In this document: in pieces, positions 1 through 64,000 of the stretch
Position numbering within the stretch: the first letter of the stretch is position 1
How the letters are laid out: each line of letters starts with the position of its first letter
Notes under the pieces: model-generated
Told to the model about the DNA's origin: nothing
Databases searched by the model: none
The model's input: the letters and a program-made list of their open reading frames with translations, nothing else
From: Schmidtea polychroa
Lineage: Eukaryota
Assembly: GCA_044892525.1 (NCBI GenBank)
Contig: CM097885.1
Coordinates: 200,384,001-200,448,000, forward strand
Direction: 5' to 3'
DNA length: 64,000 nucleotides
Translations under genes and position numbers: made by a program

Positions 1-2198
1 TAAAATAATAAAAATAAAAAAAATATCCTGACTTTATAAATAAACAAAATTTAATTTAAACATGGAGTGTTATAATTTAAAACACTACAAAGTTCTTATC
101 GAACGTAACCGAGTGTTACACTCTGTTAACAGAGGAAAATATATTTGTTAATATTCAGTGTAAATATTCAGAACCAAATTTGGAACTTTTTTGACGTCAA
201 TGGCAGAATTTTACCCAGTTTGAAATGTATAACATTTAACAGTTATTTTTTAATAAATTTGTACACGTTTTACTATTTACCACTAAAAATAATTTGGGAC
301 GCTAAACTACAGTGTTAATCTATCATTATAGTGGGTTTTCTCATTTCGAAATAACGCGTTTTATTAAGTCACATACTAGAAAATAATCATTTTAAAATAA
401 AACTTTTATTTATATATTTATTAAATTTCATTTAAAGTAAATATTATAAATATCAAAACAACTTACTCTGTAACATAAGTTAGGCTTTTCATCACAATCA
501 CATTTTAATTACAAAATACTGACTGCTAATAAAATCACTTATCTTTCACAACCCTTAAATAAATCTTCATTAATTGAGAAAGGGATTTAATCGTATTTTA
601 ATAATGCCTTGAGAATCCTTTACAAATTAACTTTGCGTCAAAATGGCGGACAGTAACAAGTGACCAAAGTGATAGCCATGATATTTAAAGTTACCTGTAA
701 CTTTTTATATTATTTCAAATTCCTGAACTTTGATTAGATAAAAATAAAATATAATTCACATGATAGATTCTAATTAATATTTGTAAACATACTCAAAAGT
801 TTATCATGAATAAAATAAAATTTCACAATTCAAAATAGAATTTTATAAATAAAATTTAAAAATGGCAAGAAACGCTTACTTTGAATTGTCTTCACTACTC
901 ATTTAGATGAAAAATGTTATACTAAATGTCACTTGATTTTAGAAGTTTTGTTTATTTCTATTCAGTTAGTGAACAAAGAAATTTACAAAAATTACAATCA
1001 TAATGCAATGAATGAAAATATAGTATATTTTACTATTATAATAAATGTATTTATAAATTAATTTAAATGTTAATTTTTAATTTGAGTTTAGATAATTGAA
1101 AAATTAATAATAACAAAACTTGGAATAGATTTAGAAAAATTTATAAATGTTAAGCAACACTTTTAATTGTATTCGTTATTAATTAAGTTGAATTTTTAAA
1201 TCTTTTGTAAGTTAAATATTAAGCTAAAGAAAATATAGATGTTTAGTAAATAAATAATCATGAAACAATAATATATTTAAAAAAGTTAAAGACATTTTAT
1301 AAATATGTAATTAAAAGAAAAAAATTATATGTTTAATTATTCTCATAACCGAAACAGAATAAATTTAGTTATATTGTTCTAATACTGAGATACCAAGCCG
1401 GTGCTACGTCAAATATGAAGCATTACATATTTTATGATGGTTTTTTGTTCCACATTTTGAATCAGAATTTATTTAAATTTTGGTGTTCGTAAATTTTTCT
1501 TATAATTAAAAGTGCTCCGTAACTTCAAAAGATTTAAGAGTTACAACTTTAATATTTTATGGATTTAATACTGTGGTATTTGTGAGGTTTCCAGCTGAAC
1601 TTATTCATAATATTGCTCCTTGATAATATCACTTGATGTCAGTTGCGATATTTGTGACGTTGCTAATGTACGAAAAGTGCTTGCCTGGCATTAAAATGTG
1701 ATTTCGGTTCCCTGGAGGTTATTGAGTTCACGAATTTTTCATTTACAAGTGCTTGGAATTCGATGGCGAAGATATTTCTACATACTATCTACACCATCCT
1801 CTAGTCCAGTATTTCTCAGACTTTTCTCGCTCGCGGCACACCTGCCCAAAAATCAAAAATTTGTAATATCGATCTTAACACATTGTGATCGGGCAGTTTT
1901 CGGCCCGGTACTAGTGCTGGTAACGGGTGATTTTTCGCGTAATTTCGCGCTAACGTAGACCTCTAGAAAAATTGCGATAACTTCAAAAATATTTGTTTGA
2001 TTTCAATAATTCTTTTTGCAAATTATTTATTTTATTTCATTTTATTTTATTATATTTAGAAATGTATTCTTTATCGTTAAACTAGTGCAGAATTTCACAT
2101 AAAGCAGGAAAGTTATGAAAAAATTAATATTTTTTTTACATAACATCCTTTATTTTACAAATTATACACAAAAATTATTTCTAAATGTAAAATAAAAA

Positions 2199-3901
2199 TT
2201 AGTATTGTTTTAGGGTGTGATATCTTTCAAAACATTTGCCCCTGTGTAGGGGAACTTCACAAAATTTGCATATGAAGCATGTTTCACTACGCACCTTGTG
2301 CGCTGAACAGACACGACATTGCCTTTGAACAAATTTCTTCTTTCCCTTGCTTTCAATTTTGGCTATTACATGTTTGCGCATGTCTATGGAAAGCCTTCCA
2401 GGAGGGTCACGAGAAGGAGTCCTTTTCCACGAAGATGTCGATGGCCCTGGATCTTCAGAAATAACTTCTTCGTGAATCGAATCGGAAGTCCATTCGAAGG
2501 CAATGTCATATAAAAATCTTTTATATTTAATCTTTTTAGTTGTAATGGAGTTGTATACAACAAAAGAATTGAATAAGGCACAATTTATCATATACATTGC
2601 CACACGTTTTGTCCATTTCGTGGTTTTTCTCAAAATATTGTAATACGATAAATATTGATCGGCACGATCGACGCCTTTCATATACTTATTGTAATCAATA
2701 AGGGCATTTGGCTTGATAATCTTTTGTCGCGTCATTCGGTAGACATTATGGCTCTCCTTCATTTCTGCAGAATGGATAGAAGATATGAGAGATACCTCTT
2801 TCTTGGATTTCCAAACTTGTAACAATATATCATTTTTCCGACGGAATATTGTATCTCCTCTCTGTAAATCCGTTTTTTTAGGCATTCAGGTAAGCCTCTA
2901 TTTTTTCTAATGGTTCCACAAACCCTTATTTTCTTTTGTAAAAGCGCAACAGTATTGTCAACACTATTATAATAGTTATCCATATACAAATGGTGCCAGA
3001 CATCAGTATATGGCGAAACTACAGTTTGGATTGTTTCAATCAATCATAGTCCTTGCGCAGCGTAAATTTCAAAATTACAGATATATCCTGTATCACTCTC
3101 GGATAATATTCTCACGAGAATCCCGTACTTTATGATTTTTCCAGCATTGTACACCCTGAAGAATAGTCTTTCTCTCCATGGTATTATGCCTTCATCCAAT
3201 GAGACTTGCTGTTTTGGCTTGTAGATGTTTTTGAACTTTTCAACGAAGTGATTGATTATAGGTCTTACTTTTTCCAGACGATTAGATGGGTCAGTAATAT
3301 CTTCATTGTTATTGAAATGCCCAGCGCGCCATATTTGGTTAAACCTATCTCTTGACATTGTTTTACCGAAAAACGGCGTTTCTAAAACAGGATCTGTGGT
3401 CCAATATTCATTCCGTCTATCTTTCCGTACTAGCCCCATGAATATTATGAGACCTACAAACTTTTTCATTTCCGGAATGGTGATATCTTTCCATTTGATA
3501 CCTTTGGTTTGTGATTTTAGTTGGTCGATGTTTTGATAATAATATCTGTTGGATTCGATAACTAAAAACTTAAAAAAATCGTCGTCTATGAACAATTTCA
3601 ACACATCCATCTGCGTTTTTGGAGGATTATTCAAGGTAATTCCAGGAATACCCAAAAAATCTTCAAGAACTGGGGGATTATCATTTATAGACCAACCATC
3701 AACCTCTTCTTCGTCAGAACTGGACGAAATGGTTCTGCGGGTAAATGTTGTAGGCAGTGGAATAATATCTTCATCATCAACTAGATCGCTATCATCACTA
3801 TCAAAATCACTTTCACACGATATGTCGGATTGATCGTCGGCGTATATTTCTTGGTCACTATCTTCATTGTGGTGAGACATTTTTCTTATGGGATAAAACA
3901 C
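2199..3901 (-). pseudogene. piggyBac (PGBD4-like) transposase with one in-frame TGA (3044-3046) and one -1 frameshift in an A-run near 2875
   Basis: Acidic N-terminus, SLDEGIIPW, YMDNYY, KGVDRADQ catalytic motifs and C-terminal CRVC...CKFCEVPLH...C Cys-rich domain spread over three ORFs that join after fixing two lesions. Confidence 0.92.
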
Positions 3902-4033
3902 AATATAATAATATAACTAATAAAAAAAATAACAAACTTTCAATCACAATCTTGGTAAAAATGTCTGTTTCATCGAAAATTTATCAAAAGTATTTATACT
4001 TTTAAACACTAAAATAAAATGTAAATATGTACG

Positions 4034-4036
<3 letters not shown>

Positions 4037-4088
<52 letters not shown>
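4037..4088. repeat. (TA)26 microsatellite inside the piggyBac 5' region
   Basis: Directly visible. Confidence 0.97.
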
Positions 4089-4092
<4 letters not shown>

Positions 4093-4707
4093 CTATGTAC
4101 TCGATATTTAGCTTTTAGCAACGTCCGACCACCAAAGAGTAGTGAAATAAACTAAAAAAAATTATTATTATTTGTCTTAGTGTTGCATGTAGACCGTTAT
4201 ATGTACCGTTATCTTCAACTATTTTTTTGATGAATAACACTACCTCGGTACCTACCGTACACCCCATCTATTGTTCTCAAAAGGTTTTTACCTGCATGGC
4301 TACAACCCTACAGACGCTATATAGCGAAAACTCAAGTATATTGGAACCCGCATTTTAGCGTGACCCGCGCTCCACTAACAATCTATCAAAAACGTGTAAA
4401 TACGTGTTCCGCTCTCTAGCATTAATTTGCTAAACACGTATCAATACGTGATCCGATTACAATGTGTTAATTATTGTAAATTTACGTGACGAATACTGCT
4501 AATGAAAGAAGAGAAATCATGTTCTTTAAATTCTAATAAAAGTGCAAAATTTAAAATATTGGTTGTTCTTTATAAATAAATATTTATTTTTTATGTACTC
4601 TTCTCATTGTTAATTTTTTTGTAAATTCTTTTATTACTAACTTTTTTGGGAAAAAGTCTCGTGGCACACCGTTTGAGAAACACTGATTTAGATAATTGGA
4701 CACTTAA

Positions 4708-5214
4708 CCCTTTCACTACGCGAAGCTTTTGCATAATTTGTATCTCAGTATGGCATGCAAATGGCCGTGCGGATTTATACGGTTCTCGCAGTTACGTCCT
4801 TACGATTTTCCTATGTATGCGTTCCCGTAGTTTAGTTTTATTTCCTAAATAAACTATTTTATCTTATGTATTTATATAAATTACTAGAACTATAACATCA
4901 TTTTTACTTATAAACAAACTAATTCAAAGTGACAAGTTTAAACCTGCAAGTGAATCATTTTTCATAACGTTGACGAACAAGATGAAACATGCCAGCGGAT
5001 CGGTACGTTTTCATTAGTCTGAGACAAAAATAATGACTACTCGTAAATCAATATTTGACATGTTTATAGCAAGTTCATTAGTCTGTATCATAATTAGAAT
5101 ACATCGGATTCGTTTGGTTCCCATAACATGTACTAAGATTCTGCTAAAACCCGGCTCTCGTATGTGAGACACAAAATTATTTTACGGCTTCATACGGTTC
5201 CAGTGGCGAAAGGG
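4708..5214. mobile_element. piggyBac-type MITE (507 bp)
   Basis: TTAA at 4704-4707 and 5215-5218; ends CCCTTTCACTAC / CCCTTTCGCCAC (10/12); no ORF. Confidence 0.8.
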
Positions 5215-5660
5215 TTAAGTTGACGAAATTGTTACATTTATGGTTTTAAACGTTATTTATGGCTTGTAACTTTTTTATAATGTTAATCTACATATTTAAA
5301 AAAAAATATTTTCTATTAATATTAAAAATGAAAATATAGAGGTTGCAGAATATAAATGATACGAAATGTATAAATTTTATTAGCTTATTCACAATTTGTT
5401 TAGAATTCTCCATGATGGTAGTCGCATATTGTGTTTATCGTTAATTTAAATTTGGTAGGAGACCGCTTGTTGACTGATAGTCATACTTTGGATATTTTTG
5501 TTGTATAGACAAACAGAACTGATTTTTAGTTAAAGATATTATAGTATTCAATCTTCCTTCATAAGGCTTTATATTTAGTTTGTTCGCACATTCTATTTCT
5601 GTTCATTTCATGAAATTGTGAGAGAATTAAATTCATCATCTTTGGTTTGGATATCGTTTT

Positions 5661-6220
5661 TTATTGTGCCGATTTATTGTTCCATAAGGCGTCATCGTTG
5701 ACATCGTCGTCATTATCCGATTTGTCAAGATCTTTGAAATTTGAAAGAATGTTTAGAGAAAAATAAGTTTCTTTTGGTTTAAATGTTTTCCGAATTGTAT
5801 CATTTGTAGCCACTAGAGATTCGGAAGACGTTGTAAAATTTGAATCACCGGTATCAGTGCTATGAAAATCGAAGAATTTGAGAGACTGGAATCCATATAC
5901 AAACTGATAAAAATTCGGTTGACATCTTTTAATTCTTCCAAGCTGACGAAATAACCGTTTCGAACGACATTATCATCAACAGGGGATTTTGCTGGATCTG
6001 GAGCATTAATATCCAGAACAAAATTATGACGACCAACGAGATTTTGATCTAAATTTTGATCTAAATCTGCATTATAATCACTGCTGACATAAATTAACTT
6101 CCATTCCACATCTTCTTCCAAGCTTTCAAGACGCTTGAACGTTACTTTAAATTTAAATTTAGAAGAGAAATTGTCAGGATTTTTCAGAACTTCAAACTTG
6201 ACAATAATAATTTTAACCAT
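5661..6220 (-). pseudogene. ASF1: Intronless, degenerate ASF1-like histone chaperone copy
   Basis: MVKIIIVKFEVLKNP..FKFKVTF..LESLEEDVEWKLIYV..LDQNLVG-RHNFVLDINAPDP..VRNGYFV matches the ASF1 fold pattern. Internal deletions; a frameshift near 5918 restores a PNFYQF..FH segment and an acidic tail ending TAA 5661-5663. Confidence 0.75.
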
Positions 6221-6801
6221 TGTTTTTAACATTTAAAATTAATTAAAATATAATATAATATATTATTAATATATATATTAAATATATCTAAAATAACGAA
6301 TTAACTGGAAGACTGGAAGAATTTCGAAAAGCTTTATTTTTCAGCTAAAATCATAAATTCAAAACAAACTTCCACAAATATCAAATTACAAGTAAATGAA
6401 TATTTAAACACTTTTATTTTAAGTTAATTATTTTTCTTTTAACAATTTTTTAATTTAATTAAAAATTCCTTTACATAAAATATAAAATTTTTTGCATTAC
6501 AAATATAAGTTTTTCAACATAATATACAACTATCATAAAATTTTCAGGTTCCATTGCTATCACCATAACAAATGGAAACCAGGCGATGCAAACCGGTCAA
6601 AACCTCCAAAACAATCTTCTTTTACGATATCAATTTCAAGATCTTCACAACTCAATGAATTATCTTTTGACAATAAAAGCTATTATTTGATGTTTGAAAT
6701 GATATTAAATTAGAATAAACTAAAATATGGGTAAGTGATAAAATATTATTAATTCAAATTAATTCAAATTATTTTTTTAAATAACAAGAAACTCATTTAT
6801 T

Positions 6802-7158
6802 TTATTCTGATGTATCATGCTGGATTTTATTCCGAAATCTGTTCAGAAATGACCTTCCTCCTCTAAAATTTTGTTCAGCTATGAAAATGAGCCAATTCAA
6901 TCCAACAAATATGGCGCCACCTGCTAAAATTATTAAAAGTTCGATAAAAAGATTGCTCCTGAATATTTTAACATCCAAACTGTGGGATTATAATCCTTAT
7001 ATTGGATGAATATGGAACGCAATACTGATGATACTTTTCCACAATTTGCCATTGCGTACATGGATCCAATACACGTTGTATCTCCCAACAGTCATGAAAT
7101 TTATATTTGATTCGTTTTGGTCCACAACTTGGATAACAATGTGACCATTCTGTCCATT
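6802..7158 (-). pseudogene. Thrombospondin type-1 repeat plus transmembrane segment, two frameshifts
   Basis: WTEWSHCYPSCGPKRIKYKFHDC / LGDTTCIGSMYAMANCG (TSP1 W-x-x-W, CxxSCG pattern), then FIELLIILAGGAIFVGLNWLIFIA and a short tail to TAA 6802-6804; tag acceptor at 7160-7159. Confidence 0.55.
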
Positions 7159-7249
7159 CTATTTGATAATTGTTTAATACTATTTTATTTTAGAAATAAT
7201 AATAATAATTAAAATATGCCAACAGTAGGGTAACATGTGGACTCGGGAA

Positions 7250-7560
7250 CAAAGGAAATTAAATTCATTTCAAATTGAGAAATTATTTGAATTAATTTTA
7301 ATTATTTTCAATTTGAATCATATAAAATAATTAAAATTAATTCAAATAATTTCTCAATATGAAATGAATTTAATTTATTTAAATTATTATTAAATTATTA
7401 ATTTATTATATGGAGATATTGAGAAATTATTTGAATTAAATTTAATTATTTTCAATTTGATTGGATAATAATTAAAATAAAAATAAATTCATTTCAAATT
7501 GAGAAATTATTTGAATTATTTTAAATTTATTGGATAATAATTAAAATAAATTAAATTTGT
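7250..7560. repeat. AT-rich ~50-60 bp repeats (gagaaattatttgaattaattttaattattttcaatttga) in direct and inverted orientation
   Basis: Three direct copies (~7275, 7420, 7500) and one inverted copy (~7330-7378). Confidence 0.7.
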
Positions 7561-7689
7561 TATGTGATATTCATTTGTTACGTAATATGTATTTGTTATG
7601 TAACTTTAATTTTTTTAAAACAACAACCTCCCCTGGGGTAGACGTATGATGTAATTCCCTTTGTGACGTCATCGATTACACAAAAGTTG

Positions 7690-8110
7690 TATGTTTAAAT
7701 GATGAGTCATACGCCATTGTTCCTTAAATGTATTTGCCATGTAATAGTTCTTTGTTTAAATCGATGAGTCATATGTCTTTGTTTGATAAAATATATTTGT
7801 TGTGTAATAGTTCTTTGTTTAAATGTCATATGTTTTTGTTCGGTAAAATGCATTTATTATGTAATATGTATTTGTTACATAATAGTTCTTTTGTTCAAAT
7901 TATGAGTCATGTGTCTTTGTTCCTTAAATGTCTTTGTTACATAATATGTCTTTGTTACGTACTATGTCTTTGTTTAAATATTTGGCCCTAAAATGACCTA
8001 AAATCGACTTTGACCTCATGAGTTGACCTTAAAATGACCTAAAATCGACTTTGACCCCAGGATATGACCTTAAAATATGACATTGACATTAAAATATGGC
8101 CTTATTTTGA
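7690..8110. repeat. Degenerate tandem arrays (tgtaatagttctttgtttaaat-type and aaaatgacctaaaatcgactttgacc-type), probably subterminal repeats of a decayed element
   Basis: Repeated units visible; 26-mer copies at ~7990 and ~8031. Confidence 0.65.
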
Positions 8111-11100
8111 CCTTACCGTTTCCCCTAAAATCATTAATAGGCTGGGATTCCCTGCAAATCCTAATCAAAACATGTTATAACCAGTCTGCGCCAGCCAAGA
8201 TAGACGTTGATACTGTACAACCTGGGGAACCCGAAAAAAAAGTTCAGAACCCCCTGAGCTTGCTAAATCTCCGGATTGCCGGGATTCTGTTGTCTTTTAG
8301 ATGTCTTTCCTGAAATATAATTTGTCCCATCTGTACTTAACTCAATAAATATCTAATATTTCAAATATAACACAAAAAAGCAATGGTGTAACTGAAATTT
8401 ATAATTTTTGTAATAGCACAAAATTCTAAATTACTAAATGTCATAGTAATTTGCAAGTGTTAAAAGGGATGTTTCAGAAGTAACTCCCTTGCCATCTGGT
8501 TGATAGTTAACATTTCCCGGCGGCTCCGAATCCGTCGTCAAAACATTTTTCTTCTGTGGTGGGCTCACTTGTTAGCCCGTGGAGAGGGTATCTGTAGAGG
8601 TCACATTGGCTTGGTTGAGTATGGAAAGGGATCTCAACGACGTTCATGAGAGTCGATGGACTCGTAAGAGGCAGATAATACCGCACCGGACGGATTTCTA
8701 TTGCTAGATCCTTTTCGAGGAGTGCTTGGCTAGCTTCTCGGTTATGTGCTGATTGTCCAAGCTCACCCTCCAGAGCTTCATGCCTGAAGATCGATCTTCA
8801 ATTTCAGCTTCTCAATCTCTTGTTGAGCTTTTTAAATTTAATTTGGACGTAAACAGGTTCCTTCCATCTTGTGTGACGTTCCTTCAAGTCGACGTACTTG
8901 ACTTGCAGAAAACCCTTAGCCTCAGTGATCTTGAAAACGATTCCACCGGCGTTCCTTTTTATTGAGCACTAAACCGAGACTATAGAATTAGTTAAAAGGT
9001 TGAGCTATCAATTTGGAACAGGTGCAATTATATATATACGTTGGGGTTTTATTTGCAAAGTCGGTTCTCTCTCTGACTTTTCGTGTTCTTAATCAACCAA
9101 ATAAATTGAAACCCAACAGAATAATTTTATTCAATTGCTATCACAATTACAATTTGTCACTATTTGCACCTTTCTCTCAAGACAGTTTTTCACTCGATAA
9201 AGTAGAAAACCCAAGGGGCAATTACCTTTTTTTGTACGATTCTTACCTTCTTTTGAATAACTAGATTTCTTCTTCCAATTACTTATCGCCAGATTTCTGC
9301 TTCTCTTCTCTCTTTTTCTCTTCGACCAAATGACAACTTGCTCATTTCTGAGCTTTTCTTTTATACTGTTTCTGAGAGGCCAATTATCTAGAGAATTGCA
9401 ATTAATTATTTCCCCGGGAATCCTAAGTCAATATTTGAGGGTTTTCCTATTTTTCAAATTTGTTTACCCTTGATAAGGGCTCAAAATATTCCCTCTCTTA
9501 TCTTATTTCTCGGGTTACTGCGCATCAAATTGCCTTCAGCGCTCGGGTTTCCTATGGGCTCAAGCTTCCCATTGGTTCGGGCTTTCCATTACCGATAAAT
9601 TAATTTTAATTAATTTGTTTTTTTGCATTAACTTTCCCTGTGAACACCTTATTAAATTTTCATTATAATTTCTGAACTTGTCTATCAATTTGGCGTTCAA
9701 CCATACCCGATACCTCCGTTCGATATTGATTTTTGATTTTTAGTAAGTTTTAATTAATTTTGCACTTTTATTGATTTTACCATTTTATGTTATGCTTTCC
9801 TTTTATATATGATTTTTTTTGGTTTTTGCGCTAACTCCAACATATTTTAATATTTTTAATAATTTTAGATGAGGGTGAACAACGGGTGAAGAAAGCAGTA
9901 CCTTTAGTATGCTGTATGTCTAGGAGATCCTACTTGAAATGAAGCTTAATATTGACTATATGACTTGCAATCTGAACATGATTGACAATTTATTTGATTT
10001 GAATGAGCTTTAGGCCGAGGCTGAAGCTTACTCTTTGTGATGATGTAAGGTTGGTAATCGATGTTTAGGATTTCAATAAAAATATTGTTTTTTGTATTTG
10101 TTGGGCCAGAAGGTAATAAACTTTTCTAATATAATCTTCTGTATTAATTCTTGTTTTAAACGATAGGAAAACTTATGGTGAAGTGTTAATGGTGGCACCA
10201 ACACAGCATTTAAAAAGCCTAAAGTGCATTTAAAATAATTGAAAATCACCAAATAAACCAAAATAAAAACACAACAAAAGAAAATTAAATTAAACAAAAA
10301 TAATAAAATCAAAAATGCAAGAAGTTGCCCCTGTAACATAAAATGAGGGCATTAAAACAATGAAAAATCATCACGAAAAAAGACACAAAAATACAGAAAA
10401 CACCCGCGAGTCAATGTGAAAATGGTGTAGAAAAAGCGATAGATCGACCAAAGCAAAAGAAAAAGGAAATATTTAAAAATTAAATCATTAAATTAAAACG
10501 AAAAATTAAAACAACCAATCAGAACGATTGGAATTTGGACATTAAATAAAAGATTTAAAAAAATCAAAAATACGTTTTAACTTAATCCTGATTGGGCAGA
10601 CCAACCGCAAAAAAGCTATATAAAGAGTCGCCTACATAGACATTTCACTTTACAACAATTCATTTTAGAGAAAGTTTTTTTTCTGAGTGTTTTTTTTGCA
10701 GCACATCTCGTAGTTGATCCTCCTCTCAATCCAAGATTTGCCTGTAATGGGTGCTTACCAACCACCAGTGCAGCCCCGACACTAATGGCCAAGGTCAATG
10801 AACCTGCGACAAATCAGCTCAACCCTGCCCAAATCATCACTTGAGAAGCCCCATCGTCTGTCGCCACCTGCCAAAGTGACATCAACTCTCGAGAGTAGAG
10901 CGTACACGCCGAAAAGAGCTCCACCGGGTCAACGATAAGGCCAAGTTTGCTGCGTCTACCGCCCCAGCACCGGTAACGCAAATTATTCCCCCAGTGGCTC
11001 TATCCTGGGAAGAAACAGTCGATATGGATTTCGACCTCGACGATCTGCTGGCCGAAGCCGAAGCCGCCTACTTCTGGAGTTATGCAATGTGAGTCTCCAC

Positions 11101-11612
11101 GGTAGTGATATAATGAGGTAGGACCATGACTTGTGGATATCGTATTGATCTAGCAGACATTGATTTTCTCCGAAGACGTAAGTCCTTCTAATGGCTTTCA
11201 AGAATCCGACCTGGAAGCATATGAGGGAGTAGTGCTAACACAGGTGCTTACCTGCCGCATGTCCTCCATAGGCTCTGCACAGAACCAACGTGGAACACCT
11301 CACGGCTGCCTATTCGTGAAAGCAGCAGTCATGCGGCTTGTTGAGGAATTGAGTTCTTAAGGCTTGTTTGAAGCTTACAGCCTTATCGATAGATAAATGA
11401 ATGCACTAGTCTTGCCGTACATTTTGTTGTTTTGATTGTTATAATTTTCCCCCTGCTCGCCCAACATATTTCTCGCCTTAAATTTTAATTATAGTATATT
11501 AGTTTTCGATGACCATTAGCTTCAAATTTTCAAAGAAAATTTAAGTAATTATTCATAAACGAATTAGGACTTTTACTTTGATAAGGAAGACAAAATCTCG
11601 GATTTAGCATTA

Positions 11613-13087
11613 TGTTGGTTACTTAGGGGTGTATCATTTTTACATTTTAAAATGCGTTAGGGGTAATCATAATCGTTCGACTCTTTCCTAAGCACCTCCA
11701 TGACTATTGAAATTTAAACCATTTGTGTACCCATGGTGACGACCATGTTGGTACTGTACACAAAGGCGAAAAAACAATGAGCAGGTGAGCTCTATTACTA
11801 AAACTACTCCCCACTGTATTTTCTTTTCGGGTTCTAGACTGCCGATAGAAGGTCTTACGTCATTATTCACTATGTATGCTGTTTTTAGATCATTTGTGGT
11901 CCTCAATTACGGATATTTCCTATTGCTCTCTTACAAAAATTTTTCGCATGGATCCGCCCTTATTTTCCAGCTAATAATTATTATTCTACACTTCCTACAA
12001 TATCTAAATTATCCTTTGAAAAATTTGAGCAGGGATCTGCCTGTATTCTCAGTCCTAACCTACATTTGACCACAGTACTTCCAGCGATAGGACCCGTGAG
12101 GAAGCCCCCACATTCCGGCCCAAATCCAGCTGCGCGATTGAAAAACCAGCATACCCACCAGTCTGAGCATCCCGAAGGTACCTCAAACCATGATATGCTG
12201 AATCTCAATTCAGCGGTACTAACGTTCGTAATCAGTTAGTATAAAAATTGAACACAATAAAAATTATTATTTCATACCTACAACTAAATGAAATTAAACA
12301 ATTAAAAGAAAATAACAAAAGAAAATTTAACTAAAAATTTTATTGCATATTAAATTAAATCATCTCGTAAAATTACTACAACAATAAAAAATAAATTACC
12401 AAATCCACGTTGGCATAAAATCGAAAACTGAGAGCTTCACTGTCTGCAACTAAATTTTGATGTTAGAGAAAAAGTTGTCCCCTTAAATGAATTTGTGATC
12501 AGTATTTATACTGATTTTTCATGCATTTGCTGCCACTCTATCCAATCAGAGTGCGAGAAATTTTTAATTAGTCTTGCATACATGCATGAGTGTGTGCAAT
12601 TGTTTATTTGTTTTAATTCAATAAATTTAATTAATTTCTTATTTAATTTTTATTAATTTTAATTTTATAAATTTTATAATTTAAATAATTTGAGTTATAT
12701 TAATTTTTATTAATTTAAACATTTTTATTCTTTAAATTTAATAAGTTGAATAACCATTTAATTCTATAAACTTTACAATTTATATAATGCTAACTAATTT
12801 TATTATTTTTGACGATTTAATTTTTATATTGTTTAAATAATTTTCAACTAATTCTATTTTATATTTTATTATTTTTCTATTTAAATTTTTAAGTGTTGAA
12901 TTTTTTGTTAAATTTATTTATCCCTTATTCTATTATACGGGGTTTATTGGTTCTTAATGTGTGATGTAATTTATTTCATTTATTATAAATTAAACCTTGG
13001 TCATAAATTTTCCAACTTTGCGGTTTTTGTGTTAGGTATTTTTCGATCGATTAAAACAAACTCTCAGTTCTCGGCTTCAGCCCAACA
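11613..13087 (-). repeat. 3' LTR (1475 bp)
   Basis: Identical to 25271-26745 at offset 13658 apart from one mismatch I could see (11830 g vs 25488 a); TG...CA with 6-bp terminal inverted repeat. Confidence 0.93.
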
Positions 13088-14119
13088 AATCACTCCGGGA
13101 CCCTTTAAAATTGCGTCCCGCAATTCTGTTAGACATATGAATTTCCCAGGTCATAGTCTATTACATTCCCATTAACCTATAAACATACTATTATAGCTTA
13201 AGACATGTTAGAATTCAATTAGCAGAAAAAGGTCTAAGCTCAAATTCAAGCAGTTGCCACATACAGTGACTGGTCATAATACATATACATACTGATACAG
13301 TGTCCAAACTCAAGTACGAGTCATATGCAAAAGTTTTATTTCTGGATAAATTCATCAGTTGGTTGTTTCTCTCGTTTCTGGGCTCGGTTTTCGATCTTTC
13401 GTCTGGGTTGTGTAGGCATGTTTGGTCCCTGCTGTTGATTTTCATCGTTAGCTCGTAATGTTTACTGAAGATCATAGGATTCTCTCTATCAGGGTTTGAC
13501 TGTTTTTCCCTGATTCTCTTTGAATTTTTTGGCTGGGATTCCGGTTTTCTGGATCATTTGATGGTAGTTGACCGACCTTGCTCCAGGGTCTTCGGGACTT
13601 TTGTTTAACTGGGTGATTTGACACATAGATTTTTCTTTTGGTTTTTCTCGGTGGTTTTTGTTTACGGTATTGCTCTTATTAAGGGATTTTCTTTCTCCAA
13701 TGGGTAACTCAAATTATCTTCGATTTGGGTCTTAGTTAGCTTGATTTGACTAACTTTCCAATGTCACTGGGGCTGTGACTTTCGTCTCATTTATCAGGAT
13801 CTTTTACCGTTCTCCTTAGTTTTGGGTTCCAAATTAGATATTACTTTTCGATATTCGTTTAACTCATTCTTTCTGGGTTTGCACTTTTATCTTTCTTCTG
13901 GATTTATATTCTTTCTTCTCATTCGAGCCCCTGTTCTCCTTTACCATTGTAAGGGTTCAAATTTAGTAGTTTTCACAACTGATTACTTGATCCATTTCTA
14001 TTTATATATCGATCTTTTGCTACATTATACATCAATTTATACCTATACATCTAGTACATTTAGTTTGCTATTTATACATCAATTTTTACATATGTTCACT
14101 TCCTTTTTACTATTTTCAT

Positions 14120-16402
14120 CTACACTTCCTCTTTAATTTCCACTACATCCTTTGGACTACCCTTCTGCTTTTCCTTGGCTGTCATCATTTGTGTCTCTTC
14201 TGCCATATCTTTACATTTTTCTTGATTACTCGTTATTTCATTGATTCTTAATTCGGCTGACCTTGCTTCTTCTTTTAGTCGGAGTATCGTTGTCTTGAGT
14301 ACTTCATTTTCTCTTGTTCTGTTTTCTGCAACCTTTCTCCATATCATTATCAATTCATCCTGTCTCGTTTCTTTTACAACTAGTTCCATTATTAACCTGC
14401 ACTGTTCCACACATTGTCTCCTCAATTCCTCGTATGCGTTGGGTTTCACCTGTTCCTTCACGTCATTTGTCCGTCTCTGTACATTTGTCGACTGTTGTTT
14501 TATTAGCGTTGGAGATTGGTGTTTTCTAATTTCTGGCTGATAAATTCTGTTTTCGACATATTTTTTATTGTTCTGTTCTATGACGTATTCTCGTGACTGA
14601 TCTCTCACTGGGTTTGTCCCATTCGGACAGTTATTGACTAAATGTCCAGTTCTTTTACATTCGTAACACCTCTTTATGCGGCGATATTTATTTTTTCTGT
14701 GCTCATTTTTCTGACAATTCCCATACGTCTTATCGAAGAACCGATAGCGCTCATTGTGTCCTTGTGGTTGGTATTTGTTCCAGTAATTGTTTGTACTCGC
14801 GTCCCATTCGATATCTGGTTCGCACCCGCTTTCAATTTTTAACGTGTTTATGTCATGGTACTTTTCTTGCGTTTTTTCATTATTTCGTTTTTCGTGATTT
14901 TCGCCATTCTTCGATTCGCGCTTTTCCGGGATTACTGCAATTCCAACCTGACTATTGATGCCGGTATAATCTCTCTGATTGTCCTCAAATGTTTTGATGT
15001 TTTGATGGTCTAATATTACCTGTTCCAGTTTTTCAATTATTTCGCTTTCGATCCTTGAGTCCGGAATTTTTTGTAAATCTATTTCGTTGCTCGTTATCAT
15101 TCTCATCATATTGATTTGTATTACTCTTTTTTGTTCTCTTTCCCATATTCCTTTTATCTTTTCCCTCTGGTTGTCGTTGGTGGTTAGTCTCATTATATCC
15201 AATTTTACAAGTTCTTCCTTTCTCGTTCTCCAATATTTTTCTTCTCTTCTTGCCTGAGGTTCTTTTCGTTTACTCCATCTTTCTTCCGCTTCTCGTGCTT
15301 CCGCGATCTGTAAGGTATTCCATTCTCGTTGTTGTTTGGTTCGGATATTTTGAATTTGTAATGTGCCTCCCACACATTGTAATACATTTATTCTTGATTG
15401 TTGTTTTCCTTCCGCTTGAAACTGATAATCGATCATGTTACTGCACAGTCCTGTGAGAATTGTTATTTGATTTTGCATTTCAGCTAGTTGCTTTGCTGAC
15501 GTATCCCTATTGTCACTCCGTTGTTGGTTTCTTTTATTCGTACATGCAACTGCTAGATGGTCTCCTTGTCCGCGCGAGAAACATTTTTTGGATACTCCAC
15601 ATCTTACTGCGGTATGTCCTTTCTTACCGCAATTCCAACATCTTCTTTGTCCATGACATTCATCGAGCCAGTGTCCTTGCCTCTTGCAGTTATTACAAAA
15701 CTTTCCAATGTTTCCATTATTCGACCTCTTGCTTTTGTTGTCATTTTCGTTTCTTCGATTATTGTTGTTATGACTCCACTGTCTGTGGTGCTGGGGTTGA
15801 TTATCTGCGATATGCCTCCTACTTGGTGGTTGTGCTACTTTGGTGTACATTTCGCTTACATTCGCTGCCTCTACTGCTTCGTCCAGCGTCTTGCAGATTT
15901 TGCATCCTACTACACCTTTAATGTCATCTCGTCGCAATCCTTTTACAAATTGGGTTACTAATTGTGTTTCCATATCCTTTTCACTAAATAGCGGTTTGGC
16001 TAGACGTCTTAGTGCGCTTGCGTACAGTATATTTGATTCATTCACTGCTTGTCCTCGATTGAAGAATTCTAGAAATTTGTATTGTGCATCTTTTGCTTCT
16101 CCAAATGTTTTTATCAGAGCTTCCTTAATTTCTTTCCAGGTTTTTAGTGGGGTTGTACACTCTTTTATTCCGACGTACCAATTAAACGCGTCATCTGCTA
16201 GATATAGTGGGAGTCTTCTCACCATCATTTCGTTTGTCCATTTTAGAGCATCGCAATAAGATTCAAAATGTTGGATAAAGTTTGATAGTTTGTTCGGTTT
16301 TCCGTCGTATTTTTCGCCATTATATTTTCCCTGGAAATTGGGTATCTCCATTTCACCGAGTCTCTTGTTGATCGCTTCCATTTGGGCTGTTGTATCTACC
16401 AT
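14120..16402 (-). CDS. Ty3/gypsy-like Gag, 760 aa, four CCHC zinc knuckles (third degenerate) and coiled-coil tail
   Basis: Capsid-like region (FIQHFESYCDALKW...LPLYLADDAFNWY); CNNCKRQGHWLDEC, CWNCGKKGHTAVRC, CFSRGQGDHLAVAC, CYECKRTGHLVNNC. Confidence 0.88.
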   Translation of the reverse strand: MVDTTAQMEAINKRLGEMEIPNFQGKYNGEKYDGKPNKLSNFIQHFESYCDALKWTNEMMVRRLPLYLADDAFNWYVGIKECTTPLKTWKEIKEALIKTFGEAKDAQYKFLEFFNRGQAVNESNILYASALRRLAKPLFSEKDMETQLVTQFVKGLRRDDIKGVVGCKICKTLDEAVEAANVSEMYTKVAQPPSRRHIADNQPQHHRQWSHNNNNRRNENDNKSKRSNNGNIGKFCNNCKRQGHWLDECHGQRRCWNCGKKGHTAVRCGVSKKCFSRGQGDHLAVACTNKRNQQRSDNRDTSAKQLAEMQNQITILTGLCSNMIDYQFQAEGKQQSRINVLQCVGGTLQIQNIRTKQQREWNTLQIAEAREAEERWSKRKEPQARREEKYWRTRKEELVKLDIMRLTTNDNQREKIKGIWEREQKRVIQINMMRMITSNEIDLQKIPDSRIESEIIEKLEQVILDHQNIKTFEDNQRDYTGINSQVGIAVIPEKRESKNGENHEKRNNEKTQEKYHDINTLKIESGCEPDIEWDASTNNYWNKYQPQGHNERYRFFDKTYGNCQKNEHRKNKYRRIKRCYECKRTGHLVNNCPNGTNPVRDQSREYVIEQNNKKYVENRIYQPEIRKHQSPTLIKQQSTNVQRRTNDVKEQVKPNAYEELRRQCVEQCRLIMELVVKETRQDELIMIWRKVAENRTRENEVLKTTILRLKEEARSAELRINEITSNQEKCKDMAEETQMMTAKEKQKGSPKDVVEIKEEV

Positions 16403-17270
16403 CTCTAATTGTATTCTTTTTCCGTTTGTCTTTTCTTTTATTAGGTTTATGTCACTTTTATTATTTCTGTTTTCAGATAGAGTTTTCCTTCCTGAGGTTC
16501 TGATACGCGTATTACGCTTCTTAGCCTATTGTTTTCGAAATCCTTTTCACTGCTTCCTTTTATGGATCGACCTTTGGTCTTTGAGATGTCTTTTTGATTT
16601 TGCTTTTCGATTTCTTGTGCTTGCGTGGGTTTAATAGTTCGTCTTCCTTTCTTTGCAACTTTTAATTCTTCTTCTTTCAATAAACTTGGTTCTATTATTA
16701 ACTGTTTTGATCTGGTATGCTTTGTTATTGGTTCAATATTTCCGAACTTGGCTTAATTGTTTGACAATCACTTCTAGTTGGTTGCTGATACTTGGCTGTT
16801 GGCTTGATTGATTGATTTACCTGAATAGAAAAATATCACTTCTCCCTATCGTTTATTATATTTATAAATTATAATATATATATTATATAGTGTAATTGCA
16901 ATATTTTTACTTTGGTTTCTTTGGGTGCCGGCATATCTTAATATTCATTTCGTCGTTATTTTTGTTTACACATTGGTCCTCAAATTATTCTTAACTCGAT
17001 TCTCCATTATCCATTCTATATCCTCATCTATTCTCCTACATGGTTGTCTATTTTCAATTCGTTTTTCGTCTTTTTCCTTCACAATCTTATTTATTTTCAG
17101 TTATATATCCGTCAATGACTTCGGCCGTATTCTCGTTTATATTCTCGTCTATGTTTCTTCCAGGTACTCATCTATGTTCTCGTTTATCTTTCCTTTTACA
17201 TTCTCGTCTATATTCACGTCTGTTATTTCCGTTCCTATTCGTAGCCATTATTCTCATTTATATTCGTATC

Positions 17271-17552
17271 TATTATTCGCATCTATTATTCGCATCTATT
17301 ATTCGCAGCTATTATTCGCATCTATTATTCGCATCTATTATTCGCATCTATTATTCGCATCTATTATTCGCATCTATTATTCGCATCTATTATTCGCATC
17401 TATTATTCGCATCTATTATTCGCATCTATTATTCGCATCTATTATTCGCATCTATTATTCGCATCTATTATTCGCATCTATTATTCGCATCTATTATTCG
17501 CATCTATTATTCGCATCTATTATTCGCATCTATTATTCGCATCTATTATTCG
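17271..17552. repeat. 13-bp minisatellite (TATTATTCGCATC), 21 full units plus 9 nt
   Basis: Direct count; one variant unit (..GCAGC); 13-aa periodicity in overlapping spurious ORFs. Confidence 0.97.
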
Positions 17553-20500
17553 TTTTCCTTTGACTCTCTTTGTCCCCATATTATTCTGCCTACCGGTTAT
17601 CCTATTAATTTAGTCTTTAAGCTCTAATTGTTTCCCTTTACTTCGCTTTGTCTTTTTCCATTTACTCGGTTTTCTTTTTATTTCTCTTGCATGCTTCTTT
17701 TTACTACTCTTCCAGATTTTCCCCATTCTCCTGACTCTGGATGTGAAACACTCTCACTGGTCGATCTCCGATCGTGTGGTGATCAGTCACACGCAGAGAT
17801 GTTCCAGTATATGCGATGGGCCCTGTTCCACATCTTTCGTCAGGACAGTTGGTACTTTCCTGGGCCTTATCCGTACTACGCTGAGCGTAGCTCATAGGTT
17901 GTGGATTTCCTAAATCCTAACAGAAAAATTTTTTCCTTATTCATTTGCTCTCAATTTTCGTAGGACTTTATTCTCATTTTTACGTCGTGCTCTTACTCTA
18001 CTTATCTCGATTACCCTTGGTCCTTCTTCATTATTCTAAATATATCCCCATCTCTTGTCTAGTTAACGTCTTATTGCTATCGCCTTTATTCTTACCGCCT
18101 CGGTTGACTTGTTTCTCGTTAATATGCTCACTATTTCCTCAGGCAGATCCCTCTCGCATCACTCGTTAATATTTGTTTATCCATTTTATTCGTTACCCTT
18201 CTATTCGTCAATGGTTTATTTATTAAACATCCCTGCTCAATTTTGTAATTTATCACGCTTCCGTATTTGTATATTTTCCTCAGCTTTGATTTTTTATGTT
18301 ACCTCTCACTGATTTCCCCGTCATAATGTTTCTCATTTCGTATATTTTACGTTTTCAAAATTTGTTTGTTGTTTTTCTGTTTATGGGCCTCTTTGTTCCA
18401 CTCCCTATATTTTATGTTTTTACTTATTTCCGCGTCTATTTGCTATTTTACTTTTGGCGCGTAACTTTGATTGGTCATTTATTTTCATTATCTCATTTAA
18501 TTGTTTATCTATGTCTACATATACACACATATACTTATACATATACCCTTATCCATAAACATATATTCATATACATATATCCACCTATATCTGGATATCT
18601 ACATCTATACGCATTTTTCCCTAGCTGTTCCTGGAGTGGTTGATATTATTGCATTTATCGTTTCTGAATTTATTCAATCCCACAATTGCAACTTTTTGTT
18701 TCGTAATAAAAGTAGACAGTTCGTTCGTTTTTCATTATTGTAACTTTTTGTTCCATAGTAAAAGTAGGCAGTATGTTCGCTTTCCATAACTAAAACTTTT
18801 GTTCAATATTTCTAATTGATCTCATTTTTGTTAGCATCTATTGTTATTTTAATTGGCCGTGTCGTGATGTTAAGCTTTCAATCTTTTGTTCTATTTCGTT
18901 GTATCGTGTTTCATTTTATATTTGTCGTTTGTCGCTGTTTTGAATTTTCATTCAAATGTCTTTGCCCTTGCTTTCCTTCTGTGGATTTGTTATTTGTTGT
19001 TTCATGTTTGTTCATTTCGTTCTGTGTTTTCCTTATCATTTTTATGGTGTTTATTTGTTCATATTCTATTTTGTTATATGTGTGCTCTTCATTTACCGTC
19101 AATCATGTTTTTGTATAATTTTCCCGATTGTTCCTATTACTGCTCATGTCCGTTTTGATTTTCATCTTGATCTGCCGTTTGTTGTTGTCCTAGTTTGATC
19201 TCATTTTTCCTCCGCGTCTTCGCGAAATGTCGTCCTCGACATTCATTATTTGATTTATCTATTATCTTGTGTTCTCTCGGTTTTCAGTATTTTGTTATCG
19301 TGTCCTCTCTATCATATTTGTCAAACGCCCATTTTCTCTGATTAATTTTCCTTATTCTTAAATAAGTGTAGATTTTAATAATTTGAGTTTTCGCATTATT
19401 TTATCTTTGTTTACGGTGATCGGTCCTCTACTTTTATTATATATCATTTTTGGTTGGGGTGTATACACCGATATATGCGATTATTTATATACAATTAGTC
19501 CTCTTTTTGGCACTCAGTTCTGCCATTACCGTCTCTTTTCCATGTTATGACCCTGCTGATAGTTCGTTGTTTTTCCTCCTTTACGCAAAATACGGATACG
19601 GTGTTCTTCTGATCATTCCACCTCCCCTCGGAATATTTTACTCATCATCTTATAACAATTTTCAATGAATACTATGCTGGATTTGTTATAACTATTTGTA
19701 CTTCATCTTCAGCTCCCTGCGTTTTCGTTTTCCCGTTTTCGTTTTCCCGTTTCCTTTTCCCGTTTGATATTCTCCGTTACATTCTGACCATATCTTTCTC
19801 TCTTTGTTTTCCTCAGTTTTCTTAGTAGTTCATTTCTTGCATTCGGCTTTATCATTAGAGTCGTTCCATTTCTCTTTACTTTAGTTCAATTTTTCCTCTC
19901 TGATCCTTGATTATTCTCTCATGAACAAATTCATTATTCAAATTTTCGATTAGATTGTTCCTCCATGAGATTCCTTGCTTCTGTATAGCTAATGTTATTT
20001 ACTATAATATGACGCTTTTCTGCTTCCATATTTCTCCTGTGGTGGTATTGGGATTGATTTCCAATGTGATCCGTCTCATTCTATCAATTCACCTACATTG
20101 ATTCCTAATCTTTTATCTGAATTTTATTTCATTTTACTTCCCGAAGTTATATACTAATCATACCGCGCTAATATATATACATATATTTTTATATAATCAT
20201 ATACCTTTATATATTCATTGTTCACACTATATATAGTCATAACCCTTTCTATGTATGTGGGTTCATAATTCGTGATACTTTCTAGAGCTCTTTTCGCTGT
20301 TCTTAGTTTAGCGTTCTGTACTCTTTCATTTACTGTATATTTCACCCGTCTGGTTCTAATTGTTTCCCATTCTCTATCGTTGACGTTAGAAAATTTTTCA
20401 TAGTTCATTCCGGTTATTAATATGAGCATCGTACGTATAACTGTCTTGTATATTCATATTACTTTGGCTAACCTTGGGCTTCTTGGTTTCTTTCGCCGGA

Positions 20501-23500
20501 TCCTTTGTCGATATCCACCACGTTATTCCGGTGTCTTGTGTAGTTATTTTCCTTAATTTCTGTATTTACTTTGTTAACTTCCTGAGCCGTTCTACATAAA
20601 TTTTTAAAATTCATTTTCGACATATCCTTGATGTCTGTGATGTTCGCCTATTTTGCAAAGTTTTTCACTGTCATTGTCACGAAGATTTTATTTCGTTTTA
20701 TTTTTGCTCCCTTTTTATACTGTGGTTTTATTTTTTTAATAGTTATTCTCGATTGTCTTTGGTTCATATTTATTTTTCGAGTTACCAGCGAGTTATATCC
20801 CTTCATCTATCTTGCAGACAAGTTTAGTTCTTGTTTTTGGTCTTTTACTTAACGCTTTTGTTCATTCTAGGTGTTGATGATATATAGTTATTATTTCTAT
20901 TCGTGATGTTTCGATGTCTTTCCGTCTTCACTTTCTTTTACTTTCAGTAGAATCTGTTGATTCGCTCCGTTTCGTCTGGTAAACTCATCTCTTTATCTTT
21001 AATGTCGTTCGTCTCAGATTCACATTTGCAGAAGCTAAGGCATGGTTATCACTTGCTTTATTTATCGTTTGGTGCTTTGTTATCTGTCGAGTCTTATCGT
21101 ATTTTTTATTTGAATGTTTATTCAATCGTTTTTAGGGTTTAATATTTTCCTTTTACCGACGCCTTTTAACATCCTTGGGTACTCTACCCTTGGTTTGGTA
21201 TGTGTAGAAAGTATTACATGTAGAGCATAATTGGTGTAAACATTCCTTATCATACACTGTATGTATCGACAACTCAATACCAGAATCATATGTAGCCTAC
21301 TTTTTCATAAACCCCTAATCCATACATTCTTATATCTCATATGCATATAATCATTCATACTATTAATTCTTCATCTATCAGTGTATCTTCCAAGAAGTTT
21401 CCATACTACGAAGACCATCACTACATTCATTCTCCAATTTGGCAGTATTGTTCAAAAATTCACATTTCATAATTTTATGACATAAATATTATCACCGGTC
21501 AGAACAATCATTCCACAACAAAACTCAAAACAGACTACTAATTCATCATTCCAATGCAATTTAATCAACGAAGAATATCTCTATTTGTACCCACAAAAAC
21601 AATACATTGATTATCCCATTACTGACTAACAATAATTATTTAAGTGCATATAAATTTATATACAAGTACAAAATGCCATAGTAACATAATTAATGATCAT
21701 TTTCCATGCATGCAAATCTGACAACCCTCCGTCTCATCCTAACTAATTAAATCAAAACTAGAAAGCCATACATAATTTTATTGAAAACTGAATTGTAAAA
21801 TACTTATAAAACATTAATTAGTAAAAATTCAATTAGTAAAGTCCACAAAATCAATGAAAAATATATATAACCATTCCAAGCCGCTCTCTTGAAAATAAAG
21901 AAACAATCCACCGGAACAAACCCACGGCGCAACCGAAGCCGACACACCAACCGGCACTCAGCCATCACTCGATCACATAAACAATCATATTAAAGATTCT
22001 TCCCTAAATTCTTGATATTTTAGATAAATCATGAAGAATTCAATGCACATCAGAACAAATAAATAAATATCTTACTTCTTTATTCATTATTTTTTTTTAC
22101 AAAAATCTTAAAATTAACTAAATCCAAAACAAAGCCTATTTGGCAAAGCTAAATGAATGTCTCATTTGTGATAATTAAATGTGCTTTGGTGAAATGAGTA
22201 CCTTACCCAGATTATATACCTTCACTAACTACACCTAAATCCAGAATATCAGTAAAATAAACTGACTACAACGTATTGATGGATTTGATGTGGGAAGAAT
22301 TCAAATGGATATTCATTGATGGTTTTGCATGTAAGATTTGATAGTCGCTCAAAGTTTTATTCAACATCGACAAAAACAACGAAACAAACCGAGAGAAATT
22401 ATAATGAATCGAAGAACTAATCAAATTCCAGCATCATTTTCAAAAGTAAATATTCGAATCATTATTCCAATTGATAGACATGTTAACTTCAATACAAACA
22501 AATTCCATTTTCGTTTTATAAATCTCATAAAATTTCAATTTCATCTGAACACTACAGCAAAAATCCAAATCTACAAGAAATGAATAATTGTTACACACCT
22601 CGTTTCTGATTGGCCGCTTTTCATGCACGTAGAAAATCAATACCTGCACACATGCCATGCCATGCCGCCGGCACGCACACTATACGATTGTATATTCAAT
22701 CTAGACTGTTGTAGAGCTTGAGTGGTAAAATCCGGAATATTTTATTACTACACACACATACACATTTTTCAGATATTACACCAAACCCCACTGAGATACG
22801 TTCTCTATAGTGGTGGTTTGCGTGTAGAGTGATTGCTCACTCACCAATTTACTGATGTTGATGATAAATTGTTGTTTAGCAAAGTTGTCAGTAATTTGTT
22901 TTACGTATGTTTTACATCATGAAATTTATTTTAGCCATTTTAGAAATGGTTTTCAGGTAAGATATTAAATTTAAAGTAAATTTTAAGACTTGAATTTTGA
23001 TCCATATGGATATGAGATCATTATTCAAGTTCTTAAATATTACTTTTAATCAACAATATAATTATAAATTATTTTTAATTAATTTTCAGGCTTTTTTTTA
23101 GGAATTTTATGTCTTTTATTAAAGTATTTTGGAATTATTTCGAAAAAATGTGAGTCCTATATATTTTTAATTATAATTAATTAAATAAATAAATCAATCA
23201 ATGTATTTTTTTAAAACATTTTGGGAAAAATCGCTGATTAGAATAATTTTTTTAATTTTTGTAATTTTTTTTCTGAGCTCAATATGAGGGGATTCTTAAA
23301 GGAAATCAAATCTGGAGTAAAAAGATTTTGAACCAAATTCATCTGCTCTTGATATTTTCATTAAAAATATAATTTAAAAAATTTTCAACGATCTTTTTTT
23401 TCTAAAAATTGTCTAAAATAGAATTATTATAGAAACGTATCTCATCGTTACAATTTTACGAATCAAAAGTTTGTATGTGTTTTTTATTATGTGTTGTGCT

Positions 23501-25245
23501 TGTGTGCATTTTTTAATTTTCCTTCCACTTTTCAGATTTCTATAATATAAGATGTATCTCATTGAGCTATAAATGAGAACATCAACGTGAAATCAAAGTA
23601 AGTATGTATGTTTCTATAATGTAAGATTATTGATTTTTTTGTTATATTATAGGAAATGCATCTCAGTGGTGTTTGGTGTACCTCAAGCCGACAACGGACA
23701 GCTGGTGTTGTCGGCAAATATTTTCAGTTTTTAATCTGGATTTCACATCATTCAACAATGCCAGCGGTAGACTTAAAAGCACTGAGAAAAATTCATTGAC
23801 TATGTACCCCCACACCAGTCGCTAAATACCCACAAGCTATCGCTGGAAGCGTAGTTACAATTAATTTTTATAGCTGCTCCGGAACCATAAACACGCCTAC
23901 ACTGATTTCAGACACTTCACAATCAATCCAACTCCATTTATCCGTCACAAGGCCAATCTGACTCACACATGCGAGTTGAAACCAGAAACACTTCAAACAC
24001 TTCAAAAAACACTTCCCTGTCAACACTTCAAAACAAATCATCATGCACACAATTCTCAGGCAACTACTTAATAACATTGTGTTGGTAATTATTCAAGTGT
24101 TCTGGTTGCTATATTTTTTCTTTTATCGATTATTCTACCAGAATTTTTTGGTTTCATTTTATGGATTTTCTAGGTAAGATTTGCTAACTTTTGAGTAAAA
24201 AATTTATTCATGGTTTTAAATTTTATTCGCAATCATCATCCTTATATTTCAGGTTCTTGGGAATTTCTATGAAATTGATCATATTTTATTCTCAGATTAT
24301 TTTCGCTATAAGGTAAATATATTCTACCTATTTTTCAATCTCAATTTTTTAATTAACTAAGTATTTTTGAATTTGTTATTAGGTGCTTTTATGAAATTTC
24401 ATACCATGCTCTTGATTTATTTTGGATTGTTTCGTTGACAGGTAAGTTCGATATATTTTACCTATTTGTTTTTAAATAAATTTTTTCGAATTTAGTTTTG
24501 TCTTTTGATGTTTATATAATTTACTTTTTGTGGTTTTATTTAAGTTAATTTTTATTTTAAATTTCTATTTTTATAGTTAAATTAAATTTTATTTCAACCT
24601 ATTTAATTTCCTTACTAAAATAATTTTTATTTTAGATTTCCTTTTACCCCAATTAATTTTATTTCTGGATTAACTTATTTTTATAAATTTTAAATTATAA
24701 TTTTCCTATTGTTATTTGAGCATGGTTTTTCGGCAACATCAAGTTTCGACTTTATTATTACGAATTTATTATGATTATTTGGTCGTGGTTTTTCCGATCA
24801 AAGAAATGTAAATATATCCCGTTTTTTATTTATTAACCTAAATTTTCCAAAATTTTATTTTTTGTAGTTGTTAATTAGAAAATTTTTCTAATCCAAGCGA
24901 TTCTATTTCCCGAAACAAAAATAATTTTTATTTTTATTCATTTTAATTTTATGTGTTCGTTTGGTTCTTTTGCCCAAATTAATTTTATTTCTAGCATAAT
25001 TCCTAACTTAAGTTTCCCAATTTTCGTTCTACCTAATTTTTCGTTTACCATGATTAAATTTTATTTCTAAAACAGTTTTTTCTTTAATTAATTTTAATTT
25101 CTAATTTTCTTAATTTAATATTTTCCTTTTTGCACAATTTCTCATTTTGATGTTGAAGTTGAATTTTCCGAATAATTGCCATTTTTGAGTTTGATAATTT
25201 ATTATTTATTAATGTTTTTCTGCCAAAAACAATTTATAAACCTAT

Positions 25246-25263
25246 ATCCCGGCTGAGCCCCCA
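25246..25263 (-). promoter_or_regulatory. Primer-binding site for tRNA-Pro
   Basis: TGGGGGCTCAGCCGGGAT, 16/18 identical to the classic tRNA-Pro PBS TGGGGGCTCGTCCGGGAT, 7 nt downstream of the LTR end on the minus strand. Confidence 0.85.
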
Positions 25264-25270
25264 AAAATCA

Positions 25271-26745
25271 TGTTGGTTACTTAGGGGTGTATCATTTTTA
25301 CATTTTAAAATGCGTTAGGGGTAATCATAATCGTTCGACTCTTTCCTAAGCACCTCCATGACTATTGAAATTTAAACCATTTGTGTACCCATGGTGACGA
25401 CCATGTTGGTACTGTACACAAAGGCGAAAAAACAATGAGCAGGTGAGCTCTATTACTAAAACTACTCCCCACTGTATTTTCTTTTCGAGTTCTAGACTGC
25501 CGATAGAAGGTCTTACGTCATTATTCACTATGTATGCTGTTTTTAGATCATTTGTGGTCCTCAATTACGGATATTTCCTATTGCTCTCTTACAAAAATTT
25601 TTCGCATGGATCCGCCCTTATTTTCCAGCTAATAATTATTATTCTACACTTCCTACAATATCTAAATTATCCTTTGAAAAATTTGAGCAGGGATCTGCCT
25701 GTATTCTCAGTCCTAACCTACATTTGACCACAGTACTTCCAGCGATAGGACCCGTGAGGAAGCCCCCACATTCCGGCCCAAATCCAGCTGCGCGATTGAA
25801 AAACCAGCATACCCACCAGTCTGAGCATCCCGAAGGTACCTCAAACCATGATATGCTGAATCTCAATTCAGCGGTACTAACGTTCGTAATCAGTTAGTAT
25901 AAAAATTGAACACAATAAAAATTATTATTTCATACCTACAACTAAATGAAATTAAACAATTAAAAGAAAATAACAAAAGAAAATTTAACTAAAAATTTTA
26001 TTGCATATTAAATTAAATCATCTCGTAAAATTACTACAACAATAAAAAATAAATTACCAAATCCACGTTGGCATAAAATCGAAAACTGAGAGCTTCACTG
26101 TCTGCAACTAAATTTTGATGTTAGAGAAAAAGTTGTCCCCTTAAATGAATTTGTGATCAGTATTTATACTGATTTTTCATGCATTTGCTGCCACTCTATC
26201 CAATCAGAGTGCGAGAAATTTTTAATTAGTCTTGCATACATGCATGAGTGTGTGCAATTGTTTATTTGTTTTAATTCAATAAATTTAATTAATTTCTTAT
26301 TTAATTTTTATTAATTTTAATTTTATAAATTTTATAATTTAAATAATTTGAGTTATATTAATTTTTATTAATTTAAACATTTTTATTCTTTAAATTTAAT
26401 AAGTTGAATAACCATTTAATTCTATAAACTTTACAATTTATATAATGCTAACTAATTTTATTATTTTTGACGATTTAATTTTTATATTGTTTAAATAATT
26501 TTCAACTAATTCTATTTTATATTTTATTATTTTTCTATTTAAATTTTTAAGTGTTGAATTTTTTGTTAAATTTATTTATCCCTTATTCTATTATACGGGG
26601 TTTATTGGTTCTTAATGTGTGATGTAATTTATTTCATTTATTATAAATTAAACCTTGGTCATAAATTTTCCAACTTTGCGGTTTTTGTGTTAGGTATTTT
26701 TCGATCGATTAAAACAAACTCTCAGTTCTCGGCTTCAGCCCAACA
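25271..26745 (-). repeat. LTR (1475 bp) acting as 5' LTR of the gag-bearing unit
   Basis: Near-identical to 11613-13087 and followed (minus strand) by the PBS. Confidence 0.93.
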
Positions 26746-27068
26746 AATCACTCCGGGACCCTTTAAAATTGCGTCCCGCAATTCTGTTAGACATATGAAT
26801 TTCCCAGGTCATAGTCTATTACATTCCCATTAACCTATAAACATACTATTATAGCTTAAGACATGTTAGAATTCAATTAGCAGAAAAAGGTCTAAGCTCA
26901 AATTCAAGCAGTTGCCACATACAGTGACTGGTCATAATACATATACATACTGATACAGTGTCCAAACTCAAGTACGAGTCATATGCAAAAGTTTTATTTC
27001 TGGATAAATTCATCAGTTGGTTGTTTCTCTCGTTTCTGGGCTCGGTTTTCGATCTGTTGAATTTTTCG

Positions 27069-27265
27069 AAGTGTTGAATTTTTTGTTAAATTTATTTATC
27101 CCTTATTCTATTATACGGGGTTTATTGGTTCTTAATGTGTGATGTAATTTATTTCATTTATTATAAATAAAACCTTGGTCATAAATTTTCCAACTTTGCG
27201 GTTTTTGTGTTAGGTATTTTTCGATCGATTAAAACAAACTCTCAGTTCTCGGCTTCAGCCCAACA
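27069..27265 (-). repeat. Truncated third LTR (197 bp, U3 end)
   Basis: Matches the LTR end up to CCCAACA with one substitution seen; followed by the ATTA TSD. Confidence 0.88.
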
Positions 27266-27269
27266 ATTA

Positions 27270-27740
27270 TATCATCACCATTCAACAATTTTCTTTTTGA
27301 CATAAGGTCTTCCATCTAGAACACTTATAGAAAGCACGACGAGGATTAGTTTTAGTAATAAAGCTCATCTGCTCATTGACTTTCAATTATTATGTACAAT
27401 ACGAACAAAGGTATTGTCATGGGTACATAAATATGATACGAAACAGTCAAGAAACCGTTTATAGGAATATGCACCATGTAGAGAATTGACCTCATATATT
27501 CAATTTCATCTTTTCTCTCCCAAAACGCCAACCGATGTAATAATGAACATGATGATTTCTCATAATTATACTATGTAAGAAAGAAAGCTAGAGAAAAATA
27601 AGACGTAAGACCTTTTATCGTCAATCAAGATAGGAAAGAGATAGATAACGGTCACCTAATCAATAATCTTCAACCCTAGTGCCCAGATCAAGTGCAGCTC
27701 TTATGGATGTATGACGATGATTAATAGTCACTGACTTTGC
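27270..27740 (+). repeat. Two older, diverged LTR-family fragments in opposite orientation to the young element
   Basis: 27300-27430 and 27600-27660 align by eye to the reverse complement of LTR positions ~11720-11870 (tagttttagtaata-agctca-ctgctcattg; acgtaagacctt-tatcg). Confidence 0.6.
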
Positions 27741-28090
27741 AATCACTTTTGAGATCGTAAATAGATCGACCCCTGATATTTAATATTAATTATTTTTCAT
27801 TTAATAGTACTATTTTCTTTTTTATTAGATTTTTATTTTATCAAAATCGAATTAATAATATTTGAAAGATATAGTTAACATAATGATTATAAAATAAAAC
27901 AATATTAAGTTTTACTTTATTAATTTTCTTTTATATAGTATAAATAATATGTTGTTTAAATTTACGATTTTTAAGATATATTAATTTAAAATTTAAAATT
28001 TTCATCTATTTTTTATCGTAATTTTTTTCAATTTATTTAAAAATGTAATTATTTTAATATAGACTTTCTCTACTTTATTATTATTTAATT

Positions 28091-31000
28091 ATGAATAAAC
28101 AAAAAACTGTCTTCGTTCTGGTGCATACCAGTGATATGCTTATCCCATCGGGTCTTGATGTTTCTCTTGAATCTAAAAAGTCATTTCCTGCAAATCCACT
28201 AATTTATAACAAAACATTATGGAGTGCAGTATGTGAAAGTGTTTTAGAATATATCAGAATTGTTTATGATATATTTAGTATTGAAAGAGAAGTTGTTTTT
28301 TAAATATTAAAATGTTATAATATTACGATAGATGGCCTTGATAGTAGCTGATTCCAAAGAAAAAATTTGTATTTCTACAAACGATAAATGTCAGCAAACA
28401 TGGCGTAGTGTATGCATGATTCTTTTTTAATTTTTAGTAATTGTGGTGTAATATAGTGGATGAAAGTTCTTTCCGAAATAGGTTCTCCTTCAAATGCTAC
28501 ACCAAGCTTGTTACCATCTATTTTACCCGGTTTTAACTCAATAAAATCTGTATTGGAATTAAAATCAGAAAATGATTATCCGAACATTGGTCGAGTTATT
28601 GTTTTAGGATACAAAATGGGGTAAAAGTTTAATATTTAAAGTTTAATATTTAATTTAGCTGCATACAGCGAGAATGTCATACAATGGGTTGATGACGTGA
28701 ATACTGCCATGAATTCCGAGACCATATTAGGCACATCGTGAGTACAAATTGAAAATCTATCAACCGTAATTGTTTTAAGTAGCAAATTAGTTTCTGAAAG
28801 TGAATGGTATTTTATCGATGTTGAGCCGGTATTGGAAGGTGTAACAGGAAATGAAACTCCAATTCTCATAACTGTAAGTTCAAATACATAATTCATCCAA
28901 TGCTTTAATTTTAATAATAAATAAATAATGTATACAGATTTTACTATAAATTAAACAAACCAATAATTAATTCTTAATGAATTTTTGTGAATATTTTATC
29001 CTGTAATCTGATTGGTTTACGTGATTGGTTGATTTTTTATTTTTTATTCCAATCAATTTTTTCGATTTTTGAAGGATTTCACACAATAGTAAAATTGTTG
29101 ATTTAAAAATTTCTAATAATATAAATTGGGAAGTTAATTGATAAACATTAATTTAGACAGAAAAATCAAGCCAGCATAAACTCTATCGACAGACTGTAAT
29201 GGCTAACAGGGAATTACACCGATCTCTAATGTCATTGTGTGAACAGCAACATGAATTGGCTTGTATTCTTGTGCAAAACATTCCCATGAAGGAGGATACC
29301 AACAATACTCAAAGCGCTATGTATGGGGTGGAATTGATTCACCCTAGAGCTGCACTCGATCATATTGTACAGGCTGGATTGCTTCCTCTCATGACCATGG
29401 CTCATCGTCCTTACTGTGGTTTCTCTAGCTGCATTGGTATTCGATGGGTTACACCCAAACAAACCCAAGATATTGGTGAGTATAGCTTATGCCACCCTCC
29501 CACCCTCCCCATTATATCCACTAGAAACAGAGTCCGATACAAATGAACCAAGCAAAGCGATGGTTATTGAAAGGCAAACGAATAAATTGTGAATTTAACA
29601 AGTATAATATCGCCATTATTTATTTGCACTTTCCAAAGATTTTTCGGTTATGCACAAGCAACCCTGAGATAACCTTGCCTTAATAGGGGGTCCCATTAAA
29701 TCCAATCGCAAAATAGATGTTGCGATTGAAATAGATTTATAAATGGGAAAAGTCCAATAAGGTTACATGTTGGTAAGTGGGTGATCCATTTTATCGACAT
29801 TAGATCAGTAATGGCAATCTCCATAGAAACCAGACCCCATCCAATTTCTGTGGGGTTGAATTATCGAATATTTTATAATTTCACTACAAATCTAAATGGA
29901 ATTATTAGATTATTACAACACGAAAAGTGTATATCGAATCACAACTGCTGACGTTTGTCATCGAGCTTCATGCTGTCTTGCTAATTTCGTACTGGAAGGT
30001 AAGTCTAAGGAAAATAGATGTGGTTGGTTTATAAAAATCTCATAGGGCGTAGCGTGGTTTTGGAAATCGATCACAGTTTGATACCAATAGGCGCACCGGG
30101 TTTGCCTGAACCGAAATATGAATTGCTCCTATTAACAAGTCACAGTGGACTGTTGCATGTACACACATTGAGTGCCCACCGAGACCCGATATTTCCCACC
30201 GCAGATTCGCTTAATAAAATGCCTATGATTTCTGAATTGGCCAATAAAAAGATCTCCAATAAGCTCCGTATTGCGGATTTCAGTCAATTTATTATGTCCA
30301 ATCGTCTGGTGCCTGCAGCTCCACAGTCATCGTTTCTACCGATGGAACGGGCTCTCAGGGAAATCGAGCAACATACGAGATATTGGCCAGAACTGACAAT
30401 CGATACACTCGTGTTCAATAAGGTGATTTACTTTCATCATCGTCATCCTCATTGTTCCTTCTAGCCTCTGATGCCAAAAATCGCGGAAATTCTAGCTAAG
30501 AAACATTTGGATTTTTCAGAAAAGAGTAATTGCATTGGATTCTTACAGCAAATGATTTTCGATCAGAGTAATGCTGAAAAAACCTCAAAAAAAACCGGGT
30601 AAATGATTTTTCTTCAAAAATTTAAACTCCCCTTAGTTACGCTTTAAACAAAATCAACCAATTTCTCAAATTTTAATATTTAACGCTTCAATATAACTTC
30701 AATATAAAGTGAAAAATCAATATTTTAATATCATCATTAGAAAAAAAATTAAATTTCTTAATTATAAAAATTTTTGCACCCTTCAAATTGAAAATAAAAT
30801 TTTATACTATTTCATATTTTGGCAAGTTTGCACAAAATTGATCAATAAATTATGTGAGCCCCTGACGTTGCCATTAGTTACTGGGTTTAGCAACAGATGT
30901 CCCTTGTTCCATGGTCAAGTCGGATTATTGATTTTTAAGTGAAATTTTACATTTTTGTTTTATCTGCTATTGTGCGGTGGTTTGGGATTTTCAAAAAAAT

Positions 31001-31943
31001 ATATAGATAATGACGTCACATATTTTTACTGACAGCAACCTTTTCTTATCCCATTCTAACGAAAAATTTTCAAAAAGACAAACATGACTAGAAAAAGACT
31101 CTGAGATTTTAAAAAAATTTCTCTTTTCAAAACATGGAGACAAGTTACAAGACCTACAACTTTACTGACCGTGTTTTGTTCGAAATTTCATTGGATAATG
31201 GTAAAAAATATTAAAAACAATTATTTTGTATCCTCAATGGTGCCAGGCCCGGATGATTTGAGATATTTCTCTTTTTTTCATCAAACAATAACAAATTTTC
31301 AAGAATATTCATAAATTTAGAACTCAAGACTCAAAAATATTTAAAACAGAATTGGAACTCGTTCTTTTCTTGTATCAAGATCGATCTCCTGCACATAAGG
31401 AAATACTGGATTCGTTTGAGGTGTTTGGAAGTAGTCTTAAAGGCCTAGTTGATATTGGTTCTGTTTTAACATCGTCCGATGAGAATCATGCATCGATCAA
31501 TGCCGGTTTATCGAAGCTTGACAAATTGCTGAAAGATAATGGGATGCTATTGAAAACATTTACCCAATCAATGTTAGTATAATCTCAACAATTCTATGCA
31601 ACTCTTGACTGGATATCTTTATTCAGAGATAAAGCAGCTGGTGTGACAAATGTAAATAAAATTTCATCGAGTTCCGTGAAAAATCATTTCACATCAAGAA
31701 AACAGCAAAGACGACCAGAGCAAGGTTGAGTTTAAATTTCTGCTGTAAATGCGTTTACTAATTGATCAATATTCCGATTCAGGCACTCTAACACTTAGAG
31801 AGGTTCTTTCATTGGCCGCAGATAATGCACCATTTCCCAAACGCAAGAAATTCGATGGGGAACTGTGTGCTGTCGATAACATCACAGAATTATATCCACC
31901 GAGTTTGCCACCGTCGTTTTCAGTTGATCCTAGAAAGGAATAA
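28091..31943 (+). CDS. INTS13: Integrator complex subunit 13 (asunder), multi-exon
   Basis: KTVFVLVH, KTLWSAVCESVLEYIRIVYDIF, LIVADS, GRVIVL, QQHELACILVQNIPMKED, RWVTPK, YRITTADV..RASCCLANFVLEGRSVVLE, RIADFSQF..NRL, PMERA..IEQHTRYWP and ELY match INTS13 blocks in order; GT-AG introns e.g. 28292-28331. Some internal junctions are approximate. Confidence 0.88.
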
Positions 31944-32256
31944 AATTCCATTTTCTGTAATATATTTATGTATATGTTATCGCGTAGAAAGTTTTGTTTT
32001 AAGTGTTATGTTACCTGTTAATATAAATTTCATCGATGATCGTGTACTAGGACTTAGTTGACTCTGGGTGTCAATTATGTTTTACAGTTGAAGGATTTAC
32101 ATGGTTATCATCAAATTCATTTTTCATTAACCGGGATAGTCATATAAAAATGTATAATGCTTTTATTCAGGTGTTCTTTGTATACAGATTTTACGTTACA
32201 CACGAGGTCAGATACGACGTAGGAGATTAGACTTGTCAATATATTTCACCTCAAAA

Positions 32257-32700
32257 TTACGAAATAGATAAAATCACTGATGCGTATCGACTCTTGACAA
32301 ACATCAAATGACGACCGCCATTTTGGTAATTTACACAGTCGTTGGGAGTCAGGAGACAAGTGAGCTTCTTATTTTTAAGCTGCTCTCTCTCCCATATTCT
32401 AATGGGTTCGCGACTGCCGATGGAAGGCCTTACATTAAGAATATAATTAGAAATTGGGTTAATATCTAAATGAGTCAAATGCAATTATTCTCGCTAGCTA
32501 TCAAATTCCTCTAAATACTTATGCAAACTGGACTCAAGAACTGAAAAATCTATATTTCAAACAAAGTTTAAATTAAAATACGAAATCAAGGAAAAACTCC
32601 ATACACATGAAATAAGAATAATTTCACAGAATAATTAAAAATACAAATAAAAATTAATAAGAAAATTAGTTAGATATTCACAAAGAAAGTCAAATGTGTA
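32257..32700. repeat. Old diverged fragment of the same LTR family
   Basis: Shares gtgagct and gactgccgat-gaagg-cttac blocks with LTR positions 11785-11860. Confidence 0.55.
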
Positions 32701-33417
32701 AAGTAAAAGTAGAACTAGGTAGACTATTGTCAGATTGCTTAATGTCGCCTTGGATTGGGATTTGAATTGGCTTTTTTTGGATGATTAATTTTTTCATTTT
32801 CCCTTCGAGGAAATATTTATTCTATATTTACTTGGCCCTGCCCAATAATATTTTGATCACACAAACTTATATGCCCTTGTCATTCTTTAATCATTATTCA
32901 TATACTTTTTTTCCAGTTTGAATTTGCAAACATATTTACAACAATGTTAATAGCCAAATTGTAACAATACATTTATATACACTCAAATTTACATACATTC
33001 TACAATCGAACATTTAAATCTACCTCGTGTGACATAGTTGGATTCGAGTTGGATGTGGGATATTAATTAATAAGTTTTCCCACTTAATTAATGAGACACA
33101 TTTTCCAACCTTTTCTTCATTTCAAGTTAACTTACAAAATTTTCTGTTGTTGTTTAGCCTATAGTTATTTTTATCCAAACATTCCTTTTATAGATTATTG
33201 CCTGTAGTTTCTAATAAATATTATTATGATATTATTTTTATTTTTACATTATTTTATTATTAAATACATAAGTCAATTTTTTAGAAAACAATATTGTCAT
33301 GAAATAAAGTAATAAACACAAGAATTATCAAAATTGGCTTTTTAAATATTATTATTGATTGTTAAATAATTTTTTAATAAAAAATTAATGTTTTAATATT
33401 CTATTCATATTTTTGAA

Positions 33418-34807
33418 ATGAAATTAAATGATGATAATTTAAGAAGTTATGAATGTTTTAAATGTTTCAAAGATAATTCCGACAAAGTTAATGCAATCAA
33501 TTTTACTTCAAATGGAGAAAAATTAATTTCTTCTAGTCAGGATGATTCAATAAATGTTTATGATGTTATTAATGGAAAGTATATTTTATTAATCAAAAAT
33601 TGCCAAATTTATCTGTTTAAGGCATTTACAAACAATATACAGTAAAAAATATGGAGTTGAAATGATAAAATTTACACATTGTTCCACAGCAGTCATTCAC
33701 GCGTCAAATAAAGTTGATGGTAAGCTTGAATAAAAAATTTTTTGATTTAATTTTTTTAAAAATAATTTTCATAGATATTAATTAACAATTCTTAAGTTTG
33801 CATGAAAGAATAATTCTTATTTATTTCTTATTTAAAGTTATCAAATCATTTATACATTGTCTCATATTAACTGTATAAATTCTAGATAATTTGAGGTATC
33901 TTTCATTGCATGATAATAAATACATCCGACTCTATCCTGGTCACACTAAAAAGTTATATGTTATTTGTTTAGTTAATTTATTTTAAAAATTCTAACAGAG
34001 TTACCAGTTTATCAATGTCTCCTACAAATGATACATTTTTGTCAGGTTCTTTAGACAAAACTATCCGTTTGTGGGATTTGCGTACTGCAAATTGTCAAGT
34101 GAGATCTTTTGGTTTGATATTGATTATCGCTTTTATAGGCCCTCATGCAATTACCCGGCAAGGGATTGGCTGCTATCGATCCAGAAGGATTGATATTCTG
34201 TGTCTGCATAAGCTCAGATACCTGTAAATTATATGATTTAAGAACCTTTGAACAAGGCCCATTTCTAACGTTTTCTCTTCCTCCGTTGCATCACGAAGGA
34301 AACCGAGTCGATATATCATCTTTAAGATTTTCTCCAGACGGAAAAATGTTACTTTTGAGTGGGGCGGGCACACAAATCGCGCTTTTGGATTCATTCACCG
34401 GAAGATCTCTACATCAACTTCAAGTAATAATTGATTTCTGAAGAGAATTCCATGATAATGATGGCTCTCAGATTCTCGGCACGAATTCCACTCAGGTTGA
34501 CATTAACGCGTGTTTTACTCCCGACAGCCGCTATATAATGGCCGGTAGTCCCGAGGGCCGACTGTATATTTGGCGGGTTTCAAATGCTCAACGCGTCACT
34601 TTATTGCAATCTAGTGAAGGTGGAACATCTGCTGGTGGCTTTAACGCTTCTGGCAAAGCTGGCACGATCTCCCCGCTCAATATCGGCGCATTAGAATGCA
34701 ACCCACAATTCTCCCAGACCGCTGTCGGTCAGATACAGACGAGCATTTGGATGCCGCAAATGAATACAGATACTCCAGTCGAGGCGGCAATTGATAATAT
34801 CGAGTGA
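33418..34807 (+). CDS. WDR82: WD repeat-containing protein 82 (Swd2), 6 exons, 348 aa
   Basis: Exons 33418-33578, 33622-33719, 33886-33952, 33999-34098, 34139-34423, 34472-34807 join in frame (1047 nt). Motifs [59 protein letters not shown]. Introns 43, 166, 46, 40, 48 nt. Confidence 0.95.
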
Positions 34808-35021
34808 TTTGATTGGTTAATAGATATTTTCTGTTGCTATCATCATCATAATTATTGTTGTTTGTAAATGTTTGCAATTTTATTCAATTTTATATTGCTA
34901 CGTATTAATAACCTTATTTCGTCCGAGACATTTAGGGAATGGAGGAATTCTTGTTAATCTCATGGTATTCATATAGTTCTTTCATATGGCAATTACGTGA
35001 AGTGTGATGTGGAGGAAAACC

Positions 35022-35360
35022 GCTTTGGTTTATGCATGGTGGCTTGACGCCTCATTATTCGACGTTTGTGCGAAATTGACTGAATGGTAATTTTGAATAT
35101 TGGATTGGGTGAAGAGGCACCATGGAATGATCGGCAAGGTCCCCTGACTTGACTTCAATGGATTTTTATTTTTGGGTCCACCTCAAACATAGTCTACTCT
35201 ACAAGAATTGCAAATGTCGACCATCTTCACCAGCAGATAATTCGTGGGTGCAATCACATAGATGGAAACGGCGATTCACCTGATAAAGTTTATGGAGATT
35301 TCGAACATAGACTGCAATAGTGCATCAACGCAAATCTCGAACATTTCGAGCATTTTTGGT
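35022..35360 (+). pseudogene. Tc1/mariner-superfamily transposase remnant
   Basis: LWFMHGG..PHY..VRN*LN..WIG*RG..*SARSPDLTSMDFYFW.HLK / VYSTRI..: decayed QDGAPPH and PARSPDLTP.DF.LWG motifs with stops and a frameshift. Confidence 0.8.
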
Positions 35361-35915
35361 TGTACCAGAATGTACAACGTGTTTCTTAGTTCATTAGTTA
35401 AGCTTAGTTTTAATAAAATAACGTTTATTATTATCAGAATTGTTTTAAATTCTTTGGTGTGCGACTTATGGCAGAGAAAAATATGGTTTGTTCTACTATC
35501 TCACATCAAGCCGACTTCGTATGATTTTCGCAAAAATACACTATGTTTAGTTTCACTTTGGCTAATGGCATTTGTGAATGCGTTACAACGTATCAATTTA
35601 ATACTTGCGTTGATGTAGTGCTTCTTCCAGAAATAGTTTATTTGACAATAATCAACATCACTTATAAATTTGCGACAATATCATTTTCAATTTCAAGGCA
35701 ACTGGACGGATGATTATTATTATATTCTGAATAAATTTCCTGTATCTTTTCTATACAATGAATTTGTACCCAGTAAAAAAGAATACAACTTGAAGAAACT
35801 TTACTTCGAGATATCCAGATCACTTGAAATTGATAGATAACTATGAAAAGATAAACACAAATGCTGAATAAGTGCTTGCATATTCAACTACCAAAGAAGC
35901 CAAACACAGCATTAA

Positions 35916-36580
35916 CCACTTACCTCTTTAAAAATGAAAATTTGTGGTAAAAAAAAACTATAATTTTTATATTGCATTTTCTGATAGATTATGATGCATA
36001 TAGATGGAATATTTCCCAAAATGAAAAAAAATGTTTATTTGAAAAATTATAACATTGAGGTTCAAGGGGTTCAAAACACCATTCGCGAAAGGAACTAACT
36101 TCATCTTCCTCATCACTAAGTTCACTCTCTGCATTACTGCTGTCATAATCACTACCTAACTCGTCAAAATGTATTTCATCTTTTGAACTAGATTGAAACA
36201 CTTCTTCATCATTCATCATCGTAAAATTTTTAAAATAAATAACGTATAAACAAGCTGAAATAACATACAAGAGAAGAACAGTAAATTACGTAACACTCCT
36301 CCCACAAGTAGCAGCGAAGCGTGTCTAATTAGTCAAATTTTGATGAGAGATTTCATTCATATATAAACCGACAACCAATCCTTTTCTTCCACTAACTTTG
36401 ATTGGTTGACGCACGATAATTAACGCCCACAACGTAAAACTACGACAATTCATTTATTAGACCCGCAGAGTTACGGTATTCCCCATAGACTCAATGGTAT
36501 AAAGTGCGTAAAATTACGTCACAAATTCTATTTCAACCACATTTTTTTGACGTTAATTTACGTCGATTCTCGTTAAGTGG
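35916..36580 (-). mobile_element. Probable internally deleted piggyBac (665 bp)
   Basis: TTAA at 35912-35915 and 36581-36584; short CCACTTA inverted ends; acidic N-terminal transposase-like frame (35989-36270). Confidence 0.5.
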
Positions 36581-36760
36581 TTAACAAAATCAGGTTTGTG
36601 GTAACACATTTGGTGAAGAATTTATAAAAGAATTTTTACTGGATGTTCCAAATGTTGGTCACTTAGGAGTGTGTCAGTTTATTTTTAAATGTGTTAGGGG
36701 TAATTGTAGATGTTAAATATACTTCTTTCTAAGCGTCTTCATGACTATTGTACTTTAGAC

Positions 36761-39336
36761 CAGCGCTGTCCAACTTTTCTGTACATGTGTGCCAATTTTA
36801 TCTTTTTGTAGGTTTGGCGGGTCATATACTATAAATTTTAATTAAAAGTCATTTATAATTTTTTTTAGTATTTTATTAGTTGATAGTTCAAGAAAAAAAA
36901 GAAAAAAAATATTAACATAATATTTATTAATGTGAAAACTGCTTATTTATATGGGCAGCTACAAGAACTTCGATATTTATATCAATTTTAGTTGAAGAAA
37001 TTCTTAAAATTTCTTCTAGTGTTTTGTCGGTCATTGAATTTCTATATTTAGATTTGATATATTTCATGTCAGAAAATGCACGTTCACAAATATATCAAAT
37101 ATAAAAAAAATATAAAATAGAAATTAATTTTAAGCCCAAATCGCGCAATTTTGGATATTTGTCGTTTGGAAACATTTTGAATAAATTTACCCCTGTCTCC
37201 AGCCTTGATTTAAAAAATTCGTCAGCTTGCAATTCACATAATTCCATTTGATATTTAATATCGGTTTCTTCAACGTCGATGGTAGTCGGATTATTAAATA
37301 ATTTTAGTTCTGGTTTAATTGCATCAAAATCAGAAAATCTGGCATCAAAATCTTCAACCAATTTGTCCAACATGGGTACATAATCTTTCATGTTTAATTG
37401 TTGACCGATTTCTTGCATTTCGATAGCAAGTTCATTACAACACTCGAAGTGCACCAAATTGTTGTTAATCAAATGAGACCGAAGCAAACGTAACTTATTG
37501 CGGAATCCGATGATATGGCTTACCAGATGACTTATGTTTTGGTCTTTGCCTTGCAAGTTTTTGTTCAAAACATTCAAATATTCGGTAATATCTGCTAAAA
37601 ATGCTAATGAAATTAAAAATGTTTTTTCATTAAAACTGGCTATAAATGACGAATCCAATTCTGTTTCCATAAGAAAAAGTTTAATTTCTTTACGAAGTTG
37701 AAAAAATCTTTTAAGGCATTTCCTTGCACTTAACCAGCGAACTTGGCTATGCAAAAGTAGATCACCATATTGGGCATCAAGTTCTTCAAGAAATTGTTTG
37801 AATTTACGATGAATGAGTGCACGGTTTCCGCCTCTTATTGCATTTGTTATTTTAATAATTGTACTCATCCTGCAACTTAATCCCATAATGTTTCCACATA
37901 AAGCTTGCTGGTGAATAATGCAATGCAACATTTGACAATTAATACCATTTTGTTTTAGCAGTCCAGCGAGTCCTATATTTTTCCCGACCATTGATTTTGC
38001 TCCATCAGTTACAATGACAGTGCATTTTTCAAAACCACCATACATGCAAACAACATTTTTGAGTTCCTCATAAATATCTACACCTTTTGTTGTTGAATGT
38101 AGGGAAGCCAATTTCAGTAACTCCTCCGAAACATTAAAATCACCATCCACTGTACGTACAAAAATCAGCATTTGGCTGGTATGAGATATGTCGGTGCTTT
38201 CATCAAGCGCAATTGAAAAATATATACAATTTTTTACTATGTCGGCTAATTTTTCAACTAAGGTGTCCATATTTAAGATTCGTCTTGCAACGGTTTGGTG
38301 AAAAAGAGAAACTGACTCGAACTGTTTTGCCATTTTATCATCTCCAAATGCTTGAGCCATTTTAATTGCACACTTCTTAATAATTTCATCATCAGTAAAT
38401 GGCTTTTTGGCTTTGGCAATTTCTTTTGCAACTGCATAAGAAGCATAAACAGATGCATCCTGAGCCTTACATACGAGGGGGATAATTGATGTTTGCTGCT
38501 TAAATTGTTTTTTTAAATTTTCAAGTATGACGATTCTCGACTCACCATTATATTTCGAATATTTGTCTGCATGCTGTGATTGATAATGACGCTTCAGATT
38601 ATATTCTTTACATATAGTAGTATTCATCCGGCATATCAAACACAGATAAATTTCTTTCTGCTTCACAAACATATAATCAATTTCCCATCGTTCTTTAAAT
38701 TCCCGATTCTCACTCGTAATTTTTCGTATTTTTTTTGCACTCATTTTATGACAGTAGTAAATATTAATATTTGTAAATTTTAAATAATAAAATAAGTTCG
38801 CTTGAAATAATAAAAAACTAAAAAATTAAAAAAAAATTAAATACCAAATTTTTTAAATGTACTTACCTAATTTTATGTGTATATTAAGCAAATAAAATTT
38901 CACAATAAAAACAATCAAACACGCGTTTACAGATTTTAAAATTTAAATACATATGTATTTCATTGTACGTAATTAAACAACGTTTACAATTTTAAATAAA
39001 CTATGTCACTTGTGGGTATAGTTTCATGGCATACTAGCCTGGAAAAGAGTAATAAAAAATAGTACAAAATAGTATTGGCTATGCGTGTGTCATATAGTTG
39101 CGGAATTAAATATAGATCAGTAAAGTTTCATGACAAAAACTAGATTAGAAAGAAAAATAAGACAAATAATATTACTGATATAATGCTGGTCATATTTAAA
39201 ATTGACAAAAATTTTAAAAAAAAATTCCATTATACAGATATTTTTATTTTGTTAATAGGCCATAGAATATGATTATTTTTATTTTGTGAATAGGCCACAG
39301 AAAATGATGAGATGGGCCGCCAGTTGGACAGCGCTG
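36761..39336 (-). mobile_element. Full-length hAT (Buster/Charlie, GTF2IRD2/SPIN-like) transposon (2576 bp)
   Basis: Perfect 14-bp TIR CAGCGCTGTCCAAC; perfect 8-bp TSD CTTTAGAC (36753-36760, 39337-39344). Confidence 0.96.
36927..38744 (-). pseudogene. hAT transposase, ~605 codons with one premature TGA at 37095-37097
   Basis: Zinc finger (CLIC..NLKRHY..H), SIALDESTD, VTDGA, HCIIHQ, VRWLS; after the stop the same frame continues YICERAFSDMKYIKSKYRNSMTD..L to TAA 36927-36929. Confidence 0.92.
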
Positions 39337-40793
39337 CTTTAGACCATCTGTGTACCCATTGCGATGACCATATTGGTACTGTACACAATGGTTGAAAATC
39401 AATGACCAGGTGAGCTCTATTGCTAAAACTACTCATTGTATTTTCCTTCCGGGTTCTGGACTGTCGATAGAAGGTCTTACGTCATTATTCATTGTCTATT
39501 TCTATTGTTGGATCATTGACATGTCTAAATTTAACTATGATCCTTATTTCTGGATGTTTTCTAATGTTCTTTTCAAAATTTTGTGCAGCGATACGCCCTT
39601 ATTTTTCTGTCAATGAATGTTACTATGTATTTTCCGTACTATTTATGAAAATTTAACTTATCTTCCAAAAATTTTGAGCAGGGATCGGCCCTTATTTCCA
39701 AGTTAATAAATGTGGTTCCACACTTCCCATAAAATTTGAGCAGGGATCTGTATCTCTAATTCTGCCCTATTTGACATTCGTAGATTCTATAAGATTACCC
39801 AAACTGAATCTTATCTACCTACAACCGATCTTAGTTACTCTGTCACTACTCCTAACTCAATAATATTCATAAACGCAACGGTGACGGACTCGTCCTATTC
39901 TATCTATATTTAAAACAAGGCTCCAAACTGTCCAAAACGACTATATCCTCTCATCGACCCTATCTCTAACTATACACCATCGAAAGATGTGCCAAACTGG
40001 TCAGCATCTGCTATCCATTGGCACAAGTGCATACGGTTCACAAACGCATTCCAATCTGAGGGCATCCCTAAATCAGAAAAATATTCATAAAAATCAAATT
40101 AAATAACATTCCTGTAAATTAAGAATTACTAAAAATTCGCTTCGAATCGAATATTAAAAAGGAACAAAATAAAATTAAGATAACAAGCAAGAAATTAACC
40201 AAACTAAATTTACTATCACATTTAATTAACTCATAACAATTATACGTTACATAGAATTAATCATAACATTAAATTACTAAAATCCTATCTAACTTGCCGC
40301 GATAGCAAGAACCGAGGAACTGAGAGTGCCTAGCAATGTCCAATCAGAATGCGATAAATTTTGAATTACTTTTGCATGCATGCATGAGTGTGTGTAATTA
40401 TTTATTTTTAATTTTATTAATTTAATTAATCAAAATTTTTTAATTTTTATTAATTTTTACGATTTAGTTTTATAAATTTTATAAATTATATAATTTTACT
40501 ACTTTTATTTTAAATTTTTATTATTTTATCAGTTTACTGGATATTTTAGTTTCAATTTTAAATTTATTTATTTAAAACATTTTCATATTATTAATTTATT
40601 ATTATTTTATTTTCAAGTTGGTAGATTTTTCGGATGCAATATTTCTCCTAACTGTGTTGGTGATTGCAACTTCTTGAGTTCCTTTATTTTATTATACGTG
40701 TTTATCTCTATATAAATTTTTATTGTATTTAATTTTAGAAAAAAACCCTCTGATGTCAGGGAAATTTTTTGCTGTTATGTATTTACTATAAAA

Positions 40794-41330
40794 TTAAATT
40801 TTTGGAATCGTGGGGTATATATTTTTCAAATCAGTATTGTATTGCAGATCAATTAATTCCATTTGTAAGGTTTCTGAAACGGTGCAAACATCAACACCAA
40901 ATGGAGAGCTGAACATCTGAAATGATTTCTCACAATCTACCAGTTCTGAAAAACGAGTATTAAGGTTTTTTATTTCGTATTCAAATTTAGAAAAATTCTT
41001 AATATTTCTTTCTTTCAATAATGGAAAATGTTGTGCATTGTTATTTTTAAGTTGGCTTTCGAACAACAATAATCTCATTTGGAATGCTTTAGTCAGATTA
41101 CAAGCTTAATAGGTAGTTAGTAGCCCGCTGCAGCACTGATTCAATTTTTCTATAATATCTACCAAAAAATATAAATCTTTCAACCACTCTTCATTTCCTA
41201 ATTCTGGAACAGGCACATTCTCCTCGATCATAAAAAATTCAATTTCTTCCCGTAGCTCAAAAAATCGTCCTAAACATTTTCCTCGACTCAACCATCTAAC
41301 ATTTGGTAAAATAAACGATGTCCCCATACA
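40794..41330 (-). pseudogene. Second, fragmentary hAT (SPIN/GTF2IRD2-like) transposase remnant
   Basis: VRWLSRGKCLGRFFELREEI..WLKDLYFLVDI..KLN and LQMELIDLQ motifs in broken frames. Confidence 0.8.
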
Positions 41331-44300
41331 CAGATTCTATTCTGCTAAAGTATGCCTTAAATTGGCGATGTTGAAGGGCATGCGATCAAATATATTTAAC
41401 GGAATTTAGATAACAGCTCACCCGTTCCCTGATTTTCAAAGACAGTGTGCAGTACCAACATAACGGAGATCATGGGTACACTGGTAGGGAGTTTGTAAAT
41501 CATGGGTGTTCTTTTAAGAGCCAATAAACCGTCTAGTAGTCTTCTCTATTTTTTTTACCAAAACGCCAACTATAGCAAGTTTTGTTTTATTCATCATTAC
41601 TCCTTTTATATTTCTTTATACAATCTTCAACAAAAAGGTTGTACAGTACTTATTTAACACATTAATGAATGGAAGGATTATTGGTCAACATAAAAATTTA
41701 TTAAATATTAATTAATTTAATTTTTGTTAGACTATGTGTACCGAGTATTAATTGTATCTATTTAAATAAAATATAAATTTTTAGTCCTTTATATAAAATT
41801 TTTATTTACATACCGTACTTATTAAATTCTAATTTAATTAATATACAATATTTAAATTAGTTAATATGCCTTATTCAACTTCTTTTATAATATTATTATA
41901 ATATATTATTGCATTATTATTGTATTTTGATAAATAGTTAAAACAAAACAAAATCTTTATTATTCAAAATTCCATGTTCCTTCACTCAGTGTTTTGGCGA
42001 GGTTCATTGTTTGAGCCTTTCATTTCATGGATATTAATTTTAATATGAACAAAATCCTTTTAATTTTTAAGTTTCTATATTTGGATATTATTGTTTAGAA
42101 ATAATTCATGGAAAAATAGTAGGAATAATTCTTTATATTATTATTAATATTACCTATAACCCGGTAAAATTACAGCCTATTTCATTTTTAAATTTCAGCT
42201 TAAAATAATCAATTATTTTTATGTCCCAGCAGTATATAAATCAAAACACATCATTCTCTTTTAAAAAACAATTGTGTATAAAAAATAATATTCCATAACT
42301 AATAATTAAATAGTATTCTCTTTAAGCCTTTAAATAGCGTTGTAATAATAATTATAATTTTTAATTTTAGTTATTTTTATAAACAATTTTTTTCACAATA
42401 TTAAAAATATTATTATTAATAAGATGCACATTAAATAATAAATAAGCAGCACTGGCGGCATCATTAAATATGAATATGACAGTCTAATAATAATAATAAT
42501 CATAATTCTAAAACTATATGTCCCACACAAATCAAATGTTTCTTAAACGCATAAATGACAGCCAACTCTAATAAGATAAACACTTTTATGCATTTATTCA
42601 TTATGACGTAATCGAAATTACAACGGATTTCCGTCACAGAATCTGATGAATGGCCAGATCTCAGATGAGTGATAAACTAGAAAAATAATAGTGAAAAATA
42701 ATAATAATTTAACTTTCTAAAGTATGCAGCTGATTGATAGATAGTCACGTATTAGTGGTGACACTGTGACTGACCCTGATACTACTATTGCCACTGCTAT
42801 TATCGCTGTCCCTGCTATTATCACTGCCCCTGCCCGCGCCACTACTACTCTGTCACTACTACAAGTGTCACTGACTATGACGCTGCGATAGCTTTTAGCC
42901 TTTATCGCGATGATCAAACCAAGATCACCAAAGGTATGTTTTCAATCAGAAGTGACCAAACAGATTTTAGATATTATTTTATCTTTAATGTTAACTAGTT
43001 CAGCCAAAGATTAAATTTTTGAGATCTTCATTTAGAAATATTTAGAATGTTTCGCGACCTAAATCTTATATGAAATTTTGCCAATATGAAATATTGCCAA
43101 ATTTTTACATTTTTTTTGTGGAAATTATTTCCATTAAGTTTTTAATTCTATAGTTTTTATATTTTTTCGTCACGAATAATTGCAAATTTTCATTATTTAA
43201 ATCATCAGCTTTAGCTGAAAAGCCTGAAGAAATATCCCATTGTTTTGTCCTCTCACTTTTTTTAATAATTCTAACACTAAGCATTTTTTACCTTCCACAT
43301 TTTCATTGTTTTCAACCATGACTTTATACTTTGCTTTAGTTTTTTTCTTTCCAAAAATAAAAAATTTCAGAGATTTTAAAATGTTTTTTTATATTCAGAT
43401 CCAAAAAATTTCATACAGCTGTTAACCGTCATTTTTGGCCATATTTTATAATTTTTCGAAAAATTTTATTCTGAGAATGAAAATTATATTTTCCAACTTT
43501 TTAAAATTAATTAATTATAATTTCAAATACATGCAAAAGATGATGTACTTTTAACATAAAAAGGTCAGTATGTGTAAAAGATAAACTCCAATCCAAATAT
43601 ACCAAGATTTTATCCAGATCCCATTTTTAGAGGATTTAAATTTTTTGTTTAAATGAAGTGATTTAAAAATTTTTAATAAATGAATTATTTTTCGTTAAAA
43701 TAAATCTAAAAAGATATTCTCAGTAAAATGACTTAAAAGAAAATCTATTTTTTTGTTTTTATTATCACCTTTATCTCTTTATAAAAGCAAATAATAACAA
43801 TTCATAAAGGCAAAACCGAAAATTTATGTTGCATTGAATTAATTTTTAATTTTTTTTGTCAGAATGAAAATAAAAGAAGTATTATCATAAAAAGAAATTC
43901 TCATTTAAATAAAGATTCTAACAATTGATGGGGTCATAAAAGTTATAAATTATTAAGGATTAATAATAATTTATAATTTAATTATTATGACTGAATTCTA
44001 ATTATATAAATTCATTTCTCAGTCAAATTGGCACTGATTTACAGATTCAATTTACTGAATGCGGAAACGTGATCAAACTATCGGGTAAGCCATTTATATT
44101 TTATTTTCTTTCGAAAATAAATACATTTTACTACTGTCAATTTAGTCATTGATTCATTCACTAGGAAGTTGCGATAAATGGAGGTCCATCGAATAGAAAG
44201 TTCAGTAAAGTGTGGAGGAGTTTATGGTAAAGTGCATAATTTTCATGAACGTTTAAACTTATAGTAATCAATTACATTCCAGACTTTGTTTATTGGAACT

Positions 44301-44611
44301 AGATTGTAAATAATGCGCTGTCAAAGTGATTTAGAATCAACAGATGAACGGAACGGATCTTACTACATATGCTAGTCAAGCACTTCTGGATTTAAATAAA
44401 ATTTATAACAAACACGGTTTCTACGAGTCATGATAAACAAACGGAGAAAAGTGGATAAAATGAACCGATTAATATAAATTTTATTTTAAATTAATTTTCT
44501 ATGAAAAATAACAAAACAAATATCAAACACATTTTTTCTAGAAATTTTTGTTTGATTGTAATTGGATTAAGTAATATTAATTTTTTTATTTTATAAAAGA
44601 GATAAAACAAC

Positions 44612-44675
44612 GGTCCGAGTGGTGGAGTTGTCAACCTGTGTGAAACAGTCACTGGGTTCGACCCGGGGTGGGATC
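44612..44675 (+). other. tRNA-like element (SINE head or tRNA pseudogene)
   Basis: A-box-like TGGTGGAGTTG, B-box-like GGTTCGACCC and a 6/7 acceptor-like stem; anticodon and T loops non-canonical. Confidence 0.4.
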
Positions 44676-45017
44676 AACTTATTTACATATTACTAATGGA
44701 GACCGAAAAACTTGAAACTAGTTTGCCGTTAGAAATCATGCTGAATATCACTTTAAGAGCTTTGTTTTATTTAGTAAGTCATTCGAAAACTATAATATGT
44801 AATTTGTTACATTTATGTGATTTATGAAAGTTTATGCACAAAAAAGAGATTGTAAAATATTTTATTGTCAAAACTCTACTTGTAACTGTTGTACTTATAA
44901 TTTCCTTATAATGACAAAGAAACTTAAAATAAGTTTCTGATAGAAATAATCATAAATAGTAATTTTCCAATAATTCATAACAAAAATTCAAATTTAATAA
45001 TAAGACGAATAAATAGT

Positions 45018-45282
45018 AGCTTTTGTCTCTCATCAGTACTATGTAGGAGACGCGAAGATTTCTATTCGCGCCAGCTAATTATAGTACATTGTTGATTAAA
45101 CTCTATTGCATCCTTTCCTTGGTACACTGAAAATCACATCGCTTGCATCTTTAGCTTGATCACAGAAAAAATATCTGCAAACTTGCAAACATGGCGTATG
45201 AAAAATCATTTTCACCTCTGTGAACTGAAAAAGTCGAGAAATCTTCGCATCTCTTGCATAATACTGATGAGAGCTAAAAGCT
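45018..45282. mobile_element. MITE-like element with 46-bp imperfect inverted arms; related inverted partial copy at 52456-52546
   Basis: agcttttgtctctcatcagta...gaagatttct (45018-45063) vs reverse complement of 45237-45282. Confidence 0.6.
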
Positions 45283-46982
45283 CGAAACTAGTATACTATT
45301 GGGACTTGCATTGGGTATCACAAAGCTTATGGTGTTTAATTGTTTTGTTTAATTTTACAAAAAAGTATATATTACATTTAAATAATAATACTATTTTCAA
45401 AATTATTTAAATTAAAATTATATAAAAATTAAATTTATTAAATTTTATCGATGAAAAAAAGATCAGTAAAAATTTATTTTGTTTAAATTGAAGTAATATT
45501 TTATTTTTTTGGAATTAATGTCATTTTAAATAGCAAGTAATGACTTTTTATAGTAAAAAATAATTCCCATTTAAATTATAGATGTAATGAAGATCTTGAA
45601 ATTGAATTTGAAATATTGATTATTTTGCATAAGATGATCAATTTAAATCTCCTGGTTATTTTATGGAATCAACATCAGTGGAATGTACGAACAAACTCAA
45701 TATTATCTTTTATGAAATGTGGCGAATTAAGCTCTAGTTAGGCTCTCAGCATTTGTATATTATATTATTTTTAATATAAAACACATAAATTTAAAATCAA
45801 TTTCTAAACAATTAAATTAATCAGAATTTCCTAATTTATTCCTACTAATTTTTTTCTTTTTGTAATAAATTGATAAAAAAATATTAAAATTAAAGAAAAT
45901 TACATCCAGTTTATTATAATAACTTGACAAAATATATTTGCACTCCATAAATGTTCATGATAAAACGATAAAAGAATACTTTCATGTAGTACACTGTTTT
46001 TCATAACATAAAGTCGCGTACACGAGTTAATGCTGATATGTGATTTGCCAGAATAAAATCAAAACAAGCGATTATTAATCGAATAAAAGCAACGTAGTTT
46101 ATTGTATGGGAGCTAATCAGCTAAATGGTTTACTATGCCACTATAACCGCTCGCCAATAATGTTATTAAAATTCCCCTTCACGTGTTTACAACCGTGAAA
46201 ATCGCCTGATGTTATTTCCGATCATGTAAAACAAGAATAATATAATTATAATATAATTATAATAAAATAATGTAAACCTGACTGCAGAACATTTTTAGAA
46301 TTTTATGATTATTTTGCCCAGAGTGGGATCGGCTTTTTCATTAAGAGCCGAAAATAAATTTAAAATATCGAAGTGGTACTTTTGAAAGGATCTTGTATTT
46401 GATCAAAAATCAAAATTGTTAAAAGTAGAAGAAAAACATCCATTAAAACTAAACATTGTTGAGCAAACAAGTATTTACCAGTTCCAACATAACACTCGAC
46501 CTAGTACTGAAAAGTGCATCATGAAGTTTTGTAGACTCGAAATGTATGTATTATTCATTATTGGTGGAAATAAATGTAAAACTAACCATATAGTATTATT
46601 GGTCAACAAGTCAAATTTTCGAAACTCCAACGATTCCTAAATTATTTACAATTCTTTATTATTGCGTTATTTTCATTTCCAAGATTGCTCAACATATGTC
46701 AATGTCAACTAATATTTGATTTGCTCAAGTCAAAGTTTTCTTCGCCGATATTACTTTTTCAAAAGGCTTGTACTAATGAAAGTTCCATTTAAAAGAAGTG
46801 GATTTAGTGTGGAAATTTTTTTACAATGTGCTTGTGAAAATAAATATCTAATCAACTTAGTATTGGGTTTACACAGGTACTTGTCCAATAACATATGATT
46901 TTGGGATTTCTAGAGCTATTGTTCAAAACCCTATAAATAAATATCTTGATGAAGTCAAATTAATAGAATGCCTTTATCCAGA

Positions 46983-47063
<81 letters not shown>
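46983..47063. repeat. (TAT)27 microsatellite
   Basis: Directly visible. Confidence 0.97.
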
Positions 47064-47587
47064 GTCATTATTATTATGACAAAGAATGGAGGTCCATTTA
47101 AACTTTTGTACAATCTAAATATTACAGGACAAGGATCAAATAGATCAATATATAAAAGGAGAGTAGATGAACAGATCCTGACTCAATCCTCAAATTCTCA
47201 AATTTCTAGTTTATAGTTATGAAAAACAATTTTAATGAAATCTATGTAAAGGTAAATATAGGGTGTACGGCATAACATCATTTAAAAAATAATTAATACA
47301 TTATAATAATAATAGTATGCAATGTTATATTTCGTATTTTATTATAGTTAATTAAAAATACCATATGATGCTATTATTTAACTGCAATATTTTGATTCCA
47401 ATTACAAGAAAAATTTCCGGCATATCTTTGAAATTCGTTCCATTCATTCCATTATTTCTAATAGAAATTTTCTATTATAATGCATGCAAATTATATTCTA
47501 ATTTTCGATATATTTAATTTAGATTATTATTTTAATTTCTGTTTATAATGCGTGCAAGTTATGTAATATTTCAATTATGGAAATAAT

Positions 47588-48001
47588 CAGTGCTCGAAGT
47601 GGAACAAAATATGTGCCGGGATAGGCGTGCTGTGGCACCCGGGATTCCAGGCTTTTATGCAGAAATTTTCAGTTGGGGGTGTTGCAAAACTTTGGGGGGT
47701 GTCCAACAAATTTTTTTTGGAGGGGGATGTCGCCCCATTTAATCATAAGTTTCAGGGGGTGTACCTGTTTTAATGTGGGAGGGGTGTCAAACAATTTTAG
47801 AGAGAATAAAGAATATATATATACATACATATATGGATGTACTATGTGTGACCTTAATTGCAGTATTTGTGTGCCTATAAAATGAAATAAGTACCGGGAT
47901 AAACCTATAGATTATATGAAATGAAGTGCCGGGATGCAATTCCGCCTAAATAATCAATGCCGGGATAATATCCCGGCTATCCCGCCTCACTTCGAGCACT
48001 G
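47588..48001. mobile_element. hAT MITE (414 bp)
   Basis: Perfect 14-bp TIR CAGTGCTCGAAGTG; perfect 8-bp TSD GAAATAAT (47580-47587, 48002-48009). Confidence 0.93.
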
Positions 48002-48199
48002 GAAATAATACGAAGAAAATCAATATAATTACAGCAGTAAAAATTCATAATTTTCTTACAAAAATTACACGTATCTGTGTACATTAGTAAATTTTGTTTT
48101 AATAAAAGTTTTTAGACAGAAACGTCTTTGTTTTTATTTATATATGATACCAGTAAACGTTGAAGTTTTAAATATACGTATTTGAGACCTAAACAATGA

Positions 48200-48427
48200 N
48201 NNNNNNNNNNNNNNNNNNNNNNNNNNNNNNNNNNNNNNNNNNNNNNNNNNNNNNNNNNNNNNNNNNNNNNNNNNNNNNNNNNNNNNNNNNNNNNNNNNNN
48301 NNNNNNNNNNNNNNNNNNNNNNNNNNNNNNNNNNNNNNNNNNNNNNNNNNNNNNNNNNNNNNNNNNNNNNNNNNNNNNNNNNNNNNNNNNNNNNNNNNNN
48401 NNNNNNNNNNNNNNNNNNNNNNNNNNN
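48200..48427. other. Assembly gap (228 N)
   Basis: N run. Confidence 1.
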
Positions 48428-49559
48428 TATTATTCGAAAAATTGTCAAAAAACATTTTAAAACCAAAAAAAAATTGTTTGAAGACCTTCATGAGGAGGTT
48501 TACTATATTTACAACACAACCATTTTACTTTTGTCCCAGAAATGATGCAATATCAATATGACGAAGAACTAGAATACTAAAGAACATCTTTATTAGTTCT
48601 TTATTTCGAAATTTTCATAAAAATACTTACTTTTAACAAACTTTCAATCAAAAATTTCCATTAATAAAAAATTTCAAAATTGAGGGTCCCACAAGGATTA
48701 ATTAAAACTAAAAGCCAAAGATTATATTTAAAACTAATTTTTATTTGAAATTTATTTATTTAAATTTTGAAATGAATCATAATTTAAAATTTTAAAAATA
48801 ATATTTTTTTTTCATTATTTAAACGGAAAAATTAATATTATCTTTATTTAGTAAAAGATGCACAAAACAATACCAAAATAGTTATTATTTCATAATAAAA
48901 TTTTGAAGTCAATAAAGAAAAATACCATTTTTAATGGTACACCAAATGTATATTAATATGTATATTATATGTATGTTTAAATGTATGACCAAGACGGCTT
49001 GTATGAAACGAAAATTTGTCTAATTAGATTTTAGTAAAATGATACAATGACCTTTGTCAGTATATTTAATGGACTTTCTCAGCCATATAATCGTACTAGG
49101 TATAGTTCAGCCAGGATACTTATTCCATTTGGGAGATCCCTATCGGATTTGAATCATTTATATAATAAATTCTCCTTATTATAAGAACCTCTTTCAATTT
49201 TCATCTCTGATTTCTTTTCAATTGACATTGTATTTATTAAAATATTGACTATGAATTAGTAAAGATATCGATGTTCTTTTCGATATTCATGAATTTTCAG
49301 CACAGCCTTTTTCAATTGATTTTGATTTTAATTTTTGAGGGTCAAAATAAAATGATTAAAAATTGTAATTGTAGTACTTTTATATATTTTCCTAAACAAT
49401 GTCAGGTTTGCACAGGAAAAGACAGAGATGGAAAATTGTGTGGTTGGCAACGAAAAAAGAAAAAGATGAATTATTACTTGGAATGCAGCTTAAGCTAAAG
49501 CGACGAAGTCGATATCAATAATCCTGGTACTTGAACTGGAATTATAACTGATGAATTTT

Positions 49560-50050
49560 TACAAAATAATGTGACACAAGTAAAAAAAGAAAGGTAAAAT
49601 TACAAAGTTTTTATGAAAATTAACGAATTGGGAACGTCAGTAATGAAGATGATTACCCTATTCAATGTACAAAAATGCCACATTGTGTTACGCGTGTAAG
49701 TTATTCTCTTTAAATATCACTTTTCTGCGTTTCACTTGCCTTTACGAAAATCATGAAAGATCAGAATATCATTTATAGGTTATGCACAAATTGTTACGAC
49801 TTGAAAAGAATTTGAAATTAGAAAGCACTTTTGACAAGTAACATTACGCAATAATTAAAAACGAAACACAGCATACTAAATGTGTTTGTGAAAGAATAGT
49901 GAGTGCAATTTTTTATTTACTAGAGAGTAATTTAGTGTTCAAGGGAAGTAATAATCCTTTATATACATGGAACAGCGATAATTTCGTAGATCTCATAGAA
50001 TTTATAGCAAGATTTAACCCAATCATGAAACAACATTGGGATCATTGAGT
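49560..50050 (+). pseudogene. Possible ZMYM1/hAT-like transposase remnant
   Basis: Broken frames give LCYACKLFS-like and NFVDLIEFIARFNPIMKQH-like segments. Confidence 0.4.
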
Positions 50051-50751
50051 AGAGTCAATGTAATAATAATAATAATATTATCAATAATAATATATAATAA
50101 TAATAATAATATTATCAACGAATTTGGTATAAAACATGTTGGAAAATGAAACAAAAATCACATATTGTAACCTTATTCTAGTAAGTCGCATACCACACTG
50201 CAGTTTATAAGTGTAGTGTCTGCTGAAAAACTCCTTTTTTATATATTAAATTATATATATTAGATTGTATATTAAAATTTTCGAGTGCATTTTGTTTGAA
50301 TAATATAAATTATATTTTAACCCACGTTTTAAGAAACATGCTCAAGTACAACTTTTCTAACTCAAACATTTCGAATCCAAATATTTTCAATTCAAGTATT
50401 TCTAACCAAATTATTTCTATGTTGCTTATTTACAATCAAAACATTAACAATTCAAACTATTCAAAAATTTCAAATTCAAACACTTTCGATCCACACATGC
50501 CTTATCGAGGATTTGGTATCCTTTCTGAAGTCGAACAAGCCGAACAAATCCACAGAGTTGAAGATAATTTTGGAATTAATAAAATGTTATACTACGTTAC
50601 ATTTAATAGTCATCTATTTTTCCAATTATTAGGTTTCTGTGTCTTATTAAATGGCATATTTTTGTTATTTTGACAAATTACACTCTGATATACGGTCTAA
50701 TCTTTTTGTTGAATTTCATATTTAATCCCTTTTTCTTTGTATTCAATTTAA

Positions 50752-50971
50752 CCCTTAAACCACTGAAATAGAATTACGAAGAATTTTGTTCTCAACCAAA
50801 CTGAACGTTACAAGCAAACTATGTTTTTGAACGTGTTCAAACCTGCAAGGTGTGGTGGGGAGTTTTACAGACGAAAAACAGTCTTACTGGTTGGAACGCG
50901 AAAATGTTTTGATTTGAATTGAAAGGGGTTTTTATGATGACCGTCTGTAAACGGTTTTAGTTGTTAAAGGG
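50752..50971. mobile_element. piggyBac-type MITE (220 bp)
   Basis: TTAA at 50748-50751 and 50972-50975; ends CCCTTAAACCACTG / CCCTTTAACAACTA (11/14). Confidence 0.7.
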
Positions 50972-53900
50972 TTAATAAATTTAGCTCCCACACGACAATA
51001 AGTATATTAAGTAATTATTTTTGTTATTTAATTCATTAATGATTTTGTGTGTGATTGAAATAATTATTTTATTTAAATAATTTAATGATTTATCATTTTC
51101 ATCTACACCTTAATATACCAATTTGTGCAATATAATATATTGCAAAATCCAAAAAATTATTATTTTGTTGTATGAAATTTGTTTCAAAGCCCCATATATA
51201 TATTAAAAATAATTTTCACTTCACTTTTTTAAAAATTAAATTCATACTTTAAAACATTTAATATTAAAAAAATAAAATACTTAAAAAATTAATTAACTTA
51301 TTTACTTTAAAGTGTAAACAAGATATTCTCTGTGACTGACAAAAATTTGCTTATTTTTCACTTTACCAAAGTCTTATATAGGTTACTGAAAATAGAGTTG
51401 AGCAAACTTTGCAAATTGTGACGACGTCATTGAAAGGTCCATAAATAATGTTTGCCAAATTTAGTGATAACATTTTCAAATGGTGCTGGCATTTAGGTCT
51501 TCCATTTTCAAAATTGATGCGATTTGACCAACACAAATTGATTCAAAAAGTTTCAATGTCACACTGAGAATTCGATTTTAAGATTAATAATACATCATCA
51601 TTATTAATGTTTCTTTTCAATACGAATTATTTTAATTTTATTTAATCAAATTTGTTTGTTTTATTCCAATTATTAAAAATTATGAAATTAATTATTAATA
51701 TTTATTATAATTACGAAAATAAATTAATTCTAATATTAAATCTATTTTATTACATACCAGCTAGGAGGCATTGCTCAGTAATTACGTAATCGACGACATC
51801 AATCAAACACATTCAATAAACTTGCAACTTGCAGGAAAAGTATATAAAATAATTAATTAATTTATTATCATTTGTTTCTAGCATTTAAATTTGAAATATA
51901 CATAAAAATTCTAAGTAGTCAAAATTTTTTATTTGTATCATAATAAAAATAATGTCTTTTAATTCAATATTATGAAGCCAAATTTTGAGAAAACAATATG
52001 CAAATTTCAGCATACTTAGCAATAAAAATATAAATAATTTGTCTAATTAATGTTTTCATTATTTTTGCATTGTATTTATAAATTATATAATATAGATTTT
52101 TCAATTGGCTTTTTCATTTTTTTTTAAAAATTTAGTGCGAATTTAAACTTTAGTATAATTTTTACAAAATTTTATTTTTCATATACATTTTTAAAAATTT
52201 TCTGTTTCACTTGTTTTACCAAATATTAATTTAAAATATTTTTTATATTCTAATTTCTATTATAATAATAATAGTAATAATAATATTATAAATAGTAAAA
52301 ATAGACGTCCTAAGTAATATTAATAAACTGTATGTCTTACAGTACTTCTTAAACCTATCTTTAATTATTCCAAGTGCACTATGTCTCTCTGAATTAATTA
52401 GATGGATTAAAATATTTTTTTACGGATGTCTAACAATAAAATAATATAAATATTACAAGCTTTGTGATACCCAGTGCAAATTCCAATAGTAGACTAGTTT
52501 CGAGCTTTTGGTTCTCATCAGAGAAATCTTCGCGTCTCCTGCATAGTTAAATTTTATACGGAGAAGGATTGCAAAGAGGTAAAATTTATATATAATATGT
52601 TGTACAAATACATTAAATTAAATATTGGTTGATTTCAAATGTTTCTTTATGTATTCAACAAAGTGAGTAGGTAAGTATATTTTATTATTTAAACCCTATT
52701 TCATTTTATGTTTTCATTATTTTCATTAAATGTTTTATCTTGCATTAAGATATTCACACTTACGCTCATTATGCCTCGAATTGTATCAAAAATTAAATAA
52801 GCTCCAAACTGTAATTGAGTTCATTTTTCAATTTTTACTAACATTAAATTTAAATTTCATGGGTAATACAAGGAATTAAGGCAAACATCACTCCCTAATG
52901 ACATATTTGCTCACGCTCGCGGTTGACGTAATCGAAAAGAATTCAAAAATTATACTCTTTGGCAAAAGAACCTCAATAACATTTGAACTTAAACAAATAA
53001 TGAATTACGGTCGAGTTTCGACTTCTGGGAAAACCACCGTCTCTATGATGAAACCTAAAGCTTTTTCGTCTATGGACAAAACAAAAGTTACGATAAATTT
53101 TCTGTTACAATTTGCACAATATACCATGCTAACCTATCTAATAATAGTATTTTATAGTGATTTGTCAAAAATTGACCGAAAATTCTAATGAGACTAGAAA
53201 AAACTTTCAAAATTTTATTGATTATTAGACACAATCGATGACAGCATTGTGCCAGTAAAATATATATTTTTTAAATTTTAATTCATTAAATTAAAAAATT
53301 TTTGAATATTTTTATTATTTTGTTTGAATGTTTCACTCAATGAAAATTTTGTTTCATGTCGACTCAGAAAGTGAAATATTTTAAAAACCTTTTTTGTTAA
53401 CAATATAATTCGGCATTGGTACAAAAATAATAAAGCTGGCGTCTCAAGTTCCATGTGCATTTTGCAGTCGGAACAATTTCATATCAACATAGAGACAAAT
53501 AATTTCCAAATAATAAATCACAACAATTACATTAATTAAAATTTGAAAATTGAAAAATTTTGTTTGACTCAAACAATTGTCAGTAGAGTGACATCTAATA
53601 TTTTGCGGCATTGGTAAATACCATGCAAAACTGGCCAGTTCGAGTTAACACACACCCGCACCGGCCCGCGCGCACACACACATATACATACTTACGCGAG
53701 ATTCTGCACGGAGCAGCTACGTAGAAGAATAGGTGTGCATAGCACCAAAACACATAAAAGTTATCGTATTGTTTAAATCAACTCATTCCTGGTGAAGAGA
53801 AATTCGTGGAAATTTATTTTTATTATTATTTTTTGATTTTTTCATATTAATAAGATTTTTATATATTTTTGTGAAAATTTTCAAGGTCATATATTGGACA

Positions 53901-54067
53901 AATCCAAGACGCCAGAACTAATAGTTCCTTAATATTTGATTGACTGATTTGCGATAAACACGTCATATCCGAACATATAAAACATTACTAACCAAACGAT
54001 TCTCCATAATTACCACAACATCGTATGATAAAAGGAAATTTTATCTTATTTTTATTCCTACTGGTTT

Positions 54068-55061
54068 TTGAAGGTGAGTCAGTCAGAGTCGTCATATATG
54101 AAAAAAAAATCTCAAAAAGAAATATCTTATAAATTTAATGGTAACTCCTTTTCAGGAAATGCCAATGGGTTTCAGACGCAAATATTCCAATTCAATGCCG
54201 GTAACAATGCTCACAATGATCACGATACGACGGAATTTTCAAAAAATTTCCATAACAAATCTTCTAAAATCGAACTAAAACTGACAATAACTTATCGAAA
54301 TTTGATTTTTAACACTTCCTATGTTGATACTTTGTCTTCAATCCATCGCTCCTTCAGAGACAAACTCATTTCTACTTTAAACTCGTCATTGACGAATCGA
54401 AACTTGAAAGTCATACGAATTTCAATCGATAATATTCGGTGAGTTTTTCTTTTTTTTTAATTAATAATTGACGGAAATATTCTTTATCGAATTGCTTTTT
54501 TTTATCATTTACGACTTAAAATTCTTAAAAAAAACTCTCACGGCAAATGTATTAATCTGGCTATATCTATTACCAACGAACTCTCTGTAGTGAATCGCCA
54601 GATTATGTCAGACGTTCAAATTTGATAGTTGGTTTGCGAGAAAATGTAATAATTCTGTCTGAAAAATTTGTGAAAACTTAAACACTTTTTTGACTTAATA
54701 AAATGATTACTATTGGAAAATAATATTAAACAAATTAGAGAAATATTTGATTAAAAGCTGTAAAGAAAAATGTCTAAAAATGAAAATAAATGAAGAATTT
54801 GGAAAGTCTTTGGATCTCATCAAATACTTGGAGAAGGCAGGAAGACATCATTTTCCCAATAACTCAGGTTTAAAATATATTAGGTTTAGAAATTCAAAAT
54901 TAACCCTAACAATATATCTAAGATTTATTGATATCAAATTACAGTCACTGCAAAATTCAAATGACACATGCAATGCATCCACCACATGGGAACGATTCCA
55001 AGTTAATGAAATGATCATCCGATTGGACTGTCCTAGAAAATTTCAATACTGTCCGGTTTAA
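54068..55061 (+). other. Possible exons of a SEA-like-domain gene or pseudogene
   Basis: LKLTITYRNLIFNTSYVDTLSSIHRSFRDKLISTLNSSL...IDNIR followed by a gtgagt donor resembles a SEA domain; could not be joined into a complete gene. Confidence 0.3.
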
Positions 55062-56926
55062 TTCAAATAGTTTATTCCAATTACGAATAACAACTTTACT
55101 TTAAGAATAAATATTGTGAAAAGTCAAGGATAATAAAAGGTATAAGCAAGAGTATCGAAGGATTCAGCAACACAATATAAATTATTAATTAACTAACAAC
55201 ATATTAGTGGGGTTTGTTTTTTAATTGTAACAAAAAATCTGGAATAAAAAATCTTTATTATAAGCTCTTAAAATTTAATTTTTAATTTCATAGACAATTT
55301 TCAGACGCGGTATTTATTTGACAGACCTTTTCAATATACTAGCAAAACTAGACTGTACATATGTGATATATAAATTCTGACCTCAGAGTCAAAATCTGAT
55401 CTAAAATTGTCTAAAAAGTACATCTAAAATTATTTAGATCCATAAATAATAAATTTAAGCGCAAATAGTACTGCACCTCCCCAAATTTGATAAATAGAGT
55501 ATGGAAAAATAAAAAACAAATACAATAATTCTTCACCAGTCTAACAAGAACTAGAATGAACTCATGGCCAAAGTAGAATTATTGATTAATTTGATTTATT
55601 GGCTGTAAAAAATTTCCCATGTGAAGATTTTTTTTTTGTTTTTAAAGGATTTTACATAGATCGCCGAATGTTTATGCAAATGTGGCTCTGATTAAAATAA
55701 AAAATATCAGATTTAAATAACGAACAATGTCGTTATTGATAAAAATGAGGTAAATAATCCCGTAGTTAGAAGAGTAAAAATCTTTTAGAACAATATAGTT
55801 TTTAACATAAATATCAAAAGGAAAATTACCATATAGTGAGAAAATATGTCGGTTTCATGATATTCCTTGAGTTATAAAAACTTTATTGGTAATTTTCCAA
55901 TGTTGCACAGATAAGAATTATCTTTCTTATGAAAACGTCATGAAGAAATTAGAAAAATAGGTTAACAAACGAAAGGTTTTCTTTCCTCGAATACAAGATG
56001 AACTCCAATTTTAATCGAAAAAAATAATAAAAAATACATTTTTTAAGACTTCCATGTCTAATTGTGCAAGAAAATCCCCCGCAATCGAAAGGTAAGAATA
56101 TTAGGCGATATTTATTGGGAAAAACATCGTATTATAGCCTAAAATATTTCTGATAACAAAATGTCTATTATATTGAAATTAAAATCTTATTAAAATCATT
56201 TTACTTCTATCTGTTATCTAGAAATGTATTTATTTTCATTCTTCAAAACTACAAATAATTGAGCTGCTTCCTATTTGATAAATAGTCGAAAAGAATGAAG
56301 AGAGATGAAACCATATTGTGTAATAAATTTTTGCGACTGTTTTTGTTTTAATCAACTTTCAACAATCAAATATGACAAAACAAAATCAAACATATTATAC
56401 GAAGTTAGTAGAATCATAATAAAAACTTAATTATTCAGGGTCACGGTAACTTTTGAATCATTATATTCTTTTACAAAATATAAAGTTTATTTCCTTCAAA
56501 TCTATGAACAACTTCAGTTAATTATAACAAATAGTATAATTTGCCATGAGAGTTTTTTAAAGAATTTTAATTTAATTTTCACAAAATTTCTTGAAATCAA
56601 AAACGAGTCCACAAGTTATTTCTAAATCTGATTTTGACACTTCACATCATTCCATCATTCCATCATTTTTCGATAAAAATAACGATACCAATTCTAAAAC
56701 TGGTAGTGTAGGGACTTCGGAGTAGAACTAAAATCCTACGACAAAATTATATCATAGAATAAATTGAGAATAAAATAGAGTAAAGTAGTCTTTTGTCGTA
56801 GTCTTGAGATTGATTCAGCTGTATATCGAGAGTAGTGAATAGTAAGGACTCCAGGACACTTTCAAGGTCATCCCAATGTCCAGATCAAATATAGGTCAAT
56901 CGAATCATTTTTTTTTTTAATTAACA

Positions 56927-57066
56927 NNNNNNNNNNNNNNNNNNNNNNNNNNNNNNNNNNNNNNNNNNNNNNNNNNNNNNNNNNNNNNNNNNNNNNNNNN
57001 NNNNNNNNNNNNNNNNNNNNNNNNNNNNNNNNNNNNNNNNNNNNNNNNNNNNNNNNNNNNNNNNNN
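56927..57066. other. Assembly gap (140 N)
   Basis: N run. Confidence 1.
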
Positions 57067-57510
57067 TTTATTATGCTTTTATTTTAGTATTATTTTATTA
57101 TTTTATTATTTTATTTATTATTATTTTTTTTTTTTTATTTTTTTTTTTATTTTTTTTTTTTTTTTTAATTTTACATTTACATTATATTCTAACAAGAGGT
57201 AAATTATAACGATAATATTTCAATTTGAATAAAATTTTAATTAGTAATTATTCAATTTGAATAAATTTTAATTAGAAATTATTTAATTTATTATAAAATA
57301 AAACGCTGAGTTAATTTTAGATAAACTGGATATTAATATTTCGGAAAAAATAAATAAATAAATAAAATAAACACAAAAATAATATTTCTTACTTGAAACT
57401 AATTATCTAAATTAATTGGACAAATGAATAATTAAATGATAAAACACATTTTAATTAACTAAGTCAAACAATTCACAATATATATTTTATTATTCACATA
57501 AATTTAATTG

Positions 57511-60500
57511 TTAAAGTGCTTGTTTCGATTTGCATTCATTTCTAGACATAGCAGTTGCAATATGCATTTGGCGAATCTTATAGTGACCGTAGGCATAACT
57601 TTCATTACAATTGTACCAATACCTTTTATCGTCCAAACATTGGAGAGCTCGTTTTTCTGTCATGAAAGTATACAACTGATGATTGACACTTCCTATTCTT
57701 TTTTGTGGGATGCTCACTGTTCCACCATCAGTATACACTTTTTTATAGGCTTCATGTGTAAGATTAGAGTTTGTAAGTCTTATTCCTTTGGCTTTTAGAG
57801 TGTTTTTATCGCCTTGGAGTGAGTAGCACTTGGGTCGAAGAAACACCCATTCTTTATATTGATTTCCTTTATTCTCATCCTTGAATTTCCCGATTACCGA
57901 ACAAATTTTATCTGAGAACAATGGATCAGTCACTGGATAATTTGAAGTATCTAGGAGCCCATCGGCAATCATTTTTGGATATAGTTGTAAGCGTAAATCT
58001 ACATTTTTACACTCTAAAAAGAAGGAATCTGTGTCACCGGCTACGATATTAATTTGACAATTGAATTCTTCTCTATAACTCTGTAGTTCTTTATATTGAA
58101 ACTGGTACATGCGAAGTTTGGATAAATCAAGTACGGTTTGTCCAATATACATTGGTCTATCTAAACACACAATTTCCTTATTGAGTATAACAGCAATGAG
58201 ATCATCCGCAATCTTGATGCTACGACGAAACATAGGATTACTACAATAAGTTATCAATCTTTTGCTTTTGCTGCATAATCTCAAATTTATACGTTTCTTC
58301 AAGTTTTCCACAGTTTTACCGTATAAACTGTTGTTCTTTAACTTATAATAATCTCGCTGAAACGAATCTGTACTAGCTGCTCTCATTTTGGTATTGTAAT
58401 CAATATAGCCTTTGAAAATAGCCACTTGCTTGAATTCTACAGCACGATTAACTTTTGTGACTTTTGCGCCGTAACTCAACCACTCTGTCAAAACTCTACC
58501 ATTAACTACATAGTTTTTCTTAGGCTCATGAGTTAACAACAGCTTTTCAACTTTACTACCAGGTGGATAACAAAGCTCAGGAGCTATAGGTAAATCATCT
58601 AGTTTATCTTGTATACTATCAGGAATGACGATGTCAACCTCTAGAACATATCCAAGATCTCCATCAAACTTATCCCCATTTGCACATCTTTCAACAATAC
58701 CATTCATTTCAGTCTGATCATTTATCCATCTAAATTCACCAACAGGAAGTTTTTGCGACAGCGCCCATCCATATAAATTATTAACATCTAGGTATGACAT
58801 TTGTGTTGATTCATCAGCTTCAACATGATGTTTGTTGATAAATGTCATTCCACCACGAATACCAGCTTCAAATAAACGGTAAAGCTCTGGATCTTGAATA
58901 AGTTCTACTGGTTCAGGTAACTGTTTAATAGCTGATGCCCAACTTAATCCGGGTATGGAAACAAACGATAGAGCCTCAAGTCCATCTTCGTCAAATGTTT
59001 TTTCTCTGAAAGCTTCAAAAACATCGGCCAACAGAAAAACATCCAACTTGAGATATACTAGCATGTAATCTAGCAGTGTCTCACAGTTGTATTGTCGCCA
59101 GATTCGATTTGCATGTATATAATCTTCTTGACTAACTCCCTCCCAAATCGGTGGTAATTCTGTTATTGACTGTAAAACATCCATTGATGTAGCCATATCA
59201 TAAGGAAATATGCCTTTACCAGTTATTAAATGCGAATTGAAAATCTTTGAAGTAAGTGGAAGACGTGGCAAGTTTTTTGATAAATTTGCCAAGCTGCTAT
59301 TTAAAAATTGTAAAGAATCAATGAATCTAATTCTTCTGCCTTTCGATGTCGCTGTAAGTGTGAGAAACTTTTCTGTTGATTGAGGAATAACAATTAAATT
59401 CCAATCGGGGAATTTTCCAATTGCATATTTTAATATATGATGAATGTCATATCCACGAAGATTATGAAATACAACAGGTAAAGACGGATTGATTCTTCTA
59501 GCCAAATTACAATCTTGACACGCTGCTCCGAGATATTGACCAGTAAAATGATCATGATCTCGAACAGGTATATTGATAATCTTTTTACAAAGGTAGCAAT
59601 GAGTTTGAGTCGTGAATTCTTCCTGCTGTTCCCAAGTGAGTTCCATCATTTCCTTCGATCCATTAATTTTATACCACGGATAAACTATGTCTGTAGCTAT
59701 ATCATCCAATGCTTGTATAAACTGAATGATACAGTTTTTCCCAACAAATGTTTCATTTCGAATCGGACAACCTTGATGAAGAAGCACAAATTCAGATGCA
59801 ATCGGCTCATGTTTTTGGAAGTGCTTGTCATCTAGAGGTAATATTGATTCAAAGTCCGCGTAGACAACAAACTGCTGTTTTATAGTTTTACTCCAGTCTT
59901 TAAATTCGATATATTTATTCTCTGGCATTGAGTATAGAGTCGTCCGCTCCACATTCTTCCTACAAAGACCTATATGTCTTTCAAAAGCAGGACGTTTTTG
60001 AAACCCATGAAGACACGTATGACACCAATGTGATTGGATTCTGACTCCTTCTACTCTATCTCTGTAATTGAGCAGTCGATCGAGATTAGTTACAGCCAAA
60101 AAATGATAATTTAATTCTAAAATTTAGTTAATATTTTTAATGATTAAAAGAAATATTACCTTCTTCAATCAATAAGAGATATAATTGACATCCCGTCGAA
60201 GTACTTCTATATACCAAGTCAACGAACGGATTCTTGAAAATATCATTAGTTTTTTGTTTAATTGGATCTTTATTATATTTGAGAACATTGATCGCTAGAT
60301 TAGGATTCATTGCCTCAAATTGGCAAATGTTAACCAACTTCATTGGAAACCAATCTGATTTCCATTTTAACTCTAAATATATATATTTTTAGAATGATAT
60401 AAATATATATTACCACTTAAATTATATTTCATTACTCTTTCTCTGTGATGTTTTATGTCATCATAATGTAATACGGCCAGTATGCTATATAAAAAGCAGA

Positions 60501-61482
60501 ATTGATCATTATTTTGAACATTAACTAAAGCCTGGCAGTTTTTCAGGTAATTTGGCGTTTTAATGTAACTTGAACCTAAGTAATCTCTTGATTTATATAT
60601 ATAATAATGTAAATAATCTTACCAGATACATGTATTATGTCTGATAATTTAGTTAAAATCATAGTAACTTCTAATATTTTATGAATTCTCCACCCACTAC
60701 TTTGTTGAGTGTATTTCTCCAACTTTTCTTTTAATTTTTCAATTCCATCATTAATAAATGAAGATGACATTGTAATTGCTTTATTCGACAAACACCATTT
60801 TTTAATTTCACCATCCTCTTTGATAAACTCTGCACAAAGTCCAAATTGGATTTTTACTGTCCCCATTCGTTGAATATGATCTTCTATTTCTTTGATGAGA
60901 CAATCTGGAACAACAATGTCAGGAGAATTAATTGCAGATACATCGCTTGTCAATTCAACACGAGAACCGTTTAAGTCAGACTCCCGACGTGGACACAATT
61001 GTATGTTAGAGTCTCCATTTCCGTAAAATATTGACTTTCGTTTTGTGGTGCCAGAGTTTTGTCTAACTATATTTATAATTAATATTAAACAACTTAAATA
61101 ACATAACTTGTAACATATTCTTTAATCTCCTTAGGATCGTATGATGTATTCATTTTCGATTGTACTATAAAAAATTAATAATTGTTAATAGTAGAAAGAG
61201 TATTACTTTTAGTGATCATCCTGCTCTTCGTTTCTTCGAATCTTCTAAGATGGTGTCCGTGTTGTCGTACAAACATTAACCACCTACCTGGTGTTATAAT
61301 GAGACATTCCGGACATATGTAACCCGATAAGGTAGAGTCATTTATCTTGAAATATGATGATGTAACTGATTTACAGTTCTCCACATCTTCATGACTTTCG
61401 GCAATACAAAATTTATATAAACTGCATCCGTTCACTAAAAAATAATCATTAATATTAGATAGAGAATAAAAATTTATTCACT
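57511..61482 (-). CDS. Polinton/Maverick-type protein-primed family B DNA polymerase, 7 coding exons, ~1236 aa
   Basis: Exo motifs YADFES, FHNLRGYD, YLKLDV; pol motifs YLDVNNLYG, KLKNNSLYGK, GDTDS, GKFKDE, LRPKCYS, KAKG; EndoVII-like insert and C2HC finger. Coding exons 61482, 61434-61207, 61164-61108, 61066-60623, 60575-60414, 60372-60160, 60116-57511 sum to 3711 nt with no internal stop; exons 5-6 give family N-terminal blocks GSSYI.TP..VNVQN.D.FCF and FPMKL..ICQFE..N. The first three introns are less certain. Confidence 0.88.
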
Positions 61483-61504
61483 TATATAAGTTAAATTAAA
61501 AGTT

Positions 61505-61642
61505 TAAATGACAAACATTTGAAAAGTTACTGCTTATATATTACACATGATTAAATTCTGACCAATCAAAATCAAGGAAGGGGTAGGAAAAATAAATATA
61601 TTCTGACCAATCAAAATCAAGGAAGGGGTAGGAAAAATAAAT
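61505..61642 (-). promoter_or_regulatory. Putative Pol II promoter of the polymerase gene
   Basis: TATATAAG at 61540-61533 and TCATT initiator-like A at 61509 (31 nt spacing); two 42-bp direct repeats (61556-61597, 61601-61642), each with a CCAAT box. Confidence 0.65.
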
Positions 61643-62048
61643 GCATTACATTGCAGTATTTTAAAACTTAAATTTTAAAACACATTTTGACGCTAAAGTT
61701 GACTTATTTAACATTTTCATAATAATTTAATAAAAATAATGTGTTGAACTCACAAAGTAATATCATTTTTTTTTTTTTCATCAAATTGCAAAACAGTAAT
61801 AACGTTTTCATAAAATTGTAACAAAGTAATAACATATTTCAGATAAATTTTCAACAGTTGTAAAATATTTATCAAATTGTAACTAAAATAATAAAAATAT
61901 TGCAACAAAGTAATAAAATAATAATGGTAATTAAGACAAATCAATACATTATTTCGAAGACGGACAACAAATTAAAAAGAATATTGTAACTAAAATAATA
62001 AAAATATTGCAACAAAGTAATAAAATAATACAACATTTTAAACTCTAG

Positions 62049-62460
62049 ATCAATCCATTTTATAGAAAATTAAATTTTATCTATATAATATATGAATAAA
62101 TATCCAAGGAAATTACGTTAACGTATAATAAATACAAATTTATCGTAAAAACATGTGTGTATTACACACAAAACAAGATACATAATTTCTAATCAATCCA
62201 TTTTATAGAAAATTAAATTTTATCTATATATTATATGAATAAAATCCTAAGAAAATTACGTTAACCGCGCGAAAAATACAAATTTATCATAAAAACATGT
62301 GTGTATTACACACAACATACGAGACATAATTTTTAATCAAGCTATTTTATAGAAAATTAAATTTTATCTATATAATATATGAATAAAAATCCAAGAAAAT
62401 TACGTTAACCGCGCGAAAAACTACAAATTTATTGTAAAAACATGTGTGCATTACACACAA
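62049..62460. repeat. Three tandem ~142-144 bp units within the left inverted-repeat arm
   Basis: Units start ~62049, 62191, 62335 (atcaa..ttttatagaaaattaaattttatctatata...acatgtgtg.attacacac). Confidence 0.9.
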
Positions 62461-64000
62461 AGCATCAAACTGAAATTGTAATTGCGCCATGTTGTAGAGA
62501 ATTAAATTCTGCCTATACATTGTTACACTTAAATCTCGATCAGACATGTGAAAAGAGACATAAAAGAGAAAAAACAGTAGAGTAGTATGATGTGAGCTCC
62601 CCAGACCATGTCCCCTCCAGACCACATATACCCCCTCCCCCCCCCTCCCCCCCCCCGGTCTGAAAAATTTTATTTTTTTAGAACGATGCCTAATATTTTT
62701 AGAACTATTACGTAATCAATGCCTAATATTTTTAGAACGATGCCTAATATTTTTAGAACTATTACGTAATTTTTTTTTAAATTAAGTGATCCAGCGGGGA
62801 CCTACTTTTTTTCATCCCAAAAATTATTGTTCCCGCCAACATATTATATTGATCGATAGCTTATTTTAAAGCTCTGTGCAAGAACTTTCTAATGAGATAT
62901 AGATTTTTATCATACGATGACTCATCACATTTTTAGAACAAAGACAATGACTCATCACATTTTTAGAATGATGTCTAATATTTTAGAATGATGCCAAATA
63001 TTTTTAGAATGATGCCAAATATTTTTAGAACGATGCCTAATATTTTTAGAACTATTACGTAATCGATGTCTAATATTTTTAGAACGATGCCAAATATTTT
63101 TAGAATGGTGCCTAATATTTTTAGAACGATTACGTCATACTTTTAGAACGATGCCTAATATTTTTAGAACTATTACGTAATCAATGCCTAATATTTTTAG
63201 AACGATGCCTAATATTTTTAGAACTATTACGTAATCAATGCCTAATATTTTTAGAACGATGCCTAATATTTTTAGAACTATTACGTAATTTTTTTAAATT
63301 AATTGGTCCAGCGGTGACCTACTTTTTTTCTTCCCAAAAGTAATGTTTCCATCATCCGAATTTATTAATCAAACACTTATTTTAAAGCCCAGTGCAAAAT
63401 CTATATACTGATATATAAATATTATTATTAACATTATTTTACACACGGGGGGAGGGGGTATATGTGGCCGAGCGGGCTCCTGGCCGGGCGGGCCCACATC
63501 ATACTACTCTACTGTTTTTTCTCTTTTATGTCTCTTTTCACATGTCTGATCGAGATTTAAGTGTAACAATGTATAGGCAGAATTTAATTCTCTACAACAT
63601 GGCGCAATTACAATTTCAGTTTGATGCTTTGTGTGTAATGCACACATGTTTTTACAATAAATTTGTAGTTTTTCGCGCGGTTAACGTAATTTTCTTGGAT
63701 TTTTATTCATATATTATATAGATAAAATTTAATTTTCTATAAAATAGCTTGATTAAAAATTATGTCTCGTATGTTGTGTGTAATACACACATGTTTTTAT
63801 GATAAATTTGTATTTTTCGCGCGGTTAACGTAATTTTCTTAGGATTTTATTCATATAATATATAGATAAAATTTAATTTTCTATAAAATGGATTGATTAG
63901 AAATTATGTATCTTGTTTTGTGTGTAATACACACATGTTTTTACGATAAATTTGTATTTATTATACGTTAACGTAATTTCCTTGGATATTTATTCATATA
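62089..64000. repeat. Long inverted repeat: arms 62089-62642 and 63447-64000 (right arm cut by window end), axis 63044.5
   Basis: Coordinates pair with sum 126089; identical in all spot checks except a 27-nt block (62595-62621 vs 63468-63494). Confidence 0.95.
62677..63340. repeat. Spacer tandem array of GATGCCTAATATTTTTAGAAC with TATTACGTAATC inserts
   Basis: More than a dozen visible 21-mer variants; higher-order duplication 62677-62830 vs ~63200-63340. Confidence 0.9.

Follow-up and report, generated by a model that had tools for sequence, protein, structure and literature searches.

The six-intron gene for a Polinton-type DNA polymerase (pPolB) in Schmidtea polychroa contig CM097885.1 is one arm of a palindrome in which pPolB is the only gene, a point missed by the original prediction. 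We consider it probable that the gene belongs to a family of palindromic, polymerase-only Polintons, which likely replicate through a hairpin and likely use the integrase of complete Polintons residing in the same genome. It is a variant of the Polinton kind, with a spliced replicase within an amplifying polymerase-only palindrome.

Structure of the pPolB gene

The gene maps to the minus strand of the window, i.e., the whole 64,000-nt stretch that was analysed. Its product is a Polinton-type DNA polymerase, as originally predicted, matching PF03175 (E 4e-31) and featuring intact Exo I-III and Pol A-C motifs. A phase-blind splice search returned exactly the six GT-AG introns of the original prediction, all in phase 1: intron 1 (61435..61481, 47 nt), intron 2 (61165..61206, 42 nt), intron 3 (61067..61107, 41 nt), intron 4 (60576..60622, 47 nt), intron 5 (60373..60413, 41 nt) and intron 6 (60117..60159, 43 nt). 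The introns range from 41 to 47 nt, are 83-90% AT and, by eye, are mutually unlike. When applied to the host gene INTS13, the same search returned phases 2, 0, 1 and 0, merging short introns there, and thus has no built-in phase preference. By eye, INTS13 introns measure 38, 42 and 42 nt, with phases 2, 2 and 0, in line with the host-like intron size that had been noted.

Exon lengths sum to 3711, confirming the stop-free coding sequence of 3711 nt. The internal exons measure 228, 57, 444, 162 and 213 nt, each being a multiple of three and stop-free on its own, and retention of any single one of the six introns introduces a stop codon within that intron. Judging from the GT-AG ends, the host-like size and the colinear protein obtained after removal, the introns conform to the U2 spliceosomal type.

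The predicted start codon is interrupted by intron 1 after its first letter (A|TG). The predicted exon 1 (61482..61509), which includes a short 5' leader and the A of the start codon, was placed from an initiator word found 31 nt after the TATA box. The predicted promoter (61534..61612) features the TATA box at 61540 and a reversed CCAAT word at each of 61567 and 61612; a doubled CCAAT-like word also precedes the gene of the relative L086. A predicted poly(A) signal word (57486..57491) directly follows the stop codon. The promoter and poly(A) words support host polymerase II-type expression of the pPolB gene.

Domain organization of the protein

Relatives whose frame is uninterrupted, with an identity of about 60% over the catalytic part, align to the spliced product exon by exon. 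In the P0002 alignment, residue 233 is the last of exon 4, and exons 5 and 6 cover residues 235-287 and 289-358, respectively, leaving one residue for each codon split by introns 4-6. Exon 2 begins at residue 2 of both P0010 and P0015, which supports the split start codon; the phase assigned to intron 1 depends on this A|TG reading. Removal of the introns restores N-terminal blocks of the family, as had been claimed. Exon 3 (18 aa) gave no alignment in 19 of the 19 homologues tested.

Domain limits were taken from a model of an uninterrupted homologue, L082, that covers its N-terminal 425 residues (mean pLDDT 83.6). The model features a little-finger/PAD-like domain at residues 119-228 (Z 8.6, rmsd 2.5, 92 aligned) and an OTU domain at residues 239-372 (Z 5.9, rmsd 3.5, 100 aligned), the latter matched by many OTU rows. 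Foldseek returned nothing at E 0.001 or better, its hits near E 0.01 being little-finger domains alone. All 61 of the 61 rows have both Cys260 and His363. In the numbering of the homologue, intron 4 falls at residue 234, between the PAD-like and OTU domains, and introns 5 and 6 fall at residues 288 and 359, both inside the viral OTU (vOTU) protease.

The domains are ordered zinc finger, terminal protein, vOTU, exonuclease and polymerase; a TP-vOTU-EXO-PALM order is reported for Polinton pPolB in the available portion of PMC11161782. Exon 2 (61207..61434) encodes an N-terminal Cys/His (zinc-finger-like) module, which is followed by intron 2. Exon 3 (61108..61164) is a 57-nt linker micro-exon without homology, and exon 4 (60623..61066) corresponds to the terminal-protein domain, with the little-finger/PAD-like fold predicted by the homologue model. 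The vOTU domain starts in exon 5 (60414..60575), which holds the catalytic Cys codon at 60498, and continues, beyond an intron 5 located in a vOTU loop, with the core strands in exon 6 (60160..60372). Exon 7 (57511..60116) encodes the vOTU catalytic His, a zinc finger, the exonuclease with an endonuclease VII-like insert and the polymerase. The intron-bearing region, which had been presumed to be that of the terminal protein, does include this domain, but it also encompasses the zinc finger and the vOTU protease.

The palindromic element and its family

The element is a 12,428-bp palindrome extending from position 56831 of the window to G000:C1:200453258. The left arm (56831..62580), whose terminus begins AGTAGTGA, ends inwardly with four 144-nt tandem repeats (61987..62562) and is followed by a central loop of 928 nt (62581..63508), both sides of which begin with the terminus type of family 3, a Polinton family residing in the same genome. 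The right arm starts at 63509, runs to the end of the window (64000) and continues to G000:C1:200453258, carrying the second gene copy on the plus strand. The arms are 99.8% identical across 5,578 aligned bases. The gene fills each arm, and the two outward-facing copies are identical over 4,089 nt. The element has AGTAGT ends and is flanked by a 6-bp target-site duplication, the left copy of which (56825..56830) has the same six letters as those found after the right end.

The element resembles Polintons/Mavericks (eupolintoviruses, as described in the available portion of PMC11161782) in its pPolB family, domain order and intact vOTU Cys and His, as well as in its AGTAG-type ends, 6-bp target duplication and size near 13 kb. 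Unlike Polintons, it has frames for pPolB alone, with no integrase, capsid, ATPase or protease, and consists entirely of one inverted repeat with two polymerase genes. With Polinton ends, mobility, no integrase and a candidate helper present in the genome, it has the features of a non-autonomous Polinton derivative.

Exact copies of the terminus number 140 in forward and 141 in reverse orientation genome-wide, corresponding to a family (family 1) of about 140 elements or more. In C1, 59 and 61 ends form 54 pairs, 44 of which span 11.5-14.2 kb. Of 27 stretches examined, 26 contain both ends, and the 6-bp target duplication is found in 25 of these. In 24 of the 26 two-ended elements, long frames are pieces of pPolB only; element D holds an inserted complete Polinton, and element J holds another insertion. 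Ten unpaired ends and ten single arms represent shortened, nested or internally deleted copies, and one shortened arm (C1:19.5 Mb) adjoins a family-2-like capsid piece. The 48 loci (27 stretches, 1 additional locus, 10 unpaired ends and 10 single arms) sampled from several hundred yielded no family 1 copy that encodes an integrase or capsid of its own; integrase in these loci is confined to other families that are inserted or lie alongside. The same genome also has complete Polintons, which encode integrase, capsid and ATPase and have AGTAG-type ends. Family 1 ends share just 5-8 terminal letters with these candidate helpers, and from the common terminal letters and the duplication length we infer mobilisation by a helper integrase.

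Origin of the palindrome and similarity of its arms

Six of 21 elements feature at least 10 differences from any other element, and yet their arms differ from one another by 0-6 only. The partner arm is strictly the nearest sequence in 10 of the 21 elements, is tied in 6 and is not the nearest in 5. Four of the latter belong to very young clusters, and one (E9) is a hybrid with unlike arms (41 differences). Private alleles occur in both arms in 67 cases vs 61 in one arm. In 17 of 20 centres, both arms stop at the same word and the terminus of another family directly follows. This terminus is that of family 2 in 13 centres and of the family 3 type in 4, including the element in the window, and the loop of element K retains 1.3 kb of a family-2 polymerase end.

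Arm likeness and fold-back centres led us to infer hairpin (snap-back) replication, carried out by the polymerase of the element itself. Host RNA polymerase II would transcribe each arm outward, and the spliceosome would excise the six short introns, the start codon itself being created by splicing. The terminal protein would then prime at a free end, and the displaced strand could fold into a 6-kb hairpin, the copying or repair of which would make the arms alike, before the product is inserted by the integrase of a complete family whose ends are of the AGTAG type. The palindrome may have originated when the inverted repeats of another Polinton folded back, and the end of that Polinton would persist as the loop.

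Alternatively, a mobile palindrome could spread by plain excision and reinsertion, with no hairpin step, its arms being homogenised by gene conversion after insertion. Private changes common to both arms look unselected, with exon 7 pN/pS values of 0.84-2.3 in three elements, and among them are a donor-site change and premature stops, all of which suit conversion, and E9 reveals that recombination between elements does occur. However, a copy number in the hundreds requires amplification, pN/pS values of 0.17-0.35 between subfamilies show purifying selection on the polymerase, and family 2, which also makes pPolB-only palindromes, includes one perfect fold-back without any spacer. We regard conversion of this kind as less probable than hairpin replication, though a serious alternative.

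Polinton replication is still mostly a model. A young, high-copy palindromic family predicts snap-back DNA, protein-linked ends and arms that are identical at insertion, all of which could be checked in one animal.

Intron phase in the pPolB clade

Blind calling assigned phase 1 to 27 of 27 introns in nine genes, complete Polintons included. Introns are routine in this pPolB clade, a finding that the original prediction had named as grounds for its refutation and that partly counts against it. L086 has four introns, two of which coincide in position with introns 4 and 6; it has no intron 5, and the zinc-finger exon is missing in frame. L094 features intron 4 at the same position, and both L102 and L104 start with the acceptor of intron 6. 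Three introns each are found in L106 and L099, in which intron 2 has a similar position. L091, which is near-identical to L099, is a complete, capsid-bearing Polinton by its frames. L093 has four introns and a visible tandem duplication of an exon along with its intron. Intron positions are common to relatives at about 56% protein identity. The co-resident families 2, 4 and 5 carry leader introns. Family 2 had been a candidate intronless family, which was rejected since its leader introns precede the zinc finger. In family 5, the splice search took one long intron vs four short ones seen by eye, and one was counted.

The original probability of about 0.0014 for six introns all in phase 1 assumed that introns are independent, and the phase had been chosen post hoc; the phase count itself holds. 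For six introns sharing any one phase, the value is 0.004, or 0.012 with the usual animal phase frequencies, and with the same frequencies seven independent sites would give 0.005. As the introns are not independent events, no single p value applies. With introns being routine in the clade, the phase rule is firmer as a fact but weaker as a sign of special regulation in this gene.

The exon-plus-intron duplication in L093 and the absence of the zinc-finger exon in L086 indicate that the single-phase rule likely reflects inheritance along with the turnover of symmetric exons. Some introns would have been inherited, and N-terminal micro-exons would have been gained by duplication and lost only where both flanking introns have the same phase. 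Duplication and loss of symmetric micro-exons explain the variable N-terminus but do not on their own account for introns 5 and 6. In both the catalytic and the terminal-protein trees, intron-bearing and uninterrupted relatives are intermixed, and repeated precise loss or parallel gain is hence needed. Exchange of N-terminal modules was also considered. Since the terminal-protein tree agrees with the catalytic tree in placing family 1 with uninterrupted relatives, with modest support in both, exchange is not supported. A clade-wide single phase accompanied by gains, losses and exon duplication offers a compact natural case for the origin of phase symmetry.

Phase 1 might instead be kept for regulated exon skipping, yielding isoforms without the zinc finger, the linker or the terminal protein, such as a polymerase acting in trans without its own primer. 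The uniform phase of all 27 introns would fit, as would the absence of the zinc-finger exon from L086, the location of intron 4 at the terminal-protein/vOTU boundary and the match of exons 2 and 4 to whole modules, which, on the homologue model, could be dropped as such. The same does not hold for exons 5 and 6. Because the vOTU protease is interrupted by introns 5 and 6, skipping of exon 5 or 6 would be destructive, removing the catalytic Cys or core strands. Moreover, no exon-skipping joint is found among the joints listed for the contigs of four runs, a weak data set, and vOTU cleavage has already been proposed to free the terminal protein (available portion of PMC11161782). The regulated isoforms envisaged at first are thus unlikely, and inheritance with symmetric exon turnover remains the preferred explanation of the phase rule.

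Transcription, variation and selection

One contig from run X1, guessed to be RNA, departs from the genomic sequence at 60118, beyond which its 13-letter overhang matches the end of exon 5; it is the one loose end at junction 6 among the loose ends listed. Intron 6 is present at 671 genomic sites and absent at 0. No joint at any of the six introns occurs among the joints listed for contigs of runs guessed to be RNA, and other contigs from three runs, also guessed to be RNA, cross introns 1-3 unspliced. The RNA evidence for removal of the introns is slight. Nuclear, spliceosome-dependent expression, as originally suggested, is favoured by the real introns and by the TATA, initiator, CCAAT and poly(A) words, its RNA counterpart being a single contig end.

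Comparison among copies sustains the introns. Of the 252 intron copies in 42 arms (21 elements), 250 retain GT-AG ends. Among the 42 arms, introns 4-6 vary in length by non-multiples of three, with intron 5 ranging from 41 to 120 nt; introns 1 and 2 vary by three alone, and the length of intron 3 is constant. Internal exon length is kept in 208 of 210 cases, and exon 3 is fixed in 42 of 42 arms. Within the overall pN/pS range given above, exons 2-6 have a value of 0.26 between subfamilies and exon 7 has 0.17-0.18, which shows purifying selection on pPolB; the signal comes from exons 4-7, as differences in exons 2 and 3 are too scarce.

Domestication, which had also been proposed, is highly improbable. 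Introns and promoter are host-like and the frame is intact, but the gene has 131 scored matches at 99-100% identity, fresh target duplications lie at different sites, there are elements just 0-1 letters apart in 4 kb, and introns also occur in the capsid-bearing relative L091. The occurrence of hundreds of near-identical, target-duplicated mobile copies rules out a domesticated gene for this copy, which is multicopy, mobile and has kept its ends. Although most contigs are unspliced, it is scarcely credible that the introns represent the frameshifts or insertions of a decayed gene, given the abutment of homologues, the intron positions in relatives, the GT-AG ends kept in copies, the blind calling and the 671 sites vs 0, or that the palindromes are assembly artefacts, given the matching target duplications, the small arm differences and the loops common to different loci.

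Relation to known systems

Intronless core genes are reported both for vertebrate Mavericks (PMC8097293) and for a nematode Maverick in which cargo genes have introns (10.1101/2022.07.12.499685), and the sole mention of introns in PMC10748475 is of a group I intron as a source of domains; all three statements refer to the available portions of these reports. This agrees with the original remark that Polinton genes are usually intron-poor and sets the six introns of the present polymerase gene apart from reported Polintons. If core genes are spliced, surveys that rely on ORFs overlook the terminal-protein and vOTU regions of these polymerases and may score live elements as defective. In the literature consulted, consisting mostly of open papers, we found no description of spliced Polinton polymerases or palindromic Polintons, and the available text of PMC6431247 has nothing on a palindromic form.

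In C. elegans, partial Polinton-1_CB copies that retain pPolB and TIR and lack an integrase are described as remnants (PMC11414722). They similarly keep the polymerase end without an integrase; a palindromic amplifying family is not described for them in the available portion of that paper.

Phi29-type subgenomic molecules are reportedly palindromic hairpin replicons of terminal-protein genomes. Subgenomic phi29 DNA arises by template switching of the polymerase, which amplifies one genome end (cited in the available portion of PMC4974454). As in phi29, one end of a protein-primed linear genome is amplified alone; in contrast, the planarian elements are integrated, target-duplicated and heritable, have a selected polymerase gene and hold the end of another family in the loop.

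A broader view, which we advance tentatively, is that such elements are integrated snap-back polymerase satellites, which would multiply as hairpins by means of a selected polymerase of their own, take up a helper end in the loop and parasitise the helper integrase. The pPolB clade would then be the first with a spliceosome-dependent modular core replicase, the strict phase 1 of which would let zinc-finger, linker and terminal-protein modules swap or skip.

Adenovirus E2B and IVa2 transcripts are spliced, and the IVa2 start codon of turkey haemorrhagic enteritis virus lies across a splice junction (available portion of PMC11304566). The predicted splicing of a terminal-protein/polymerase mRNA and the formation of a start codon by splicing are common to the two systems. 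In the same source, adenovirus relies on alternative leader splicing onto long exons, whereas the short, constitutive-looking introns of pPolB cut domains and are all in one phase. Introns within polinton-like elements are also known from dinoflagellate proviruses, in which introners were found (available portion of PMC12166617). Unlike introners, the six pPolB introns are AT-rich and mutually dissimilar, have positions common with relatives and interrupt a frame under selection.

Variation among family-1 polymerase genes

The window copy of the family-1 polymerase gene looks like a mosaic of two subfamilies. Exons 2-4 are an almost exact match to subfamily B (genomic stretches L206-L213 and L216-L217), and exons 5-7 match subfamily A. 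The two arms of element E9 (L049-L050) differ at 41 positions and belong to different subfamilies, which suggests that separate elements have recombined.

Intron 5, which spans positions 60373-60413 of the window, is as long as 120 nt in other copies as a result of (AT)n expansion, and its length can differ between the two arms of one element. In the polymerase gene of a relative (L093:1-470), a micro-exon and its intron are duplicated in tandem.

Nested and palindromic Polintons

Polintons are often nested within one another in the Schmidtea polychroa genome. A family-1 palindrome (L067-L069, G000:C2:131647627-131671399) is interrupted by a complete Polinton, the integrase of which is fused to a phospholipase A2-like domain. 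At L225-L226:6214-18135, a family-1 polymerase gene is interrupted by a Polinton of another family.

Family 2 forms a polymerase-only palindrome at L178-L179 (G000:C4:82979700-82992400), the fold-back centre of which is perfect and lacks a spacer; two further pairs of this type are found in L180-L181 and L194-L195. Family-2-type Polintons carry a gene resembling that of the TATA-binding protein (L061:2735-3223; PF00352, E 5e-15), and a similar frame is present in L091, a complete Polinton judging by its frames. A 9-kb element with family-3-like ends (L223-L224, G000:C1:9184281-9193314) features inverted arms of 2.7 kb and a 6-bp duplication, and contains no frames of at least 170 aa.

Other probable mobile elements in the window

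Two near-identical long repeats (11609-13088 and 25267-26746, offset by 13,658 nt) flank a frame that resembles gag and contains a zinc knuckle (14120-16525, minus strand), and together probably constitute a large LTR retrotransposon. Also on the minus strand are a piggyBac-like transposase (PF13843) in two frames (2199-3916) and a frame of 576 aa that includes a Spin-doc zinc finger (37095-38825) and is probably transposase-derived.

Follow-up and report, generated by a model that had tools for sequence, protein, structure and literature searches.

A long inverted repeat with Polinton end motifs beside a protein-primed DNA polymerase gene in Schmidtea polychroa

At the right end of the 64,000-nt stretch of Schmidtea polychroa DNA analyzed here (the window), a long inverted repeat lies upstream of a gene for a protein-primed DNA polymerase B (pPolB). 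We tentatively read this region as the polymerase-side end of a high-copy Polinton/Maverick, the terminus of which would lie at 63508. A second, inverted end copy nested at 62581 would have served as the site of foldback priming, from which a head-to-head junction arose. Most of what is known about the replication intermediates of Polintons has been inferred. A nested end copy placed exactly where the perfect mirror starts would suggest a specific and testable way in which palindromic (snap-back) derivatives could arise from a normal Polinton. The features of the region are collected in Table 1.

Table 1. Features of the polymerase gene and the adjoining inverted repeat (positions in the window)
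Feature	Position	Strand	Evidence
Assembly gap, 140 N, ~450 bp past the polymerase stop	56927-57066	.	Sequence
Gene for a Polinton-type, protein-primed DNA polymerase B; the last exon is long (57511-60116), and the upstream part is divided by three short putative GT-AG introns, possibly four	57511-61411	-	PF03175 (E=3.5e-31); homologues; tblastn; splice signals
Probable polymerase promoter: 45-bp doubled CCAAT-box unit and TATA-like box	61530-61642	-	45-bp repeat; doubled box and TATA-like box likewise upstream of pPolB in L023
AT-rich short repeats: 30-bp units and a 48-bp duplicate 107 bp apart, grading into the 144-bp array	61775-62043	.	Repeat analysis
Left outer arm, its mirrored part beginning at 62089 or further left; ~3 units of 144 bp that bear small palindromes are followed by unique DNA	62044-62580	.	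492/492 identity with right outer arm
Left-type end copy of 62 bp, at the inner edge and directed into the spacer; has AGTAGT, an imperfect stem-loop and a run of C	62581-62642	+	50/62 identity with right copy; predicted fold weak (-2.0 kcal/mol)
Asymmetric 804-bp spacer made of two degenerate direct units of ~517 bp, themselves composed of 21-, 33- and 54-bp subrepeats; contains TTACGTAA six times and TGACTCA twice, and no notable ORF	62643-63446	.	Repeat analysis
Right-type end copy of 62 bp, its AGTAGT directed towards the polymerase; 63508 is the proposed polymerase-side terminus	63447-63508	-	Motif and orientation as in related loci
Right outer arm: perfect inverted copy of 62089-62580; continues off the window	63509-64000	-	Arm comparison

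Arms, end copies and spacer

The two arms (62089-62642 and 63447-64000) are 554 nt each, are 98% complementary and lie 804 nt apart, in agreement with the initial annotation, which had described arms of at least 554 bp. The right arm is truncated by the end of the window at 64000, and this alone sets the left limit at 62089. All 12 arm mismatches fall within a single 27-bp patch (62595-62621), a clustering for which 6e-15 is an upper bound on the chance probability. Beyond the patch, the arm pairs are identical at 506/506 positions on one side and at 21/21 on the other. The arms are two-layered: the outer 492 bp form a perfect mirror (492/492), and the inner 62 bp form an imperfect pair (50/62). 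CpG decay was considered as the source of the mismatches and rejected by eye, the changes at the four CG sites being neither C-to-T nor G-to-A.

The left arm contains subrepeats with a period of 144 (2.9 copies, 62044-62461), close to the ~143 bp first given. Two full units are identical at 132 of 144 positions, with a partial and a degenerate unit on the flanks. The small palindromes noted earlier are present at three sites each, the GTGTGTATTACACAC-type palindrome at 62155, 62299 and 62444 and CGTTAAC at 62116, 62259 and 62403. The left edge of the array is not sharp, and the units fade into promoter-side DNA. The foldback had been placed directly upstream of the polymerase promoter; we find instead that the arm begins ~450 bp beyond the doubled CCAAT box (61562 and 61607).

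The inner 62 bp of either arm begins with the Polinton end motif AGTAGT, reading into the spacer, and 62581-63508 is a 928-bp module of the form AGTAGT...ACTACT. We agree with the earlier view that the arms are not a normal pair of Polinton terminal inverted repeats (TIRs); the end motifs at their inner edge enclose 928 bp only. AGTAGT occurs 29 times in the whole window, and the probability of a chance occurrence within the inner 62 bp, calculated post hoc, is ~1.3%. The two 62-bp copies show parallel differences in both halves of an internal 16-bp duplication, which suggests that the left and right copies are two long-separate end types and not a decayed pair. The symmetric boundaries between 62560 and 62599 all lack a target-site duplication of 4-8 bp. 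When the end copies and a single 144-bp unit were folded as DNA, the z-scores were +0.3 to -1.9, none of them convincing.

Exact-pattern searches for the 62-bp end gave 0 matches. A 14-mer end pattern matched at least 120 loci; these are chance matches, because blastn at E 0.01 links none of them to the region. Two other candidate ends were set aside. CATCAT, an adenovirus-like start, would give outward-facing termini at 62592 and 63497 and would leave a further 48 bp of inner similarity unexplained. AGTAGT at 56831, tried as the outer end, scored 20 against 16-19 at the next chance sites, which is not significant. It is one of two AGTAGT motifs just left of the gap (56784 and 56831) and, among the other sites, the best match to the 62-bp end, though a nonsignificant one.

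The spacer had been described as ~800 bp of 21-bp repeats. The size holds and 21-bp subunits are present, but it is not a plain 21-bp array, since these subunits are combined with longer ones in two direct copies (62672-62907 and 63191-63423, 86% identical; Table 1). The exact pattern of the 21-bp unit gave 0 matches, an Rfam search of 56000-64000 returned 0 matches at E<=1, and no transposase was seen in the loop. blastn of arm and spacer against loci L001-L112 revealed AT-rich background alone.

The polymerase gene, its relatives and its surroundings

Full-length homologues of pPolB reach 63% identity, and two fragments reach 96%. By tblastn, unsplit homologues match in 4 to 5 pieces in different frames. 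The putative GT-AG introns in the N-terminal part lie on the minus strand at 60622-60576, 60413-60373 and 60159-60117 (47, 41 and 43 nt), with a possible fourth at 61206-61165. By eye the introns are in phase 1, and homologues P0002, P0004 and P0006 are unsplit at those places. The closest relative with flanking genes is L020 (52%), and the polymerase is of the Polinton type because this locus encodes an rve integrase, an A32-type ATPase and TBP. In L020, pPolB and the gene block (4464-10764; integrase, ATPase and a short TBP, PF00352) are on opposite strands.

Apart from pPolB, tblastn with the 507 ORFs of L001-L038 (38 of the 87 loci) detected no Polinton gene in the window; 84 of the 86 matches lay in pPolB, and 2 were repeat-driven matches in the spacer. 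The element enters a gap on one side and runs off the window on the other. A further N gap is located at 48200-48427. A single-protein scan of viral contigs returned no relative, and no Rep/HUH nickase family was found in the 8 ORFs scanned of 12 that are at least 120 aa long.

AGTAGT is found near the contig end (within 14 nt), upstream of pPolB, in 5 of the 112 pPolB loci, where 0.2 would be expected; a wrongly oriented AGTAGT at a contig end was found in 0 of the 112. The ACTACT end at 63508 has the same orientation to the polymerase as in those five loci and lies ~2.1 kb upstream of the first putative exon. This distribution supports the reading of 63508 as a terminus. The nested inverted end copy is absent from all five relatives with an AGTAGT end (best scores, 23 to 39), which are distant (26 to 33% at the amino acid level).

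Relative L019 carries 21-bp arrays downstream of pPolB, the unit of which is loosely similar to that of the spacer (array score of 136 versus a shuffled mean of 92, with 1 of 300 shuffles as high; unit identity of 13/21, p=0.037), and blastn detected no spacer match in this locus. Because the arrays are loosely similar, they hint that the spacer may be Polinton-native DNA. In L019, the stretches 1404-2190 and 2281-3514 hold three 21-bp repeat clusters and then convergent ORFs, one of which has a phosphatase-like HC...SR motif.

Self-complementary contig ends occur in three pPolB loci (L054, 4776-4941; L080, 4790-4996; L082, 3493-3663). L006 has a 1.18-kb inverted repeat, 83% identical, at 2260-3424 and 10852-12034.

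Contigs from other samples

The stretch, or part of it, is present in 20 of the 24 listed runs, which come from 8 studies. Positions 57200-63560 were compared with contigs of four runs (X1, X5, X7 and X8), one from each of four studies; most of the right arm lies outside the compared stretch. The comparison is of contigs only and not of reads, its depths do not give copy number, and X1 may be the source sample. All 30 bins of the stretch were covered in all four runs, with polymerase, arm and spacer each covered. From X1, 83,418 contigs were aligned, with hundreds of variant sites (40 shown and 253 more), and the Polinton family therefore is high-copy and varied.

Summed depth at the spacer edges (62672 versus 63446) was 1.03M versus 0.99M in X1 and 2557 versus 2378 in X5; it was missing at both edges in X7 and at 62672 in X8. 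The junction from the spacer to the G-run was seen in contigs of X1 (31 contigs), X5 and X8. Because the 31 X1 contigs carry an extra G at 63446 and the edge depths are alike, the right spacer junction occurs in other copies and is not unique to the present assembly. Since all three parts are covered in contigs of four studies and this junction is found outside the assembly, polymerase, arm and spacer look like parts of one high-copy Polinton family and not like a separate foldback transposon. Both edges of the spacer, and the arm, exist in the family.

None of the 15 joints shown (with 202 others) changed strand. None of the 24 loose ends shown (with 1878 others) lay at 62580 or 63508; among those shown, therefore, no AGTAGT forms a free or variably flanked end. 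The contigs shown included none spanning the spacer and the right outer arm. In 18 X1 contigs the match to the spacer stops at 63438, where other sequence takes over. A single X8 contig matches the arm as far as 63542, beyond which it enters different, CCAAT-containing DNA similar to the CCAAT-box sequence upstream of pPolB in L037. An internally deleted family member is represented by one X1 contig, which lacks 2195 bp (59441-61637) and with them the 5' half of pPolB.

Origin of the head-to-head arrangement and comparison with known systems

The accepted model of Polinton replication is protein-primed synthesis with strand displacement, in which single strands become exposed. On the foldback reading that we favor, the terminus would be the AGTAGT at 63508, read on the polymerase strand, and the end region would carry a second, inverted and diverged end copy 928 bp inside, at 62581. 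Displaced single strands would end in ...ACTACT-3'. In a single strand arising from strand-displacement replication or from a resected break, this 3' end could pair through 14 perfect bases with the inner copy while the spacer looped out. Extension of the paired 3' end would then produce a mirror-image copy of the arm and, probably, of the promoter and polymerase as well, and the product would have been fixed in the chromosome, either once or as the center of a palindromic subfamily. The divergence is wholly inside the motif (12 mismatches) with none outside it (492/492), as expected for an old short inverted repeat and a recent copy.

Of the origins proposed in the initial annotation, a head-to-head junction is thus kept as the best reading. 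A concatemer is not, since the motifs face into the spacer (AGTAGT at 62581 and ACTACT ending at 63508); an end-to-end concatemer or a circle junction would instead read ACTACT followed directly by AGTAGT. A dedicated hairpin origin, also suggested, is neither shown nor required. Several results count against the foldback reading, namely, that nothing shown spans the spacer and the right outer arm, that no strand-changing joint and no loose end at 62580 or 63508 is among those shown, that depth is missing at both edges in X7 and at 62672 in X8, that 18 X1 contigs depart at 63438, that one X8 contig passes into different DNA behind 63542, that the five relatives with AGTAGT ends have no nested copy, that AGTAGT alone is frequent in the window, and that the long loop and the persisting mismatches differ from the yeast case described below.

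It is rather unlikely, and yet to be weighed first, that the Polinton end and the 928-bp module are genuine and that the right outer arm was made by the assembler, either because a collapsed repeat was used a second time in the opposite direction or because a chimeric read had folded at the 62-bp repeat. The 100% identity over 492 bp, despite the hundreds of variant sites in the family, points in this direction, as do the two N gaps, the spanning contig missing from those shown and the self-complementary contig ends in related loci L054, L080 and L082. The depth in X7, nearer to one arm than to two per polymerase (253 to 318 in the arm bins, over about three subrepeats, versus ~100 to 120 in pPolB), is a weak hint of the same kind. 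The occurrence of the spacer-to-G-run junction in X1, X5 and X8 contigs argues against an assembly-made arm. Moreover, if the X8 contig that reaches 63542 includes the right-type loop, at least 34 nt of arm follow ACTACT in an independent study, the placement of this sequence in the right versus the left arm being uncertain. Should the right arm prove to be a product of the assembly, the remaining finding would be a terminal module with two ends, an unusual structure within an abundant repeat family and one of modest interest.

We also consider it unlikely that arm, module and arm together are a fixed internal part of the element. They would then form a control region that is bounded by inverted repeats, may be capable of inversion and separates the polymerase from a divergent gene block; the end motifs would be relics of an old head-to-head fusion. 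Such a layout would fit the X8 loose end behind 63542, which enters CCAAT-box sequence like that upstream of pPolB in L037, although this evidence is a single contig. It also would fit the absence, among the loose ends shown, of a pile at either AGTAGT motif, and the internal 21-bp arrays between genes in L019, the unit of which is somewhat similar but the sequence of which gives no blastn match to the spacer. The available text of PMC8097293 likewise describes divergent gene modules in cane toad Mavericks. The AGTAGT terminus upstream of pPolB in relatives counts against this layout, and no comparable long inverted repeat was found upstream of pPolB in 87 loci or in 9 longer loci, most loci being short.

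A built-in self-priming Polinton end is doubtful. In such an end, a conserved inverted copy of the terminus 928 bp inside would allow a displaced strand to fold back on itself, and replication would yield head-to-head dimers carrying the spacer in either the flip or the flop orientation. If this were true, giant palindromic Polinton derivatives would stem from a second route of replication, and the present locus would be an integrated, polymerase-bearing intermediate.

Very unlikely, in our judgment, is a separately mobile mini-Polinton, in which the 928-bp AGTAGT...ACTACT unit inserted upstream of the polymerase and then seeded the inverted duplication. The unit has both end motifs and 62-bp terminal repeats, inside the TIR range of 46 to 1447 bp in the accessible part of PMC8097293, and spacer depth is at least as high as polymerase depth in all four runs, inflated by internal repeats. 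Its TIRs, however, are only 81% alike, and a second copy is absent from the window. The missing 4-8 bp duplication at the symmetric boundaries does not discriminate, as foldback would erase such a duplication.

An independent foldback transposon had been put forward earlier. An element of this type, with modular long TIRs and akin to FB or Galileo, that came to lie beside the polymerase by chance is highly improbable: long subrepeat-built arms do surround a noncoding loop, but the left outer edge is not sharp, Polinton end motifs lie at the inner edge, the arm, spacer and polymerase are covered together in all four runs, and the loop has no transposase.

Drosophila Foldback (FB) and Galileo elements have long arms of tandem subrepeats around a loop. 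The present locus has modular long arms in common with them and differs in that its arms are continuous with the Polinton promoter region and bear Polinton motifs at the inner edge. A head-to-head geometry with a single-copy loop at the center is characteristic of snap-back defective viral genomes and of parvovirus dimer junctions, and the locus resembles both in these respects. Unlike a parvovirus-type replicon, it has no Rep/HUH nickase in the scanned ORFs, and its ends are of the protein-primed type. Palindrome formation in Tetrahymena was reportedly studied by Yasuda and Yao in 1991.

In yeast, according to the available text of PMC10622511, inverted duplications arise when a DNA end folds back and primes at a short, imperfect inverted repeat close by; the spacers are 6 to 35 bp, and mismatches in the repeat are mostly corrected. 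The duplications described there share with the present locus a long perfect mirror centered on an older, short and imperfect inverted repeat with an unpaired spacer. The loop here is 804 bp, compared with the 6 to 35 bp given there, the 12 mismatches persist, and the end sequence of the mobile element itself serves as the repeat. PMC10164571, from the part available, deals with divergent repeats that lie far apart in long single strands. By analogy, the present structure may work like a foldback inverted duplication or a snap-back genome.

The polymerase and the end motif place the locus among the Polintons/Mavericks (PMC8097293; bioRxiv 10.1101/2023.08.22.554363; adintoviruses, PMC8502044), which, in the portions of these sources at hand, are alike in the pPolB gene, the AGTAGT//ACTACT motif and the position of the polymerase near one end. 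AGTAGT//ACTACT enclosing the element is given as the commonest vertebrate Maverick end motif in the accessible text of PMC8097293. Like these elements, L020, the nearest relative with flanks, has an integrase and an ATPase. The motif pair here encloses 928 bp of noncoding repeats, whereas theirs, as far as the available texts go, encloses 13 to 25 kb of genes. A 6-bp duplication is absent here at the tested boundaries (62560-62599), and the flanks are mirror images. The pPolB gene here has putative introns, in contrast to the intact vertebrate elements, which are intronless in the texts available. As it has no target duplication, the 928-bp unit is not classed as a complete Polinton element.

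Our literature search, which was of incomplete coverage, found no paper on palindromic or nested-end Polintons, which is weak evidence of absence, and nothing relevant on foldback assembly artefacts. In the parts of the texts available, PMC5499653 uses "non-autonomous polintons" for Tlr1 only, and PMC6431247 adds nothing on palindromic or nested-end Polintons.

Elsewhere in the window, a direct duplicate of 1789 bp, 99.9% identical, lies at 11609-13397 and 25267-27055. Diverged matches to it, at 36652-36762 and 39338-40528, flank an ORF for a Spin-doc zinc-finger protein of 549 aa (37095-38744). The duplicate and the Spin-doc ORF region look like a DNA transposon and its noncoding derivative. 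A piggyBac-like transposase (PF13843) is encoded in two ORFs at 2199-3880 on the minus strand. A retrotransposon gag with a zinc knuckle (14120-16402, minus strand) lies within a strongly T-skewed stretch (13000-21000) that also has a 13-bp array at 17128-17552. A degenerate-looking ASF1-like ORF (5813-6232, minus strand) and a Mat89Bb-domain piece (30018-30464, plus strand) probably are host DNA.
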